Virus record (IMG/VR): IMGVR_UViG_3300028800_000001
Coordinates: 124,001-188,000 of that record
Length of the DNA: 64,000 nucleotides
Strand: one strand, 5' to 3'
Under the pieces are notes generated by a model, which did no database searches, was not told the origin of the DNA, and saw only the letters and a list, made by a program, of their open reading frames with translations. Position 1 is the stretch's first letter. Each line of letters starts with the position of its first letter. Below are positions 1-64,000 of this stretch, piece by piece. Made by a program: the position numbers and the translations under genes.

Positions 1-193
1 AGATGTGGATGGGCTTCCCACCCGTTTCCGCCTCCACTTGCTGCGCAATAGCAACTTTTCCGTCATTACGCAGCGATCCTACGAGATAGGTTCCCTTTTT
101 AATTTCTTCTCTGGCTATTTGTTGAAATTGAACCATACGGCCAGAACGTGCGGTAGAAGAGGAAGAGGTGGCATCATATTGTGTCATTTTGGT

Positions 194-550
194 TTACACT
201 TTCTTGAGTAATGAGAGTAGGAGATTGCGCTCCAATAATTGCTGAATTCTATCAACTGGCAATTTTAATTTGGTGATTGAAGATTTGAAGGTGAGCACTG
301 TCACCTTGTCCTTTTTAACCGTCATGCGGTCATATTCCGCAAGTCCGATATTCTCCTGATAACGCACGCCGTCGTCATCTTCGTATCCAACACCTACGGC
401 AAAGTCACCCTCAATAAAGAGAATAGCTTTCACCGCGTTCCCTAGCTCAAGTTCCGGCGTCTCGAAACGAAAGGTCGTTTCCCCTGTTTTTCCGTTCACG
501 TCCAATCGAATGAACGTGACTTCCATCTCTAACTTTTCATAATTACTCAT
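194..550 (-). CDS. hypothetical protein
   Basis: 118-aa ORF whose start overlaps the stop of the upstream gene; no motif recognised. Confidence 0.55.
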   Translation of the reverse strand: MSNYEKLEMEVTFIRLDVNGKTGETTFRFETPELELGNAVKAILFIEGDFAVGVGYEDDDGVRYQENIGLAEYDRMTVKKDKVTVLTFKSSITKLKLPVDRIQQLLERNLLLSLLKKV

Positions 551-869
551 TTAATTCTTCCTCGTTGGCATACATTTCTGCAAGCGCTGGCAGATGCTCA
601 GGCCGTACACACACAAGCTGTACTCCACATATATCGATTAGAAAGGCTGGATGCTTGTGTAAAATTTTAGCGTTATGGCAAAGCATTAATATGTCGTCTA
701 ACTTCATACTGATACTTTTGTTTTGGGTGGACTTGAGCTGATAGAGAAAACGCTCGTCCTCTCCATCCTCCGGTTCCACCCACGTATTGCCTGAACCGCG
801 TGTCGGTTTGACGCCTAACGCGTTCAGGACTTGCTTTTCGTATTTAAACTCATTTCTCTTCGATGCCAT
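543..869 (-). CDS. Hjc-like PD-(D/E)XK Holliday junction resolvase/endonuclease
   Basis: N-terminal YEK..LG..TRGSG, then EDG..LYQLKST; size and motif pattern match phage/archaeal Hjc-type nucleases. Confidence 0.6.
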   Translation of the reverse strand: MASKRNEFKYEKQVLNALGVKPTRGSGNTWVEPEDGEDERFLYQLKSTQNKSISMKLDDILMLCHNAKILHKHPAFLIDICGVQLVCVRPEHLPALAEMYANEEELNE

Positions 870-977
870 CTTTTTCCTCTTCTAAAAAGCGATCTCACTT
901 ACTATATTGCCCAAACGAAGAGGGAATATAATATTTTTCAAACGAATTTTCTAAAAAAGAAAAAAGAAATTAATTAA

Positions 978-1652
978 TTACGCCGCAAGCATCTCGCCAG
1001 GAGAAAAGGTGGTTTTTCGTACCGTTCCTAGAAACGTCCAACTCTGCGCCTGTACCCCATAGAGTGCCAAGTAAGGAATGCCGAGCGCGTCCTGGTAAAA
1101 CACTAAAAGACGTGCCTCACCGGACGTTTGCGCAAGAATAGTGAGCCCATCGACACGATCAGGGACACAGGCAGGCAGACGCGCAGGAATGATTGTTACC
1201 TTCTCTTTGTCACCAGCAGCAACGACAGAAGTACCATGAGACGCAAGACAATGTTCACCATCCGTTATTACTACAGAGACGTTGAGTGCCACGCCAACGC
1301 CAGTATTACGCAAAGTAAGCGGTTGATGCGTCCATTCAGTGAGTTTGAGATGACCGTAAGGGGTTACGAGCGGAGTCGCAGTAAGCATACCAACAGATTC
1401 GATGTGACTGACGCCAGAGGAAAAGAGATCAGTCATTTGATCGAGCGTTTCGTTGATGAACTTTTTGCCATACACGTGTGTATATACCATAAGCCCTACA
1501 GAGAAGAGAAATAAGCAGCAGACGAAATACACCAGGAAACTAATGCTCCCAGCCATGTTAAGAACTGAAAGCGTGACGAGTAGAGACAGGAAAAAGGCAG
1601 CGAAGAAGCAAACGAACGTAATAAGTAACCGATCATTATTTGGTGCTTCCAT
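978..1652 (-). CDS. membrane protein (two N-terminal TM helices, soluble beta-rich domain)
   Basis: hydrophobic stretches at about aa 9-60. Confidence 0.55.
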   Translation of the reverse strand: MEAPNNDRLLITFVCFFAAFFLSLLVTLSVLNMAGSISFLVYFVCCLFLFSVGLMVYTHVYGKKFINETLDQMTDLFSSGVSHIESVGMLTATPLVTPYGHLKLTEWTHQPLTLRNTGVGVALNVSVVITDGEHCLASHGTSVVAAGDKEKVTIIPARLPACVPDRVDGLTILAQTSGEARLLVFYQDALGIPYLALYGVQAQSWTFLGTVRKTTFSPGEMLAA

Positions 1653-1732
1653 TGATATTCTCCAGATGAAATTTACATACGATCACCTTTTACTTTCTTT
1701 TTAAAGACATGTACATTTAAGTGGAAAAGAAA

Positions 1733-2914
1733 CTACTTGGCTTGCTCTCGCGCCTGCCAGAGCCCAGCAAAGTATGCCAGTTCTCGAAATGCCTTGAAGA
1801 TCACCGCAGGGTTTGCCCCTGTTGATTTGCCTGCCTTACGCGGTAAATGCTTCACGCCCACCTCTGTGTAAGAATATCCAGCGCGGATAAACTTATAGAC
1901 CACTTCGGTAGACAGGAGCGCGCCCCGCGCCTCTATTTTCACTGATTGAAAATATTCGGTACGAAATAGTTTAAAGGCACAGTCAACATCTTTGATGGAG
2001 AGACCAAAGACAAACCGTACAACCCTATTCCAGCCCCAGGCATTTAGCTTGCGTATCCAGGGATCTTGTCGGTTCATACGATAGCCGAAGACACCATCGT
2101 ATGAGGAGAGAAGGGGAAGCATACTGTTTAAATCACGTATGTCAAATTGCCCATCAGCGTCCATATACATTGTATACTGTTTAGTTGCTTTTGAAAAGCC
2201 TGTAGCCAGCGCTCCACCGTATCCCTGATTCTTTTCGTGTGAATATAACTTCACACGTGGCTCAAACGTGGCAATACTTTTCACGACCCCTGCTGTGTTG
2301 TCACGAGAGCCATCATTGATCACAATAATCTCAAAGTCTTCCACCATACGCACCAGCGACCAGATACAAGCAGAGAGAAACTTTTGTACGTCTTTTTCTT
2401 GATCACGCACTACAACCACAAGAGAAAGCGTGAGTTCATGCTTTATTGTTCTTGGACGCCCTGGTATCATTTTATCCATACGTTCCTTCCCTACCACAAA
2501 GACACAAACAAGTAATGCAACAAAAGAAAATGCCATACAGAGTATCGCCACAAGCACCTTTACAAGTAGCGAATCAATACCGGCCCCTGTTACAGGAAGA
2601 ACTTTCATCACCATCGACAAAACACCTGTATTCAGTATCATATTTCCTCCAGTGACAAGCGTGAAGCGAGAAACTTGCTTCGTTGTAATTTTTCCTCGCT
2701 CCTGAAACGTCCAGAACTTATTACAGAAAAAGCTATTGATCGAAGCAATAAAGACTGCAATTGCATTATAGAAAAGCACTTTCCACCCTTCTGACGTAGG
2801 CCACATCCAGAGTAAAAAGTTTAAAGCTACAATATCAATGACTAAATTGATCGATCCAATGACCGAGAATTTTAAGATTTTTTTGAACATTTTTATTTTG
2901 GTAAAAACTACCAA
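1733..2914 (-). CDS. GtrA-like flippase domain fused to a polyprenyl-phosphate glycosyltransferase (GT2, DPM1/GtrB-like)
   Basis: N-half has 4 TMs with KFSVIG..N..SFFCNKFWTF (GtrA); C-half has INDGSRD, NQGYGGA, MDADGQF, DVDCAFKLF. Likely start is ATG 2890. Confidence 0.85.
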   Translation of the reverse strand: MVVFTKIKMFKKILKFSVIGSINLVIDIVALNFLLWMWPTSEGWKVLFYNAIAVFIASINSFFCNKFWTFQERGKITTKQVSRFTLVTGGNMILNTGVLSMVMKVLPVTGAGIDSLLVKVLVAILCMAFSFVALLVCVFVVGKERMDKMIPGRPRTIKHELTLSLVVVVRDQEKDVQKFLSACIWSLVRMVEDFEIIVINDGSRDNTAGVVKSIATFEPRVKLYSHEKNQGYGGALATGFSKATKQYTMYMDADGQFDIRDLNSMLPLLSSYDGVFGYRMNRQDPWIRKLNAWGWNRVVRFVFGLSIKDVDCAFKLFRTEYFQSVKIEARGALLSTEVVYKFIRAGYSYTEVGVKHLPRKAGKSTGANPAVIFKAFRELAYFAGLWQAREQAK

Positions 2915-5900
2915 TTCCCTTTGCCAGGATACTTACCGTTAAAACAATAAAGATGAGTACTTGAAATACTATCAGGGATGGGATTTTTAGGCAGCTTTGA
3001 AATCAGCCTCTTCTGAACGTACAAATTGGTAGATTGACCAAAAGCAACCAGAGAGAAGGAATTCTTGAATACTTTCGAATTAACGTCTATTAGCATAGGA
3101 TATCTTGCATCAGCGTTTCTCACCCCAACAATAACCCAATCAACATACAAGGAAGGATTCTTTAATGCTTTCGAAAGCACTTGGTTTGATCCAGAGTAAA
3201 TAATGTTTCTAAAATGTATGCCAACCACTTGCGATTCGTCTGGACTTTCAAGATATGTATCTTCAAGTATTGTTCCGCCGTTATAATGCTGCGAAAGATA
3301 GATATTCACATTTCTGGTTATATAGCAGCTCTGCCCATATTGACCATCCTCCAACGAAATAATTCCATTCTCAAAAATAAAAAAAGATTGCGCTACCAAT
3401 ACAATGCCAACAAGGAGATAAAGAACGTTCTTCGTAAAATTTCTTTTAAAGAAGCTAGCAAAAATTCCTAGACACATTGCAACAAAGAAACTCGCCGGTA
3501 AAACCGATTCGGTTCCAAAGCGAGCATTGAATAAGTCATTACTCACGCCAGGAACTAATATAACCACTTGACCAGTATAGAACGATATTGCGTAAAAAAG
3601 CAGCGGAGATAAAAAAGCAACTGAAGCAATGAATCTATTCGAAAGCCTTTCCTTTAAAAAGAAAGCGGCTAGACCAATTACTGAAAGCGTCGAAACAAGA
3701 ATCCCTATCGTGTCGTAACAAGCTAAAACATAATATCTAATATCTTGAACGATATTATGTTTTAGAATAGAAACTTGGTTTGGATAAAAATATTGCATCT
3801 GGTCTTGTGACGAATACGGCCCCTGCTGAAAGTAGAGAGCATTCCCAAATATTACTTTATTCCAAGCAAACCATAGAACAATACCAAGCCCTCCTATAAT
3901 ACAGAATATCAAAATGTCCGATTGTATTTCCTTCCAACTCTTCCTTTGTCTTATATCAATGAATAGCATCAAACATACAACAGAACCAAAAAGTACCCAC
4001 CCATCATATCTAGCTAGAGTGGCTAGAAAAGAAAAGATTGCAGTCAGAATAAGATATTTATATTTTCTCTCGGAGCCCCACAGTAAGAAAAAATATGCCG
4101 TTGCAGAAAATGCAGCAAAACAAACCGGCTCAGACAATGGCGTTGTCTGTAAGTATAGAACATTAGGATTAGTCAAAAAAACCAACACTCCAATAAAGCT
4201 CGCAATTCTGTTTCCAGTTACCATTGCGCAAGAAAAGAATAAAAATATTGCCGCTATAATATAACAAATCATCGAAGATATGCTACCTGCTAGTCCAGTC
4301 TTCCAAAGCCAATCGTTCCATATAAAAGGCAGCATAATCAAATGAGGTAAGGGGAGCCAAACTGTTCCTAATTGTCCAAACCCAGGAGTGGCACTATCAA
4401 TTACCGCACGAGCTATTCTCATATGCGAATAAGCATCATTATAGAGTAAAATATCCTGATGCAAAAAAGAATAAGTCGTAAAAGAAACGCTTAGAATTAT
4501 CGCCAGCAAAATAACTGCGTAAGATGAATAATCCTTAATCCTTACCTTTTTGCCAGTATGCTTTGCTTTCTTCATATCTTTGGTAATGGCTGCGCTCTGC
4601 ACCGTGGGCATTGCCAATATTTCTTCCGTGACGCTGCGCATGGCCCTGTACGACTGCGCTTTCTCCACCGGTACCAGATCTTGCGTGGTCACCGCACTAT
4701 GAAAAGCCGTATCCTCTTTGGCAAGCGCCACAATCTTATTGCTGGTCTCTTTCCACGCCTGATCAGGATCTTTGCCTGCAATATGCGTCCCGTGTCTCGT
4801 CTTCTCCCAATAATGGGGCTTCGTAATCAACTGAAAGAGTCCCTTGACCGCCGCTGCGCTAATCAGTAACCAATATACAGGCAACAACAGACACCACTTT
4901 ACGAGCTCGTAGCGCTCTCTATTCATACAGGCAATCATGGCAACATAGAGACAAAAAAGATTCCCAAAGATCAGGCATAACGTGCCCAGGTACAGAACCG
5001 GCGCTGGAAAGAGAATATGGTAAATTCCTTCGACATGACTTCTGAAAAAAAGATACACAAAGAACATGGCCCACATCAGAGGGTTGATGAAAAAGATCAC
5101 GGTGCCCACACCAATAATCCATTGCAACGAGAAAAAGGTTTTGATGCGGCTCTTCTTACGAAAGGTGTTGGTAGGATGGCGCGTTTGCACCAGGAAGGTT
5201 TGCATGTACCCTTTAATCCAGCGTGAGCGCTGACGCAGCCAGTTGCCGATATTGGCTGTTGCCTCTTCGTAGGTGGTGGAGGACAGCATTGCGGTCTTGA
5301 GTCCATACTGCGCAAGACGCATGCCCAGGTCGCAGTCTTCAGTCACATTGTACGAATCCCAGCCGCCAAGAGCGCGAAGGTACGTGGTTTGGAAATGATT
5401 GGATGTTCCACCAAGAGGAAGCGCAATACCAATACGCGACAACGCTGGCAGTATCATATCAAACCACACTGAGTATTCTATCGTGAAAAAGCGCGTAAGT
5501 AAAGATTGACGCGTATTGTAGAAGTTGAGTGACGCCTGCACACAGGCAACCTCTGGCCCGTGTTGCGCAAAGGTGAGTACGGCTTTCTTGAGTTGGGAAG
5601 GCTGAGGTACATCTTCCGCATCATAGATCACACAATACTGACCTTTAGCAAACATGAGGCCATAGTTACACGCACGTGGCTTTGTCCGTGGAGACCCCGT
5701 AGGGACGGAGACCACTGCGCAAAACGCTGGCAACGACAAGAGCGACATGGCCGTGTGCGTCTCTTTGTCGTCTTCTTCCAAAAGAAACAACACCTGGAGC
5801 TTATCTTTGGGATAATCCAGTTGCAACATCGCTCGTACATATTGCGGCACAATCTTGGCTTCTTTATAGAGTGGGCACAAAATGGTATAGGTCGGCCAAT

Positions 5901-6459
5901 CGGCACCATCAAGCGCCTCCACAATCTTATCGTCAATAGGTGTGACCGATTCTATGCCCTTTGGGCGTAACAATGCGTAGGCCAGGGTGCAAAGATGAAA
6001 GGTATACAGGAGAACGCAGAGCGCGCACAAGACCGAAAGCGTGGCAAGACCAAAGAAACCCAGGCACAGCGCAAGAACGGCAACCAGCAAACCAAGAAAT
6101 GTATATTGACCGGCTGTAATAGTGCGCAAGGCTGAAAGCTGCATGCGAAACGGGGCATAGGGATGAATTTGTTTTTCGCCAACGGTGAAGGTTTGATCAG
6201 CTATCTGCTTATAATCAAAGATTTCCTGATCTTGTCCATGACTGCTATAGCGCTGCGATTGTATCTTCAGCCAGTTGGCGTATTGTTCTAGTTCGCCACG
6301 CTGCGCTGGCGGAAAATCTTCTGACTTCCATTTACGATACTGCTGTTGCATATTCCCATATTCCCCATTTTTCAATTTAAATTTAGTTGCGTGTACCACG
6401 TCTTGATCGTTCGTGCGGCCTCTGTATTCTTTAACGAGAACGCACCGACATCGTCCCAT
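2908..6459 (-). CDS. processive GT2 glycosyltransferase fused to a GT-C (ArnT/PMT-like) membrane glycosyltransferase
   Basis: N-half has LCPLYKE, TKPRACNYG, YDAED, LGGTSNHF, VTEDCDLG, QRSRWIKG; C-half has DAYSHMRIAR, WLPLPHL, PLSEP, RYDGW and many TMs. The true start is probably downstream of 6459. Confidence 0.85.
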   Translation of the reverse strand: MGRCRCVLVKEYRGRTNDQDVVHATKFKLKNGEYGNMQQQYRKWKSEDFPPAQRGELEQYANWLKIQSQRYSSHGQDQEIFDYKQIADQTFTVGEKQIHPYAPFRMQLSALRTITAGQYTFLGLLVAVLALCLGFFGLATLSVLCALCVLLYTFHLCTLAYALLRPKGIESVTPIDDKIVEALDGADWPTYTILCPLYKEAKIVPQYVRAMLQLDYPKDKLQVLFLLEEDDKETHTAMSLLSLPAFCAVVSVPTGSPRTKPRACNYGLMFAKGQYCVIYDAEDVPQPSQLKKAVLTFAQHGPEVACVQASLNFYNTRQSLLTRFFTIEYSVWFDMILPALSRIGIALPLGGTSNHFQTTYLRALGGWDSYNVTEDCDLGMRLAQYGLKTAMLSSTTYEEATANIGNWLRQRSRWIKGYMQTFLVQTRHPTNTFRKKSRIKTFFSLQWIIGVGTVIFFINPLMWAMFFVYLFFRSHVEGIYHILFPAPVLYLGTLCLIFGNLFCLYVAMIACMNRERYELVKWCLLLPVYWLLISAAAVKGLFQLITKPHYWEKTRHGTHIAGKDPDQAWKETSNKIVALAKEDTAFHSAVTTQDLVPVEKAQSYRAMRSVTEEILAMPTVQSAAITKDMKKAKHTGKKVRIKDYSSYAVILLAIILSVSFTTYSFLHQDILLYNDAYSHMRIARAVIDSATPGFGQLGTVWLPLPHLIMLPFIWNDWLWKTGLAGSISSMICYIIAAIFLFFSCAMVTGNRIASFIGVLVFLTNPNVLYLQTTPLSEPVCFAAFSATAYFFLLWGSERKYKYLILTAIFSFLATLARYDGWVLFGSVVCLMLFIDIRQRKSWKEIQSDILIFCIIGGLGIVLWFAWNKVIFGNALYFQQGPYSSQDQMQYFYPNQVSILKHNIVQDIRYYVLACYDTIGILVSTLSVIGLAAFFLKERLSNRFIASVAFLSPLLFYAISFYTGQVVILVPGVSNDLFNARFGTESVLPASFFVAMCLGIFASFFKRNFTKNVLYLLVGIVLVAQSFFIFENGIISLEDGQYGQSCYITRNVNIYLSQHYNGGTILEDTYLESPDESQVVGIHFRNIIYSGSNQVLSKALKNPSLYVDWVIVGVRNADARYPMLIDVNSKVFKNSFSLVAFGQSTNLYVQKRLISKLPKNPIPDSISSTHLYCFNGKYPGKGNW

Positions 6460-7502
6460 CCCCAGAAGAAAGTCCCATGAATAAGTTCGTCTTTCGCGAC
6501 ATAACTGAGCGCCGCGTTCACCGCCCCTGCTTGCTCACTTTGATCTTCGGCTGTTGTACTCGTCTGTCTCCAGGGCTCAAAGAAAGAATCGGTGCTATCG
6601 CGGTAACCAATCTCAGAAATAATAAGCATCTTATGCACCCGCGCCGCGTACAGATCAAGTTGCTCCCCTACAGTGCTTGCCCACAGCGCCCCCATTTGTG
6701 CCGGATCAACTCTGTAGCCAGAAGAAATAATTGGAATGTACTCAGAGACGCCAATGTAGTCAAGCGAGGAAAACCAGGAAGGGGGGTTGTCTTCAAGGTT
6801 TCCCCAATTCGTATCATACGTCACCTTGCCTGAGAAGAGTGCGCGCACCTGCGCAATATACCTCTCCCATAAGTCAGTCTGCCCATTGTTTTGTAACCAT
6901 CCGGCCTCTGTACCCAACGAGAGCTGTTCTACGCGGTTCTGCTGTGCCACCTCGATATAAGGCGTGTAGAGTTTCTCAAACGCCGTAAACCATGTTTGCT
7001 CTTGTACGGTCGTATCAAAGGTAATGAGATTGGCCCAGCCACCAGTTGCGCGTGTCGTAAGTAGCGGAATAAGAAAAATATGATAGCCATGCGCATGCGC
7101 GGCTTTTACACCTGCCGTAAAGGTGGCAAGTGAAGGCGTCACATGATCAAAGAAAGAATTAGCGTTCTCTGCCTGCGAGAAAACCAGCGGCATTTCAATC
7201 CAGGCCGCACCCGTTTGCTCGTGAAGACTGCTCATGCTTTGCTGCCACCCTGTATCCTTTGACCCGTAGCCATCAGTGTTCCACCTGGGGTAGACCATAC
7301 CCGTTTGAAACGCTTGCGCGCTACTATAAGGAGTTGGTGTTGCAGTCGGAGAAGGGGAATGAAATACAGTGGGCTTTGGGGAAACCACACTGCCTACTTT
7401 GCGTTGTACCGGAAAATCGTCCAGCGATGCGGTACCAATGGCAATAAACGCTACGGCCACAATCGCTACAAAAAAGAGACGAAATACGATACCACTTTTC
7501 AC
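6372..7502 (-). CDS. membrane-anchored/secreted glycoside hydrolase, GH113-like TIM barrel
   Basis: signal/TM helix, Pro-Thr linker, LSLGTE (acid/base), FSGKVTYDTNW, LDYIGVSEY, ISEIGY (nucleophile). Confidence 0.7.
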   Translation of the reverse strand: MKSGIVFRLFFVAIVAVAFIAIGTASLDDFPVQRKVGSVVSPKPTVFHSPSPTATPTPYSSAQAFQTGMVYPRWNTDGYGSKDTGWQQSMSSLHEQTGAAWIEMPLVFSQAENANSFFDHVTPSLATFTAGVKAAHAHGYHIFLIPLLTTRATGGWANLITFDTTVQEQTWFTAFEKLYTPYIEVAQQNRVEQLSLGTEAGWLQNNGQTDLWERYIAQVRALFSGKVTYDTNWGNLEDNPPSWFSSLDYIGVSEYIPIISSGYRVDPAQMGALWASTVGEQLDLYAARVHKMLIISEIGYRDSTDSFFEPWRQTSTTAEDQSEQAGAVNAALSYVAKDELIHGTFFWGWDDVGAFSLKNTEAARTIKTWYTQLNLN

Positions 7503-7503
7503 T

Positions 7504-8157
7504 TTACGTTTCTTCCTCTAATAAATTTTCATTTTGCGCGGCGACTAACCCAATGCACGCGGCTTCGGCTGAATCATGGTCAACGAGCATTCCGAAGACC
7601 TGTTCGATGTACCAGACCGAGAGCCCCTTGTCACTGAGCTCTCTACCAGGGGCACGCGAAAAGAGCGCTTCTTTCCAGTCTTTTGTATCAAGAGAATAGA
7701 CTGGAATGCCAAGTTTACGCGCTGAATGCACAATAAACCCATTGAGCTTCGCCAGGGATTCGACTGTTGGCAGTGAAATCCCTGTCTTCCGCTCTTTACC
7801 CACGACGCGTCCACCCACCTTGACAGCTCTTTCGTAGTTGGAAAAGAGACGCACCCGCTCTATAACCACCATACACGGCTTGTATTTCAGGCACCACTCA
7901 TGTGTCACCTGTGCAACAATTTCGCGCTTTTCCCACGGCTCCAACTTCTTTTGATCGCTGAAATCAATACAACCAATCTTGATCAACTGAAGCTGCGGAT
8001 CAAGTACCGCAATCCCTGTGCGCTCATTACTCTGGTCAAACGCCAGAATATTCCCCCCGTACTCTATGGAACGTTTCTTTTTGGTACGAGTAACACGACT
8101 ACTAGAACGGGTGCTCATCAGGCTCCTTATCTTCTCCTCCGAAGGCTGCGCGATCAT
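7504..8157 (-). CDS. ruvC: RuvC-like Holliday junction resolvase
   Basis: ILAFDQS..TGIAV, VVIER, DHDSAEAACIG. Confidence 0.7.
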   Translation of the reverse strand: MIAQPSEEKIRSLMSTRSSSRVTRTKKKRSIEYGGNILAFDQSNERTGIAVLDPQLQLIKIGCIDFSDQKKLEPWEKREIVAQVTHEWCLKYKPCMVVIERVRLFSNYERAVKVGGRVVGKERKTGISLPTVESLAKLNGFIVHSARKLGIPVYSLDTKDWKEALFSRAPGRELSDKGLSVWYIEQVFGMLVDHDSAEAACIGLVAAQNENLLEEET

Positions 8158-8647
8158 TTAAGAACACGTAAAGATAATAGCGCACCATATCGTAATCCAA
8201 CTTGGGCAGCAGGAGGCGTGACAAAAACAGGAAACGCTCTTTCGTGTCTACATCCTCTAGCACAATCTTATCGTTATGGAATCCAACAGTACTATAGCCA
8301 ATGGTTTGCGCTGTAATATTTAAGAGACGCATTGCCAGATGTTCTTTATTTTCCTCTGGCTGTAGGTGCGCTTTGAATTTATTGAAGTCTTCTGTTAATG
8401 CCGAAAGTTTCTCAGTACGGCGCGGTTTTTGCGTATACGGCTGTGGCGATCCCAGCGTTGGCGTCTTGTACGGAAGTGGTGCTGCCGGAATATAATTATC
8501 GTACTCCCGCTGTATCAAAATTGGCTCGATCTGTCCGTATTCGTTGATCTGTTCCTTCATAATTTCTTGCAGTTTTTCCATGTACTGCCGCTTCAATGGA
8601 TCGTCTGAGTTCTCGTAGTCCATCGCTTTGCTCCCATTCAATTTCAA
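8102..8647 (-). CDS. hypothetical protein
   Basis: ORF with a GGAG RBS before MDYENS; no motif recognised. Confidence 0.55.
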   Translation of the reverse strand: MKLNGSKAMDYENSDDPLKRQYMEKLQEIMKEQINEYGQIEPILIQREYDNYIPAAPLPYKTPTLGSPQPYTQKPRRTEKLSALTEDFNKFKAHLQPEENKEHLAMRLLNITAQTIGYSTVGFHNDKIVLEDVDTKERFLFLSRLLLPKLDYDMVRYYLYVFLNDRAAFGGEDKEPDEHPF

Positions 8648-8836
8648 TTACATCACTATTTCGATAAGGGGAACCGAAGAATTTGTCGGCACGCGCTGGA
8701 TGCACTGGGCACAAATCTTCTCGTTCATCGGCACGCGTATCTAGAAAGAAGCGTTCCCACTCTTCTTCTGTGAACAGTTCTACGTAGTATGGTCGTCTCG
8801 CGTTACGAGCGTCCAGACAACTTTTGAAGATGCGTC

Positions 8837-9571
8837 TCATGACCACTCCCAAATCAGCATTAAGCGCAAATCCCTTCTGCGTACAAAAAGCCCAAGATGG
8901 CGAAAGAGCCAGAGCGCGGTCTTTGCCCATTCATCGAACTCACCGAAGAACGCGTAACGCTGATGATTACGGATATCCTGTTTGAGTCGATTGAGTGCGC
9001 GCAAATCAATGGCTTTGAGCACTTCACGTGTCACCCGCTCTGGATGATTCTGTTGGAAGAAGAGTAGCGTTTTGAGCGCCTTCCCCTCTGGCGACCATTC
9101 CACGTCATCAAGTGTCAACGATGGCAACTCTTGAAAGCCAGGCTGCTGATACTTTTTCTCTAGCGAGCAGAGTGCATAGCGCAGATGATCATGCTCAATG
9201 CTGAGTGCCCCACCTATTTTATAGCCATAGAGCCCCGCAACGCCATACTCGCCGCTGCTGTATTGAAAGACTTCGTGAAACGGGTGCGCATTGCCCTCGC
9301 GATCCGTAAGATGATTGTACAGTGTCATCTGATCAAGATACATGTTTAGTTGCAGTAAATCTTTTTGCTCACGCGCCGCGTGCATTTGCTCATATGTTGG
9401 TTTCTCTGGTCTGGGTACCAGATCCTCCATTTTCTCCCATAGCGGTAGCTCGTCTTTTGAGACGTAGCATGGATACCCCATGAACTGCGGTTGCGGTACA
9501 GGGTATCCATCTTCATTTACAGGAAAATCATGCACGCCGCATATCAGTTGAAAATGCGGTCGGATTCCCAT
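8837..9571 (-). CDS. hypothetical protein
   Basis: 244-aa ORF in operon orientation. Confidence 0.6.
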   Translation of the reverse strand: MGIRPHFQLICGVHDFPVNEDGYPVPQPQFMGYPCYVSKDELPLWEKMEDLVPRPEKPTYEQMHAAREQKDLLQLNMYLDQMTLYNHLTDREGNAHPFHEVFQYSSGEYGVAGLYGYKIGGALSIEHDHLRYALCSLEKKYQQPGFQELPSLTLDDVEWSPEGKALKTLLFFQQNHPERVTREVLKAIDLRALNRLKQDIRNHQRYAFFGEFDEWAKTALWLFRHLGLFVRRRDLRLMLIWEWS

Positions 9572-9615
9572 CTAGTTCTTTCCTTTTTTATATTTGAGCA
9601 TTTCTTGCGTCTCTA

Positions 9616-9858
9616 TTAGTGAATGACACTCGACTGCCCACCAGTTGAAACGGCATTCACCGTCAACGTGTTGGGTGTAAAGCTCCACGTCCACTGGCCC
9701 ACAGTAAAGCGCTCCTGGCAGTAGACGCAAATCTGATAGACATTGAGCGGTACTGCGGTGTCATCCACCTCTGGCGTATACGCACCGCCTGCTGCTGCGT
9801 CAAACCAGAAGGTTGCGCGCCCATCCTGAGCTCCACAAATTTCACAAAAAGGTGGCAT
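9616..9858 (-). CDS. small Cys-containing (CxxC...CxxC) hypothetical protein
   Basis: CEIC and CVYC pairs. Confidence 0.5.
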   Translation of the reverse strand: MPPFCEICGAQDGRATFWFDAAAGGAYTPEVDDTAVPLNVYQICVYCQERFTVGQWTWSFTPNTLTVNAVSTGGQSSVIH

Positions 9859-9923
9859 TGTTTTCTCTCTTTCTGGATAGTAAACAACTGATCGTGATGA
9901 TCATTTTCTTTTTGCATGAATAT

Positions 9924-10847
9924 TTATAAAGCATAAACTTCCCGCTCTTCAGGCTTCGCAAAGCAAACCGTACGTAGTGGGCACTTAATGGCGCGGTCAC
10001 TCTTGCTATCGCTGCACACCAGGAGGCGTTCCGGCACCAACTTCTTTTTGCGATAAATCTTAATCAACTTCTTGACGTTATTCAATTTCAGAATATAGGG
10101 CTCTGCCATCTGCGGATCATACGTTCTCACCCACGTACGGAAGTGCTGATCTCCTTTATTCTCGATTAAGATGATGGCTTTTGAAATCCCCAACATATGC
10201 ATATAGAGATTTGCCTGGACTGCTGCTTTTTTAAACTCAGGATTTTCCATCGGATTAGCACGCTTGAGAATATCATCAAAGGTTGTCTTGCTATACCCCT
10301 TGATTTCCACCACATAGCGTTCAAACTCATTGTTTTTGTTGCGTGGCTTTGGAATACGAATAAGTGCATCAGGCGTAAACGACAAGCCCCACTCATCTAC
10401 ATAATGACTCTTTTCCACTTCGTCGGCAATACCAGAGATAGCCCCAAAGAGAAATTGCCACTTATCACGCAGTGAATGATCCTTGACTTGCTGTATCTCT
10501 GGCATAAGCAGCGGAAGCAATTCTTGTTCGTCACGCGCTATAAGTGCCTGTTCAAATTGTGCCTCAAGAGCACTGCGCTGTGCTTCATCGAGCTCCATCG
10601 TGAACAAATCTTGCCATTTTTCATGCGTAATCCAGCCATCTAAGAAAATGGCACATAGGTGCGCGGTATTCTCGGAAACTTCTCGCTTATAAAAGGTGCC
10701 AAAGACATGCTCTCTATAGCAGAAATCCAGATCATTGAGGATGGAGGAGGCATGTAAGCCTCCTCGCGGTCCTTCACGCGTATTCCACGTGACGAAGAGT
10801 TGCTCAAGCACGCGCTGAATGTAATCGTCTTCAGTGAGCGTGATCAT
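9924..10847 (-). CDS. PD-(D/E)XK Cas4/RecB-like exonuclease
   Basis: FTPDAL, VVEIKG, QANLYM; Cys residues at both ends (FC...C..C..C..C) suggest an Fe-S staple; adjacent to recA. Confidence 0.7.
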   Translation of the reverse strand: MITLTEDDYIQRVLEQLFVTWNTREGPRGGLHASSILNDLDFCYREHVFGTFYKREVSENTAHLCAIFLDGWITHEKWQDLFTMELDEAQRSALEAQFEQALIARDEQELLPLLMPEIQQVKDHSLRDKWQFLFGAISGIADEVEKSHYVDEWGLSFTPDALIRIPKPRNKNNEFERYVVEIKGYSKTTFDDILKRANPMENPEFKKAAVQANLYMHMLGISKAIILIENKGDQHFRTWVRTYDPQMAEPYILKLNNVKKLIKIYRKKKLVPERLLVCSDSKSDRAIKCPLRTVCFAKPEEREVYAL

Positions 10848-11917
10848 GCAACATCCTCCTCGCCCTCTTCTTCTCCGGCCACAACACGTTTACGTTTCTT
10901 ACGGAAGCCTGCGGCCTCACGCAAACTGTCAAGAATGTCAGGTACTTCTTCCGGTGTCACAAAGCCACGATCATAAATGAAGGGAAGGACAGCGCGCCCA
11001 CGCGGCTTGGATACCTTACTCTTCACAATACGGATAGCCGTGTATTGGCCGTATTCACCGATCTTGTCATCTTCTAACACGCCTTTGCGTCCGGTCTGGA
11101 TGCGCAAACTGGCAAAGTGTTTGAGTGCATGCCCACCTGGACTATCCAGTGGATTGCCAAACACCATACCAACCTTACTGCGCATCTGATTGACGATAAT
11201 AAAGATGGTACCAGAGTCAGCACAGGCCGCATTGATAATAGGAAGCTTTGAAGAGAGCAAGCGCGGTATAAGCGCCATACTATCAGACTTCTCAAAGTTC
11301 TCATTTTCAAGCACTGCTTTGGGTGTCATCGCCATCAAACTATCAAGAATGATGAGCGCGACCCCCGCCTTTGCCCACGTCCAGATCAGTTCAAGCGTAG
11401 CTTCCGCCGTATCAGGATTGGCAAGTACCAGATTTTTGCTATCGACCAAACCAAGCTCTTCTAACCGGTCTTCATCCAGCGTGCGTTCTGCGTCCACATA
11501 AAGGACTTGCGGCACGCGTGGGATGAGATGCGCCATAAGCGAAGACTTCCCAGTGGACTCTTCACCAAAGACCTCAATGATTTTACCGAGCGGCAACCCG
11601 CCACCAATGACGCTGTCCAGATCATCAATACCCGTTGGAATACGTGGCATCTCAATGTCTTCACGCTCTCCCAGGCGATAAATGCGCCCCTTCCCATACT
11701 TCTTCTTGCCTTGCAAAAGAAGCTCCTCAATCACATGCTCTTTGACTACTTTGAGCTTCACGGGAGCCGAAGCAATTTCTTTCTTCAGCATTTTCTCCAT
11801 TGGCGTGCCGTCTTCTTCCTCCTCAAGCAGCTCTTCGGTATCCTCGTAGCTCATCTCCAACATGGAAGCGGTCTTTGCGGTTTCCACATCAAGCTTCTTT
11901 GGCATTTTTCTTCTCAC
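10844..11917 (-). CDS. recA: RecA recombinase (phage-encoded)
   Basis: IPTG..DLD..IGGGLPLGKIIEVFGEESTGKS (Walker A), IILDS (Walker B), VNQMRSKVG, PGGHALKHFAS, KSKVSKP. Confidence 0.95.
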   Translation of the reverse strand: MRRKMPKKLDVETAKTASMLEMSYEDTEELLEEEEDGTPMEKMLKKEIASAPVKLKVVKEHVIEELLLQGKKKYGKGRIYRLGEREDIEMPRIPTGIDDLDSVIGGGLPLGKIIEVFGEESTGKSSLMAHLIPRVPQVLYVDAERTLDEDRLEELGLVDSKNLVLANPDTAEATLELIWTWAKAGVALIILDSLMAMTPKAVLENENFEKSDSMALIPRLLSSKLPIINAACADSGTIFIIVNQMRSKVGMVFGNPLDSPGGHALKHFASLRIQTGRKGVLEDDKIGEYGQYTAIRIVKSKVSKPRGRAVLPFIYDRGFVTPEEVPDILDSLREAAGFRKKRKRVVAGEEEGEEDVA

Positions 11918-12212
11918 TTTCTAATGCGTGCGCCGCCGCGTCTTCTCCGTAAATTGCATCGTATTCAGAGGTATCAAAAGCACCATCCACGATACGCAAA
12001 CGGAGCGTTATTGCGCCATCAAGCGCAGGGATGTAGCTGTCCTTCGTCTCCTCGACTGTCCAGCGCGCCCAATTGCGGATATAGTCATCCTCTATCGTTT
12101 CGCCATCATAGGACGAGGCCGCATGCTTTGTGAGCAAAAACAATTGCTCCACCAGTTCACTCTTTTTCATGACATACCTCCGCTTTCTCGTAGCATGGTT
12201 CGCTACATACAA
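11889..12212 (-). CDS. hypothetical protein
   Basis: ORF in operon; likely start MKKSELV. Confidence 0.5.
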   Translation of the reverse strand: MYVANHATRKRRYVMKKSELVEQLFLLTKHAASSYDGETIEDDYIRNWARWTVEETKDSYIPALDGAITLRLRIVDGAFDTSEYDAIYGEDAAAHALESEKKNAKEA

Positions 12213-12369
12213 ATTCCCCTAATTGATAGGAATAGATCCATCCATTGAGATTGTCATCCGCGCATTCTTTACAGACGGCGCACTGCGACGGTTTCCAGAT
12301 CTGTTGACATGCGGCCCTGTAGCGTCGGTACGCCGTAATGTCAACAATATTGCTTATTACTGTGCCCAT
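12157..12369 (-). CDS. small Cys-rich hypothetical protein
   Basis: CAVCKEC...CSEPC; overlaps the dnaE stop. Confidence 0.45.
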   Translation of the reverse strand: MGTVISNIVDITAYRRYRAACQQIWKPSQCAVCKECADDNLNGWIYSYQLGEFVCSEPCYEKAEVCHEKE

Positions 12370-15170
12370 GAGTATTCTTCATCCTCTGCTTTTAGTTTAA
12401 AGCCATGCTTGAGTAACACACGAGAATTGCGCACCGAAAGGTTGAAATGTTCCTCTTCATCAAAGATCAGCGCCCCTACAGCCTCCATCTCACGCTGAAT
12501 ACCAACGTGCACATTTCTCGTCGTGCCCATCTTCTCGCGTATCTTCTCAAGCATGTCATCCTTACTGATAAAAATTCCCTCTCCACGTGCGCGTTCAATC
12601 ACATTCGCACAAGTCAGTCCAACTTTATTAATGGTGGTCAGACCGCGCTGAATGCAAGGTTCGCCTCCCAGGTAGGTAACGCGGTAGTTGGCACTCCCAT
12701 TCACATGTGGGAGTAAGATCACCTGTCCTTTGCGTACCGCCTCTTGCTCAAAAAGCAAACGGTTATTTTTATCCTTTTCATGTCGCAGTAAACACGTATA
12801 GAACTCAAGCGGATAATAGATTTTGAGCCACATCGTGTAGACTGCAAGTAAGCTGTAGGCTGCGCAATGCCCTTTATTAAAAGAGTATAGCGCCATCTTA
12901 TCGATGATCTTTTCCGCCTCTTTCGCAGTGATGCCACCATGCGTTACCGCGCCGTCAATAAAATCCTTCTTCATCTCTGGCGTGATCTGTCCTTTTTTGG
13001 CTTGCTTAATCAATTTATCTGCCGTGATGCGATCCAGATGTGCCAGCCCTAGCGCAATCGCGAGCTTCTGTTCTTCGTAGATCATGGCCCCGTAGGTATC
13101 CTGACAATATTTATAGGTTGGAGACTTTGTATTGCCCTTCCCCTTTTTGCCTGCCAGGAAGTCATCGAGCGCAGACCCAGGACGCACGAGCGTATTGCAC
13201 GCGACAATCTCACCGAAGTTTTGCGGTTGGACTTTAATCAAACAGCGCTTCATCGTTGGTGAACCAAACTGAAAGATGCCATTGGTGTCCAGGTTGCGAA
13301 ACCCTTGATAGATCTTCGAATCGTCAAGAATGTCGTAGCTAAAACTACAGCCGGTCATCGCCTCAATATCTGCCAGCACATCGTAGGTTTTGAGTCCCAG
13401 GATATCGAGCTTGAGTATCCCTGCACTATCCAGCGCTTTCATGTCGTAAGAGGTTACCAGGACGGTTTTCTCTTTCTTTGGCAACTTCTTTTTTGTCATC
13501 TTCACCTTGCCTGTCTTGGTGACCGTCTCCACCATTTCAAACTCATCTTCCTCCTCTACATCTTCTTCTTTCGTTTTTCGGTCTTTTACCGGCATCAACG
13601 GAACGTACTGCTCAATTGGCCCTGGCGTAATAGCAATGCCGGAAGGATGACGCCCACGAGTAGCCGCTTGCCCATTGAGTAAGCAAAAATGCTCTAGAAA
13701 CGTTGGATATTGCACATCAAATTCTGTGAAGAAAACACCAGCACGCGCATGATTCTTGAGTTCTTGGATTGTGAATTTGTGTTCTTCATAGTCCACTAGC
13801 TCCAATTGATATTTGAGTTTCGCGACATCCTCTTTCGAGATAAACCCTTCACCCATTGCCCTGACCAAATCATTGACGAGATTTTTTAGCTGATAATAGA
13901 TCGTTGTTGATATTGGTGCGCAGCGCCCCGCATACAGCGCTTCAATATGCTCAATGACCTCGCCGCGCCTCGTTGCCATGAAGTCTGAGTCCACATCAGG
14001 AATCTGCTTCTTATGAATATGCAGAAAGCGATCAAAAGACGTACCAAGTTTAATCGGATCAACATTGGTAAGATTGATCGCGTAGGCGAGCAGTGACCCA
14101 CAGACACTTCCACGTCCATAGCCGACTTTAATACCCTGCCCACGTGCCCAGTTAATCATCTCCCAACACATCAAGAAGTAGTCCTCAAAGTGCAAATGTT
14201 TAATGACTTTTATTTCATAGCGCATTTGCTCCAGGTACTCTTCTTTCCAGAGCCCCTTTTCAAGCAGTCCTTCTTTGGCAACCTCTGCGAGCTTTGTCGA
14301 GCTTTTTGTGCCCCAATCCAGCGTTGGTAGCAAATCGCCAAACTCCAGACTGGTCGTAGCACGTGCCACAATGCGCGCCGTCTCTTCAATGTACTCACTG
14401 CCATCAAAGCCCATCTGATCCTCAAACGCCTGCGCCATCTCATCAGCGCTATGCATATACAGATTGCTATAATCCGCCTGCATTTGCTGATTGCCCTTCT
14501 TGAGCCCCCACATCTTTTCATAGGTGTCGTATTGCTCAGGGCTCACATAGTGCGCGTCACAGGTGAGTACCGGTTTGATATTGTAGCGCCCCGCCAAGTC
14601 GAGTAGCTCAGAGTTCATACGATACTGGATGTCTTGACCATCCTCAATGACCGGAAACGGCATCAGTTCTGCGTAAAAGCGATCCCCATAAAGCTGTTGA
14701 AAAAATTCCAGCGCGGCTCTAGCGCGCTTTTTCTTTCCTTGTAGGAGCATATTAGGAATATACCCCTGAATACACCCTGAGAGCACCGCCACACCTTCAC
14801 TATGCTTGTTCAGCATCTCAACCGTATAGGTTGGGTACAAAACATTGGTACAGGTCTTTGCAGCCCAGGTCACCAGATGCGAGATATTTTCATAGCCTTT
14901 TCGATCAAGCGCAAGCATCGTCATATGGAAGCGCTCTGCCTTACTATCGAACGTTGGCTGAAAATATGCCTCAACACCAAGCACGACTGGCAAATTATAT
15001 TCTTTTCCGGCAAGCGCGGTCTCAACCCATCCGGCAACAGTACCATGATCAGTAATTGCGTAGCCCACATGCCCTAGCTTCTTCGCACGTGCAACGTGGG
15101 CTTTGGGTGCCTGAAAACCGTCATAGAGAGAATTGGCCGTATGATTATGTAAATCAGCATACTGTAGCAT
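12357..15170 (-). CDS. dnaE: DNA polymerase III alpha subunit (phage C-family polymerase)
   Basis: PHP domain (LHNHT..S.YDG, AITDHG, DAHY), GRGSVCGSL, PDVDSDF catalytic motif, GRHPSGI, KLDILGL, YSFNKGH. Confidence 0.95.
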   Translation of the reverse strand: MLQYADLHNHTANSLYDGFQAPKAHVARAKKLGHVGYAITDHGTVAGWVETALAGKEYNLPVVLGVEAYFQPTFDSKAERFHMTMLALDRKGYENISHLVTWAAKTCTNVLYPTYTVEMLNKHSEGVAVLSGCIQGYIPNMLLQGKKKRARAALEFFQQLYGDRFYAELMPFPVIEDGQDIQYRMNSELLDLAGRYNIKPVLTCDAHYVSPEQYDTYEKMWGLKKGNQQMQADYSNLYMHSADEMAQAFEDQMGFDGSEYIEETARIVARATTSLEFGDLLPTLDWGTKSSTKLAEVAKEGLLEKGLWKEEYLEQMRYEIKVIKHLHFEDYFLMCWEMINWARGQGIKVGYGRGSVCGSLLAYAINLTNVDPIKLGTSFDRFLHIHKKQIPDVDSDFMATRRGEVIEHIEALYAGRCAPISTTIYYQLKNLVNDLVRAMGEGFISKEDVAKLKYQLELVDYEEHKFTIQELKNHARAGVFFTEFDVQYPTFLEHFCLLNGQAATRGRHPSGIAITPGPIEQYVPLMPVKDRKTKEEDVEEEDEFEMVETVTKTGKVKMTKKKLPKKEKTVLVTSYDMKALDSAGILKLDILGLKTYDVLADIEAMTGCSFSYDILDDSKIYQGFRNLDTNGIFQFGSPTMKRCLIKVQPQNFGEIVACNTLVRPGSALDDFLAGKKGKGNTKSPTYKYCQDTYGAMIYEEQKLAIALGLAHLDRITADKLIKQAKKGQITPEMKKDFIDGAVTHGGITAKEAEKIIDKMALYSFNKGHCAAYSLLAVYTMWLKIYYPLEFYTCLLRHEKDKNNRLLFEQEAVRKGQVILLPHVNGSANYRVTYLGGEPCIQRGLTTINKVGLTCANVIERARGEGIFISKDDMLEKIREKMGTTRNVHVGIQREMEAVGALIFDEEEHFNLSVRNSRVLLKHGFKLKAEDEEYSWAQ

Positions 15171-15173
15171 ACT

Positions 15174-15446
15174 TTACCTCTTTAAGAAACGATCAAAATG
15201 GGCGTCTCCCTGACGCGTCCAAGAAGTGACAATGTCCTTCATGCGCCAGGACTGCGGATTTGGTTCCGTAAGATTTGCGTAGAGGTTCTTTACATCATCT
15301 AAAAACAGGTGTGCGTGTTCCACCCCACATGCACAAAAATCCAAGTGCGGCACACGGGTGTGTACGTCTTCTGCGCGAAAGATTTTCTCTGACTTCGCGC
15401 CACACCAGTAACAGTTTCGTAGTGGATCAATAACAGAAAGATGCAT
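15174..15446 (-). CDS. hypothetical protein
   Basis: 90-aa ORF with a CYWC motif, between dam and dnaE. Confidence 0.5.
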   Translation of the reverse strand: MHLSVIDPLRNCYWCGAKSEKIFRAEDVHTRVPHLDFCACGVEHAHLFLDDVKNLYANLTEPNPQSWRMKDIVTSWTRQGDAHFDRFLKR

Positions 15447-15448
15447 AA

Positions 15449-16507
15449 TTATTTCACCTTATAATTTGCTATTAAGACATGCTCCGTTTTGCGATCATTG
15501 CGGCCCTGGAAATTCACCAGATAATTCTTCGCAAAACTGTAAAGCGTGAGACCATCATAGAGCTTCGCAATTGCTGGCGTGTTCTTGGCAATAAGTAAGA
15601 ACTTCGCCTTGCACTGATTTTTCAGATAGTGCGCCAAACGTTCTTGATCGTCCATCGTGAAGCTGCGCTGCGAATAGGTACTAAACGTCGTATCGTAAGG
15701 CGGATCAAGAAACACAAAATCCTGTGCAGTTGGCGGATACGCCTCCAAGAATGTTTGAAAGTCCATACAGGCCAGGGTTGTCTTTGCAAGTTTGCGCTGA
15801 AGCGTTGGCGCACTAAAACCGCGCATCTTTGCGCTAAGCGATTTCTTGTTGTAACTGATCCCCCCATAGGGCACATTCAAATGTCCTTGCCGATTGTAGC
15901 GAAACATGGAAGCATACGCGTACTCACGAACAAAAAAGAAGAGCGCTGCGTGAGCCCCCTTGTTTGGTGCGCGGTGTGTGTTATACAGGTAACGTGCGTG
16001 CATATAATATGTGCTTTTGAGTGCGCTCTCCAGGTTCGCAAGCGTATCTTCAACACTCAATTTCCCTCGTTCTTGCTCAAGCCTGCGCATACGTACCATC
16101 TTCCCTTTGAGATTGCGCAACACTTCCGGTATCACCCGCTCGTCTGGCAAGAAAAAGTAATCAACCAGCACTTTGCCGTAAACCTCCAAGAAAGAGGAAC
16201 TTTCATTGTGCTGGTACAGCGCCAAGAGTGCGTTGCGTTCTGCCTCTACAAAATGACTAAGTGCCTGCCATCCCCGTATAAGTTGCAACAGCGAAACCTG
16301 GAAACTAACATCGTTCTTGCGTACCACCTCATAGAGTGTCATTAACTCCTTTGAAGCATCATTGATATAACTGCGCTCAGACTCCAGCGCAAGGTACACC
16401 GCCCCTCCACCTACAAACGGCTCATAATAGTTTTCAAACTCAGGGACCAGTGGAAGAATATGTTTGATTTCTCGCTCTTTTCCGCCAGCCCATTTCATGA
16501 GTGCCAT
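15449..16507 (-). CDS. dam: DNA adenine methyltransferase (Dam/D12 class)
   Basis: KWAGGK, YYEPFVGGGAV, FRYNRQG..NVPYG, FVFLDPPY; no adjacent restriction endonuclease. Confidence 0.88.
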   Translation of the reverse strand: MALMKWAGGKEREIKHILPLVPEFENYYEPFVGGGAVYLALESERSYINDASKELMTLYEVVRKNDVSFQVSLLQLIRGWQALSHFVEAERNALLALYQHNESSSFLEVYGKVLVDYFFLPDERVIPEVLRNLKGKMVRMRRLEQERGKLSVEDTLANLESALKSTYYMHARYLYNTHRAPNKGAHAALFFFVREYAYASMFRYNRQGHLNVPYGGISYNKKSLSAKMRGFSAPTLQRKLAKTTLACMDFQTFLEAYPPTAQDFVFLDPPYDTTFSTYSQRSFTMDDQERLAHYLKNQCKAKFLLIAKNTPAIAKLYDGLTLYSFAKNYLVNFQGRNDRKTEHVLIANYKVK

Positions 16508-16615
16508 AGCCGCCCCCTTTCATACAATAGAATTAATTAATTTTTATTTATTCTCAGAAAAATTGTGTGAAAAAATAATTAATTGCTCCCTGGCAGGTGT
16601 GAGCCTGCCAAGAAA

Positions 16616-17038
16616 CTATTTCCCGCGTACAACAGGAATGCCTTTTTTCTTTGCCTTACGAATGTCATCTGCGGTGCCTGCCGTAGGACTCACCCAGAAG
16701 TACACCAGCGCGTCTGCCTGATCAACGATATATTGATTGCGGCGAAATCCAGCGCCCCTGTCATACGTTCTTTTGCCATTTGGCAGCGTCTTCGCGTTCC
16801 AATCAGCCGGAAACACCATCCAGTGCATCCCCTGAAGTTCGGCTTCATAGATTGCCGTCTTATCCACTCTCCCACCATCTCCTGAGACAATCAGCGTCTC
16901 AGGAGAGCAGATGGCCGCAAGGCGTTGTACAAAGCGGCGCACCCGACCTGGATAAGGATACTCACGCGATCCCACAATGGCGATGCTTTTATGCTGTGCC
17001 CAGGCGAAAGGTTTCGACATCGTCGTCGTCCTCATCAT
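16616..17038 (-). CDS. SLOG-fold protein (DUF2493/YspA/DprA-like)
   Basis: IAIVGSRE, IVSG, FPADW, AGFRRNQYIVD, GTADDI..A...GIPV. Confidence 0.75.
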   Translation of the reverse strand: MMRTTTMSKPFAWAQHKSIAIVGSREYPYPGRVRRFVQRLAAICSPETLIVSGDGGRVDKTAIYEAELQGMHWMVFPADWNAKTLPNGKRTYDRGAGFRRNQYIVDQADALVYFWVSPTAGTADDIRKAKKKGIPVVRGK

Positions 17039-18008
17039 CTTCTTGCTTTGGAGCTTTTGCCGTCTGAAGCTTTTGCACCTTCATTTTCGAGACAGGAGTT
17101 GCAACAGGTTTTACTTCGATTTCTTCTTCATCGTCTTCCTGCTCAACCACTGGAGCTTTCTTGGTGACCAGTTTACGTGGCTTCTCCTCTACCACTTCTT
17201 CCTCATCATCCTCTTCCTGTTTGGGAGCAGACTTGCCAACTTTTACGGTCTTGGCCTCTTTGAGTTTGCTGAAGACCTCTTTACGCTCCACTTCAGGATC
17301 AACCTTTGGTGCTGCTTTTTTCTTTGGAGGAGTAGCGACCACTTCGTCTTCATCCTCATCTTCGTCTTCTTCTGCCTCCTGCTCCTCGCGGATCATGCGC
17401 GCCAATTCTGAATCATAGAAGCTGGCAACAGCCATTTTGATTTGCTCGTCGGTTGGCGGCTGCACATCCTCTGGCAAATCAACCGCGCTGCCTTTCAAAC
17501 GCAGATCGTACTTCGTATCAGCGCCTTCGGCAGTATTGCGCTTGTACAGGTATTTGCCCTCTGTGAGGTCAACACCCTCGCTCATAAAACCGTCGTAAAG
17601 CATGTCCCACGGGTGATTGCTTGCGCGCTTCACGTTCATCACACGTGAGCCAACATTGGGGTATTTGTCATCAGGATCAGGATTCTGGTCAGGGAAGCAG
17701 TACACCCCGAAAAAGTACTGCGGTTTCTGTTTCTCCGCAGAACGGTACTGCTCAGGGTGATCACAACCGTGGCAGGTATAACCGAAGAAATGTCGGCAAG
17801 GACCGCTTTTCTTGAAGTCGGTCAGGTGATCATGCCAGGGAATTTCCATCCCCTTATCAAAGTCATAATAGAATTGGACTCGTACCGACTTCCCCTTTTT
17901 GAGTGTCAACATACGTACCGAGCCAAATGAGCGCTCTTTATTCTTGCGCTCCACTTCACGGGCTTCACGATCCAGGTCAAGTTTGACTTTCTTTACGTCA
18001 ATAGGCAT
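16989..18008 (-). CDS. single-stranded DNA-binding protein (gp32-like) with long acidic C-terminal tail
   Basis: LTLKKGKSVRVQF, H...C....C..C zinc cluster, EEDED-rich tail; located among replication genes. Confidence 0.65.
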   Translation of the reverse strand: MPIDVKKVKLDLDREAREVERKNKERSFGSVRMLTLKKGKSVRVQFYYDFDKGMEIPWHDHLTDFKKSGPCRHFFGYTCHGCDHPEQYRSAEKQKPQYFFGVYCFPDQNPDPDDKYPNVGSRVMNVKRASNHPWDMLYDGFMSEGVDLTEGKYLYKRNTAEGADTKYDLRLKGSAVDLPEDVQPPTDEQIKMAVASFYDSELARMIREEQEAEEDEDEDEDEVVATPPKKKAAPKVDPEVERKEVFSKLKEAKTVKVGKSAPKQEEDDEEEVVEEKPRKLVTKKAPVVEQEDDEEEIEVKPVATPVSKMKVQKLQTAKAPKQEDDEDDDDVETFRLGTA

Positions 18009-18137
18009 TGTCTAAAATTCTCACTTTCATTTTTGTAGAGGTACTGATGATCCTACTTAAAACGAGGGATTCTTTTGACCTCATTGAATGAAGCATTTTA
18101 CAAGCTTCATTAACTATATTCTTTGTTTTTTCAGAAC

Positions 18138-19067
18138 TTATAAAACTTTTTGTACGAGATTTTTGTTTTCTTGAAAAATTGTTGCGCGCCATCCAAGAAG
18201 GAATTCTTTGCGCGACAAATCACACACATCTTTCTTTCCTGGGGGAAATGGTAAACGGACAACCGGTACTCCATATGGCCGCATTACAGCGCACAGATAT
18301 TCGTAGCCGCGTTCCCCTTTCTCATCATTATCCAGGCCACAGACAACGGTCGTTGCTACTGCTGCCAGTTTACGCGCCTGGACATCACTGATCTTCCAAT
18401 TTAAGAGCGCGGTCGCATTGGTGACGCCATACTGAACAGCTTTCATACGATCCAGTATGCCCTCAACCACCAACACGCGGTCTGGCACTAAATTACCAAT
18501 GAGTATTTCAGAGCGCGGATAGCCACGATTATTGAGATACTTGCGACTCTTGACCTGATCGATGCGCCGCGTGACGTACCCATAAAACACGCCCTGTTCT
18601 ACCAGGGGAATGACCAAAGCATAGATGGAATTGGCGTTATACTTCACGCCGCACTGCGTAAGCGTCTGGCTGGTAAATCCACGTTCATAGAGATACGAGG
18701 AAGCAATCTTGAGCCAATCAATCGCGGGTAAACTCTTGTAGAATGTGAATGCTTTTTCACGCGCTGCTTGATACGATTCTCGCTCCTGTGGCACCACCCG
18801 CAAATGTGACGCCGCATCAGGAGAACGCAGGATCTTTGCAATCTTGCGTATGGCCTGCATATCACTGCTATATCCTTCTAAAGAGCGTACCAGATCGATA
18901 CAATCGCCACTTGCTTCGCAACTGAAACAATAAAAAACATTCTTTTGCGTGTTGAAACTAAGACTTGGCGTTTGTTCGCCGTGAAATGGGCAGCAAAAGG
19001 TGACTTCATCGCCGCCATATCCATCAGAAAGCAGATCATAATACGCCAGGATAGCACGTGTGTTCAT
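18138..19067 (-). CDS. DNA primase (CHC2 zinc finger + Toprim)
   Basis: CPFHGEQTPS..FYCFSC, VVEGILD, LDNDEKG. Confidence 0.85.
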   Translation of the reverse strand: MNTRAILAYYDLLSDGYGGDEVTFCCPFHGEQTPSLSFNTQKNVFYCFSCEASGDCIDLVRSLEGYSSDMQAIRKIAKILRSPDAASHLRVVPQERESYQAAREKAFTFYKSLPAIDWLKIASSYLYERGFTSQTLTQCGVKYNANSIYALVIPLVEQGVFYGYVTRRIDQVKSRKYLNNRGYPRSEILIGNLVPDRVLVVEGILDRMKAVQYGVTNATALLNWKISDVQARKLAAVATTVVCGLDNDEKGERGYEYLCAVMRPYGVPVVRLPFPPGKKDVCDLSRKEFLLGWRATIFQENKNLVQKVL

Positions 19068-19272
19068 CTCTTTTTTCTCCTTTCATTTACCATATTGCCA
19101 ATTTGCTTTCATTTTATAAGATTTTGCCTATGAGTTTTTCTTCTGAAAACTCATCGAAGATTTTTTATAAATGTCTGATTTTTTGACAATATAGCTTATG
19201 TAAGCGCAAAAAAAGAAAAAGGTATATATACTATAGAAGATATAGAGTTATTACTACTACTTCTAAGGACTT

Positions 19273-22200
19273 CTACTGGGGGGTTTGTCCAAGCGCAAGA
19301 AATAACTTTGTCCAACTCCCCACGTTTGGTCCTGATGTTGCCTCCACGGTATTCACATATTGGACGACCCCGCTTGCGAGAATGCGTGGTTTAATCGTTA
19401 CTTTGCTAATAAGATATTGCACATCGAAAATACCATGCTCCGGCAGAAACACCGTGAGCTGCTGTCCGGCTGCAAGGCCGGAACGAAGCGTATCAAAAGT
19501 CAGCGTTGTGGTCAGTATGGCGTACTGTGCAAGGCGTGCGTTTGCTAACTGCTGTGCTGCGCTTTTACTGAGCCCTGCTGCTGTCTCAATGGCTTCAACA
19601 ATGCCTGTCCCTCCCTGGAGCGCGGCAAGCGCCGTTTGGGCTGCGGTATTGTCAGCGGAAACCACCACCGGTATCTGTCCGTAATACTGAACAACGAGCG
19701 CGTCAGTAATGCCAAGTGGTGTCTCAGAAGGATCTTGCGCAATCGTAGAGTCTCCTGCTGCGTAATAGAAATCCATACCAGTGTCCACACCTGAGACACC
19801 TACCTGCTGTGTGACCCCATTACGCGTAATCACAGGAGCCGGTGTACTGCCGGTTACATCTGCAACCGCATAGGCCAATGCCCAGGCTTGCGTAAAGCCG
19901 TCTCCCATACGTGTATCGGTGACCAGCGTGGTCGTATCCAAACCGCCCAAAATCCACTGTCTATTACGATAGAGCGGTGAGGTATTTTTATATTTTGGTG
20001 TGGCCTGTGCAAGCAGATCGGAGGATTGCAAAATAAATGGTGAGAGTACGGCTGGTCTATTTTGAAAGAGAAGATTTCTGTTGACATCAATCCCCCACCA
20101 GAAGTTATTGGTTTTTACCAGATCATCAAAGAGTGCTGAGATGGTATTTTGATATTGATATCCAGTGACCGGAATCACCACCCCCGTGTCAATATTCGGA
20201 TTTCTGACGGCAGTCGTGAGGTCAGTCAAGATAGGGCTCACGGTTGGATCGGTAGAAGTCATGACAACCTTTGTCACCACTGTTTGCGTGGTAAGCGCTA
20301 CGCCCTGCGGTTGCACCCAAAATTGATAATATCTTGATTGATTATTGAAGTTCGAGAGTCCAACTTGCCCTACGCCAAGTGGGGAACCGTCCGTGTACGT
20401 AATAGTAGAGACACCATCAAAATACACCGTGATCAAAGATCCAATCATCGTGGTGCGAATACGATGATACGTGCCATGCGCAAATGTGATACTTTGTGTG
20501 GCTAACTGACTAATTGTGCCGGAAGCCATTTTATAGAGTCTGAGTACATTGGTGGCAAAGGCACTCGAAGAGTCACCGACGACCACGAAATAATAATTTG
20601 ATGCATTCACGTAGTGAAAAACAACTCCACCAGCATCCGTAATGTCCATATCAACGATTATATCAACGTCGCCGATAGCCGTTAACGCATTGACTAAAAA
20701 GAGTGCGTTTGTGCCATTGTGCGCAGTAATACGACTGTTCACCAGATCATACGACCATGACGTTGCTAGCGCCCCGCCTGTGCCAAAGGTTGCGGTATAG
20801 TTGGCTGACGTGTTGACGTTGAATTGATCAACAGTCGGATCTGGCTCTGTAAGAAGCCCCGTGATAGGATCGCCAGAGGTGCTAATAGGAGTATAGACAA
20901 GTCCATTGAGTGTTGTTGAAACTAAAAGAGACGTGTTTGTTGGCGTATATGCATTCCAGGTCACACTGGTTGAACCACAGCGCACAGCAGGGCTCAGCGC
21001 AAGGGAAACAGTGTTGCGAAAACCGGTTGCATTATATGCTCCCACGACAAGCCATGTAATTCCTTCAAGCGTAGGCGTTGCATTTGCATTCTGTGTATTG
21101 AGTGTTTCTCGTACCAGCAGTGATTTCCCGACGACATTTGTGCCATTAGGAAGCTGCGGAATACTCCCCCCGTTGGTGCAGGTTTGCCACGTGGAACCGC
21201 CATCAATCGATGCTTCAATCACAATGTCCGTATTGGTCGGCTCGCTGCTATTCCATTGGATAAGAGAACTATACACAGAGCCAAGTGCATTCAACGAAAG
21301 CGCTGGCTGCACCCGCGTTCCTACAAATGCACTACTCATAATGCCAAAATTGGTATAAAACGCTGATTGTCTTGGCGTCGTATTATTCCACAATCTCACT
21401 CCCACATATCCAGCATTCGGCCAGGAACTATCAGTCACAGAAAGTTCAAGAATGTTGTTAATATAAAACTGATGACTATTCCCATTAATGACCATCTTTA
21501 AGCGATAAATCTGCCCCGCCTGAAAGTTAATGGTGCCTGCTGACGTGCCAAGCGAGGTTGAACCGCCTCCACCGGAACTGGTATTTGTTCCTTTATAGAG
21601 TGCGATAGATGTTGCCTGTAGTTGAAGCGTGTACGCGTAGGTATCATCCACATTTTGCCAACCGGTCGTTCTATAGACCACATTTGGCATAAATGTGCCT
21701 GACGCCTGCGATTCAATATCTATTTCTAGAATAAAATTCTGCCATTGTCCTGCAAAATCAAAACGGCTGGAAACAAAATTAGGCGTAGTTGGTGCGCCTT
21801 CACGTATTTGTAATTGCCCACCGGAAAGCGATACAATCGGATTTCCGGTTCCAGTTCCAAAGGTTGTTTGCCCTGTTACAGAGTTGCTGACATTAATAAT
21901 GGAGCCCGATCCCCAGGCTGAAAATGCACCAGTTATTTGCTCACCTGAGCCACTTACGTAGGACACATTCGTAAGCGTTCCTGCGCTAAAATCTATAGAA
22001 GTGCTATCGCTGTTGTGCTGGTCAGTTTTTGTCGCAGTGTAGGATGGTGAGATCGTTACCGTACAATCGGAGATGGACGGCGTAATCTCAGGATTTGGGC
22101 CAGCGAGCGCAAGCGTCTGTCTAAGGGTAATCGTCTGGCTTGTGGTGGTAAATCCAGCAGGCAAACTTGGAATAGGAGCATGATTGCTGCACGCCTGCCA

Positions 22201-23463
22201 TGTTGCTCCACCATCAAAAGAGGTTTCCACTGTCACGGGTGGAAGATAGGTATTTGAGTTGGCGGTGCTTTGTACATAGTCAGGAGTCACCCAGGAAATA
22301 AGGCTATCGCTGGCAATGGCCGGTGCTGAAATGCTATAGGCTGGCGAGATGCGTTGCCCAACATCATTGTACGCGGTGACCACTGAGAGCTGATATCCGT
22401 AATACGCAGAATTTCCCACAACTTGATGCTTCGAATAGGTCGTACTAAAGATCGTAGCGCGTACGGTTCCTCCACTGTTTTTAATCGTCACATTACGCAC
22501 ATAGATGGTATAGGTTCCTGCGGTATCACCTTCCAGAGCAATCACCGCATGACTTGTCGTTTTTCCAATCATGGTCGTTGTATTAGGATTGTTGAAACCA
22601 ATCTCTCGATGATACCATGTATCCTTTGCATAATTAGAAAGATCGGTATTTGGATGCATGTTCACCCCATATTGATCAACCAACGTCACATCGCGTGCTG
22701 CGGTACCATCGGTCGCAATTACATCGATGCCACCACAGATAACAGGCGACGTAGAAGAAATAAAAATATCATAGGAAAGATAGTCACCTGTCGCTAAGAC
22801 AAGACTTGGAGTTGCAATCATGGTATACAGGTACGCATTACTGGAGATATTGGGGGCAACCGTTCCCGTATATTTCATCGCTTTGGTAGAGGCAAGCACG
22901 AGAGAATTATTACTGCCCACCACTTCATTAAGCGTCCCTGTATTAAAATCAGCGGTGGAAGTTTCGGTCTTACTAAATTCTGTGCCAGAGGGGGAAAGCG
23001 TCAGCCCTTGCGTCGTAGCTGTGGTATTGGAAAGTGTGCCCGTACTCATCGTCGCCTGACTATTGTCATGATCAATCGCGACATTGGCAACAATCCCTTC
23101 TGGTACGAGATACTTTGTTGCAACATCAGCCACAATATCGCCAGAAGCACGTTCCACATATTCGTTATCAGTAAAATAGCGATTGTCTGAGAAATAACGC
23201 TGATCAACTGCACTGATGTTACTCATAATATCGCTGCCAGGGATAAGCTTTGTTTCTTCAGCGTCCGTCAAAATGCCATTAAAGAGGAGCCCAAGCGTGG
23301 AATCGGTAATCGTACATGTTTGTCCACGAGTATAATGATTAGACCCTCCACTATCATAAACTGTAAAACTTGCGGTTGCCCGTTCATCGATACTGTTTTC
23401 TATCGAAATACTAGCCACGGTGGCATTCACGGTGACGCCGCCAATCGTAACAGTCATACTCAT
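19273..23463 (-). CDS. baseplate hub/tail-tip protein with inserted ConA/DUF1080-like lectin domains
   Basis: directly after the tape measure gene; hub-like N- and C-termini; two internal beta-sandwich modules (YRLKMVINGNSHQFYIN..GYVGV and YHRIRTTMIGSLITVYFDG..GQVGL). Confidence 0.7.
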   Translation of the reverse strand: MSMTVTIGGVTVNATVASISIENSIDERATASFTVYDSGGSNHYTRGQTCTITDSTLGLLFNGILTDAEETKLIPGSDIMSNISAVDQRYFSDNRYFTDNEYVERASGDIVADVATKYLVPEGIVANVAIDHDNSQATMSTGTLSNTTATTQGLTLSPSGTEFSKTETSTADFNTGTLNEVVGSNNSLVLASTKAMKYTGTVAPNISSNAYLYTMIATPSLVLATGDYLSYDIFISSTSPVICGGIDVIATDGTAARDVTLVDQYGVNMHPNTDLSNYAKDTWYHREIGFNNPNTTTMIGKTTSHAVIALEGDTAGTYTIYVRNVTIKNSGGTVRATIFSTTYSKHQVVGNSAYYGYQLSVVTAYNDVGQRISPAYSISAPAIASDSLISWVTPDYVQSTANSNTYLPPVTVETSFDGGATWQACSNHAPIPSLPAGFTTTSQTITLRQTLALAGPNPEITPSISDCTVTISPSYTATKTDQHNSDSTSIDFSAGTLTNVSYVSGSGEQITGAFSAWGSGSIINVSNSVTGQTTFGTGTGNPIVSLSGGQLQIREGAPTTPNFVSSRFDFAGQWQNFILEIDIESQASGTFMPNVVYRTTGWQNVDDTYAYTLQLQATSIALYKGTNTSSGGGGSTSLGTSAGTINFQAGQIYRLKMVINGNSHQFYINNILELSVTDSSWPNAGYVGVRLWNNTTPRQSAFYTNFGIMSSAFVGTRVQPALSLNALGSVYSSLIQWNSSEPTNTDIVIEASIDGGSTWQTCTNGGSIPQLPNGTNVVGKSLLVRETLNTQNANATPTLEGITWLVVGAYNATGFRNTVSLALSPAVRCGSTSVTWNAYTPTNTSLLVSTTLNGLVYTPISTSGDPITGLLTEPDPTVDQFNVNTSANYTATFGTGGALATSWSYDLVNSRITAHNGTNALFLVNALTAIGDVDIIVDMDITDAGGVVFHYVNASNYYFVVVGDSSSAFATNVLRLYKMASGTISQLATQSITFAHGTYHRIRTTMIGSLITVYFDGVSTITYTDGSPLGVGQVGLSNFNNQSRYYQFWVQPQGVALTTQTVVTKVVMTSTDPTVSPILTDLTTAVRNPNIDTGVVIPVTGYQYQNTISALFDDLVKTNNFWWGIDVNRNLLFQNRPAVLSPFILQSSDLLAQATPKYKNTSPLYRNRQWILGGLDTTTLVTDTRMGDGFTQAWALAYAVADVTGSTPAPVITRNGVTQQVGVSGVDTGMDFYYAAGDSTIAQDPSETPLGITDALVVQYYGQIPVVVSADNTAAQTALAALQGGTGIVEAIETAAGLSKSAAQQLANARLAQYAILTTTLTFDTLRSGLAAGQQLTVFLPEHGIFDVQYLISKVTIKPRILASGVVQYVNTVEATSGPNVGSWTKLFLALGQTPQ

Positions 23464-26400
23464 ACGTGTACTCCGGTTTTCACGCGTATATAATCAGCAA
23501 TTGGTTGACCTACAGACTGTCCAATCAATTTGCTGTCTAGCTGGACATAAATATTGGCGGTTCCTGATTTTGCGGCATTCGCCGCCCCTTGCGCAAAGAA
23601 GGAACTGTTCACCCCAATAGAAGAGGAGATAGGAAGCGCCATCGAAAGCGCGCCGCGTACAGAGGAAGCGGCAAGCAGCGCCGCTTTTTGCAAATTAGGA
23701 ATGCCCCCAATCATACCGCTCGTCATCATCGTCATGAGATTTGGCATCCAGGTGTCGGCATCACTTCCTGGTCCCTCCTCGGTCGGACTATGAAATCCTA
23801 AGATGCTCGCGAGCTTACCTGCTGCTTGCCCTACTGCTCCTGCAAGATCACCAAGTTTTGATTCAATGCCACTGATAAGCATGCCAATCAGATTCGCGCC
23901 TGCCGACCAGAGTTGACTTGCAAGACCACCAATGGTGCCCAGAAAATTCGAGACAAAGCCCTGTACCAGCGCAATCGCCTGATCCTTTAATTGCCCAATA
24001 CGATCAAGGAAACCAGACACCATCGCCTGTACTTTCGAGATCACATTGACCTGAAGCCACGCAACAGCTTGATTGACTAATTGCCCCAATTGTAAAAAGC
24101 GGTACTCCACCCCAATTTTGAGATCATCAATGACTGATTTTACTTTCTCTCCCATTTGACTAAAAAAATTGCCAACGTTATTTTTGATATCAGTAGCAAT
24201 CTGCCGTAGATGCGTACCAAGCCAATCGAAGGCATTACCAACATTTGTCTTGACAAAGTTTGCGGCCTCGTTTAAATGCGTACCGAGCCAATCAAATGCG
24301 CCCCCCACATCATTTTTTATATTCGTTGCGATTTCGCGCAGATGCGTGCCTAAACCATCAAAAAAGTTTCCGACACCGGTCTTGATATCTCCAGCAATCT
24401 GAATAACTTTTGCTTTGGTATCGTTAAAAGCTTTCGTCACATCATCAACAGCGGCTTTCCAGTAGGTGTTATGCTGATACATCCATTGACCGGCCTTCAC
24501 GGCTCCGACACCTGCGTCATGCAGCGTTGTGCCAAGCGAATTGAAACGATCCCCTACCCAGTTCTTCGTATTGGTTGCAGCCGTACGCATGGTTGTGCCC
24601 AAATCGTTAAATTTATCTCCCACAAAGTTCTTGGTCGCGGTCGCAAATTGGCGCAGATGCGTGCCCAGGTCACTAAAGAATTGCTTGATTTGATTGATGT
24701 GCGTCATAATAAGGAGCGCTGCAATGCCAAATGGGCCAGTCAAAGCAACCAGGGCAATTGCTCCCAGGACTTTCAAAATGTTCATAATCGTATTGGCGTT
24801 TGATTGGAAAAAGCCCACGATCTTTGCCCAAAGCCCCTGGAAAAAAGCGACAATCTGATTCCAGTGCTGGACAACGAGCACCACAATCGCGATTAAAATA
24901 CCCACTGCCAAAATCACGAGCAAAATCGGCCACGTAAGCGCAATCATGCCTGCTGCTGCTGTCCAGAGTGCACCTGCCATCGCAAAGAAACCACCAACTG
25001 AGGCGACAATTGCCCCTATTAAAGAGCCAACCATATCGGCAATCAGCATTGGGAGAAGCACCATCGCAAGCAGACCAAGCGGAATAGCAATCGCGATAAG
25101 AACACCTTTGAGAAGCGCCCCTGCAATTTCGTTTTGCTGAAAGAAGGTAATCATCTTCGTTAAGCCAGAGATAAATCCAGCCACGATTGGCCCGATGATA
25201 TTAAATGCGCCAGTGAGAATTCCACCAATGACTGAGGCCAGACGTAGTGCCACCGGAATGATAAAACCGAGAATGCCCATGAGCGGGGGAAGCGCTACTT
25301 CTGCAATTTTAAGCACCAGATCACGGAAGTTGATCATGATTGGTACCACATTGGAGACAATAGAACTACCCAGGCGTGCAAGCACCGGAAGAAGTTGCTG
25401 GAGCGCTGGCACCAGAGAAGATTTTGCCCACTCTCCAACTTGCTTGAGGATGTTACCAAAGAGCTCAAAACCAGCATTGAGTTGAGAACCGGTTGCGGTG
25501 CGCAACTGATTAAACGCTTGCACAAATGTGCCAGAAAGAATAGACGCGACCTGCTGTAGTGTTGGGCGAAGCTGATTGATGATACCAGTCAGAATTTGTA
25601 ACCCTTGCGTAAAGAGACGCATCACCCCACTTGCAATGCTCATTGCGCCCACAAGCGCTTGCGCCATGAAAGCACGCAAACCGTCTCCAGCGCCCTTTGT
25701 CATAGTAAAGTGCCCAACCAATCCAGTAAGGGAACTAATCAGCCCTGCGAATGCACCACGTAGTTGCGTCACCCCGTTCGTAATACTGGTAAAGTCCATG
25801 TGCGGAAGCAGATTCCCACCAACAGAGGCGATTTGCCCAAAGAAACCAAAGAGCGTCTTAAATGCCGGAACAACGGTGGAATTGAGGACAGAGCCAAGTA
25901 GGGCAAATCCTTGCGCAAGTACCCCTGCGATCACTTTGGCAAAATTCTGAAATACGGGAGAGCCTGCCAGATCGCCAAAGGCTTTTAAGGCCATCTTTGC
26001 CTGATCAAAGAGCGGCCCTGAGATGGTGCGCCACGCGGCAATCAAATTGTCCTTAATCGTGGTCAGCAATCCATTAAACGTCACGGCCTGTGCGGCCATT
26101 GCGCCACCAAAGGCTTGATGCATACCAGAGATCAAAGCAGGAATTGCCTGCTCTGAAGTCAATTTACCGGTGCGCGAAAGCTCTTGTACTTGTGTGACCG
26201 TCATATGCATTGCTTGCGCAAGATATTTCCACCCTGGAATGCCCAGGAAGGTCAACATGTTCATATCCATCGCGTTCACCTTTGACGCGGCCTGAATACG
26301 GCCAAACACGCCCACAATCTGCTGCAACGATCCGGCATCCGTACGTCCCATTGCACTGAGCGCATCCCCCATCGTCGTTAAATCCGGTATGGTGTCTTTT

Positions 26401-27080
26401 GCCTTAAAACCAAAAGCAATTAATTGCTGAGACGCGCCTGCTAAGTTCTGAAATTGGAATGGCGTTTTCGCGGCAAAATTCCACAGTTGCGTGAGATAGG
26501 TTCCTGCTGCCTGCGAAGAGCCAAGGAGTGTTTTGAAGGCAATCTTCGTTTGTTCCATCTCTGCGTCACTGGCAACGAGCCCCTGCACCATCTTGAAACC
26601 GGCAAACTGCATTTCTGTTAAGCTGTTCACTGTCTCACCGATTTGATTGCCAAAATCGACAAAACTGTGATAGCTTTCCTGTAAGCTCTCTCCGATGCCA
26701 GAGGCAAATTCAGCCACACTTGCCCCTGCCTCGCTCAAACTTCCCATCACGCTTGTGGCAAATTCAGCAACGCCAGAGGATGCAGAAGAAAACGCAGAGA
26801 CGACCGAGCTAAACGCACTATTCATCGAAGCGCTAGAAGAAGCAACAGAAGTACCCGCGCTGCTCACTGAAGAACTAACAGCCGTTCCTGCACTTGCGGC
26901 TGCGGTGGAGAGTGTAGAGCTAAAACTTTGCGAAACCGCATCTACCTGCGTACCAAAGTCAGTGAGCAGCGTTTGCGCCTGCGTAATACCTGCGGTGAAG
27001 TCAGTTAAGTTCGCGCTGAAATTTACGACCAGCTCGCCCAAGAGCGGAATAACGCACCTCCAGACCACAAGTAGACGCAA
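23460..27080 (-). CDS. tail tape measure protein
   Basis: GELVVNFSANL start, tape-measure domain EQTKIAFKTLLGS..FAAKTPF, hydrophobic middle, 22-aa repeats (LGTHLRxxATxxKNxVGxxF). The start is a few codons downstream of 27080. Confidence 0.9.
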   Translation of the reverse strand: MRLLVVWRCVIPLLGELVVNFSANLTDFTAGITQAQTLLTDFGTQVDAVSQSFSSTLSTAAASAGTAVSSSVSSAGTSVASSSASMNSAFSSVVSAFSSASSGVAEFATSVMGSLSEAGASVAEFASGIGESLQESYHSFVDFGNQIGETVNSLTEMQFAGFKMVQGLVASDAEMEQTKIAFKTLLGSSQAAGTYLTQLWNFAAKTPFQFQNLAGASQQLIAFGFKAKDTIPDLTTMGDALSAMGRTDAGSLQQIVGVFGRIQAASKVNAMDMNMLTFLGIPGWKYLAQAMHMTVTQVQELSRTGKLTSEQAIPALISGMHQAFGGAMAAQAVTFNGLLTTIKDNLIAAWRTISGPLFDQAKMALKAFGDLAGSPVFQNFAKVIAGVLAQGFALLGSVLNSTVVPAFKTLFGFFGQIASVGGNLLPHMDFTSITNGVTQLRGAFAGLISSLTGLVGHFTMTKGAGDGLRAFMAQALVGAMSIASGVMRLFTQGLQILTGIINQLRPTLQQVASILSGTFVQAFNQLRTATGSQLNAGFELFGNILKQVGEWAKSSLVPALQQLLPVLARLGSSIVSNVVPIMINFRDLVLKIAEVALPPLMGILGFIIPVALRLASVIGGILTGAFNIIGPIVAGFISGLTKMITFFQQNEIAGALLKGVLIAIAIPLGLLAMVLLPMLIADMVGSLIGAIVASVGGFFAMAGALWTAAAGMIALTWPILLVILAVGILIAIVVLVVQHWNQIVAFFQGLWAKIVGFFQSNANTIMNILKVLGAIALVALTGPFGIAALLIMTHINQIKQFFSDLGTHLRQFATATKNFVGDKFNDLGTTMRTAATNTKNWVGDRFNSLGTTLHDAGVGAVKAGQWMYQHNTYWKAAVDDVTKAFNDTKAKVIQIAGDIKTGVGNFFDGLGTHLREIATNIKNDVGGAFDWLGTHLNEAANFVKTNVGNAFDWLGTHLRQIATDIKNNVGNFFSQMGEKVKSVIDDLKIGVEYRFLQLGQLVNQAVAWLQVNVISKVQAMVSGFLDRIGQLKDQAIALVQGFVSNFLGTIGGLASQLWSAGANLIGMLISGIESKLGDLAGAVGQAAGKLASILGFHSPTEEGPGSDADTWMPNLMTMMTSGMIGGIPNLQKAALLAASSVRGALSMALPISSSIGVNSSFFAQGAANAAKSGTANIYVQLDSKLIGQSVGQPIADYIRVKTGVHV

Positions 27081-27134
27081 AATAAATAATTAATTTTTAT
27101 TTTTGTTTCTTCAGAATTTATTTTTGAAAATTAA

Positions 27135-27440
27135 TTATTTCACCAACTTGATCAGCGTAATTGTCTCGCCGCAAGGCAGTGGGCAAAAGTCATCTTCTGA
27201 GGCGTCAGGAAACTCAACTGCGCAATATTGCTCAAGAAAGAGGCTTCGGTTGCAGTCGCAGGCATAGTTTCCTTCTTCATAGAGATACTCGGCAACTTCA
27301 TAAGGTGTGCGCACCACCGCGCCATCATCATCTTCCCAGGCGTGGAAGGTTTGCGTATAGGTATAGATTTGTCCCTCATGGAGAAGAAAGATGTTAATGT
27401 CCTCGCTTTGCATTGTCCATCGCCTCTTTTTCTTCGTCAT
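27135..27440 (-). CDS. small Cys-rich hypothetical protein between chaperone and tape measure genes
   Basis: NYACDCNRSLF..C..C..C; likely start MQSEDI. Confidence 0.5.
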   Translation of the reverse strand: MTKKKRRWTMQSEDINIFLLHEGQIYTYTQTFHAWEDDDGAVVRTPYEVAEYLYEEGNYACDCNRSLFLEQYCAVEFPDASEDDFCPLPCGETITLIKLVK

Positions 27441-27573
27441 TTTTTATGCGTAAGAAGATTGCCCAATCAGTGAGCTCTTGCGAAGACATACCGAGCAAGA
27501 GCTCATTTACCGTCTTTTTTAAGCGAAGTGCCAACTCAAAGTAGAGCCGTTTCTCCGAGTTGGCATCTAAAAA
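27394..27573 (-). CDS. -1 frameshift extension of the tail assembly chaperone (gpT-like)
   Basis: the -1 frame after CAAACTTTTTAG reads FLDANSEKRLYFELALRLKKTVNELLLGMSSQELTDWAIFLRIKNDEEKEAMDNAKRGH*, resembling gpT segments; not in the ORF track. Confidence 0.7.
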   Translation of the reverse strand, partial: FLDANSEKRLYFELALRLKKTVNELLLGMSSQELTDWAIFLRIKNDEEKEAMDNAKRGH

Positions 27574-27917
27574 GTTTGCTCTGCCTCTTTAAGCTGCTCT
27601 GGTAACATGCCATTGATTTTCATTGCGGCCTGCGCAACACGCTCTAGCGCCGCCCCTGATTTAAGTGCCAAGTGATCACGATCCTCTGGCTTGAAAATAA
27701 GTTCTTTGGTCTCAGGATCGCGCATGCTGGCAATCGCAAGATTTGGGTACAGTTTGATAAGATCAGGTTGCCCGTTTTTCATCATGGCATGTTGCAACAG
27801 ATGTGCGCGGTCAGCGCCCGTCATTGCACGCACCAGAACGCTACATTCCCATTCTGGAATTTCAAGCATTTCTTCTTGTAGATCATTGGTTTGAAAAATT
27901 TTCTCACGTAAATTCAT
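27567..27917 (-). CDS. tail assembly chaperone (gpG-like)
   Basis: EIPEW..SVLVRAMTGADR...LALKSGAALER; lies between tail tube and tape measure genes. Confidence 0.8.
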   Translation of the reverse strand: MNLREKIFQTNDLQEEMLEIPEWECSVLVRAMTGADRAHLLQHAMMKNGQPDLIKLYPNLAIASMRDPETKELIFKPEDRDHLALKSGAALERVAQAAMKINGMLPEQLKEAEQTF

Positions 27918-27929
27918 GTTTTACTCCAA

Positions 27930-28592
27930 TTAATTTGCAACATAGTAAAGCTGGCTTGTAATCTCGAAAGAGAGACTTTCGTCCACCGTCGCGTTCACGG
28001 CCTGCTTGAGTTGATCCTGTTTGATATAGCCGTATGCTTCGTAGCGCGGCCCGTTTTGTGGTGCTGGCCCTGATAGCGCATCGGTAAAGAGAATAAACAC
28101 CATCAGCGCGCCTGCGCTCATCAGACTCAGAAAAGAGCCGTCATTATAAAATTTGGCAAAGCTGCCAGACGCCTTGAGCTGTCCTGGGATTTGAATCTTC
28201 CAGGCATTCGTAAAGGTCGAAGCATCATAGATATCACTATCCATAGAAAGATCCCAACTGTGCCCATCACCAAGCGCTGAATAGGTAAAGTAATTCCCTG
28301 AGACGCGCACAAACGTATTCGTGTTCGGAACACTAAAGACCAGGGCTCCGCCAACATACTGCGCGGTATAATTCGTCACGGTTGCCCATCCACCTGAGCC
28401 AGTAGCCGACGTTTGTACCGTGAGCGGTTGCGTGTTATCCCAATAGCGCTGCGTATACGTTCCAGACGGCGTCGTGTAGTGTTGATGATCACCACTATCG
28501 GTCATCGCCATATTGGTAAAAGAAACAGAAGGGGTTGCCGTGATATAAACGTTTCCCCTGTAGCCACTTACAGCAGACATAAATGCCTCCAA
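27930..28592 (-). CDS. tail tube protein paralog with about 90-aa insertion
   Basis: MSAVSGYRGNVYI and WDLSMDSDIYDASTF.NAWK.QIPG align with the neighbouring tube protein. Confidence 0.7.
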   Translation of the reverse strand: MEAFMSAVSGYRGNVYITATPSVSFTNMAMTDSGDHQHYTTPSGTYTQRYWDNTQPLTVQTSATGSGGWATVTNYTAQYVGGALVFSVPNTNTFVRVSGNYFTYSALGDGHSWDLSMDSDIYDASTFTNAWKIQIPGQLKASGSFAKFYNDGSFLSLMSAGALMVFILFTDALSGPAPQNGPRYEAYGYIKQDQLKQAVNATVDESLSFEITSQLYYVAN

Positions 28593-28680
28593 AACACAAA
28601 AAGAGACTAACGTCTTTTATTTTCGTTAATCTCTTATGAATATTTTGAAGGAAGAATGCAGTATACGCCCTATATACATC

Positions 28681-29073
28681 TTACGTATACGATAATGTGC
28701 CGCTACCCTCGAAGGATATGGATACATCGACTGTTGCGGAAACTGCCGTTTTCACGCTCATCTGCTTGATAAATGCGGTTCCCGAATAGTTATGCGTCCC
28801 ATCAGTGAAGAGCGCAAGAGCAATGCTGGTACCGCCAAAGAGTCCGGCCTGTATAAGCGCCTGTCCGGTGCTGTCTCCCTGGTATTGACGACCACTGAAA
28901 GAGCCAGACCATTTTTTGAGTCCTGGGATTTGGGTTTTCCAGGCGTTAGGAAAGGAAGAAGTATCGTAGATGTCGGCGTCAATACTGAGATCCCATTTGT
29001 CGATCTCAAGAACGACGTTTGTGGAAATTTTTACACTTCCGGCGTAGCCTGCAATTGCGGTCATATCGTGCAA
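28681..29073 (-). CDS. major tail tube protein
   Basis: MTAIAGYAGSV..EIDKWDLSIDAD..D...WKTQIPGLKKWSGSFSG...SISFEGSGTL; ATG at 29064. Confidence 0.8.
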   Translation of the reverse strand: MHDMTAIAGYAGSVKISTNVVLEIDKWDLSIDADIYDTSSFPNAWKTQIPGLKKWSGSFSGRQYQGDSTGQALIQAGLFGGTSIALALFTDGTHNYSGTAFIKQMSVKTAVSATVDVSISFEGSGTLSYT

Positions 29074-29075
29074 CT

Positions 29076-29195
29076 CCTCAAAGAAAAATCATCATCTCGT
29101 CTTTGCGTTTTCTTTGTTTCATGATGATTTTTCTTTGAGGTACAAAAAAGAGAGAATTTGGGGTGATTGCGATTTCCAAATTCTCTCTTTTTTGT
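29076..29195 (-). promoter_or_regulatory. two adjacent perfect 20-bp hairpins in the tail-tube leader
   Basis: arms 29076-29095/29121-29140 and 29142-29161/29176-29195 are exact reverse complements. Confidence 0.75.
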
Positions 29196-29219
29196 GTTAT
29201 TTACAGGTGGATACCCCTT

Positions 29220-29248
29220 ATACTAGCAGAGAATTGGCCCCGCGTCAA
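29220..29248 (-). promoter_or_regulatory. sigma70-type promoter toward tail tube genes
   Basis: TTGACG-17 nt-TAGTAT. Confidence 0.55.
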
Positions 29249-29270
29249 GAGAAAATGCGTTTTTCCCCGA

Positions 29271-29330
29271 TCTGAAAATACGGCGTAAAAATGCTTGACG
29301 TAAAACGCACGATAGGCTATACTTCCTGTA
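29271..29330 (+). promoter_or_regulatory. repeated strong promoter element, copy 1
   Basis: TCTGAAAATAC-N13-TTGACG-N17-TATACTTCCTGTA. Confidence 0.85.
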
Positions 29331-29371
29331 TAAGAAATAAACGAAAACAAAATTCAAGGAGAAATAAAAAA

Positions 29372-29644
29372 ATGAACAAAACTTTCAAAATAGAGTTCGA
29401 CCTGAATCCGGCAAGCCTGAACAGCATTCGTGATTACTTCTTCCTGGCAAGTTTCGCGCAAGACGCGCCCAAAGAGCACAACGAAGCCTGCGCACAAATC
29501 GCACGCGCACTGTCTAGCGACCGTTATAGCAATCACGCAAGCGAGCGCGCCCGTTACTTCGAGCGTATTATCAAAGACGCATCCAGCGAGGCCGCTCGTG
29601 CCATCTATAAAGAAGCTCAAGCCCTGTGCAGAAGTGCACGATAA
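29372..29644 (+). CDS. hypothetical protein
   Basis: AAGGAG RBS then MNKTFKIEF; 90 aa. Confidence 0.65.
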   Translation: MNKTFKIEFDLNPASLNSIRDYFFLASFAQDAPKEHNEACAQIARALSSDRYSNHASERARYFERIIKDASSEAARAIYKEAQALCRSAR

Positions 29645-29660
29645 TAGAAAACAGTCCAGC

Positions 29661-29690
29661 GCCTCTCTTTTTATAAGAGAGGCCATTTTT
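29661..29690 (+). terminator. putative intrinsic terminator
   Basis: GCCTCTCTT-N5-AAGAGAGGC followed by CATTTTT. Confidence 0.55.
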
Positions 29691-29728
29691 CATAACGAAA
29701 CCTATATTCAACACCTGGAGGAACCAGC

Positions 29729-30046
29729 ATGAAAGCTATCTCACTTGGCGTGCGCCTGCACGAAGAACATCGCGATTGTATCGAGGAAGATCTACAAGAA
29801 CAACTCGATCCCAACTTTCTCTTCTTTGAAAATACCTATGCCCCTGACGAAGAAATAGATCAAGCAGATATTATCAACCAACTCCATGACTACCTGCGGT
29901 GGGGAGATAGCGTTGCCCTCATTTTCCTGGGGCGCTGCTACATCCCTATGCTACTACTCGTGATCAACAATGAACTCTTTAACCTCAACTGCGATGTAAC
30001 CTACACTGCCGTAAAGGAAGCTGTTTCTGAAAATACAGAGAAATAA
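29729..30046 (+). CDS. acidic hypothetical protein
   Basis: GGAGG RBS; 105 aa. Confidence 0.6.
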   Translation: MKAISLGVRLHEEHRDCIEEDLQEQLDPNFLFFENTYAPDEEIDQADIINQLHDYLRWGDSVALIFLGRCYIPMLLLVINNELFNLNCDVTYTAVKEAVSENTEK

Positions 30047-30085
30047 CCCTTGACGTTTCCTCTCGAATGACGTATACTTCCTGTA
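30026..30085 (+). promoter_or_regulatory. repeated strong promoter element, copy 2
   Basis: TCTGAAAATAC-N13-TTGACG-N17-TATACTTCCTGTA. Confidence 0.85.
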
Positions 30086-30122
30086 GAAGAAATAAACGAA
30101 ACATTCAAGGAGAAACAAACAA

Positions 30123-30704
30123 ATGGGCAAACATAGAAATAAAAAGAACAAAAGACAGCAGTATACGCAGGAAAGCATGCAAAAGCTTCTACAACAGGTT
30201 GTGGTGCATAGTAATAAAATCCTTGTGCATGACGCAAAGTGGATTGCGCTTTATAAAACGGCTGGTGGTTTCACCTACGCCGAGCGTCGTGGGCGCGACA
30301 GCGTTGGTATTCTCCTCACCCGTAACAACGGCACCGAAGTGCTCCTGCGTTGTCAGCCACTCTGTGCCGACTACTCTCATTACTACGGCTGTCCGGTGAC
30401 CGGAAGTATCGACCACGACGGCGAAAGCATTGACGCCTGCGCCATCCGCGAAGTGTTAGAGGAGACCGGTTACGTAATCCGCGAAGTGGAGCTCTTAACC
30501 AAATATATCACCGGTACACAGACCAACGAGCAGGTATATCTCTACACCGCTGATGTCACCGGAATCACTCCTGGTAAAGACATGAACGAAGAGATGGGCG
30601 AGGCAGGAGAAAACGTGTGGATACCCCTAGAGATGATGCTGGAATGCCGCTATAGCGGTACACTAATCGGATACACCTTCTTAAAGGCGCGCTGCGCTGC
30701 CTAA
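30123..30704 (+). CDS. Nudix hydrolase
   Basis: Nudix box GSIDHDGESIDACAIREVLEETGY. Confidence 0.88.
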   Translation: MGKHRNKKNKRQQYTQESMQKLLQQVVVHSNKILVHDAKWIALYKTAGGFTYAERRGRDSVGILLTRNNGTEVLLRCQPLCADYSHYYGCPVTGSIDHDGESIDACAIREVLEETGYVIREVELLTKYITGTQTNEQVYLYTADVTGITPGKDMNEEMGEAGENVWIPLEMMLECRYSGTLIGYTFLKARCAA

Positions 30705-30719
30705 GAAGTTCAAACAAAG

Positions 30720-30745
30720 AAGAGACGGTAAAGCGCCGTCTCTTT
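30720..30745 (+). terminator. hairpin between Nudix and kinase genes (possible weak terminator)
   Basis: AAGAGACGG-N7-CCGTCTCTT; short U tract. Confidence 0.4.
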
Positions 30746-30766
30746 CATGCATGTAAGGAGAAAAAT

Positions 30767-32119
30767 ATGATCGCCTGTCCTGGTTGTGCCACAACCGCAC
30801 GCGCAACCGCGAAATATTGTCAAACGTGCGGTGCATCCCTTACCGCCACAGGAAATCTCACCGGTATCCTGGCTGGAAAGTACCTCATCACTGGTGTTCT
30901 TGGACAAGGTGGTATGGGAGCCGTCTACAAAGCGCTGGATAGCACCATCAATCGTGTCGTTGCGATCAAAGAGATGAGCCAGAGCACGCTGGTTGGACTG
31001 GAATATCAAAAAGCGGTCACCGCATTTAAAAATGAAGCGCGCCTACTTGGAAACCTTCGTCATCCAATGCTACCTGCTATCTACGAGAACTTCACGGAAA
31101 ACGGACGTTGGTATCTGGCAATGGAATATATCGAAGGCAAAACGCTTGAAGACGTAATGCACACGCCTGATCTGGCTGCGCTGCTACGTTATGGCCCACA
31201 GCTTTGCGATGTACTCACTTTCTTGCATACTCAAAATATCACCTTTCGCGATATCAAACCAGCCAATATCATGATTACGCCAGAGGACGAAGTACGTCTG
31301 ATCGACTTTGGGATTGCACGCTTCTTTGCGGCCAACACCAAAGATACCAGCGCTCTTGGCTCGCCTGGATATGCGGCCCCTGAGCAGTACAAAAAGGGCT
31401 CTGAACCAAAGAGTGATGTCTATGCACTTGGCGCGCTCTTTCATTTTTTACTCAGTGGCACTGATCCTTCTGATGCCCCATTTCAGTTTGTGTCACTACC
31501 AAAGGTAACACATCCAGCGCTTCTGCGTCTCAATCGCTTAGTGGAAGAAATGATTACGCTGGACAAAGCGAACCGACCTGATAGTTTCGCTGTCCAGGCA
31601 CGATTGATCAGCATTCGCGATGACTATCGCAGCAATCCAATGATTGCCGCACCAAAGGCTGATGCCACCGTGTTTCTCATTTCCTCCATGTTAGACGGCA
31701 AAACCGAGAAGGATAAAATGCTCTTGGAACGTCTTGAGAAATCAATTGTCCTGGTTGGAAAAATGCGTGGCAAAACCATTGCCTGTGAATACATCGCACC
31801 AACAGTGAAAGAAGTAGAACGCATCATGCGCGAGAGCGGCATTATCCTGGTTGTCTGTACTCCGGCAATCCTTACCAACGAATATGCGAGCGAAGCTGTG
31901 AACACAGCCATTGAGTACCGTACCAATCACCGTGATGAAGTACTCGTTGTTCCTATCTATGGAAAACAATGTGAGTGGGGAAAAAACTATCTCTACCTCA
32001 AAAATTATGCAGGTGGCCCAAGGGACCGCAAACCAATTGTACGTTCTAGCGGCTACAGCGACGAAGCGCTCAATGAGATTGGGTTGACCGTCTATCAAGT
32101 CCTAGAGGAGAAATTTTAA
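30767..32119 (+). CDS. Hanks-type Ser/Thr protein kinase with N-terminal zinc ribbon and C-terminal TIR-like domain
   Basis: CPGC...CQTC; GQGGMGAVY, AIKEM, FRDIKPANIM, DFG, GSPGYAAPEQ, SDVYALG; C-terminal flavodoxin-like pattern VFLISS..LERLEK..IILVVCTPAIL..Y..VVPIY (TIR call less certain). Confidence 0.9.
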   Translation: MIACPGCATTARATAKYCQTCGASLTATGNLTGILAGKYLITGVLGQGGMGAVYKALDSTINRVVAIKEMSQSTLVGLEYQKAVTAFKNEARLLGNLRHPMLPAIYENFTENGRWYLAMEYIEGKTLEDVMHTPDLAALLRYGPQLCDVLTFLHTQNITFRDIKPANIMITPEDEVRLIDFGIARFFAANTKDTSALGSPGYAAPEQYKKGSEPKSDVYALGALFHFLLSGTDPSDAPFQFVSLPKVTHPALLRLNRLVEEMITLDKANRPDSFAVQARLISIRDDYRSNPMIAAPKADATVFLISSMLDGKTEKDKMLLERLEKSIVLVGKMRGKTIACEYIAPTVKEVERIMRESGIILVVCTPAILTNEYASEAVNTAIEYRTNHRDEVLVVPIYGKQCEWGKNYLYLKNYAGGPRDRKPIVRSSGYSDEALNEIGLTVYQVLEEKF

Positions 32120-32652
32120 TGAACATTTTTTATACCGCAGATACGCATTTCGGCAGCAAGCGCACACTTGATCTGTCGCGTCGTCCTTTCCAAAGTGTTG
32201 AAGAGATGGATGAGGCCATGATTGCCAACTGGAATGCCCAGGTCAAATCAGGCGATCTCGTCTATCATCTGGGAGACTTTGGTAACTACAATGTGAGCCG
32301 TCGTCTAAATGGCGACATCGCTCTACTCTTTGGCAACTATGAGCGAGATGATCTGGAGAAAGGATTGGTCACGCTCGATACCCTGCGCGAAACGTTTTAC
32401 GCTATCTATAAAGAATTTTGCCTCATGCTTACGCTTGATCTTCAACATATTGCCCTGGTACACGAACCAAGTCATCGTCCACAAGGCATCTTTTCCCTCT
32501 TTGGACATATTCACGAGAAGCAACTGGTAAAAGTGAATAGCCTGAATGTGGGAGTGGACTGTCATCACTTCGCGCCCATCTCACAAGATGTGGTGCGCTT
32601 CTACCGAGAGGCCATCCAGAAACACTATGATGAGGAAGTCTTTCAACGCTAG
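32119..32652 (+). CDS. calcineurin-like metallophosphoesterase
   Basis: ADTHFG, LGDF, GNYE (usually GNHD), HEP, GHIH, NVGVD; TAATG-coupled to the kinase. Confidence 0.88.
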   Translation: MNIFYTADTHFGSKRTLDLSRRPFQSVEEMDEAMIANWNAQVKSGDLVYHLGDFGNYNVSRRLNGDIALLFGNYERDDLEKGLVTLDTLRETFYAIYKEFCLMLTLDLQHIALVHEPSHRPQGIFSLFGHIHEKQLVKVNSLNVGVDCHHFAPISQDVVRFYREAIQKHYDEEVFQR

Positions 32653-33059
32653 ATTCGTTCTTCGCTAAGAAAAACGTAACGCGCCACCAGATGCCTCGTG
32701 AGACCATCAGTATCACGCTGAACGGTCATCGTGTCTCGCTTCCCATAAATGAACACGTATCCTGGCATCGCTGGCAGTGCTGAATTATAATGTAAGAGTT
32801 CGTCCACGCGGTTAAACAACACCTCCATTTCCTCCATCCCCTGCGCCATACTCCAGATATGAATATTGAAGATCGTCAACCGCCCTTTTTCTGAGAAGAC
32901 ATCTTGTGGTGTTTCCATGCCGTCTGAGAGCACCAGGAAGGGGAATGCAGCGTTTTCAGGCACCTCATCATAGACAGCACAACCGTGATCAGCGAAGAAA
33001 GTATCAGCCTCCAGAAACGCATAAATAGCCTCTTGAAGCTGAAGCGTGGCCGTTCCCAC
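32649..33059 (-). CDS. tail terminator/completion protein (DUF3168-like), copy B
   Basis: LQEAIY..L, VYDEVPENAAFPFLVL, IHIWS, RHLVARY. Confidence 0.85.
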   Translation of the reverse strand: MGTATLQLQEAIYAFLEADTFFADHGCAVYDEVPENAAFPFLVLSDGMETPQDVFSEKGRLTIFNIHIWSMAQGMEEMEVLFNRVDELLHYNSALPAMPGYVFIYGKRDTMTVQRDTDGLTRHLVARYVFLSEERI

Positions 33060-33461
33060 CTAGCGCTCCTCAGCAAATACGTCATACTTGATGTCTACTT
33101 TTCTGGTCAGCCCATCACCCATACGTTGCGTCGAAAGCATTTTATACATCGTGTAAACCGTATCGTAGGTAGAGAGGTTAAAGCTATTGCGATTGAGCAG
33201 CACATCTACTCGATCCGCAATAGTGAGCGACTCTTTGAAACCCTTCTGCATAGAATAAATGGAGACCGTAATGGTGGCAATGCGCCCCTTACGTGCAAAG
33301 GTATCCAATGGTGTCTCAGTGGCATCCCCCAGGACAAGATACGGAAACGTCCTGTTTTCTGGCACTTCATCGTACATTCCAGGCACCAGCGCAAGTAGCG
33401 CGGCGTCCGTAGAAAGAACGCCATAAACCGCCTGCTGTATCTGTTGCGTTGCTGTGCCCAA
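33060..33461 (-). CDS. tail terminator/completion protein (DUF3168-like), copy A
   Basis: IQQAVYGVL, YDEVPENRTFPYLVLGD, ITVSIYS. Confidence 0.85.
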   Translation of the reverse strand: MGTATQQIQQAVYGVLSTDAALLALVPGMYDEVPENRTFPYLVLGDATETPLDTFARKGRIATITVSIYSMQKGFKESLTIADRVDVLLNRNSFNLSTYDTVYTMYKMLSTQRMGDGLTRKVDIKYDVFAEER

Positions 33462-33470
33462 AGTGTGCTC

Positions 33471-33839
33471 CTAAAGATCGATTGATTCCATGTCCGAAAA
33501 GAAGCTTGGCTGTACCTCAAAAAAGGCACGCGAGATAAACGGATTGGCTGGTACGAAAGAGCGATGATTGCGTGTGAAGTGACCAAAGTGGACAAAGTTT
33601 TGGTAGGTCGTAGCACCATCAGGAATGCCAGCCGCGCCCACAATCGTGTCTCCTACCTGTGTTGCAGGATCGCTAGTAATTGCTTGTTGCAACCGTCCGG
33701 TTTTGCCAACAGGGCAATAATCAATCGACAATTGTGTGCAAGTGTTGACCGTGTCATCTACGACTTCCATTGCCCCCTGCTGGACTTTGATCAGTTCCGC
33801 GTCGAGCGCCGCAAGAACAGCGTCTAATCCTTCAAGCAT
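33471..33839 (-). CDS. HK97 gp10-like neck protein
   Basis: CPVGKTGRLQQAI, FVHFGHFT, PANPFISRAF. Confidence 0.8.
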   Translation of the reverse strand: MLEGLDAVLAALDAELIKVQQGAMEVVDDTVNTCTQLSIDYCPVGKTGRLQQAITSDPATQVGDTIVGAAGIPDGATTYQNFVHFGHFTRNHRSFVPANPFISRAFFEVQPSFFSDMESIDL

Positions 33840-34192
33840 TAGTGCACCGCCCCTTCTGCTTGCAGTTCTTCACAGTTCATTTTGAGAAATGCGTGTTCCT
33901 GATAAAGATCAATGATGCTATGGATGCGCATGATATGCGAACCAAGCACGATACGCATACCAGGAACGACGCCGGTCTTATAGCGGATTTGTACGGTATA
34001 GGATTCTTTAGGATAGAGCTGTTGCGCAAAATAGGTCTCTGAACCAGAATTGGGCTCCACACTTGCCCATACACGAATAAAGGTAGCCCAGGTGCGTGTC
34101 TCTCCACCCGCACCATCAGGAGCGTCTACCGGTTTTTGTATCGTGATAAATCTGGTCATCTCGCCAGGATTCAAATGCGCTTTATTCGTCAT
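33839..34192 (-). CDS. head closure/head-tail adaptor (SPP1 gp16-like)
   Basis: ITIQKP..DGAGG...W..VWASVEP.SG.E, IRY, MRI. Confidence 0.88.
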   Translation of the reverse strand: MTNKAHLNPGEMTRFITIQKPVDAPDGAGGETRTWATFIRVWASVEPNSGSETYFAQQLYPKESYTVQIRYKTGVVPGMRIVLGSHIMRIHSIIDLYQEHAFLKMNCEELQAEGAVH

Positions 34193-34842
34193 CCGTAATA
34201 CACCCGATACTTCTCAAACTTATCCTGAATGCCAGGAGGCATGCCAGGATTTTTCCCGCCTGTATTTTGATGTGAACCATGCGCGTCATCTTTGCCTTCG
34301 CGGTAGTCATACCAATAGGCAATGAGCTCCAGCATGGCGCGCTTGAGCGTGAAAGGAAACTGTGTAAGCGAATAGCCTGCGTGATAGTTCACCCGAAAAC
34401 GTGGATTATATGGCCCAATCCACAGTGTCCACTGGCTCCCAAGAAAGGAGTACGCAGAAGTCAGCAAATACACGCGACACGGCTGCTGCGAAAGATCGAC
34501 CACATAGTTACTGGAATCGATCACTTGAAAAATACCAGGACTGGTTTCTCCTTCAATGCTTTCGATAGAAGTCACAGGTGGAAGGGGTACTTCAAGCAGG
34601 CTTTGCCGGTAGCCAACACCACCAGAAAGAGGCCCAGAAGGGATGAGTGGTATTTCCAGAACCGCCTGAAGCCCTTGTGGCGCAAACGCACGTCGTGTTT
34701 CTGCCTCACCAAATTCACGCGCTTCACTGATCATGAGGGCAAGGTAGCTGTCATCATCAGAGAAATCCAGGCGAAGATGTTGGCGTACTTCCTGTGTGGT
34801 CAGTGGCTCCTGCGTAATCGGAGTAACGACAGTAACCGTCAT
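34189..34842 (-). CDS. head-tail connector (HK97 gp6-like)
   Basis: EPLT..EVRQHLRLD..DD.YL..I..ARE, Y.AGY, AMLELIAYWYDYRE. Confidence 0.88.
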   Translation of the reverse strand: MTVTVVTPITQEPLTTQEVRQHLRLDFSDDDSYLALMISEAREFGEAETRRAFAPQGLQAVLEIPLIPSGPLSGGVGYRQSLLEVPLPPVTSIESIEGETSPGIFQVIDSSNYVVDLSQQPCRVYLLTSAYSFLGSQWTLWIGPYNPRFRVNYHAGYSLTQFPFTLKRAMLELIAYWYDYREGKDDAHGSHQNTGGKNPGMPPGIQDKFEKYRVYYG

Positions 34843-34846
34843 ACCC

Positions 34847-35152
34847 TTACTCCGCTACTTCGATCTGGTCAGTCATGCCCCGTTTCTGCCTACCGCGCCT
34901 GGGAGTCGCTTCTGGTACATCCCCTTCCGGTACGTCGGACGTGCCGCTCTCGTCACTCTTGAACTCGTTAGGACCAGGGGCGTTGTAACCTGCTTCTTTA
35001 ACTTGTTCCGCCGCGCCTGCGCGAAGAAATGACTCAGCCAATTCAAAGGGGAGCGGATAGCCGCTAACCACATATTCTTCATCTTTTTTATATTCAAGTA
35101 CATGCGTTCCATTTGGTGATCCCTTGGTCGTCTGCAACATACGAATTTTCAT
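34847..35152 (-). CDS. hypothetical head-region protein, paralog B
   Basis: N-terminus MKIRMLQTTKGSPNGTH..EY matches the neighbour's MRIRMLQTTTGSYDGTH..EY. Confidence 0.65.
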   Translation of the reverse strand: MKIRMLQTTKGSPNGTHVLEYKKDEEYVVSGYPLPFELAESFLRAGAAEQVKEAGYNAPGPNEFKSDESGTSDVPEGDVPEATPRRGRQKRGMTDQIEVAE

Positions 35153-35200
35153 GTATTATCCCCATTAGTGGGGAGAGAAAAATCTCTCCCCACCACTGTG

Positions 35201-35686
35201 TTACTTTTTCGGTCTTTCAGGAAAATTAGGTTTTTCCTGAGTATCCGGCTTCCCCATAGAATCCGGTTTTTCTGCGGCATTGGGTTTTGTCGCAGAACCG
35301 GAGTCCCTCATAGAACTAGGCTTGCCTGCATCATCATGTCTGGCTGTAAAATCAGGAGTAGCCGGATTTTCTGCGTTCTCATGTCTGGCTGTAAAATCAG
35401 GACTTTTTGGAGTTGGTTCTCCAGCAGGTTCCTCTTCAACAGAACTTGCATGAAGCGATTGGTGAGGAACAACCTGTCCTTCTCTTGGCTCAGTCTCCTG
35501 TATCTCAACAGCCACATTACTTGCGAGAAATGATGCTGCCAAGTCTTTCGAGATGAGGTCGTGCCCAACGCTGTATTCTTGCCCAATCTCATACTCTTTA
35601 GTGTGTGTTCCGTCATAGGAACCAGTAGTTGTCTGAAGCATTCGAATTCTCATGGTTTTCTCCTCGTATAGTGAGAAGAGAAGCAT
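35201..35686 (-). CDS. hypothetical head-region protein, paralog A
   Basis: same N-terminal module plus a low-complexity tail; likely start MRIRML. Confidence 0.65.
   Translation of the reverse strand: MLLFSLYEEKTMRIRMLQTTTGSYDGTHTKEYEIGQEYSVGHDLISKDLAASFLASNVAVEIQETEPREGQVVPHQSLHASSVEEEPAGEPTPKSPDFTARHENAENPATPDFTARHDDAGKPSSMRDSGSATKPNAAEKPDSMGKPDTQEKPNFPERPKK
35334..35402. repeat. 24-bp direct repeat x2, 45-bp period (PDFTARH)
   Basis: TCATGTCTGGCTGTAAAATCAGGA at 35334 and 35379. Confidence 0.85.
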
Positions 35687-35709
35687 GCGCCCCTCTTCTC
35701 CTCAAACGC

Positions 35710-36183
35710 TTACGGATTTGGAGCAGGTTTGTGCATCGGGTAACCAAGGATCGCCTGGACCCCGTAGACACCGCCAACACCAGAGCCGGAAGTCGTCCAC
35801 ACAAGCGGTACACGCAGATAACGCTTCTGCCCAATGTAGCCAACTTTCACATTCGTGTTTGCTGTCACATTGGCGGGAAACGCCCCTTGCATGTCGCCTG
35901 CGGCAACCGCTGTATAACTACCGGTCGAGTCAGTATCCGCCTCGTAGAGAGTGAGGGCATGAGTGCTGTCGGTTACTGCGCCAACAATCACTTCAAGCAC
36001 CACACCGTGATACCCATACGTGTCAATCGTCGTTGAAGAACCGAGGGTAATTGAGGCTGCATGCGCTGCCACCGGAACGGCAACAGATGCCAATTCTAGA
36101 TTGTGATATAAATCACGCTTTGCCATTTCGACTCCATCCTTGCAGTGGGGTATATGGAGGTTTCTCCATTTCTTCGCCTGCAA
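35710..36183 (-). CDS. probable capsid-associated/decoration protein
   Basis: follows the capsid gene; beta-rich TIDTYGY..V.LEV..GA...KVGYIGQKRYLR; likely start MAKRDLY. Confidence 0.55.
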   Translation of the reverse strand: MQAKKWRNLHIPHCKDGVEMAKRDLYHNLELASVAVPVAAHAASITLGSSTTIDTYGYHGVVLEVIVGAVTDSTHALTLYEADTDSTGSYTAVAAGDMQGAFPANVTANTNVKVGYIGQKRYLRVPLVWTTSGSGVGGVYGVQAILGYPMHKPAPNP

Positions 36184-36200
36184 GCCATAGAAAAATTCAC

Positions 36201-36241
36201 AATAAAAATCCCAGGATACGTTTTAACTTTGTATCCTGGGA
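36201..36241 (-). terminator. intrinsic terminator after capsid/HNH genes
   Basis: TCCCAGGATAC-N11-GTATCCTGGGA followed by TTTTTATT on the minus strand. Confidence 0.65.
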
Positions 36242-36481
36242 AATGAAAATTTAAATAGAGTTGAGTGAACGTGCTACAGCGAAGGCACTACACAGTACAC
36301 GGTACATAGTCAAAATTTGATACAAACACTTGCAATCTACGCATTAAATGCACAAAAGGACGCGTCTATCGCAAATGCTTCTCTCTGCATTATTGCATCA
36401 AAAGTTAACTTACGCTGACTTTATGTTTTAAGAGAAAAGCCAATGAAAGTTTTTTATTTTACTTTCATTGGCTTTTCTTTA

Positions 36482-37198
36482 TCAGGCTGATTTATTTCTG
36501 AGATATTCAAGAAACTCGTCAGCCGTTTTATCGCATTTTGAGAAATTGCAGTATTTGCACGCTGGAACAATATTGCTGATATCATTACTGCCGCCCCTGG
36601 AAAGAGGTTGCATATGATCAACAGTAAACCAGTTTGCTTGCTCACCACAATAATAACAGCACCAGTCAAGCTGATTGCATACTTCCTCAAATTGCTCGTT
36701 CGTCCAGTTACCAGGGGCACCCGCAAGGCGAGCACGATAGGCCACTAAGTTTCTGCGCTTTGTCGCCCGATAAAGCTCAGGCTTGGCCGCGTAACGGGCT
36801 CGTGCCAGCGCATTTTGCTCTTCCCGAAAAGGCGCTTTGTTCAACCGATAGTTTTTGCGACAATGCTCTTTCCACTGCTCAGGATTATCTTCAATCCATT
36901 GCTTGTGGTCAGCCTTGCGCTTCTCCCAATGCTCTTTACGCCATACAGCATTATGCTGCTTATAGTATTCAGGATTTTTAGCGTATGAATCTTTGTTGTT
37001 TTGCTTAATCTTTTCAGGATTCGCTTTGCGATAGTTTTTGGCATAACCAGCTTCCCGTACATGCTCCCGTTTACTTGAGCATGTATCACAAAAGCGTCTG
37101 CGCTTCGCATATGTCTCAACACTGGCTCCGCAAGTTTCACACAAGATAGTATAAAGCTTATTCGATCTTGGCATATTGTTTCCTTTCTGAATATACAA
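36482..37198 (-). CDS. free-standing HNH endonuclease
   Basis: CYYC...DHMQPLSRGGSN..SNIVPACKYCNFSK; N-terminal zinc finger and basic helical repeats. Confidence 0.9.
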   Translation of the reverse strand: MYIQKGNNMPRSNKLYTILCETCGASVETYAKRRRFCDTCSSKREHVREAGYAKNYRKANPEKIKQNNKDSYAKNPEYYKQHNAVWRKEHWEKRKADHKQWIEDNPEQWKEHCRKNYRLNKAPFREEQNALARARYAAKPELYRATKRRNLVAYRARLAGAPGNWTNEQFEEVCNQLDWCCYYCGEQANWFTVDHMQPLSRGGSNDISNIVPACKYCNFSKCDKTADEFLEYLRNKSA

Positions 37199-37307
37199 AG
37201 AATATTTCTATCCTAAGTATACCCTAAAGGTCAATAGATTGGCTCGCGGAGCCACTTTGATAGCTATTTTGATGTATGCATCTTTTGCATGTTATGCATC
37301 AATTATA

Positions 37308-38134
37308 CTATGAAACTGAGATTTTGTGCTTAAGAATCGCCTCCGGCAATACCACTTGACCGCCAACACGTTTGCGTGCGATAAAGCCGATCTGCCCCAG
37401 GTCTGCGTAGCGCTCTGTTAAGCGTGTCATCACCATCTGAACGCGGTCTACGATGACGTAGGCACGTTTGAAATCCCCAAACATGATCGGATAGGCATTG
37501 GCCGCAACAATCGGCATATCCGGTGTTTCCATGTAGGGATGGTCAAGGATCGTATTTGGAATGTCAGAGGCAATTCCAGGTTGCCAGAGATATTGACCGT
37601 ACGAGTCCTTCAGGGTACGGATCGTCCCAAGGGTGGAACGGTTCATAATCCAGGTTGCATTCTTTGCGTACGCGCTTTTGAGCGTATAGGCAGTTGTGAT
37701 CAGGCCATCAGCCGTCAGCGCACTACCGCTGGTACTAGGGACGTAACTGACACTGCTATTGGTAAGCAGCCCTTCTGGTTTGCCGACACCGTTACCGTTG
37801 ACGAAGGCTGCACCTTCGGTGACTGCAAACTGCTCAGCGCATTCCATCTGGATTTGCTGTGCCATATCAAAGTACGCATCTTCCATATCAGCATATGTGA
37901 TCAAGACGAGTGCATACATCTCGTGGCTCATGATCTCTTCTTGACCGTACTTGAGCCCCTGCGTCTCTGCGCGGCTGGCCTGCTCAGCAACCCAGGACGC
38001 GGCAAAGGTCGCGGTACGCGTTGGGAAGAGGATCGATTTGTTTTCGGTCTGTCTCACCGTTACGATATCACGAATAGGAGAATACAGCACGATCTGTTTG
38101 ATGATATCCTGCACAAAGTCAGTTGGGGCTAAGT
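37308..38134 (-). CDS. major capsid protein (HK97 fold), exon 2
   Basis: LAPTDFVQDII..SPIR, ASWVAE, FVNGNGVGKPEG, WIMN, LKDSYGQYLWQP, FGDF, FIARKRVGG. Confidence 0.92.
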
Positions 38135-38964
38135 CGCGCCCCGCCCTACGCTTTCGCGTAGGATCGGACCATATCTTCACAACGTACATACTGAAAACCA
38201 GTATGTTTATAGCTATTTGTTGGCGTGTTTTAGCTCGCATCTTTACGGGCCTCCATCATCGCCCAAATTTCACTATTATGACGTTGCATCTCGCGTGTGG
38301 CCTCTGAGGAGCCTCTACGTGACATAGGACCAACTAGCTCAAAGATAGCCATTTCTTCTTCGGTGTACGGCTTAATACGCCCTGCACCGCGTTTGCCATC
38401 TCCAATGTTTGGATTTCTGATGCCCTGGTTTGAAAGACGCAATTCGCAAAATCGAATGATTAATCGTGCTCGTTCTTTCTTTGATCCGATAAGATAGGGT
38501 TGTATCGCTTTCAAAAGAATAACCGCCTGTGCCATACGTTTTATTGTGACGCGATAGTTATCTTTGACGCCAGTTCTGCCTGTTGCGGCGCGAATGTAGC
38601 CATTGACTCCTAAACGTTTCATAATATCGGCTGTCATCAAAACAATTACCTCTTCTGTGTTGCATACATGAATTTCTGGTCGTATGCTGCGATATTGTCT
38701 ACCTTTTTGATCATCCAGGCGAAGGCCAATATAACCTTCTCCATCAATTATCCCTGCTAGCCATCCTAGTTCTACGGGAGTTACCTGCTGATTGTCCATT
38801 TCATCCATTTGGATTCATCCTTTTCATTGTCACCTAGTTAGTAGAAAAGGCTTTAGGGGTTTCCAGCATATAGCGAGATTTACCGTGAGCACTCGGCTCG
38901 TGTAACCCTTAAAGCACTGCTACAGAATAATTCTGATTGCGTGCGATAAAAGCGGTTACGCCGT
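38135..38964 (-). ncRNA. group I self-splicing intron (830 nt) in the major capsid gene
   Basis: 5' exon ends in U and intron ends in G; P4 UGCUG(38868-64)/CAGCA(38790-86); P3 AUCUCGC/GCGAGAU; P7 GGCCA/UGGUC in UCCUCAGAGGCCA and AAGAUAUGGUCC; P9 CCUACGC-GAAA-GCGUAGG; splicing restores GGY|LAP in frame. Confidence 0.92.
38230..38808 (-). CDS. intron-encoded LAGLIDADG homing endonuclease
   Basis: WLAGIIDGEGYI motif; single-motif (homodimer) size. Confidence 0.92.
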   Translation of the reverse strand: MDEMDNQQVTPVELGWLAGIIDGEGYIGLRLDDQKGRQYRSIRPEIHVCNTEEVIVLMTADIMKRLGVNGYIRAATGRTGVKDNYRVTIKRMAQAVILLKAIQPYLIGSKKERARLIIRFCELRLSNQGIRNPNIGDGKRGAGRIKPYTEEEMAIFELVGPMSRRGSSEATREMQRHNSEIWAMMEARKDAS

Positions 38965-39322
38965 ACCCACCACCAGTGTCATCCACCTGTTGCAGCACTT
39001 TGACTTCGCCAGGACCGACCAATGGTACCAGATCTTTTTGTTCGCGAGAAAGAGAGCCATACCCTTTGGTAAGTGCCTGAATAAGCGCCATCTTAGATTC
39101 GCTCTTGCTTTCGCCACGCTCTGCCGGAGAGCCCAGGCCAGGACGTGCCATCGCTGTCTCTAGGTGTCCAATACGATCATTCAAGCGATCCATGTGCTGC
39201 TTTGTCTCGCCAGAAACATTGCCAAGCTGCTTGAGCTCTTTATCTTGAACGTCTACGACGCTCTGCATTTCACTCCATGTCGAGCGCATTTCCTCGTACA
39301 TGGTCTTCAAATCAACGCTCAT
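38965..39322 (-). CDS. major capsid protein exon 1 (delta-domain-like coiled coil)
   Basis: CAGGAG RBS; coiled N-terminus ending DDTGGG-T; spliced product is 394 aa (358+827 nt). Confidence 0.9.
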
Positions 39323-39469
39323 GAACTACTACTCCTGTTTTCAAAAAAAAGTCTTTTCACAAGTGGTGTGCTAAACCATCGAAGTGATGCAATCGATTTT
39401 TTAATCGTCGCTCGGCTTCTCTTCAGTCAGGAGTGGTATGATCCGGCTCCAAGACACCAATTCTGCTCA

Positions 39470-39892
39470 CTACTGAATCTGTACGCCTTTTTCGACCCCA
39501 CCAAGGGTGGGCTTGCGTACTGGCGCGGTGAATGCGCTTTTGCTTCCAATCAAACTCTGGTCAGGGGTTGGCTTATTTGCGCCGCCAGTGCCTTGATCAG
39601 GACTGCTGGTATTCGCCTTCCCAATAAGTGACTGATCAGGGCTAGGACGATTAGGTGCGCCTGTGCCCTGATCAGGGCTGGAGCCGCCGCTCGATCCGCT
39701 GCTGGATGCGCTTCCACCATTAAAATCTTTAATGATCGTTGCGTTGTCGGTATCGAGCCCCAATGCATTCTTCCCAATCATCGGGTTACCAGAACCAGGA
39801 TAGGTGCTTCCATTATCAGAAGTACCAGCGCCCCACATTCCAGTTCCATTGTTGTTCACATTTGGATTGTCAATTTTTGCCTTTGCCATCAT
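39470..39892 (-). CDS. Gly/Ser/Pro/Asn-rich low-complexity protein with 25-aa tandem repeat
   Basis: SSPDQGTGxxNxPxPDQSLIG twice; GGAG RBS. Confidence 0.65.
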   Translation of the reverse strand: MMAKAKIDNPNVNNNGTGMWGAGTSDNGSTYPGSGNPMIGKNALGLDTDNATIIKDFNGGSASSSGSSGGSSPDQGTGAPNRPSPDQSLIGKANTSSPDQGTGGANKPTPDQSLIGSKSAFTAPVRKPTLGGVEKGVQIQ

Positions 39893-39900
39893 CGTTCTCC

Positions 39901-41559
39901 TTATGCTTCACTATGCTCACGAATACGCGTTTTCATTTCAGAAAGCAATTTGCGAATATCTTCCATCGAAGTAGAATCCTCTTCTGGCTTCGATTTCTCT
40001 TCTTCCTCAAACTCTTCTTCTTTGATCAGAGGCGCTTCTTCCTCTTTCGTTTGTTCAGTCGGAATCTCTTCCTCAACTGGGAGCTCTTCAGCCTTTTGAT
40101 GACTATTTGGTTTGGTCGGAGCATCATCAAGCGCTGCGCTGTTGGGCACATCCGGCTTCTCATCTTCGTCTTCGTCAGCAGGATTATACGGATTTTTATC
40201 TTCAAGCATGTTCTGCAACTCTTGTACTGCTTCCGCAATACTATCAAGCGCATTGGTGATACGATTTTTCGAGAAAGAAGAAAGTGTACGGCCTTCTTTC
40301 ACATAAGCACGAAGTGCTTGCTTCATGGCCCTGGTCGAGAAGGTGAAGTGCGCAATCGTCATACTCTTTTGCTCAGTAGGATGATCACTCTTCTCGCCAA
40401 TGCCATCGTCATCATCGCCGTCTTCGTCACCGACTCCAGCTTTGACTGCCTCATCCGTCCAGTCCAAAATAGCTTGCTCGAACTGTTTGAGCGAATCTTC
40501 GATCCCCGCTTTGGCGTCACCACCTGCCATATGTAGATGCTCAAAAACACTGGTCATCAGTGCACCAAAGAGGTCGTAGAGTTCTTCAGTTAGTTCATCT
40601 GGCTGGCGATCATTGAGCACAGAGGTGAAATCACGTGGAGATGTATCGTGCTTTGTTTGCATTGATAGTTTTTCATCCTTTTCCGCACTATCGTTATCCC
40701 ATGGAGCAGTAATGGTTTTATCATTAAATTCATTTGCCATTTTTTTATAGTAGGAGGCGATGCGCGTTTTCATAGCTTCGTCGGCATCTCCAAACTCTCC
40801 ACCACCCATTGCGCCTTGTAGAACTGCGGCACACGTCATAATGCCCTTTGGCATCGCAACAGGATTGCCATTGCGAATGAAGCAAAAGGGCATTTTATAA
40901 TCACCAGCGCGGTCATCACTTTCATCATCCACATAAAAGTGCACTGACTTCATTTTTGCGGTATCCAGATCGCCATTCTCGCTTGTGGCCCAGGCAAGGA
41001 TTTCACGATGTGCTCGTGCACCATCCCACGGAGCGTTGCGCTCGCCAAGCGGCCAATCCGTTGACCCGCAAGCCGCTTTCACATTGGTGACCCGCGTGAG
41101 CTCATTGGCAGGAAACGTCACCACAGAACCTTCCCACATACGCAGTTCTAGAAGGTGACGCACCTCGCCGCTGTAGCGCTGTTTAATGGTGTCGTAGCCG
41201 ATAGATAAACCGTCCAAATAGCCCATACGGAGGCCAGAATAGGCTTGCTGCCCACGCGGCGTGGAAAGATCGATCTGTCCTTGAACACGCAGTCCACGAC
41301 CATCTTCCTTCATATTGGTAAAGCCACCAATCGGCTCCTTTGGATCGTGTTGCCAGAGGACGGGAAATAAATATTTTCCACCACGCGACGTGGCATCTTT
41401 AATCGTTTTTTGGAATGCTCCTGGCTCAACGATATCTTTATAGGAGTCGATGTTTCCAAAGACTGAGAGATACCCCTCGAACGAGCCACTCGTCTCGTCA
41501 AGCGCCTTGAATTCTTGCAACACAATATCTTTTGTTTGTGGTGCACTGGTGACTGGCAT
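39901..41559 (-). CDS. HK97-family prohead maturation protease with extra domain and acidic scaffold-like tail
   Basis: FEGYLSVFGNID..D.VEPGAF, LWQHD, GLSIGY, EGSVVTFPAN. Confidence 0.92.
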   Translation of the reverse strand: MPVTSAPQTKDIVLQEFKALDETSGSFEGYLSVFGNIDSYKDIVEPGAFQKTIKDATSRGGKYLFPVLWQHDPKEPIGGFTNMKEDGRGLRVQGQIDLSTPRGQQAYSGLRMGYLDGLSIGYDTIKQRYSGEVRHLLELRMWEGSVVTFPANELTRVTNVKAACGSTDWPLGERNAPWDGARAHREILAWATSENGDLDTAKMKSVHFYVDDESDDRAGDYKMPFCFIRNGNPVAMPKGIMTCAAVLQGAMGGGEFGDADEAMKTRIASYYKKMANEFNDKTITAPWDNDSAEKDEKLSMQTKHDTSPRDFTSVLNDRQPDELTEELYDLFGALMTSVFEHLHMAGGDAKAGIEDSLKQFEQAILDWTDEAVKAGVGDEDGDDDDGIGEKSDHPTEQKSMTIAHFTFSTRAMKQALRAYVKEGRTLSSFSKNRITNALDSIAEAVQELQNMLEDKNPYNPADEDEDEKPDVPNSAALDDAPTKPNSHQKAEELPVEEEIPTEQTKEEEAPLIKEEEFEEEEKSKPEEDSTSMEDIRKLLSEMKTRIREHSEA

Positions 41560-41627
41560 GTGTTCCTCCCCAAATGTACTTGTTGTAATTTGGGTTGGAA
41601 TGAGGAATTTATGAAGAGGTTTCCCTT

Positions 41628-41656
41628 AGTATACTAAAGTTCAGGGAAAAATACAA
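41628..41656 (-). promoter_or_regulatory. sigma70-type promoter for head genes
   Basis: TTGTAT-17 nt-TATACT. Confidence 0.6.
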
Positions 41657-41665
41657 GTTTTTCTT

Positions 41666-41989
41666 TTACGCAATCGCAGGCTCGATATACAGCGTATCTT
41701 CGTAGCGACGTTCAAAACCGGAAAGCATGGTCACATTCAAATAAAGCGTCCAGACTCCAGCCTGATCTGTATCACTTGCAGCCCATTGATAAGCCAATTG
41801 ATTATTTACCACGTCCACGGAAAAACTTCCAGCTCCAATTACGGTCGTATTGCTCACCGCATTATAGAGCTTGAGCGTGAAGTTTGTTGGTGCATATCCT
41901 GTATAGACAAACGTATTTCCCTGATCATCCAAAAGCGTTGGCTGATACGGCGGATCAGTTTGATACTGAAGTAAAGTAAATGATGCCAT
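41666..41989 (-). CDS. BppU-N-like virion structural protein
   Basis: D.P....L.D..G....YQWAASDTDQAG.W; beta-sandwich pattern. Confidence 0.55.
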   Translation of the reverse strand: MASFTLLQYQTDPPYQPTLLDDQGNTFVYTGYAPTNFTLKLYNAVSNTTVIGAGSFSVDVVNNQLAYQWAASDTDQAGVWTLYLNVTMLSGFERRYEDTLYIEPAIA

Positions 41990-41998
41990 TGTTTTCCT

Positions 41999-44900
41999 CT
42001 ATTCAAGAATACGCTCGCTTTGGCGCAAAGAAAGGACAGAATGCTCTGGCGCAAGCGTCAAAATATGTTGCCCACTACTTGTCGTGAGCGCACGTTTATT
42101 GGAAGTTGTTGGAATGATAAAACTACTAAAACTGGCCTGTCGGTCTGTTGCGTGCAAGATATCGATGCTTGCGAGATACACCGTGATGGTGGTCGTTGCC
42201 CGATCAAAATGCACCTCTGTGATGAGCAGATGCTCCTGCATCACAAAGAGCACCACCAACGCAAGCGACTCTTGTATTTGAAGTGGCTCTTGTATGAGTA
42301 CAGTGCGCGAAACCAGGAGGCCATCAGTAGTGTTCAGCGTTTCAGTGAGTGCAACTGCTTGCGTTTCAAGAACGGTTTCGCTCAGCACTGGCGTTTCCGA
42401 GATAAAAACGCTTTGCGTGATAAGACCGCGATCACTGGCACTCAAAAGGTCTACCGTGAGCGCGCTACTAACAAGCGCTATCTGGTCGGTCTGCGTCACA
42501 CTTTCAGCAATAAAGACGGTGCTTTGCTCAAGAACACTCTCTGTGATACTGAGCAACTCAATGCGCGAGAAACTGGCACTCCAGAAGGATGTAATACTCA
42601 GGGATTCAATTGGGACAAACGCTTCTTGTACAGCACAGCCATCACTGATCACGAGCGTTGACTCTGCAACAAAGATGCTTTGAGTCTCTAGCACAGTCTC
42701 AGTGAGCGGATTGCTCTCGCTTACAAAGACGCTGGTTGTATTCAGGCTGATTTCACTGACGCTGAGTACGCCTGTTTCCAGCGCGGCCCTTTGTAACGCC
42801 ATACTTTCCGCAATTGAAAGGAGCGCACTTTCAATCTCAGTTATGATCGCAAGCGGTTGGTCGGCAAGCGAGAGCACGGAAGTTTCTGCGACCGTGATCG
42901 GGTACAGTTGCGATTCAGCGACACTGAGTGCGTCTACAAAAAGCGTCGTCTCACTGGCGTATTCCTGATCGCTGAGCACCCCTGCACTCTCTGTCACCAT
43001 CACAGAACTACTCAGCAGCGTTTGTTCGCTCACCGTGAGCAATTCCACCCTACCAGGGGTTGCACTGAAGAATTCGGTGATACTGAGGGGAGCCGTTTCA
43101 GTTGCCGTCTCTTGTGTGAAGAATGCATCACTGACCGAAAGCAATTCTGCCGCGAGCGGTGTACTGGCAAAGAATGCGCTATCGCTGATAGTGACTGCGT
43201 CGCTCACCACAGAAACCTGACTTGGCGTGGAGAGGTCGCTCACACTGAGTAGCTCAATGATCGTTGGCCCAGTAGTGGTAAAATCCGTGACAAAGTAGAC
43301 ATCCAGGCTCGTGAGCGTGGGAAACAAGAACATGCTCTCGCTCACTGAGACCGGATCAATGGGTAAGAACGTTTCTACGTAGGCAATGCTCTCCACCTGT
43401 GTCAGACCATCAGCAATACTTACGCTTTGCGTGGTAAGTGGTATTTCTACCACCGAGAGCGCTTCGTTGACCGCAAGACTTGTGGTTTCACTAAAGCTCT
43501 CAACCGTACTGAGTCCATCACTAAAAAGTGTATTCTCTGTGAAGAGCAAGGCTTCCGTTTGCGCCAGATTATCAACAAAGAGCGTCTGTTTTGTAAAGAG
43601 TGGCGTATCCGCGATACTAAGCACTACGGTTTCTATAATAGTGAATGCATACAGCGCGGCATCGGTAGCAGTGAGACTTTCTATGGTGAATACGGTGTCT
43701 ACAAAGAATGGTGCTTCCGTTTGTGTCAGACTATCAGTTGGTTGTATGGCCTCTGATAAGAGTGGGGCTTCACTCACGCTGAGTGCGTCAACCGGCTGAA
43801 TAGACTCTGAAAGCAGCGGCGTCTCAGTCACGGAGAGCGCATCTATTGGCTGAATAGTTTCTGAGAAAAGAGAAGTATCAGCGCCACTCAAGCTATCCGT
43901 TTGCGCCACGGTTTGTGTGAGTAAGAAACCATCGCTTGCACTGAGTGCATCCGTTGATGCCATCACCAGCGGAATAATATCGCTTACCAGAAGACTTTCA
44001 ATCGTATTCCAGGTTGTGTTCATGAGCGCGTAGGTTGGCGCGGCCACATGAGCATGGTTGGCAATCTGGACAGGCGTCAAAATGGCTTGATAAATAGCGA
44101 CTTCGTCAATGATGCTAGAAAGATAACTCCCTGCAAAATCAAAGATACTGCCAATTTCTATGGGCGCTTTCGTGCCTGCTGTCGTCAGCGCGCCGTTCAG
44201 GTACACCAGCGTCGTTGTACCCGTTGAAGTCACTGCAACATGTTGACTCACGCCTGCGGTGCTGATCCAAAATTCCAGCGAGAAGACTGACCAGGAAGTA
44301 TAGTTGAGCGTATAGGGAAAGCTAAAGACGCCGGTTGTGCCATCAAAGAGAATTGCTGTGCCACTGTCACCAGCGATGAGCCCCGTTTGCGCAAGCGTAA
44401 AGGTTCCTGAAAGTTTGCCATGTTGATTATTATTGGTAAGATCATGGGCAACGGTGCCCGATGACTCGTTCAAACGATAATACGCCTTCGGACTATCGGC
44501 AAGAATCATCGCAGCATAACTGGCCTGCGCTTCAGAAGCGCAGAGTAAATCAGTAGCGAAAGAAGTCTCTGACAAAAGAGGGGTTTCAGTCACCGTGAGC
44601 GCTTCTGTTGGCTGAAGGGTTTCTGAGAGGAGATAGCTATCACTCACCGAAAGCGAATCAGTCGAGGCCATCGTAACTGTGGTGACCCCCGAACTGTATC
44701 CGGTCGTGAGGATCTCAAAGTTACTATCGCCAGTGCTATTGGTGGAGATACGATTTAAGCGAAAGTTGAGCGCGGCATCTCCACCGGCATTGGTGGTAAT
44801 CGTGACCCAAATATCAGCATACAGCAGATCGCCAGAGACAAAGGTGGTTGAGGCATTGGTTGTGCCCGAAAGTGCATACGTGGTAATTGTACCATTGACC

Positions 44901-46030
44901 GTCTGCCCAGCAAGAGACATATCAATGAGCTGCGTATAGACCCCGCCATTATATTTATACAAGCGAAAATGAAGCGTGCAGCCGGTTACTGACCCTATAA
45001 GCGTGCCATCGGTGTGCCCTGTATTTAAACGCAAGTTCGCGGTATAAGGACCGGCTGCAAGGGTATTACCAACGAGATTGAGAATTGCTGTCTCCAGCAT
45101 AAACCCTTTGCCAGTCGGAGAACCGATAGAACCTGACGCAGCCCAGGCAGAGGCAGTGCCTTGCGCGGTAATTTCACCAAAGGCCGTGGAGGTTCCTATA
45201 AGACTATAGAGCTGCGTCACATTGACGTTATCAGTGCCATGCGTGATGCTCATCTGACTCGTCGTGCCGAGCGTGGAACCTGCGGTATTGGTAAAATAGA
45301 GCGGCAACGCAGTGAGCGCTTTATACGTAATCGAGTCGCTGGCAGAAAGACCATCGCTCGAAGCCATCAGGCTTGCAATACCTATATTGTAGTGAAGAGC
45401 GACTTGCGTCGAGGATAAAACGGTGGAATACCATGCGACTTCATCAATCGTCCCGTTCCAAAAATCAGAGCCCGTAGTATCCGTTCCGATATCAGCAAGA
45501 CTGGCTGTAATACTATACGCATAGGCAGCAGACCCCGCAGAGACGCCATTCACATAGAAGATGGCGGTTGTCCCATTATAAGTCCCTACCAGATGATAAA
45601 GCGTACTCGTGGTAACGGTTGCGGAGCTGACATTGTTAGCGACCCAACTGGAGAGGGTAAACTTACCGGTTGATTGATTGTAGCCAATAGACGCCTGATT
45701 TGCGCCACTATTGGTCCCGAACATCATCACTGTTGGAAAGCCGCTGCTAGGAAGCACTGAGGGTGTTTTCACCCAGGCTTCCATCGTCCAAGAAGAAGCG
45801 CCAGTCGGCAGACTCGTGGTAGGGATCGCAACTTTACTACTTGACCCGTTAAAGAGCACTGAGGGATCAGTATCCCCTTTAATGAGTGCGGTCTGATTGA
45901 GCGTCACGCTGGTATACGTTCCGTTTTGTGCCTGACTGCCAAGATCAGTTGCGACTGTACCGGAAGTTTCTCCTAAACGATAATAGCGAATAGGAGAATC
46001 AGCAAGAACGGTGCTCGAATACAGACTCAC
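41999..46030 (-). CDS. large virion protein with two LamG/ConA domains and long Ser/Thr/Glu-rich repeat stalk
   Basis: DSPIRYYRLGETSG..IDEVAWY and DSPKAYYRLNESSG..IDEVAIY; dozens of LSVSE-type repeats of about 20 aa. Confidence 0.8.
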   Translation of the reverse strand: MSLYSSTVLADSPIRYYRLGETSGTVATDLGSQAQNGTYTSVTLNQTALIKGDTDPSVLFNGSSSKVAIPTTSLPTGASSWTMEAWVKTPSVLPSSGFPTVMMFGTNSGANQASIGYNQSTGKFTLSSWVANNVSSATVTTSTLYHLVGTYNGTTAIFYVNGVSAGSAAYAYSITASLADIGTDTTGSDFWNGTIDEVAWYSTVLSSTQVALHYNIGIASLMASSDGLSASDSITYKALTALPLYFTNTAGSTLGTTSQMSITHGTDNVNVTQLYSLIGTSTAFGEITAQGTASAWAASGSIGSPTGKGFMLETAILNLVGNTLAAGPYTANLRLNTGHTDGTLIGSVTGCTLHFRLYKYNGGVYTQLIDMSLAGQTVNGTITTYALSGTTNASTTFVSGDLLYADIWVTITTNAGGDAALNFRLNRISTNSTGDSNFEILTTGYSSGVTTVTMASTDSLSVSDSYLLSETLQPTEALTVTETPLLSETSFATDLLCASEAQASYAAMILADSPKAYYRLNESSGTVAHDLTNNNQHGKLSGTFTLAQTGLIAGDSGTAILFDGTTGVFSFPYTLNYTSWSVFSLEFWISTAGVSQHVAVTSTGTTTLVYLNGALTTAGTKAPIEIGSIFDFAGSYLSSIIDEVAIYQAILTPVQIANHAHVAAPTYALMNTTWNTIESLLVSDIIPLVMASTDALSASDGFLLTQTVAQTDSLSGADTSLFSETIQPIDALSVTETPLLSESIQPVDALSVSEAPLLSEAIQPTDSLTQTEAPFFVDTVFTIESLTATDAALYAFTIIETVVLSIADTPLFTKQTLFVDNLAQTEALLFTENTLFSDGLSTVESFSETTSLAVNEALSVVEIPLTTQSVSIADGLTQVESIAYVETFLPIDPVSVSESMFLFPTLTSLDVYFVTDFTTTGPTIIELLSVSDLSTPSQVSVVSDAVTISDSAFFASTPLAAELLSVSDAFFTQETATETAPLSITEFFSATPGRVELLTVSEQTLLSSSVMVTESAGVLSDQEYASETTLFVDALSVAESQLYPITVAETSVLSLADQPLAIITEIESALLSIAESMALQRAALETGVLSVSEISLNTTSVFVSESNPLTETVLETQSIFVAESTLVISDGCAVQEAFVPIESLSITSFWSASFSRIELLSITESVLEQSTVFIAESVTQTDQIALVSSALTVDLLSASDRGLITQSVFISETPVLSETVLETQAVALTETLNTTDGLLVSRTVLIQEPLQIQESLALVVLFVMQEHLLITEVHFDRATTTITVYLASIDILHATDRQASFSSFIIPTTSNKRALTTSSGQHILTLAPEHSVLSLRQSERILE

Positions 46031-46042
46031 GTAGTACCCCTT

Positions 46043-47482
46043 CTAATCGGCAAGCCAAATATAGGTAGGCGCGGCACCTGAATAAGTAATGACAAAAGAT
46101 TGGCGCGCTGGCACACGATACGGTACGCCTGCCGTGGGCACACTGCCGACGTTTGTACCACCGATAGTAAATGCCGTCATCGTATTAATGGCCGTGAAGA
46201 TAATTTGAATATCATTCTGGCTACTGTTTCCCGTAAAAGGTGAGGCACCAATAGCAGTCGGTGTGATAGATCCGCGAGGATTATATCCAATGCAACTCCT
46301 CACAATTTGTGGTGTACCTGCAAACGTAGTGCTTGGCGTGTTACCGGTTCCTGCGAAATGACAGCCAAAGAAATATCCTCTGTGATTGGTATCATTGATC
46401 GCGTTCGTGACGAGTCCTGCACCAGAGCCAACAGGGCTTTGAAAGATGCACCCTTCAAAATAACTGTTTCCTGCGCTTTGGCTATCGTTCACTTCGTACG
46501 CAGTCGTATTGCTCTGATTGTTGGTGGCCCAGTTGCAGTCTTTAAACGTAATTGGCCCACCTGTACCTGAAATATTCACACCATCAGCATTCGAGTGTTT
46601 AAAGAGCATACTAGTGAATTTAATATTATTCGCAGCCGTAATCTGTACGGCCTGATTGCCGTTTTGTGCCACACCACCAATAAAGGTGATATTGTTGGGA
46701 TCAGCGCTTCCGGTTTCAACCAGAATTGTTGGACTCACGGTTCCGGTCGTGATCATACCTACGTCAATATTTATTATGGTGTTGCTAGCTCCACCCTTAA
46801 TATGAATAGCGGAACCGGATACAGAGCCACCGGCAACGGCCCCTCCAACATTGGTCAACTGACAGTCGTTAATATCCTCCAAGAAAAAACCATCACCATT
46901 GTCAATGACTTCCAAGAGAATATCAGAGAGCAGATTTTGCCCAACAAAGTTTGAGCCAGTCACCCCCTTAATATGAATGCCTTGTGCGCAGTGATTGATG
47001 TGGATCGCGTGCATGATAGCTGCCACATTGTTGACGCCTGCGGTGCCAATGCTCTCTATGGCCCAGCCATTCATATAATAGATCTGCAAGCCAGAAAGAT
47101 ATGCGATGCGTGCGCCGGTTATTTCAATACCATTAGCGGCTGGATTGCCAGAGGAGGTAGAATTGGCATACTTAATATAAAGATCACGCACCCCACAACC
47201 ATCAGCCGTAATGCCGATAATTTGCGCACCGCTAAAACCGGCTGTCGGTCGCAGAATGGTTCCTGGCCCTGCACCAACTATATGCGTATTTGCGGTAGAG
47301 AGCGAAAGTGGCGAAGATATTTGATACGTACCAACAGGGAGAAGAACAGTGCCACCCGCAGAGGCAGCAGTAATCGCGGCTGCAATGGCCGTCGTATCAT
47401 CGGTCACACCATCGCCAGCCGCGCCGTATTGTTTCGCATTGTAATAAATGGGAGGGACAAGCGCTGTAAAAGCCATACACAT
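46043..47482 (-). CDS. tailspike/depolymerase-like right-handed beta-helix protein
   Basis: NAKQYGAAGDGVTDDTTAI..A..GGTVLLPVGTY (pectate lyase 3-type start), parallel beta-helix repeats. Confidence 0.8.
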   Translation of the reverse strand: MCMAFTALVPPIYYNAKQYGAAGDGVTDDTTAIAAAITAASAGGTVLLPVGTYQISSPLSLSTANTHIVGAGPGTILRPTAGFSGAQIIGITADGCGVRDLYIKYANSTSSGNPAANGIEITGARIAYLSGLQIYYMNGWAIESIGTAGVNNVAAIMHAIHINHCAQGIHIKGVTGSNFVGQNLLSDILLEVIDNGDGFFLEDINDCQLTNVGGAVAGGSVSGSAIHIKGGASNTIINIDVGMITTGTVSPTILVETGSADPNNITFIGGVAQNGNQAVQITAANNIKFTSMLFKHSNADGVNISGTGGPITFKDCNWATNNQSNTTAYEVNDSQSAGNSYFEGCIFQSPVGSGAGLVTNAINDTNHRGYFFGCHFAGTGNTPSTTFAGTPQIVRSCIGYNPRGSITPTAIGASPFTGNSSQNDIQIIFTAINTMTAFTIGGTNVGSVPTAGVPYRVPARQSFVITYSGAAPTYIWLAD

Positions 47483-47548
47483 CCTCGCAAAAAGCTAGAA
47501 AACTTCTAAGAATTTGAGAGGAATGTATATTTTTGTAAAAAAAAGAAA

Positions 47549-47740
47549 TTAGCTCAGGGCAACCTGCCCTTTATAGTCGGCAAGCGCCTCAACGTTCGAA
47601 AGATCAGTCGGATCAGGATCTTCCCACTCCCACACCGTAAAATCAGTGCGCGCACCAACAAGATTGGTTCCGATCAGTGCGCCGATTTCTTGAATAGTCG
47701 TCTCATCAATAGCTGCGGTCACAACGGTAATGCGTGTCAT
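47549..47740 (-). CDS. small hypothetical protein, paralog B
   Basis: WEWEDPDPTDLS motif shared with neighbour. Confidence 0.65.
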   Translation of the reverse strand: MTRITVVTAAIDETTIQEIGALIGTNLVGARTDFTVWEWEDPDPTDLSNVEALADYKGQVALS

Positions 47741-47751
47741 TGCTATACCTC

Positions 47752-47940
47752 CTAACTAATTTCAACAGTGCCAATATAGGCAGCGTTGCCTTCAATCGTA
47801 GAAAGATCGGTCGGATCAGGGTTTGTCCAACTCCAGATATAAAAATCAGAGCCCGATCCAATCATTTCAACGCCATCAAAGTTATTCAGGTCGCCACGAA
47901 TAGTCTGATCTTTTTCAGTCAGCACAACGTATTTGCTCAT
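47752..47940 (-). CDS. small hypothetical protein, paralog A
   Basis: WSWTNPDPTDLS motif; GGAG RBS. Confidence 0.65.
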   Translation of the reverse strand: MSKYVVLTEKDQTIRGDLNNFDGVEMIGSGSDFYIWSWTNPDPTDLSTIEGNAAYIGTVEIS

Positions 47941-47996
47941 AAAGACTCCTTGTAAAAAATGGGGGTTTGAGAGGATTTTTCACATGAAGATTTGCA

Positions 47997-48046
47997 TTGT
48001 CTTGAGGTATTGTTCGTAGTATACTACGCATATATAGGGTTGTCCA
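47997..48046. promoter_or_regulatory. overlapping divergent promoters sharing a palindromic -10 region
   Basis: palindrome CGTAGTATACTACG at 48015-48028; + strand TTGTCT-17-TATACT, - strand TGGACA-17-TATACT. Confidence 0.5.
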
Positions 48047-48104
48047 GCAGGCGCAAGAACACCTCTGGACGCGACATTATTAAATCTTATGGAGGATCAA
48101 TAAC

Positions 48105-49424
48105 GTGAGTACAAGTATAGCACAAAAGCGCATTATGCGCACAGAACCAATCTTTTATGTCTACTTTTTCTATCGAGGAGAAAGCACTGTGCCTTTTTAT
48201 ATTGGGAAAGGATGTAAAAAGAGAATAGACGGCCACGAATACTGCGCTCGAAAGCACGCTACGTGCAAACATCTTACCTGCCGCATTATTCGTAAAGAAT
48301 GGCGCGAGGGAAGAAATATCACCAAAGTCAAAATAGCTGATGGCATCACAGAACAGGCCGCGTTTAGTCTAGAGAAGTTGTTCATCGATCTTGGAGCCGT
48401 GTACAAATGGCCCCTGGTCAATAAAACATTTGGTGGCGAAGGTGTAAGTGGATATATTCGAGATAAAGAATGGAGAGCAAGAAGGAGTAAACTTGCAAAA
48501 GAACTTGTTAAGCAAGGTAAATTTGAACATCTCAAAACTGTTAATGCCGGTCGCATTCATACGCAAGAAGAGCGAAGAAAGCGCAGCGAGAGTATCAAAA
48601 GAGCGACTTCTACGCCAGAGGCTCACGCACTTAAAATTCTTCGATCAAAGGAAATGTGGAAATCAGAAACATATCGAGAGAACCATAGAAGAGCCATGCA
48701 TACGCCAGAGGCTCACGAAAAACTTGCCTATTGGAAGGGAAAAGAATCTGCCCAGGCAAAAACGTACCCTGGCTTTATTGCTCCTGATGGAACGATCTAT
48801 CAAGATGTAAAAAATCTTACGCGTTTCGCAAAAGAACATGGTTTGCTCGTCTCAGCGCTCTGTTGCGTCGCACAAGGAAAAGTTGCAAGTCACAAAGGCT
48901 GGAAGCGCTATCCACCTCTCCCAGAAAAAGAGGCACGTTACCAGTTTACAGACCCAGAAGGAAAAATTCATAGAGTTGTCAATCTAAGCGCATTTTGTCG
49001 AGAACATAATCTTGATGCCAAAGCAATGTCAGATGTCGCTTTTGAGAGAAGAAGTATACACGACGGTTGGCAAAAATACCCGCCACAAGTTCTCAAACAA
49101 TATCAATGCGCTGGCTTTCGATCTCCCGATGGCACCGAATACAGAGACATTTCAAAACTGAAAGATTTTTGCATCGAGCATAGTCTTGATTACTCTGGAA
49201 TGGCAAAAGTGAACACCGGTAAAAAGCGAACGCATAGCGGTTGGTCAAGTTTGGCCCAGGAAGCCCCAAAACCAAAATACAATTTCATCGATCCAAACGG
49301 TATCACTTACAATACGAATAATCTAACGCAATTCTGTAGAGAACATGGACTCGACCAAGCCTCTATGAGTTCTGTCCATAGTGGCGCGTACAGACAATAT
49401 AAAGGTTGGAAGAAAAGTACATAA
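48105..49424 (+). CDS. GIY-YIG homing endonuclease with four tandem ~50-aa DNA-binding repeats
   Basis: FYVYFF...FYIGKG..KR..H; repeats F..PDG..Y...NL..FC.EH.L....V..G....H.GW. Confidence 0.85.
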   Translation: MSTSIAQKRIMRTEPIFYVYFFYRGESTVPFYIGKGCKKRIDGHEYCARKHATCKHLTCRIIRKEWREGRNITKVKIADGITEQAAFSLEKLFIDLGAVYKWPLVNKTFGGEGVSGYIRDKEWRARRSKLAKELVKQGKFEHLKTVNAGRIHTQEERRKRSESIKRATSTPEAHALKILRSKEMWKSETYRENHRRAMHTPEAHEKLAYWKGKESAQAKTYPGFIAPDGTIYQDVKNLTRFAKEHGLLVSALCCVAQGKVASHKGWKRYPPLPEKEARYQFTDPEGKIHRVVNLSAFCREHNLDAKAMSDVAFERRSIHDGWQKYPPQVLKQYQCAGFRSPDGTEYRDISKLKDFCIEHSLDYSGMAKVNTGKKRTHSGWSSLAQEAPKPKYNFIDPNGITYNTNNLTQFCREHGLDQASMSSVHSGAYRQYKGWKKST

Positions 49425-49429
49425 ACTGC

Positions 49430-49462
49430 ATATAAGAGCTAACGCAGTGTTAGCTCTTATAT
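49430..49462. terminator. bidirectional terminator-like hairpin between convergent genes
   Basis: ATATAAGAGCTAAC-GCAGT-GTTAGCTCTTATAT. Confidence 0.6.
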
Positions 49463-49469
49463 TATTTAT

Positions 49470-50321
49470 CTAGATGCGTATAGTGATTTGTGCTGTCAGG
49501 TTACTTACGTTTGAAACGGTCATGGGCTGGTTCACGGCATGATCAATGTAATTACCCACAAAGATGCCAGTAGTAGTATTTGCTGCACCAGAGGCAACAT
49601 TAACTAACCAACAACTTGTATAGTTTCCATTGGTGGTCGATCCGCCATTGGTTGAGTTTTTAAATACAAATGAGACTACAACACTTCTATTTCCAGCGCC
49701 GGTTGTATTGGCATAGGTAAAGCCACCACCGGTAATGACGCCGCTATACTGTGAGAGTGGACTGGTCGCATTTGCCGTCAAGTTACCGTTGGTCGGATTA
49801 TCAGTAATCGTGGGCTGCGGCACCACTGCGGAACCAATGGCATAGGCCGCGTTTGCGGTAAAGCTGGTGACTGTCAGCGACGTTGCGCCTTGTGAGGCAG
49901 GCGAAGAAAGAACAACGTTTTGTATTTGTCCCGTTCCAAAGCCAAGTTGTACCGTCGTGCCTGAAGGAATAGCGGCTGGAATGGCCGCAACCGAAAGACT
50001 GGTGACGCCGGTCTGCCCATTCGTCAGTGCAGTAGTCAACGTGGTCGAGCCATCATTGTTGGTAATAAGAATATCATTCCAGGGGCTCGCATTACTGGCG
50101 TTGGCAATAGCCGATCCGAGGATATTAACAGCCCCATTGTCGGTGACGATTTTTGGTGTCCAGAGCTCTTTTTGTACTTCGCCTGTTTTGGCATCACTCT
50201 GACAGATTCGCCAAATTCCAGCAAGCTTTCCTTCTGGATACATGGCGCAAAATTCTTCGTAGCTTTGTGGTTTCACGGAAGACCGGTGATACGGGGCATA
50301 GTCAACGAGTAGCTCGCGCAT
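49470..50321 (-). CDS. probable virion structural (tail/baseplate) protein
   Basis: Thr/Ser/Gly/Asn-rich beta protein; N-terminal IVTDNG..IL typical of minor tail proteins. Confidence 0.55.
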   Translation of the reverse strand: MRELLVDYAPYHRSSVKPQSYEEFCAMYPEGKLAGIWRICQSDAKTGEVQKELWTPKIVTDNGAVNILGSAIANASNASPWNDILITNNDGSTTLTTALTNGQTGVTSLSVAAIPAAIPSGTTVQLGFGTGQIQNVVLSSPASQGATSLTVTSFTANAAYAIGSAVVPQPTITDNPTNGNLTANATSPLSQYSGVITGGGFTYANTTGAGNRSVVVSFVFKNSTNGGSTTNGNYTSCWLVNVASGAANTTTGIFVGNYIDHAVNQPMTVSNVSNLTAQITIRI

Positions 50322-50439
50322 TCTTCACTCCTTGTAAAAAAAAGAAACAAAATGTGGGGATTTGTCTTTTCTTTCAAGGCGTGAAAAATTAGTGTGGAGC
50401 GCGGCTCAGTAGCCTGTAGTATAGCATAGAAAAAGGAAG

Positions 50440-50904
50440 TTGTCATGTGTTATACTAGGGCCAACCTCAAATGTTCGCACTCCAAATCCTCATTTTCCCG
50501 TGTCTACCCCGCTACTTCAAAGGAGTGCATGGACGGTGCAGCAGCCAATACAACAGGAGCCAGTAGCAACCCTACTGTATCGCATTGAAATCATGGAGAG
50601 AGAATTTACTCAACTGAAATCTCAACTCAGCCTCTACGAACCGGCTCGCGAGAGCGACTTAAAACTTCAACGCATCAACGATATTGTACAACGCATCGAA
50701 ATCGAAATCACCAGATGTAAAGAAAAACTAGAGACAATGAGCACCACCCTCACAACCCAGGATAACGAATCAAAAAAACGCGACAGCGAAACAAAAGAAG
50801 ATTTAAGTAAACTGCAAATCAAAGTCTTGTGGGGAATTATCTCAACGGTGATCGCTGTCCTTATCGGCATTTTGATTGGATACGCCAATCACCTACTCCA
50901 CTAG
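50440..50904 (+). CDS. coiled-coil protein with single C-terminal TM helix (holin/XhlA-like architecture)
   Basis: heptad-rich body then VLWGIISTVIAVLIGILIG; probable GTG start near 50536. Confidence 0.6.
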   Translation: MSCVILGPTSNVRTPNPHFPVSTPLLQRSAWTVQQPIQQEPVATLLYRIEIMEREFTQLKSQLSLYEPARESDLKLQRINDIVQRIEIEITRCKEKLETMSTTLTTQDNESKKRDSETKEDLSKLQIKVLWGIISTVIAVLIGILIGYANHLLH

Positions 50905-50916
50905 AGGTGAAACATT

Positions 50917-51528
50917 GTGAAATATTATAAGCGCTACACGTTCATCATCTTTGTCACTGAGTGCGTCCTCTTCTTACTCTTACTTGCCTTCCTGGCTGTA
51001 TGGGTAATCTTTGGAAGCCCTAGCAATATCATGAATCAGATTGGACTCCAACGTGCACGCTGTGAGCGCATCGAGAAAGATGCGCTCATCTTGCAATACG
51101 ATACCAATCAACAAGATCGCTCCCAGGCACTTAGCGAACTGCAAGATACTATTCCACCTGCTGACAAGGCACAGCAAGCATTGCAAACTGGCGACACAAG
51201 TCTGCGTTTGCCACGCCATCCTCCAAACAATGTGATTCTACTCGTCAACCAAAGCAATAGCGACTACATCCCCATTCAGGTCGCAGCCAATAAAATCATC
51301 GCCAATCACACGCCAGTTGACCCGTTACAAACACAAATCATCATGGCTCACGAGCACTCCTACAGTATCTCAATTAATAACATCGCCGTGGCCTGGGAAG
51401 ATCAAATCGATACCGTCTTCTTCCAGCTCTTCTTAATCGAAGCGGGGATTACGCTCGTCCTTCTCGTACTTGTTATCATGCAATACAGAAGAGCCATCAA
51501 TTACTACAACAAACCCCACGAAGAATAA
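50917..51528 (+). CDS. PilJ/NarX-like extracytoplasmic sensor domain with two TMs and no output domain
   Basis: TM-IMNQIGLQRARCERIEK...QQALQTGD...LP-TM. Confidence 0.6.
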   Translation: MKYYKRYTFIIFVTECVLFLLLLAFLAVWVIFGSPSNIMNQIGLQRARCERIEKDALILQYDTNQQDRSQALSELQDTIPPADKAQQALQTGDTSLRLPRHPPNNVILLVNQSNSDYIPIQVAANKIIANHTPVDPLQTQIIMAHEHSYSISINNIAVAWEDQIDTVFFQLFLIEAGITLVLLVLVIMQYRRAINYYNKPHEE

Positions 51529-51534
51529 CGCGCT

Positions 51535-51592
51535 AAATAATTAATTATTTTTTCTTAGACATTCTCAAATGAGAAAAAATAATTAATTATTT
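51535..51592. repeat. two perfect 16-bp palindromes AAATAATTAATTATTT, 42 bp apart
   Basis: copies at 51535-51550 and 51577-51592. Confidence 0.85.
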
Positions 51593-51600
51593 GCCTCCCC

Positions 51601-52437
51601 TTACTTCTCTGCCTCAACCCCATGGCAATAGCCGGTACAAGTAAAGTCGTCTGAGATGATTTCCAACATCAGTTGGCGGTGCAATGCATCAGCATCCTCT
51701 TGCGTCAACATATCTCGTTTCACGAAGAGGGGAAGTAACATTGTACTCATTACTTCTTGATTACGGTAAAAGTTTGCCCACATAGCGGAGCCTTGTGAAA
51801 AATCTTGGAGATACGCTTTTTGCCGAATATTCGTAAAGCCAAGGCGACGAAGCACTTGTGGAAGCGCTGTGGCGACCCCAACGGTACTGCCTGTCGAGGA
51901 AAAACCGTATCCAGTATCAAAAAGATACTGCGCGACTAAATCGTATTCGCGCTGAAGTGCTGGACTATTGGAAACGGTGTGTACAAATTCAATACTCTGG
52001 AATAATCCGCCAGGGGCAAGAATGCGGCGACACTCTTTGAGATACGGAAGCCACTGATGGCGTTTGAGAACTGCAAAAAGCAGCGTCATATGCACATAAT
52101 CAAACGTTTCATCGCTAAAGTCGAGTGGCTCTGTAATGTTCATCACACCAAAACTGGCGTTCGTTAACTGTTGCGAAAGGGCACGTGCATTCGCATAATC
52201 GACCATTGCCTTGCTGATATCAATGCCTGCGACCTCTGACTTAGGGCGTGCAAAGGCGACATCAAGTACCCATCCACCAGGACCGCAACCAAGATCAAGA
52301 ATGGTGCGAATGTTGGGGCGCTCTTCAATACCTGCCAGTGGGCCACCGCACATCTCAATGAAAAAGTGGCTCTGTGTAATGAGACGTGCAAGTTCATTCG
52401 CACTCTCAGGATCGAAGATATACGTGTTTTCTGTCAT
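51601..52437 (-). CDS. class I SAM-dependent methyltransferase
   Basis: ILDLGCGPGGW, GIDIS, FSDETFDYV, RRILAPGG. Confidence 0.9.
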   Translation of the reverse strand: MTENTYIFDPESANELARLITQSHFFIEMCGGPLAGIEERPNIRTILDLGCGPGGWVLDVAFARPKSEVAGIDISKAMVDYANARALSQQLTNASFGVMNITEPLDFSDETFDYVHMTLLFAVLKRHQWLPYLKECRRILAPGGLFQSIEFVHTVSNSPALQREYDLVAQYLFDTGYGFSSTGSTVGVATALPQVLRRLGFTNIRQKAYLQDFSQGSAMWANFYRNQEVMSTMLLPLFVKRDMLTQEDADALHRQLMLEIISDDFTCTGYCHGVEAEK

Positions 52438-52917
52438 GTTCCTCTTTTCTTTCTGAATATTCGCAACTTTTTTAAAGTATACTGAAAAAATACTCAGAAA
52501 ACAAGAAGAATACCTGTTCTACTTTTTGCCACGAGGATCAACGTATAAATGCTTCATACTTAAATGACGAAGGATACCATGCCCTGTCCAGATGCGTTTG
52601 CCACATGAGCAGTGATACGGATAAAACAATCTTCGGCCCACATACAGCGCCGCAAGCGCCGCGAAGATGTCAATGCAGTATTGAAACGTCATGCGTCACC
52701 ATCCTAGTTCATCTTTGACCTGTGCCCACGGCTTTGCTTCTTGCTGTGAGACGATAAGCACGAACGCTTCTTCTCGTTCAGTAAGGCGTTCTGCTCGCGT
52801 GAATCGATAGAAAAGACGATGGAAAAACAATCCAATCTTTTTCATCTGCTCCTCCTTAATTTTTAAAAATTAAAGAAATACAGCGTACAAAGCACACACT
52901 TTGTACGCGCCGCGCTG

Positions 52918-53733
52918 CTACGAAGCTGACGGAAGCAGCGCCATGACCTTTGTTGAGAGCAGGTGCGGATTCACCTGTCCGATGGCCTCACGAATTTGTT
53001 CCAAGATCATTGGATTGAGATATTCAATCCATCCATCCAAATTGGCTACCAGTTGATCGCTGGTACGAATTGCATGCATTGAGCAGAGCGTCTTAATGAG
53101 CCAGACCACCTGTGGTGCCAACACATTGATTTCCATCTCTGTGAGCCCATAATCCCGCGCCGTTTTGACGGTTTTAGGAAGCACACACAGTACCCGATCA
53201 CCTTCCGCCATAAGCGGCTTGCCAGTGGTGATTTCGGTCTCAATAGAAACTGAGGGAACGCAATACAGGTAAAGTGGAATATGCTGATCATTTAAGGCTT
53301 TGCGCAACGGGAGTAATCGCTGATGCTCAAATTCACCGCGTGCGATATTCATTGCACCATTAAAAAAGCGCTCATCTATATGGCGCGCCTGAATAAGCCC
53401 TTTACTCTGGCGAAGAATAGCAGCAAGGTTATCTACTGCCCAACGCATGTACCCAAAATGCCATGCGAGATTGAGAATAGTTGGGGCAAGTAATTCTTCT
53501 GTGCCTGCCCCAACATTGGTGACCACGAGCCCTCTATCTTCTGTTTGCTCATGACGCGTCCCAAAGTGCCCAGTCGTCAGCGGGAACTTCACCGCTGACC
53601 CGAAGTACGGACGCATCTTGGAGGAATCATAGAGAGAAATGCCATAGAGACTTTGCAACGCAATGTCAGCAGTCTCCCAGGTCTTTGTTCGGTATTTAGC
53701 CACGTACACTTCCTTCTTCGATGACACTTTCAC
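52918..53733 (-). CDS. hypothetical protein coupled to ParB-like gene
   Basis: 271-aa ORF overlapping the parB-like stop; no motif recognised. Confidence 0.65.
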   Translation of the reverse strand: MKVSSKKEVYVAKYRTKTWETADIALQSLYGISLYDSSKMRPYFGSAVKFPLTTGHFGTRHEQTEDRGLVVTNVGAGTEELLAPTILNLAWHFGYMRWAVDNLAAILRQSKGLIQARHIDERFFNGAMNIARGEFEHQRLLPLRKALNDQHIPLYLYCVPSVSIETEITTGKPLMAEGDRVLCVLPKTVKTARDYGLTEMEINVLAPQVVWLIKTLCSMHAIRTSDQLVANLDGWIEYLNPMILEQIREAIGQVNPHLLSTKVMALLPSAS

Positions 53734-55123
53734 TCACCGTACTTCGGTGAGACATTGCATCTTGAATAGTCTGCTTCGCACTATCGAGCGTATCTTGTAC
53801 CGCTACGATTTGCGCTAAGAGTCCAGCAATTTCCGCCTGAGACAGCCATCCAATCCCCTTCACAAATCCAGGCGACAAGAGATGAAAAAACGATTGTTGC
53901 GTCTGCGACAAGAGCTCTGTGCCATGCGCAACCGCTTGCCGGACAGAGATTTCTGCTTTAAGTTGGCGCTGTTCATCGCGCTGCGCGTAATAGGACTCAA
54001 TGTTGGCTTTTGTTTCTGCCAATTGTGCGTCCATTGCGGTGCGCTGCTGCGCAAGCATTTCGTCCAACTGAGAACGAATAGCCTTTGCGGCCTCCGCTTT
54101 AGACTGCTCAATCTCGCTTTGCAACTTTGTTTGCAGCGTGGTAAAACGGTTGCGCTCTTGCGCGGCTTCTTGTAACTTTGCTGCAAGCTCTTTTTCGCGC
54201 TGCTCAATAATTTCAGGACGGCGTGCCACCTCTTTGACCAAACGCTGATGTTGCGCCTCAAGATCTTTGTACTGTTTATTGAGCACATCCACTTGGGCTT
54301 CATAGCGTGTTGCCGTTTCCTTTTGCGCACCCTCTAACCGCTGTGCGTAGTGTTCTTCCAACTTTTGACGCGTCTGTTCCATCTCCAGCGCTAGCTTTGC
54401 GGCCAACTCTTTGTCGAAACGCTCTTCAAAGATTTCACGACGACGGCGTTCGATATAGGCATTCAGTTGCTCTCTGGTGACAATCTCACGCGCAATCACC
54501 AAATCAACAACTTTGGCAACCTCGCGGTAGTCATAGACCCCATCAAGCGTTCCTGCTTCACCAATCGTATGTCCTGCTTTGTATTCACGTAGTGGCAGCA
54601 CTTTGTTGAGCGTTGACCAACTAAGTTGAAGTTCGTTCTCATCTTGAACGGCGTTCACCATATATTGCTGCATACGATTTTGCAGATCATCAGGAAAGTA
54701 GCCAATGGCAATGTAGTCAGTCACCGTTGTAAAGTGCACGCCCACAGCGCGACTGATTTCTCGTGTGGAGGTGCCTTGCCGGTGGAGATTTGCGAGGCCA
54801 CGACACTCTGAGAGGAAGGTAAATTCACGGACAGCATTCGCTGCCTGGAGCATCATATTGGCTTCGCTGTCATCAACGATACCGTAACTGATCACCCAAA
54901 TGAGCTTCTCATTTTGTTCCAGCGAAGAACGGATACGCCCTTCACCATCAATGCACTCATAAAAGTCTCCTGGGAGAACGCGAACGGTGGGAAGTTGTAC
55001 CACCCCAATCTCACGCACGCTCTGGCGAAGACGCTCAAATTCAGCCCCCTGGTGCTTACGTGGATTTTTGGCAGTAAACTTGATCTTGCGCGGATCAACT
55101 TGCACTAATTGCGGTGTTTGCAT
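53696..55123 (-). CDS. ParB/Srx-like N-domain + HTH + long coiled coil
   Basis: VDPRKI....NPRK, LRQSVREIGVVQ, IDGEGRIR, TREISRAVGVHFTTV; about 200-aa heptad region. Confidence 0.75.
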   Translation of the reverse strand: MQTPQLVQVDPRKIKFTAKNPRKHQGAEFERLRQSVREIGVVQLPTVRVLPGDFYECIDGEGRIRSSLEQNEKLIWVISYGIVDDSEANMMLQAANAVREFTFLSECRGLANLHRQGTSTREISRAVGVHFTTVTDYIAIGYFPDDLQNRMQQYMVNAVQDENELQLSWSTLNKVLPLREYKAGHTIGEAGTLDGVYDYREVAKVVDLVIAREIVTREQLNAYIERRRREIFEERFDKELAAKLALEMEQTRQKLEEHYAQRLEGAQKETATRYEAQVDVLNKQYKDLEAQHQRLVKEVARRPEIIEQREKELAAKLQEAAQERNRFTTLQTKLQSEIEQSKAEAAKAIRSQLDEMLAQQRTAMDAQLAETKANIESYYAQRDEQRQLKAEISVRQAVAHGTELLSQTQQSFFHLLSPGFVKGIGWLSQAEIAGLLAQIVAVQDTLDSAKQTIQDAMSHRSTVSESVIEEGSVRG

Positions 55124-55151
55124 AATTTCACTTTCAATTCAAAAAGACACT

Positions 55152-55508
55152 TTACATTTTTGAGGAACGCGCCTCTTCTTGCAGTACTTCAAGCATTCTG
55201 GCAAGAAGCTCTGGATGCTTTTGTGCTTCAGCGAGGACACGTTCCACAGGCGTTTTCTTTTGAATACGATTCTCTTCAATATACAGCAACACATCTACGC
55301 GCCGGAAGCGCAGTGCACGCCCGACACGAAACCCTACCAACCTTCCTGTATCCACGAGACGTGTAATCGTCCGTGTTGAGACATCAAACCACTCTGCCAC
55401 CTGCTCAAGACTGAGCACCGCCCGATTTTGCTCCTCTCGACGCAGATCATCATAGTAATATTCTGTTGTGGCAGTATCAACAGCAAGTTGATAACGGTCA
55501 TCATTCAT
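55152..55508 (-). CDS. excisionase/MerR-like winged HTH DNA-binding protein
   Basis: LSLEQVAEWFDVSTRTITRLVDTGRL.GFRVGRALRF. Confidence 0.85.
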   Translation of the reverse strand: MNDDRYQLAVDTATTEYYYDDLRREEQNRAVLSLEQVAEWFDVSTRTITRLVDTGRLVGFRVGRALRFRRVDVLLYIEENRIQKKTPVERVLAEAQKHPELLARMLEVLQEEARSSKM

Positions 55509-55555
55509 ACTTCTTTTCCTTGTCTTGATCTGTCACGTTTGAAGCTCTGGTTGTA

Positions 55556-55585
55556 AGAATAACAGGTGAAAAGACTCGCTGTCAA
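55556..55585 (-). promoter_or_regulatory. sigma70-type promoter for the HTH-parB operon
   Basis: TTGACA-18 nt-TATTCT. Confidence 0.6.
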
Positions 55586-55596
55586 GTCCTTTCTTC

Positions 55597-55633
55597 AAAA
55601 AAAAAAGAGACACCCCAAAAAAGATGTCTCTTT
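55597..55633 (-). terminator. intrinsic terminator
   Basis: AAAGAGACA...TGTCTCTTT followed by a long T run on the minus strand. Confidence 0.55.
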
Positions 55634-55648
55634 GGATTATTTTCTTAT

Positions 55649-56290
55649 TTAATTCTTTCTGAGTGTCAAAACTGCTGGGAGCATATTAAACATCATGACC
55701 CCTACAGGGAGAAGAAAAACCGTGAGGCAAAGCCCATATGCAATGTTTGCCCAGATATATCCTGCCCAGCATCCAATAAAGCAGAAATACAATGCGCGCA
55801 AGAGAAAGTTCAGTTGTGCCGTTCCTCCAACAGTGACATTGACGTTCGTCTGCATAAAGGAGTTGTTCCCAGTTTGCAACGATGTCGTAGAAACGTTCAC
55901 GTTTGTTTCTATTCCCTTTGTCTTGAGCGTCATAATTTGCGGTATGCGGTTTAAGATCATTAAACCGGCTGGTAGCGTAATAATCAGCGAGCAAAGAAAA
56001 AAGCCGAGGTTAAGACAAAACCAGCCTGCCCACCAACCCACAAAGCAGAAATAGAGCGCTCGTACAAAAAATCCTGGCCCTGATGCCTTTACATTCACGT
56101 TGACATTTGTTTGCATCATATTTGTTGCCATCATCGGCTGCGGCGGATAATACGGCTGTTGCGCAAAGGGTTGCCCAGGTTGTTGCTGCGTTTGTGGTGG
56201 CATCGGTGGATACTGGTACATCGGTGCATATCCTTGTTGCGGATACGATTGCCCAGTAGTCTGATTCGGTTGTTGCGGAAATTCTTGCAT
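55649..56290 (-). CDS. YccF-like duplicated-domain membrane protein with Gln/Pro-rich N-terminus
   Basis: two copies of RALYFCF.G.WAG.....C....LP.G.M..N..P...TL. Confidence 0.7.
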   Translation of the reverse strand: MQEFPQQPNQTTGQSYPQQGYAPMYQYPPMPPQTQQQPGQPFAQQPYYPPQPMMATNMMQTNVNVNVKASGPGFFVRALYFCFVGWWAGWFCLNLGFFLCSLIITLPAGLMILNRIPQIMTLKTKGIETNVNVSTTSLQTGNNSFMQTNVNVTVGGTAQLNFLLRALYFCFIGCWAGYIWANIAYGLCLTVFLLPVGVMMFNMLPAVLTLRKN

Positions 56291-56364
56291 GGTTTCTCCT
56301 TATGGACGCGTTTATTCAAGTATAGCACGAAGTTTTTTCTTCGCGAGATTTTCAGACGAATTTC

Positions 56365-56712
56365 CTATACATGCTTCTTTTCCCTACTCTTCTTGATAAT
56401 CCAGAGCGTGAGAAGAAGTATGCCAAGGACAATGAGCCCCAGGAAAACACGTTGAAAGATCTGGTCGTTTTGCTGGTTAATCAACTGCTGCTGATAGCCA
56501 TAGTCATGCGAGAAGCCATTAGTGGTGACCGTACAAATTTCACCAATGCCCATCGGTTGCCCATTACAGGTTGGCCCGTTTATGGGAAGAATGGCCCCTA
56601 GAATGCCGCGTCCAATGTTATATCCCATAAGCGCAAGGCATCCCAGGATAAGAAGGATAAAAGGAATGGCGTAGCACCCCTGCATTATTTTTGCTTTTGT
56701 TGTATCTTTCAT
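56365..56712 (-). CDS. two-TM membrane protein
   Basis: hydrophobic N- and C-terminal helices around a small Cys loop. Confidence 0.6.
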   Translation of the reverse strand: MKDTTKAKIMQGCYAIPFILLILGCLALMGYNIGRGILGAILPINGPTCNGQPMGIGEICTVTTNGFSHDYGYQQQLINQQNDQIFQRVFLGLIVLGILLLTLWIIKKSREKKHV

Positions 56713-56718
56713 TTTCTC

Positions 56719-57357
56719 TTAATGACTATAAAGAATACGGTAGTCACCACCGTGATCAGCGCAAGAACCTACTGTCCCACCGGTTAACAGGTATTTGAGA
56801 TCAACACATTCGATCACATACCCTGTGCCACTTGAGAAGGTAGACGCGCACGAATAATAGGTACAAAAATCTGCTGGAGGATTAGTAATAAAACTTCCAC
56901 CAGTCGGATCAAAACTAAAGTTCGCTACATCACTTGCAGGTGTTGGCGTGACCGCAAGCTTTGGCACCGTAGGAGTGTTCGTGGGTACAGGCGTCACTGT
57001 TGGCGGTATCGCTGTCGGAACACTTGTTGCCACGGCTGTCGGAGGCACTACGACCGGTGGAGCCTGCGAAGGCGACGTTGGCACCTCTGTTGTTGCAACA
57101 GTCACCACCCGCGTCTGGACAATTGTTTTTTCAGCAGGCGCGTCTTTGGTCGAAAGCCAGAGTGCGCCGGTAAAGATGCAAAAGCTGAGTACAACAATGC
57201 AACACGTTGAAACCAGCGCGCACCTGCCTGCGGTGTCAGAGGTTTTCCAAATTTCTTTGAGATTTTTCTTCCGTTTCTTCTTTGGCTGAAACGAAGGCAT
57301 AGTATACATTTCCGTATAAGGATGCGGTTCCATAAAATGATCATCATTGGGATTCAT
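56719..57357 (-). CDS. membrane-anchored Pro/Thr-stalk protein with Cys-rich C-terminal domain
   Basis: TM, PT linker, NPPADFC..C...YVIEC...GSCADHGG..LYSH. Confidence 0.7.
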   Translation of the reverse strand: MNPNDDHFMEPHPYTEMYTMPSFQPKKKRKKNLKEIWKTSDTAGRCALVSTCCIVVLSFCIFTGALWLSTKDAPAEKTIVQTRVVTVATTEVPTSPSQAPPVVVPPTAVATSVPTAIPPTVTPVPTNTPTVPKLAVTPTPASDVANFSFDPTGGSFITNPPADFCTYYSCASTFSSGTGYVIECVDLKYLLTGGTVGSCADHGGDYRILYSH

Positions 57358-57407
57358 AAGTATATATTCCTCAGATGTGCCGCCCCGCGTAAGAGCGGCA
57401 CCAAAAA

Positions 57408-58109
57408 CTAGTGACTATATAATGCTTGTAAAACGCCACCATCACGCGAACATGCCCCGCGCACTCCACCACTATGCGTATACACACCATTGGCGCATTC
57501 GGCAACATACCCGTTGGCGCTTGTCCAAAAAGAGCTCACGCAAGAAAAGTACTGTCCACAGAAATCGCCTGGAGGACTAAAAATGAGATTGCCTGAAGAA
57601 TCAAAATCATAGCCCCAAGGATTGCCATTCACACCCGTTATCGGTGTCGTAGGTATTGGAGCGGGTGTTGGCGATGGCGGCACAGGCGTCGGCACAAAGA
57701 GCGGCTGGATATTAAAACGCTTCTGTGCAGTTATATACCCAAAGCCCACATGTGAGTTCACTTGCACAAGCGCATAGCCACCGGTTTGACAAGGTGCGCC
57801 ACTATCCCACTGCCACGTATAGCGCCCCAAACTATTTGCATTATGATTGGGATAAACAGTACGGATCAAACCGGTACTACACCGGTAAAAGATTACCATT
57901 CCTGAGCGAGACCCAGGCACGCTGAGAATAGTAATGTGACTGGTTGCATTTGCATTCATCACCCCGCCAATAATGGCAATCGGTGGTTGGCTGGCATGTG
58001 TTCGCGTCAATTGGACGGTGAACGCTGCCAGAAAAAAGCTCACAACCAACACGGCTGCGAGCAATTTCACTTTCATAACAAGACTCCTTCGAAAATAGTT
58101 TCCACACAC
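57408..58109 (-). CDS. secreted protein with the same Cys-rich C-terminal domain
   Basis: signal peptide (ATG 58076), NPWGYDF..PPGDFC..C..YVAEC..SGG.RGACSRDGG..LYSH. Confidence 0.7.
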   Translation of the reverse strand: MCGNYFRRSLVMKVKLLAAVLVVSFFLAAFTVQLTRTHASQPPIAIIGGVMNANATSHITILSVPGSRSGMVIFYRCSTGLIRTVYPNHNANSLGRYTWQWDSGAPCQTGGYALVQVNSHVGFGYITAQKRFNIQPLFVPTPVPPSPTPAPIPTTPITGVNGNPWGYDFDSSGNLIFSPPGDFCGQYFSCVSSFWTSANGYVAECANGVYTHSGGVRGACSRDGGVLQALYSH

Positions 58110-58136
58110 ATAGACGAAGAAGCAGTATGAAAGTAG

Positions 58137-58493
58137 CTATCTCCCCTTTTTTGGCTCAAGGAGTAGCCAGGGCGATTCTTCACGGAACGTCAAACGGATT
58201 ACCCCATGAATTGTAACCCCTGGAATTGTGTTATATCTTGGCGAAAGCACCAATATGTCTCGCGCCCACTCACCATGCGGTTGAAAGTCTATCTTTCCAC
58301 AGGCCGCAGAAAGATGCTGCCGCAGTAAGCGTCCAAAGAGCGGCCAACACTTTTTCTTTGAAAGAAATTCTGTGTCCTTGCGCATTCGCTCAAATGCCTC
58401 CAAGATAGGCTGCATATCAAGATCGCTGCTAATTACGATATCAAAAGTTTCACCATCAGACAAACGTAATTGTATTGGTTGTTGTATCATCAT
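58137..58493 (-). CDS. hypothetical protein
   Basis: 118-aa ORF in operon orientation. Confidence 0.55.
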   Translation of the reverse strand: MMIQQPIQLRLSDGETFDIVISSDLDMQPILEAFERMRKDTEFLSKKKCWPLFGRLLRQHLSAACGKIDFQPHGEWARDILVLSPRYNTIPGVTIHGVIRLTFREESPWLLLEPKKGR

Positions 58494-58513
58494 TTACTCT
58501 TCTCTTTCTTATT

Positions 58514-59857
58514 TTAATCAAGCGCGCCGCTACGTGCCCACCGTTGCCAGCTTGCCTCTTTCTTACGCAGCGAAAGCCAGATGGATTGTATCAGCGCATA
58601 TATTTCTACAAACGTACACAGATAAAAAAGTAACCAGCCAATAGGAGCAAGAAGAAGATAACTCCCCTGCTCTCGACTTTCCCACCATTGAATCGCAAAC
58701 ATCAACGCAACGACAATGATCCCTGAGAAAAACGCTGACATATCCCCCGTCAGAAACGAGAAGATGTAGAGCACCAGAATAAAGATCGGCTCAAAGCCAA
58801 GTTGCACATCCCCAAAGATCGCAAGCGGAAGTACCAGCCACGTCAAAAGTTTATTATGCTGCGGTTTGAGCGAGAAGAAGAGCCTCCTGTGTTCCCAAAA
58901 AGTTTGAAACCTTCCACGCTTCCACCGAAGTCGTTGTTTCATCAGACCATAGAGCGTTGATGCCCCTTCTGTATAGACGATAGCATCAGGGCAATACACA
59001 ATGCGCATTCCTGCTTCCTGTATCCTGACTGAAAGCTCAATATCCTCAGTGATATTTTTGGTACTGTAGCCACCAAGCTGCTGAAAGACTTCTTTGCGAA
59101 ATGCGCCTGCTGCACCACCAATAATATAAATGGTATTAAGTAGGCTGTCGGCGCGTTTAAAGTAAAATGAAAGCAAAAACTCCAGCTCTTGCACCGTTCC
59201 AACAAGCGTCTTCGCATTGCCAATCTTCACATTGCCCACTGCTGCCATCACGGCAGGATTACGAAACGCGTTGACATACGCCTCAACTGCGTATTCGTGG
59301 ACATGACAATCCGCATCTATCGAAAGCAGAAGATCGCCTTTTGCCAACTTGAGTGCGGTATTGAGTGCGGCCCCTTTGCCACCATTTTCCTGATACCAGT
59401 ACACCAGTTTGATTGCTTCATGCACACCATCAAGCTCACGCTCGTACTTTTCAATGAAACGACGAATGAGTCGATCCGAGCCATCCGTTGAGCCGTCATT
59501 GACAATAATAATCTCCATATGTTTGTAGGTACTCTTGAGGAGGGATTTCACGGTATGCAAAATCCCTACCTCTTCATTCCAGGCCGGTATCAGTACCGAG
59601 ACATAAGGATGATATTGCTGGACAAAGTGATCAACAAGCACTTGCTCACGTTTTCCCATAACATGAAACCAGGGAGAGATAAACATGTATAGCGTGTACT
59701 TTGTCAGTAACACCGTTGCAAAGAATACAATGAGTGCACGCACAAGGATAAACCAGATCGATGTGATCGTATGTGCATGCAGCAGAAAGGACGACGCCGC
59801 AAGAAAGAGCGTCACGATATAGAGTGCTGTATAGACAGCGATTTTTGCACCACGCAT
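58514..59857 (-). CDS. processive GT2 polysaccharide synthase (PgaC/IcaA/chitin-synthase-like)
   Basis: IPAWNEE, NDGSTD, NGGKGAALN, DAD, GAAGAFR, TEDIELS, QRLRWKRG; N- and C-terminal TMs. Confidence 0.92.
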   Translation of the reverse strand: MRGAKIAVYTALYIVTLFLAASSFLLHAHTITSIWFILVRALIVFFATVLLTKYTLYMFISPWFHVMGKREQVLVDHFVQQYHPYVSVLIPAWNEEVGILHTVKSLLKSTYKHMEIIIVNDGSTDGSDRLIRRFIEKYERELDGVHEAIKLVYWYQENGGKGAALNTALKLAKGDLLLSIDADCHVHEYAVEAYVNAFRNPAVMAAVGNVKIGNAKTLVGTVQELEFLLSFYFKRADSLLNTIYIIGGAAGAFRKEVFQQLGGYSTKNITEDIELSVRIQEAGMRIVYCPDAIVYTEGASTLYGLMKQRLRWKRGRFQTFWEHRRLFFSLKPQHNKLLTWLVLPLAIFGDVQLGFEPIFILVLYIFSFLTGDMSAFFSGIIVVALMFAIQWWESREQGSYLLLAPIGWLLFYLCTFVEIYALIQSIWLSLRKKEASWQRWARSGALD

Positions 59858-60246
59858 TAGTCTTTTTTGAAAGTCTTTCGTAGCGCCACCAAGTATGCAG
59901 TCGTATCAGAAGACACTTCCTGCTTCTTTGGACGCATCGTAGAAAACAGTTCCACCGTTTGTTCTTTGGTCGTTTTATTGCGCGCAAGGGCAGAGGCAAA
60001 GTTACTCCAGAGAATAAAGAGTGCCACAAAGGCCACAATGCGATAAATCGGCCAGGGCGCAAGATAGAAGTAGACCAATGATCCTACCTCTCCTGCGGCC
60101 ACAAGGTACAGCGCCTCCAAGCCAATCACAAAGGCAAGATTGCGCTTTGGTACTTTCTTTGGTGGAGGTTCTTCAAGAACGGGTGGACTTTTCATCGGCT
60201 TCATCGGAAGCGTCAGCCTGGGCGGAATAATATAGCCACTATTCAT
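59857..60246 (-). CDS. small two-TM membrane protein
   Basis: two hydrophobic helices; coupled to GT2 by TAATG and overlaps the GH18 stop. Confidence 0.65.
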   Translation of the reverse strand: MNSGYIIPPRLTLPMKPMKSPPVLEEPPPKKVPKRNLAFVIGLEALYLVAAGEVGSLVYFYLAPWPIYRIVAFVALFILWSNFASALARNKTTKEQTVELFSTMRPKKQEVSSDTTAYLVALRKTFKKD

Positions 60247-61357
60247 TGAGCGCTCCGTTTGAAAACTTCGCCTGATACCAGGAGTCGAATTGCGGATAGA
60301 CGCTTCGAAAGTCCAACACCGTTTGTGGTACTTCTGCGACAGGCGCGGGTTGTGGCGAAAACCAGAGGTTGCCCCCTAAGTGCCAGACCGAGACATTGCT
60401 AATTCCTTCTTGCATTACAAGTTGCAATTTGGTATCGAGCGTCTGCATATCACTGTAGTCATAGGCAATACCATTACTTGTCCACATCATTTCCGCAGAA
60501 GACTCATCACGTTTGGCCGTTGCAAAACCAGGAAAACGTTCCGACTGCTCATAGGTATCTTTGCTCATCTGATAGCTATGTACCCGCCCATGATACCCAT
60601 AGCTCGGAATGCCAATCACGATTTTCTCTACTGGCAGTTTTGCTTTCATCCACAGACAGATGTTTTTGAGCCACGCAAGCGGTTGCACTGGTGTCCCTGC
60701 ACCATTATCATATTGATTATCGTAGGCCATCACCACCAGATAGTCCACCGGAAGGGTGGCAAAGTCTTCATAGCGCCACTGATAATAGCCCTGCTCTGTC
60801 TCATTGCTAATCGCTGGCCCATCAAGCATCAACGCAGCCCCGCTTTGATGCAGAGCGGCCCCAATCTCACCCATTACTATTTTATATGCCTGATAATATT
60901 CAGCAGACCAGGAACTAAAATCTTCAATATCAAATTCTACGCCTGTGAAACCTGTCGTTTGCAAAAAGTTGGTGAGCGTCGTAATGCAGGCGCTTGAGGC
61001 TGCGGTATCTTGCGCAAGCACCATAATTCCTGCAATCGTGCCAGAAATAGTCGCAAACTGTTGTGTGCTATGCGCCTTGAGTGTTGCGACATTTTGCGCA
61101 CTATAGCCATTGCACTCAGCATCCGTAATTTCAGAGAGTACCCCGTTGTCGTGAAGTGTGAAATATTCAGGTTTGACAACCTGAATGCTGCGTCCATCAG
61201 CAATTTCGGAAGGTGCGGCGCAAGCAGGTGGGCCAGGATAAATCCAGCCTCCTAGTGTGAGCGACGAAGTCATACGATGTTCTTCTCCTTGTACAAACAA
61301 TAAAATTCCAACAAAAATCAACATTAAAAAGAAAATTCGTTTTTTCATAGAGAACAC
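60239..61357 (-). CDS. secreted GH18 chitinase-like glycoside hydrolase
   Basis: signal peptide, GFTGVEFDIE (DxE), VMAYD, KIVIGIPSYG, SVWHLG. Confidence 0.85.
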   Translation of the reverse strand: MFSMKKRIFFLMLIFVGILLFVQGEEHRMTSSLTLGGWIYPGPPACAAPSEIADGRSIQVVKPEYFTLHDNGVLSEITDAECNGYSAQNVATLKAHSTQQFATISGTIAGIMVLAQDTAASSACITTLTNFLQTTGFTGVEFDIEDFSSWSAEYYQAYKIVMGEIGAALHQSGAALMLDGPAISNETEQGYYQWRYEDFATLPVDYLVVMAYDNQYDNGAGTPVQPLAWLKNICLWMKAKLPVEKIVIGIPSYGYHGRVHSYQMSKDTYEQSERFPGFATAKRDESSAEMMWTSNGIAYDYSDMQTLDTKLQLVMQEGISNVSVWHLGGNLWFSPQPAPVAEVPQTVLDFRSVYPQFDSWYQAKFSNGALNE

Positions 61358-61503
61358 AATGAGGCGAGTGCGCGACTGTCAGTGGTTCATACCCTCTCTA
61401 CGAAAGATACCAAAAAAAAGTGGCTTTGTCGAGAGAAAGTACTAATTGCTTTCATTTTCAGAAGCAATCAGTGTATGATGGGCGCAAAAAAAGAGGAGAG
61501 ACC

Positions 61504-61857
61504 ATGTCAAAGGAGACGCGACAAGCCTGCTATGATGCCCTTAATAGACTGGCGAAATGGCGCACTATTTTTACCGGCTGGCAAGTGGGGCACAAGACAA
61601 AAGATGATGCGGAGAGCGCGGCTATTCGTGACCACCGTGAAGTGACGATGTTACTACGAGTAGAACTGAATGCGATTACACGCTTATTGTTAAAGGAGAA
61701 GATTTTTAGTGAGGAGGATTTTCATGTAGCAATGACGAGCGAAGCCATTCTTTTAGATCAAGATTATGAGCGGCGCTTTCCTGGTATTCGCACCAGCAGC
61801 GCTGGACTCGAATTTGACCAACGCGCTAAAGAGACAATGAAAGATTGGTTACTTTAA
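61504..61857 (+). CDS. hypothetical protein
   Basis: GAGGAG RBS before MSKETRQ; 117 aa. Confidence 0.6.
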   Translation: MSKETRQACYDALNRLAKWRTIFTGWQVGHKTKDDAESAAIRDHREVTMLLRVELNAITRLLLKEKIFSEEDFHVAMTSEAILLDQDYERRFPGIRTSSAGLEFDQRAKETMKDWLL

Positions 61858-62360
61858 ACACGTAACGTCTTTTCTATCGTCTCCATCTCGCGACGAAACT
61901 GCCCACGAAGCACGCTATACGCCTTTTTTCTGCGTTCGCTAATTTCTCTGTAGGCAACTGGTTCGTTGAAGGGTGTACCACGCCCAAAGGCATTGAGCTG
62001 GTACACCAGTGTCTCATTGTAGGCACTCACCAATGGCGCGAGATCTAAAAAATAGAGAGGAATTACCGCATAGACTTTATACGCTTCGCCCGTGAGCTCT
62101 TTAATGCGCGTCTCAAGAGTCATTGCGGCTTTGTGCAGCACATCAAACTCCAGATCAAGCACAGCGCGGTTGAGGTGTTCTTCCTCCAGCGCGAGTGTCT
62201 CAATCTTTTGACGCTTTACCAACATGTCTTCACGTAAGTGATCACGACGCTTCTCTTTCCTGGTTGTTGTATGTAAGAACCAGCCAGAGAGAAATGACGA
62301 GAACACAGAAAAGCAGGAGCCAATAAAGACTCCTGCAAGGGTTGCCGTTGTACTATCCAT
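61854..62360 (-). CDS. N-terminal TM + helical hypothetical protein
   Basis: TLAGVFIGSCFSVFSSFL then a coiled region. Confidence 0.6.
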   Translation of the reverse strand: MDSTTATLAGVFIGSCFSVFSSFLSGWFLHTTTRKEKRRDHLREDMLVKRQKIETLALEEEHLNRAVLDLEFDVLHKAAMTLETRIKELTGEAYKVYAVIPLYFLDLAPLVSAYNETLVYQLNAFGRGTPFNEPVAYREISERRKKAYSVLRGQFRREMETIEKTLRV

Positions 62361-62381
62361 TGTTTCTTCCAGAAGTTTTAC

Positions 62382-62564
62382 TTATTTTACCACACCTAGT
62401 ACCCCAAGTATGATATTCGCTATGAATATCCCCAAAATGATACCACAAAAAAAACCTCCAAACGCTCTGCTGCGTATTCCTTCGGTTTTCGAAGGAGTAT
62501 AAAAGAGCCAAATCAAGACAATGAATACGGCCCCAATAGCCGAAGAAAGAATCATTCCAATCAT
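62382..62564 (-). CDS. small two-TM protein
   Basis: hydrophobic 60 aa; GGAG RBS. Confidence 0.55.
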   Translation of the reverse strand: MIGMILSSAIGAVFIVLIWLFYTPSKTEGIRSRAFGGFFCGIILGIFIANIILGVLGVVK

Positions 62565-62574
62565 GTATTTTCTC

Positions 62575-62793
62575 CTATGGAAGTGGGCACGTGGGAAACT
62601 GTGTGATCAAGATGATCGCATAGCGCGCCAATTCTGCCCCACAAATTGCAGAAACAATCCCCATCAAAAACACAAAGACACCAACGATGATCAAAGAGAT
62701 ATTGTGACGGTTTTCTCGTACAATCTCAAAGCCAGTGACCAGAAGAATAGCCGCGACAAAAAGAGACCACAGAATAGCCAGGAGTTGTAGCAT
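62575..62793 (-). CDS. small two-TM protein
   Basis: hydrophobic 72 aa; GAGG RBS. Confidence 0.55.
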   Translation of the reverse strand: MLQLLAILWSLFVAAILLVTGFEIVRENRHNISLIIVGVFVFLMGIVSAICGAELARYAIILITQFPTCPLP

Positions 62794-62814
62794 ATTTACC
62801 TCAATCCAACTTTT

Positions 62815-63027
62815 TTAATGTATCGATATCCATAAAAGAGCACTAAACACTGTCGTCGCCAGCCCCGCAATAAAACACACAACTGAAATGCCTTGCAATA
62901 CAGTCTCTTTGTCGGTTGCCGAGCGGTGAAAGAAACAACTGATAAAAAATCCAACGCCAAAAATCATGACGAAAACGCCAATAACAAGAAACGGAAGAAG
63001 CAGTAGCTTGAGAATTATGGGTAACAT
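62815..63027 (-). CDS. small two-TM protein
   Basis: GGAGG RBS before MLPIILK; the ORF track over-extends it to 63363. Confidence 0.6.
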   Translation of the reverse strand: MLPIILKLLLLPFLVIGVFVMIFGVGFFISCFFHRSATDKETVLQGISVVCFIAGLATTVFSALLWISIH

Positions 63028-63085
63028 GATGCCTCCTGAAGAAATAGAAGAGGCCAGCAAAAGCCGACCTGAAACAATAAAAACG

Positions 63086-63265
63086 TTAGTTGTTTTCTGC
63101 TTGTTCGCGTGCTTTGGCGGCTGCGCGCTGTACGCGGCGATACCCGAATACGAAAAGTGCACCGTAATCGCCAATGACGCGACAAGAAATGTTAAAAAGA
63201 ATTTGCTTCCGAGGAGAAAGCGTGTCGTACCACTCGCCAACGGTGGGAATGTTATCGTTTTCCAT
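63086..63265 (-). CDS. 59-aa hypothetical protein (below ORF-track cutoff)
   Basis: MENDNIPTVGEWYD...QAENN*, fills the operon gap. Confidence 0.45.
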   Translation of the reverse strand: MENDNIPTVGEWYDTLSPRKQILFNISCRVIGDYGALFVFGYRRVQRAAAKAREQAENN

Positions 63266-63283
63266 AAAAATGGACCTTTCTTC

Positions 63284-63523
63284 TTACGAGAAATGAAGAG
63301 GGGTTTTCGCCATCTCTTCCAATTCTCGTGCGTGCTGCCAGGAGAGCGTGATGCTGTGATCAATGTGGTTCAACTTGTCTTGCGACAATCTGCAACGCAG
63401 GCTCATATCCCATTTGCCGATCATAAAGCGGATACCTTCGCGGTTAGCAGCGTTGATATCTGATTTCACAAACCAATAGTAATACGCGTCCAGATGCTCT
63501 TGCACTTGTTCATTTGTTAACAT
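63284..63523 (-). CDS. hypothetical protein, first gene after the repeated promoter
   Basis: MLTNEQVQEHL; 79 aa. Confidence 0.55.
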   Translation of the reverse strand: MLTNEQVQEHLDAYYYWFVKSDINAANREGIRFMIGKWDMSLRCRLSQDKLNHIDHSITLSWQHARELEEMAKTPLHFS

Positions 63524-63549
63524 CACTTTTCTCGCTTTCTTTTTCTCTA

Positions 63550-63609
63550 TACAGGAAGTATAGGGCAGCATAGGAGAGAAGTCAAGACTATTTTCTCTGT
63601 ATTTTCAGA
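63550..63609 (-). promoter_or_regulatory. repeated strong promoter element, copy 3
   Basis: TCTGAAAATAC-N13-TTGACT-N17-TATACTTCCTGTA. Confidence 0.85.
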
Positions 63610-64000
63610 AACGATTACTTTTCTTTTTATTGCAGGGACCACACAGGGGTTGTAGATTGGAGAATTCGGTTTTACCGCCTTTACTCCAGGGGAAGATATG
63701 ATCAATTTCGAGTCCGACACCCGCGCCCTCGCCATCAGCACCACAGGCAGCGCAGCGATTATGATAATGCGCAAGCACCTGCAAACGTAGTGGCTCAGGG
63801 ATGCTACGCTTCTGTTCTTGCATACCAAAGAGGCGTCTATTCCAACGCTCCACGACCGCATGGATAAATGCATCAAGCAATTCTGGATCGTGGACAAGAA
63901 AGGTGCCGCCCTTTGCTTTCTTGGTAAAGATTTGTAGTTCACTTCCAAGGATACAGGTGGAAGCAAGGTTGCTCACTTCTATCGCAAAGCTATCCTTTGC
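63605..64000 (-). CDS. HNH endonuclease-domain protein (5' truncated by window edge)
   Basis: RSIP..LR..V......CAACG....LEIDHIFPWSKGG.T..SNLQPLC..CN..K; frame stays open to position 64000. Confidence 0.85.
   Translation of the reverse strand, partial: AKDSFAIEVSNLASTCILGSELQIFTKKAKGGTFLVHDPELLDAFIHAVVERWNRRLFGMQEQKRSIPEPLRLQVLAHYHNRCAACGADGEGAGVGLEIDHIFPWSKGGKTEFSNLQPLCGPCNKKKSNRF

What the first reader, a model, noticed from the sequence alone, without database searches (positions are those of the whole stretch)
58514..61357. Second glycan operon: GH18 + small TM partner + PgaC/chitin-synthase-like GT2
Seen: three translationally coupled genes: a secreted GH18 with DxE intact, a 2-TM protein, and a GT2 with D,D,D,QxxRW. 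Known: PgaC needs the small membrane partner PgaD; GH18 acts on beta-1,4-GlcNAc; chloroviruses coat hosts with virus-made chitin or hyaluronan. Inference: a bacteriophage version of virus-directed GlcNAc-polymer synthesis on the host surface, independent of the first glycan cluster.
Basis: partly seen in the sequence, partly recalled or inferred. Interest (0 to 1): 0.68.

Follow-up and report, generated by a model that had tools for sequence, protein, structure and literature searches.

The report
Phage-borne polysaccharide synthase cassette from host
A 327-kb soil phage carries an intact three-gene cassette, copied from Ktedonobacteria-like bacteria, that should make and trim a sugar polymer (probably N-acetylglucosamine-based) on the infected cell's surface; the same cassette turns up in at least three other large-phage contigs.

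Summary
On the minus strand lie three overlapping genes. One is a signal-peptide GH18 (60239-61357) with an invariant ExDxE/MxYD/W catalytic set. One is a 129-aa 2-TM protein (59857-60246). One is a 447-aa membrane GT2 (58514-59857) with D121, D181xD183, TED272 and Q308RLRW.

The window is part of a complete 327,295-bp phage with terminal repeats, from rhizosphere metagenomes. The cassette is cellular in origin. Ktedonobacteria, other Chloroflexota and CPR bacteria carry the same small-TM/GT2 pair (55-67% identity), often with the GH18 beside it.

The GT2 folds like processive synthase-translocases, and chlorovirus hyaluronan synthase is the best match. It forms a distinct clade, sister to the PgaC/IcaA/MatB group. 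It fails the PgaC and NodC family cut-offs. The small protein is not homologous to PgaD or IcaD, and no deacetylase is present. So it resembles a PNAG synthase but is not a Pga/Ica member.

The product is most likely a GlcNAc polymer, linkage unresolved.

The claim that this cluster is independent of the first glycan cluster is not supported. In other phage contigs, orthologues of first-cluster genes lie close to this cassette. Verdict: a new variant of a known kind, moderately interesting, function untested.

The parts
60239..61357 (-). Secreted or anchored GH18 glycoside hydrolase. The longest ORF is 372 aa from GTG 61357; the likely true start is ATG 61348, giving a signal peptide. Catalytic residues are E141, D143 and E145, with Y212-D213 and W325.
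   Evidence: Pfam GH18 scores 53.4 bits. The model has pLDDT 92.4. Best PDB matches are 5jh8 (C. violaceum chitinase) and 4s3j (SleL). It is 50% identical to the Dictyobacter aurantiacus cassette GH18.
59857..60246 (-). 129-aa two-TM protein, the putative small subunit of the synthase. TM helices lie at about residues 36-60 and 66-88. Asn82 in TM2 is invariant, and the C-terminal tail carries a DTTxYL motif. It belongs to an unnamed family.
   Evidence: A homologous small 2-TM gene lies directly upstream of the GT2 in all 16 loci aligned. No Pfam, NCBIfam, PHROG or PADLOC family matches. Complex prediction with the GT2 gave weak support: 0.45 against a best control of 0.00.
58514..59857 (-). 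447-aa membrane-integrated processive GT2 synthase-translocase. It has 2 N-terminal and 3 C-terminal TM helices and a GT-A domain at residues 86-300. Motifs: D121, D181xD183, TED272, QRLRW312, and the PgaC-type signature VGNVKIGN.
   Evidence: Best NCBIfam is PgaC_IcaA at 185 bits, below the 422 cut-off. The model has pLDDT 80.8. The best PDB match is chlorovirus HAS 7sp7 (TMq 0.65), then BcsA and chitin synthases.
61404..61432 (-). Promoter-like site (TCGACA-17-TATCTT, with TG before the second hexamer). It lies in the ~150-bp divergent intergenic region upstream of the GH18.
   Evidence: This is a consensus match only. The number of such sites in the region equals the shuffle expectation, so the evidence is weak.
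55604..58493 (-). Five co-directional downstream genes, possibly in the same transcription unit. The first (118 aa, soluble) starts 20 nt after the GT2 stop. The others are a secreted 222-aa protein (start 58076), two membrane proteins (212 and 115 aa) and a 213-aa membrane protein. The first strong terminator-like hairpin lies at 55633-55604.
   Evidence: These genes have no homologues in any other cassette locus, so they are not part of the conserved module. Co-transcription is inferred from spacing only.
1733..7502 (-). The 'first glycan cluster': a GtrA-TM+GT2 fusion (1733-2914), a 1183-aa processive-type GT2 (2908-6459) and a GH113 (6372-7502). It co-occurs with the cassette in other phages.
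   Evidence: The L005 orthologues (GH113 37% identical, large GT2 46% identical) lie directly beside the cassette. In G001/L010 the GtrA-GT2 orthologue (30% identical) lies two genes downstream of the cassette.

Best explanation
The three genes are a self-contained, synthase-dependent exopolysaccharide module of cellular origin, from Ktedonobacteria-like Chloroflexota. It is carried as an auxiliary cassette by a 327-kb rhizosphere phage.

Proposed mechanism: the 447-aa GT2 sits in the host membrane. Together with the 129-aa two-helix subunit, it polymerises a UDP-sugar taken from the host pool and pushes the growing chain out through its own channel. The sugar is most likely UDP-GlcNAc. The secreted GH18 cuts after N-acetylated sugars by substrate-assisted catalysis, and so trims, releases or length-controls the polymer outside the membrane. 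The role of a matching hydrolase beside a synthase, as BcsZ has for cellulose, is from general knowledge of these systems. Expressed from the phage, the module would remodel the surface of the infected or lysogenised cell, probably together with the phage's other glycan genes.

Shown here: gene structure, intact catalytic residues, fold, cellular origin, recurrence in phages, and conserved small-gene/GT2 coupling.

Inferred: physical complex (weak computational support), GlcNAc as the sugar, the linkage (beta-1,4 favoured by the GH18, beta-1,6 favoured by GT2 kinship), surface display, and the benefit to the phage (for example receptor masking or aggregation).
For: Gene anatomy and invariant catalytic residues.

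Fold: the GT2 model matches processive synthase-translocases (chlorovirus HAS TMq 0.65, then BcsA and chitin synthases). The GH18 model (pLDDT 92.4) matches chitinases and SleL.

Cellular origin: Dictyobacter and Ktedonospora carry small-TM/GT2/GH18, with GT2 60-61%, GH18 50% and small protein about 30% identical. Bacterial contig L007 has the same gene order as the phage. Its P-type ATPase is 73% identical to genes in two genomes drawn from the class of a Ktedonobacteraceae MAG.

Coupling: a small 2-TM gene lies directly upstream of the GT2 in 16 of 16 loci, with an invariant Asn. Complex prediction scored 0.45 against a best control of 0.00. That mark was reached by 58 of 80 solved complexes and 2 of 110 mismatches, but scores of 0.60 or under are weak. 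The runs agree in at least 40% of contacts and the partner pLDDT is at least 56.

GH18 linkage: it is adjacent in all 4 phage or phage-like contigs, in 3 of 6 Chloroflexota loci and in 1 CPR locus, on either side of the synthase.

GlcNAc: the best family model is PgaC_IcaA. The clade is sister to PgaC/IcaA/MatB-like/DPANN (91/71). It shares the GN(P/V)xIxN and ITEDI signatures with PgaC/IcaA. The GH18 keeps the acetamido-dependent catalytic set.

Recurrence in phages: G001 (177,637 bp, terminal repeats, unrelated capsid), L005 and L058. Cassette GC is 46.9% against 46.6% for the phage genome.
Against: No experiment or expression data exist. Only DNA runs hold this sequence.

The GT2 fails the PgaC_IcaA and NodC equivalog cut-offs. 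Its clade sits on a long stem (2.03 substitutions per site), so donor and linkage cannot be transferred from relatives with confidence.

The nearest solved GH18 relatives include SleL and YdhD, which act on spore peptidoglycan. The GH18 might therefore remodel the wall rather than the polymer.

Most CPR orthologues of the synthase lack a nearby GH18, and GH18 relatives exist in Legionella. The link is frequent, not obligatory.

Complex support is only weak.

The host is inferred from gene kinship only. RecA gave no signal.
Confidence: 0.55

Rival explanations
1. The synthase makes a polymer that is not GlcNAc-based, such as a beta-glucan or a heteropolymer. The GH18 is then a SleL/YdhD-type peptidoglycan N-acetylglucosaminidase that opens the thick wall of the host so the polymer, or something else, can pass or be anchored.
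For: The closest solved GH18 relatives include the cortex-lytic enzymes SleL and YdhD. Many sources name homologues 'spore germination protein YaaH'. The GT2 is only about 30% identical to any characterised enzyme, and plasmid-borne lactic-acid-bacterial GT2s match at a similar level. Most CPR orthologues have no GH18 nearby; DUF11 surface proteins follow the synthase instead.
Against: The GH18 is linked to the synthase on either side, in phages, Chloroflexota and one CPR genome. From general knowledge, CPR bacteria do not make spores, which argues for a role tied to the polymer. P0001 has no LysM or other wall-binding domain. All characterised enzymes in the neighbouring clades (PgaC, IcaA, and MatB from own knowledge) use UDP-GlcNAc.
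Confidence: 0.25
2. It is an ordinary member of the Pga/Ica PNAG system. The GT2 equals PgaC/IcaA and the 129-aa protein equals PgaD/IcaD, making beta-1,6 PNAG as in biofilm bacteria.
For: The best NCBIfam model is PgaC_IcaA (185 bits). It shares the GN(P/V)xIxN, ITEDI and KQRLRW motifs. The size and TM layout are similar. A small 2-TM gene is coupled to the synthase.
Against: The score is far below the 422.3-bit cut-off, which true PgaC (648) and IcaA (633) pass. The family is a separate clade with 99/98 support. The small protein shows no similarity to PgaD or IcaD and lies upstream, not downstream. No CE4 de-N-acetylase is found in the locus or anywhere in the phage genome, nor in the cellular loci listed. 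The accessory enzyme is a GH18, a family not known to cut beta-1,6 links (own knowledge).
Confidence: 0.1
3. The cassette is a functionless passenger, or an assembly or binning artefact in which bacterial DNA was joined into a viral contig.
For: Phage records that carry pgaC or icaA in the public phage collection look like bacterial contigs. The cassette is clearly of cellular origin.
Against: The cassette lies inside a terminally repeated, 100%-complete virus record with phage genes on both sides. The same junctions occur in a second record (G003/L008) and in contigs of four further rhizosphere runs at 99% identity or more, with no indels. Its GC equals the phage's. All catalytic residues are intact. 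Three other phage or phage-like contigs carry it.
Confidence: 0.05

Closest known systems
PgaCD / IcaAD poly-beta-1,6-GlcNAc (PNAG) synthases
   Same: Both are membrane GT2 enzymes of about 410-450 aa, with 2 N-terminal and 3 C-terminal TM helices and the D,D,D,QxxRW motifs. They share the GN(P/V)xIxN and ITEDI signatures. PgaC_IcaA is the best-scoring family model. A small 2-TM protein is encoded beside the synthase.
   Different: This family is a separate clade and scores far below the family cut-off. The small protein is not homologous to PgaD or IcaD and is encoded upstream. There is no CE4 deacetylase and no outer-membrane porin. A GH18 takes the place of the GH153 domain of PgaB.
Chlorovirus hyaluronan synthase and chitin synthase (virus-directed host-surface polysaccharide)
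   Same: Both are virus-encoded processive GT2 synthase-translocases. Chlorovirus HAS is the best structural match of the model (TMq 0.65). In both cases the idea is a virus coating its host with its own polymer.
   Different: Sequence identity is only 16-19%. The host is bacterial, not algal. This system has two subunits plus a dedicated hydrolase. The phage has no precursor-supply genes such as GlmS/GFAT or a nucleotidyltransferase, whereas chloroviruses encode some (own knowledge). Surface fibres have not been observed here.
NodC and chitin synthases (beta-1,4-GlcNAc)
   Same: These are GT2 enzymes with D,D,D,QxxRW motifs that use UDP-GlcNAc. The GH18 family is the classic hydrolase for their products.
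   Different: The NodC model scores 85 bits against a cut-off of 550. NodC falls outside the sister group in the tree (on a long branch). This family has ITED in place of GEDR.
Synthase-plus-hydrolase operons such as BcsA/BcsB/BcsZ (cellulose)
   Same: The logic is the same: a processive synthase, a membrane partner and a secreted hydrolase of the family that cuts the product. BcsA is among the top structural matches.
   Different: There is no PilZ domain and no BcsB-like large periplasmic subunit. The hydrolase is GH18, not GH8. The host is probably a monoderm.
Phage Gtr-type O-antigen conversion (GtrA/GtrB/GtrC)
   Same: Both are phage-borne glycosyltransferases that alter the host surface. 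The N-terminal GT-A part matches PHROG 'GtrB-like' weakly. The phage's first glycan cluster holds a GtrA-TM+GT2 fusion.
   Different: Gtr enzymes add single sugars through a lipid carrier. This GT2 has the processive QxxRW/TED apparatus and its own channel helices.

Membership tests
PgaC/IcaA PNAG synthase (NCBIfam TIGR03937 equivalog) | Whole-protein score at or above the curated cut-off (422.3 bits) | tested here: not met
   P0003 scores 185.2 bits. Cellular and phage orthologues score 178-191 bits. E. coli PgaC (648) and S. aureus IcaA (633) pass.
PgaC/IcaA PNAG synthase | Groups inside the PgaC/IcaA clade in a tree | tested here: not met
   It is a separate clade (99/98). It is sister (91/71) to a group holding the MatB-like, PgaC/IcaA and DPANN sequences.
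PgaCD / IcaAD two-subunit synthase | Small membrane subunit homologous to PgaD or IcaD | tested here: not met
   hhalign of the 16-sequence profile gives probability 1.3% against E. coli PgaD and 0.1% against S. aureus IcaD. No PgaD or IcaD family hit was found.
Pga / Ica / Mat PNAG systems | CE4 de-N-acetylase (PgaB, IcaB, or the MatB N-terminal domain) in the system | tested here: not met
   PF01522 is absent from the whole phage genome. It is not listed in the cellular loci L003, L004 and L007.
Pga / Ica PNAG systems | Product is beta-1,6-linked poly-GlcNAc | not testable with these tools
   This needs product chemistry: NMR, dispersin B sensitivity or anti-PNAG antibody.
NodC chitooligosaccharide synthase (TIGR04242) and chitin synthases | Score at or above the cut-off (550 bits), and the GEDR motif | tested here: not met
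   P0003 scores 84.6 bits; S. meliloti NodC scores 751. The alignment shows ITEDI where NodC has GEDR.
Processive membrane-integrated GT2 synthase-translocases (BcsA/HAS/CHS class) | GT-A domain with D, DxD, (T)ED and QxxRW, plus interface and TM helices forming a channel | tested here: met
   The motifs are invariant in 43 sequences. The model has pLDDT 80.8 with 5 TM helices. Foldseek finds CvHAS (TMq 0.65), BcsA (0.61) and chitin synthases at E of 1e-10 or lower.
Glycoside hydrolase family 18 | Pfam score over the cut-off, (beta/alpha)8 fold, catalytic DxE, MxYD and a conserved Trp | tested here: met
   PF00704 scores 53.4 bits against 29.6. D143, E145, Y212, D213 and W325 are invariant. 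The model has pLDDT 92.4 and matches 5jh8, 4s3j and class V chitinases. Hydrolytic activity and substrate were not testable.
Chlorovirus-type virus-directed surface polysaccharide | Virus genome encodes the synthase | tested here: met
   The cassette lies inside a complete 327-kb virus record with terminal repeats and in three further phage or phage-like contigs.
Chlorovirus-type virus-directed surface polysaccharide | Virus also encodes sugar-precursor enzymes, and the polymer appears on infected cells | tested here: not met
   No GlmS and no NTP_transferase are found in the phage genome. Polymer on infected cells is not testable here.

The most novel reading that the evidence does not exclude
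Large soil phages of filamentous Chloroflexota carry a portable two-module 'coat-building' programme. One module is a GT2+GH113 system and the other is this GT2+small subunit+GH18 system. With them, the phages make the infected or lysogenised host cover itself in phage-specified polymers. This would be a bacterial counterpart of chlorovirus hyaluronan/chitin fibres.

The GT2/small-subunit/GH18 family would itself be a previously unrecognised bacterial route to a chitin-like (beta-1,4-GlcNAc) polymer, spread between Chloroflexota, CPR bacteria and phages.
Probability: 0.2. Interest if true: 0.8.

Novelty: new variant of a known kind. Interest (0 to 1): 0.58.

Why it matters
Among viruses, polysaccharide synthases that build whole polymers are known mainly from chloroviruses. 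Phages are known to tweak host glycans with single-sugar transferases. My literature searches found no description of a phage carrying a complete synthase, partner and hydrolase module.

If the module works, phages could change cell-surface matrix, aggregation and phage susceptibility in soil Chloroflexota, and could move polymer-making ability between lineages. The underlying cellular family is uncharacterised. It is a distinct GT2 clade with its own conserved 2-TM partner and a GH18, and it is present in cultured Dictyobacter and Ktedonospora. It therefore gives a tractable route to asking whether bacteria make a chitin-like or a new PNAG-like polymer.

Tried and rejected
- DNA search of the phage collection found no similar phage.
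- Protein hits in 'phage' records annotated pgaC or matching icaA were set aside as probable bacterial contigs, for example an UNVERIFIED_ORG 282-kb 'Staphylococcus phage' carrying an ORF series whose lengths fit IcaA (412 aa), IcaD (101 aa) and IcaB.
- PADLOC: no defence-system match for the three genes or the five downstream genes.
- ESM Atlas look-alikes of the 129-aa protein: nothing at 0.9 or more and no structural hit.
- hhalign against PgaD and IcaD: no similarity.
- Complex prediction gave only weak support: 0.45 against a best control of 0.00. It is not used as proof of binding.
- Host assignment through RecA: about 35% identity to Chloroflexota and CPR genomes alike, so uninformative.
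- Expression or co-transcription from reads: all 10 runs that hold the stretch are DNA and none is RNA. Contigs from four runs show only presence and near-identity.
- The terminator-like hairpin at 58062-58038 was rejected. It lies in the signal-peptide coding part of the next gene, whose start is ATG 58076.
- The promoter scan is no better than shuffles.
- The GH18 as a virion tail enzyme (PHROG 'minor tail protein' hit) was rejected. The protein has a signal peptide, is orthologous to the cellular cassette GH18, and is the only GH18 in the genome.
- Literature searches found no description of this family or of phage-borne synthase cassettes.
No alternative genetic code was needed.
Full report
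**1. What is in the sequence**

On the minus strand of the window lie three ORFs at exactly the reported coordinates: 60239-61357 (372 aa), 59857-60246 (129 aa) and 58514-59857 (447 aa).
- The first stop overlaps the second start by 8 nt (ATGAATAG).
- The second stop overlaps the third start by 1 nt (TAATG).
- Upstream, 61358-61506 is a divergent intergenic region. A plus-strand gene starts near 61507 and a weak promoter-like site lies at 61432-61404.
- Downstream, the next gene starts only 20 nt after the GT2 stop. Five co-directional genes, mostly secreted or membrane proteins, follow before the first convincing terminator-like hairpin at 55633-55604.
- Those five genes have no counterpart in any related locus. 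The conserved unit is therefore the three genes.

**2. The three proteins**

P0001 is a GH18.
- Pfam scores 53.4 bits against a cut-off of 29.6.
- The motif is G-V-E141-F-D143-I-E145. E141, D143, E145, the MxYD pair Y212-D213 and W325 are invariant in 39 homologues. This is the full set needed for substrate-assisted cleavage after an N-acetylated sugar (established GH18 chemistry).
- The model (pLDDT 92.4) matches the C. violaceum chitinase 5jh8, the cortex-lytic SleL and class V chitinases.
- The longest ORF gives a textbook signal peptide starting at ATG 61348. The public gene call begins at M29 and omits it. However, 22 of 39 homologues as called have a hydrophobic N-terminus, and a near-invariant Cys pair suggests life outside the cytoplasm.

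P0002 has two hydrophobic helices and no match in Pfam, NCBIfam, PHROGs or PADLOC.

P0003 is a GT2.
- D121, D181xD183, T270-E-D272 and Q308RLRW312 are all invariant in 43 homologues.
- The model (pLDDT 80.8) has two N-terminal and three C-terminal TM helices around a GT-A domain.
- Its best structural matches are chlorovirus hyaluronan synthase (TMq 0.65), bacterial cellulose synthase BcsA and chitin synthases. These are the processive synthase-translocase class.

**3. The genome is a phage**

The window contains a HK97-type capsid, a prohead protease, a tape measure protein, a DnaE-type polymerase, RecA and a Ser/Thr kinase.
- It is positions 124001-188000 of a 327,295-bp IMG/VR record with direct terminal repeats, rated 100% complete.
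- The same phage occurs in ten rhizosphere metagenome runs. Contigs from four of them cover the cassette at 99% identity or more, without indels.
- The genome also holds a tyrosine recombinase and a ParB-like protein. A lysogenic or plasmid-like state is therefore possible.

**4. Origin of the cassette**

The GT2 has thousands of relatives. The named ones at 57-61% identity are Ktedonobacteria: Ktedonospora formicarum, Dictyobacter aurantiacus and Ktedonosporobacter rubrisoli.
- In Dictyobacter and Ktedonospora the GT2 is preceded by a small or N-terminally extended 2-TM protein and followed by a GH18. The GH18 is 50% identical to P0001, and the small protein about 30% identical to P0002.
- Bacterial metagenome contig L007 has the phage's gene order, GH18/small/GT2. 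Its P-type ATPase is 73% identical to genes in two genomes of the class of a Ktedonobacteraceae MAG.
- In that class the GT2 is patchy. Only 5 of 81 sampled genomes have a hit at E of 1e-100 or lower.
- CPR bacteria (Saccharibacteria, Parcubacteria, Paceibacterota, Falkowbacteria MAGs) carry orthologues at 55-59% identity, each with a 65-99 aa 2-TM gene directly upstream. DUF11 surface proteins follow the synthase, and only one CPR locus has GH18 genes.
- Aligning the 16 small proteins shows one family, with an invariant Asn in TM2, a YR-x-V loop and, in Chloroflexota and phage forms, a DTTxYL tail.
- The conserved core is therefore small subunit plus GT2. The GH18 is a frequent but not obligatory third member, found on either side.

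**5. Recurrence in phages**

The cassette, always in the order GH18/small/GT2, is also found in three other places.
- G001: a 177,637-bp terminally repeated, 100%-complete virus record whose capsid is unrelated to this phage's.
- L005: a 40-kb phage-like contig.
- L058: a 62-kb phage-like contig that shares several other genes with this phage.

Cassette GC (46.9%) equals the genome's (46.6%). It is therefore a resident, not a recent graft or a chimera.

**6. Relation to the first glycan cluster**

The window's first cluster comprises a GtrA-TM+GT2 fusion (1733-2914), a 1183-aa processive-type GT2 (2908-6459) and a GH113 (6372-7502).
- In L005 the orthologous GH113 (37% identical) and large GT2 (46% identical) lie directly beside the cassette.
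- In G001 the GtrA-GT2 orthologue (30% identical) lies two genes downstream of the cassette.
- The two clusters thus travel together in phages and probably serve one programme.
- Both follow the same logic: a processive synthase plus a glycoside hydrolase.

**7. What family is the synthase?**

- The best NCBIfam model is PgaC_IcaA, at 185 bits against a cut-off of 422. The NodC model gives 85 bits against 550. Genuine E. coli PgaC (648), S. aureus IcaA (633) and S. meliloti NodC (751) pass.
- In a maximum-likelihood tree the phage, Chloroflexota and CPR sequences form one clade (99/98) on a long stem. This clade is sister (91/71) to a group containing MatB-like, PgaC/IcaA and DPANN archaeal sequences. 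NodC lies outside, on a long branch.
- The three phage copies are not resolved as one group.
- The family shares the VGN(P/V)xIxN and ITEDI signatures with PgaC/IcaA. NodC has GQLTASN and GEDR there, and BcsA has QTPH.
- The small protein shows no similarity to PgaD or IcaD (hhalign probability 1.3% and 0.1%), and its gene sits upstream rather than downstream.
- No CE4 deacetylase exists in the phage or in the listed cellular loci.

So the system works like a PgaCD/IcaAD-type two-subunit synthase, but it is not a member of that family.

**8. Do the two membrane proteins bind?**

Conserved translational coupling in 16 of 16 loci is the main argument. A complex prediction gave weak support.
- The median score was 0.45, against a best control of 0.00.
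- That mark was reached by 58 of 80 solved complexes and 2 of 110 mismatches, but scores of 0.60 or under are weak.
- The runs agree in at least 40% of contacts, and the partner pLDDT is at least 56.

**9. What polymer?**

- For GlcNAc: all characterised relatives in the neighbouring clades use UDP-GlcNAc, and the GH18 keeps the acetamido-dependent catalytic machinery.
- For beta-1,4: every characterised GH18 substrate has this linkage (own knowledge), and no deacetylase is present.
- For beta-1,6: kinship with PgaC, IcaA and MatB.
- Against any firm call: about 30% identity, a long stem in the tree, and GH18 relatives that cut peptidoglycan (SleL, YdhD).
- My estimate: a GlcNAc-based polymer about 0.65. 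Within that, beta-1,4 is somewhat more likely than beta-1,6.
- The phage has no GlmS or nucleotidyltransferase, so the donor must come from the host pool.

**10. What is it for?**

This part is inference only. Made in an infected or lysogenised cell, the polymer would change the cell surface. It could mask receptors against other phages, glue cells or hyphae together, or protect the infected cell. Recurrence in at least four phage contigs with intact catalytic residues argues for a selected function.

**11. Verdict**

This is a new variant of a known kind: a cellular, uncharacterised PgaC-like synthase family with its own small subunit and a GH18, repeatedly carried by large soil phages together with a second glycan module. 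Nothing about activity, product or expression has been measured.

Noticed in passing
window 1733-7502 (-): The first glycan cluster holds a GtrA-TM+GT2 fusion, a 1183-aa processive-type GT2 (its L005 orthologue also carries a PMT_2/GT-C part) and a GH113 (a beta-mannanase family). It has the same 'synthase plus hydrolase' logic as the finding. It co-occurs with the cassette in L005 and G001.
   Followed up: partly
window 55649-58493 (-): A run of five phage-specific genes lies directly after the GT2. One is soluble (118 aa), one is secreted (start 58076) and three are membrane proteins. The genes at 57408-58076 and 56719-57357 share a C-terminal domain at 43-46% identity. They have no family and no homologues in other cassette loci.
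   Followed up: partly
G000:C1:39586-40038 (outside the window) and window 53696-55123 (-): A tyrosine recombinase (Phage_integrase, 72.6 bits) and a 475-aa ParB-N protein are present. This huge phage may be temperate or be maintained as a plasmid prophage.
   Followed up: no
window 60239-61357 (-): The public gene call for the GH18 starts at M29 (344 aa, behind an AGGAG) and drops the signal peptide encoded by the longer ORF. Several close homologues are also called short. Their start sites may be systematically miscalled.
   Followed up: partly
L012-L016 (CPR MAG loci), downstream of the GT2: In Saccharibacteria, Parcubacteria and Paceibacterota MAGs the orthologous small-TM/GT2 pair is followed by 512-565 aa signal-anchored DUF11 proteins, one of them with a PG_binding_1 domain, instead of a GH18. 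In the GT2 tree the CPR sequences nest inside the Chloroflexota ones.
   Followed up: partly
L003 (Ktedonospora formicarum BNJF01000004.1, 589224-602594): The cellular cassette is flanked by IS605/TnpB-type transposases, a resolvase and a group II intron reverse transcriptase. This mobile neighbourhood is consistent with the patchy distribution (5 of 81 genomes of the class).
   Followed up: no
window 30767-32119 (+) and 48105-49424 (+): A 450-aa Ser/Thr protein kinase, and a 439-aa GIY-YIG/HNH-type homing endonuclease lying on the opposite strand from the neighbouring tail-spike-like gene (46043-47482, -). In G001 an HNH endonuclease sits directly after the cassette.
   Followed up: no
phage collection records CAKLQH020000010.1 and OR844989.1 (L052): 'Phage' records carrying a gene annotated pgaC (CAKLQH020000010.1) or an IcaA-like ORF series (OR844989.1) look like bacterial chromosome contigs filed as phage (one is UNVERIFIED_ORG, 282 kb). 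They are not evidence of phage-borne PNAG synthases.
   Followed up: partly
one search hits P0151, P0158, P0161: Legionella species encode signal-peptide GH18 proteins 45-47% identical to P0001. Whether a matching synthase lies nearby was not checked.
   Followed up: no
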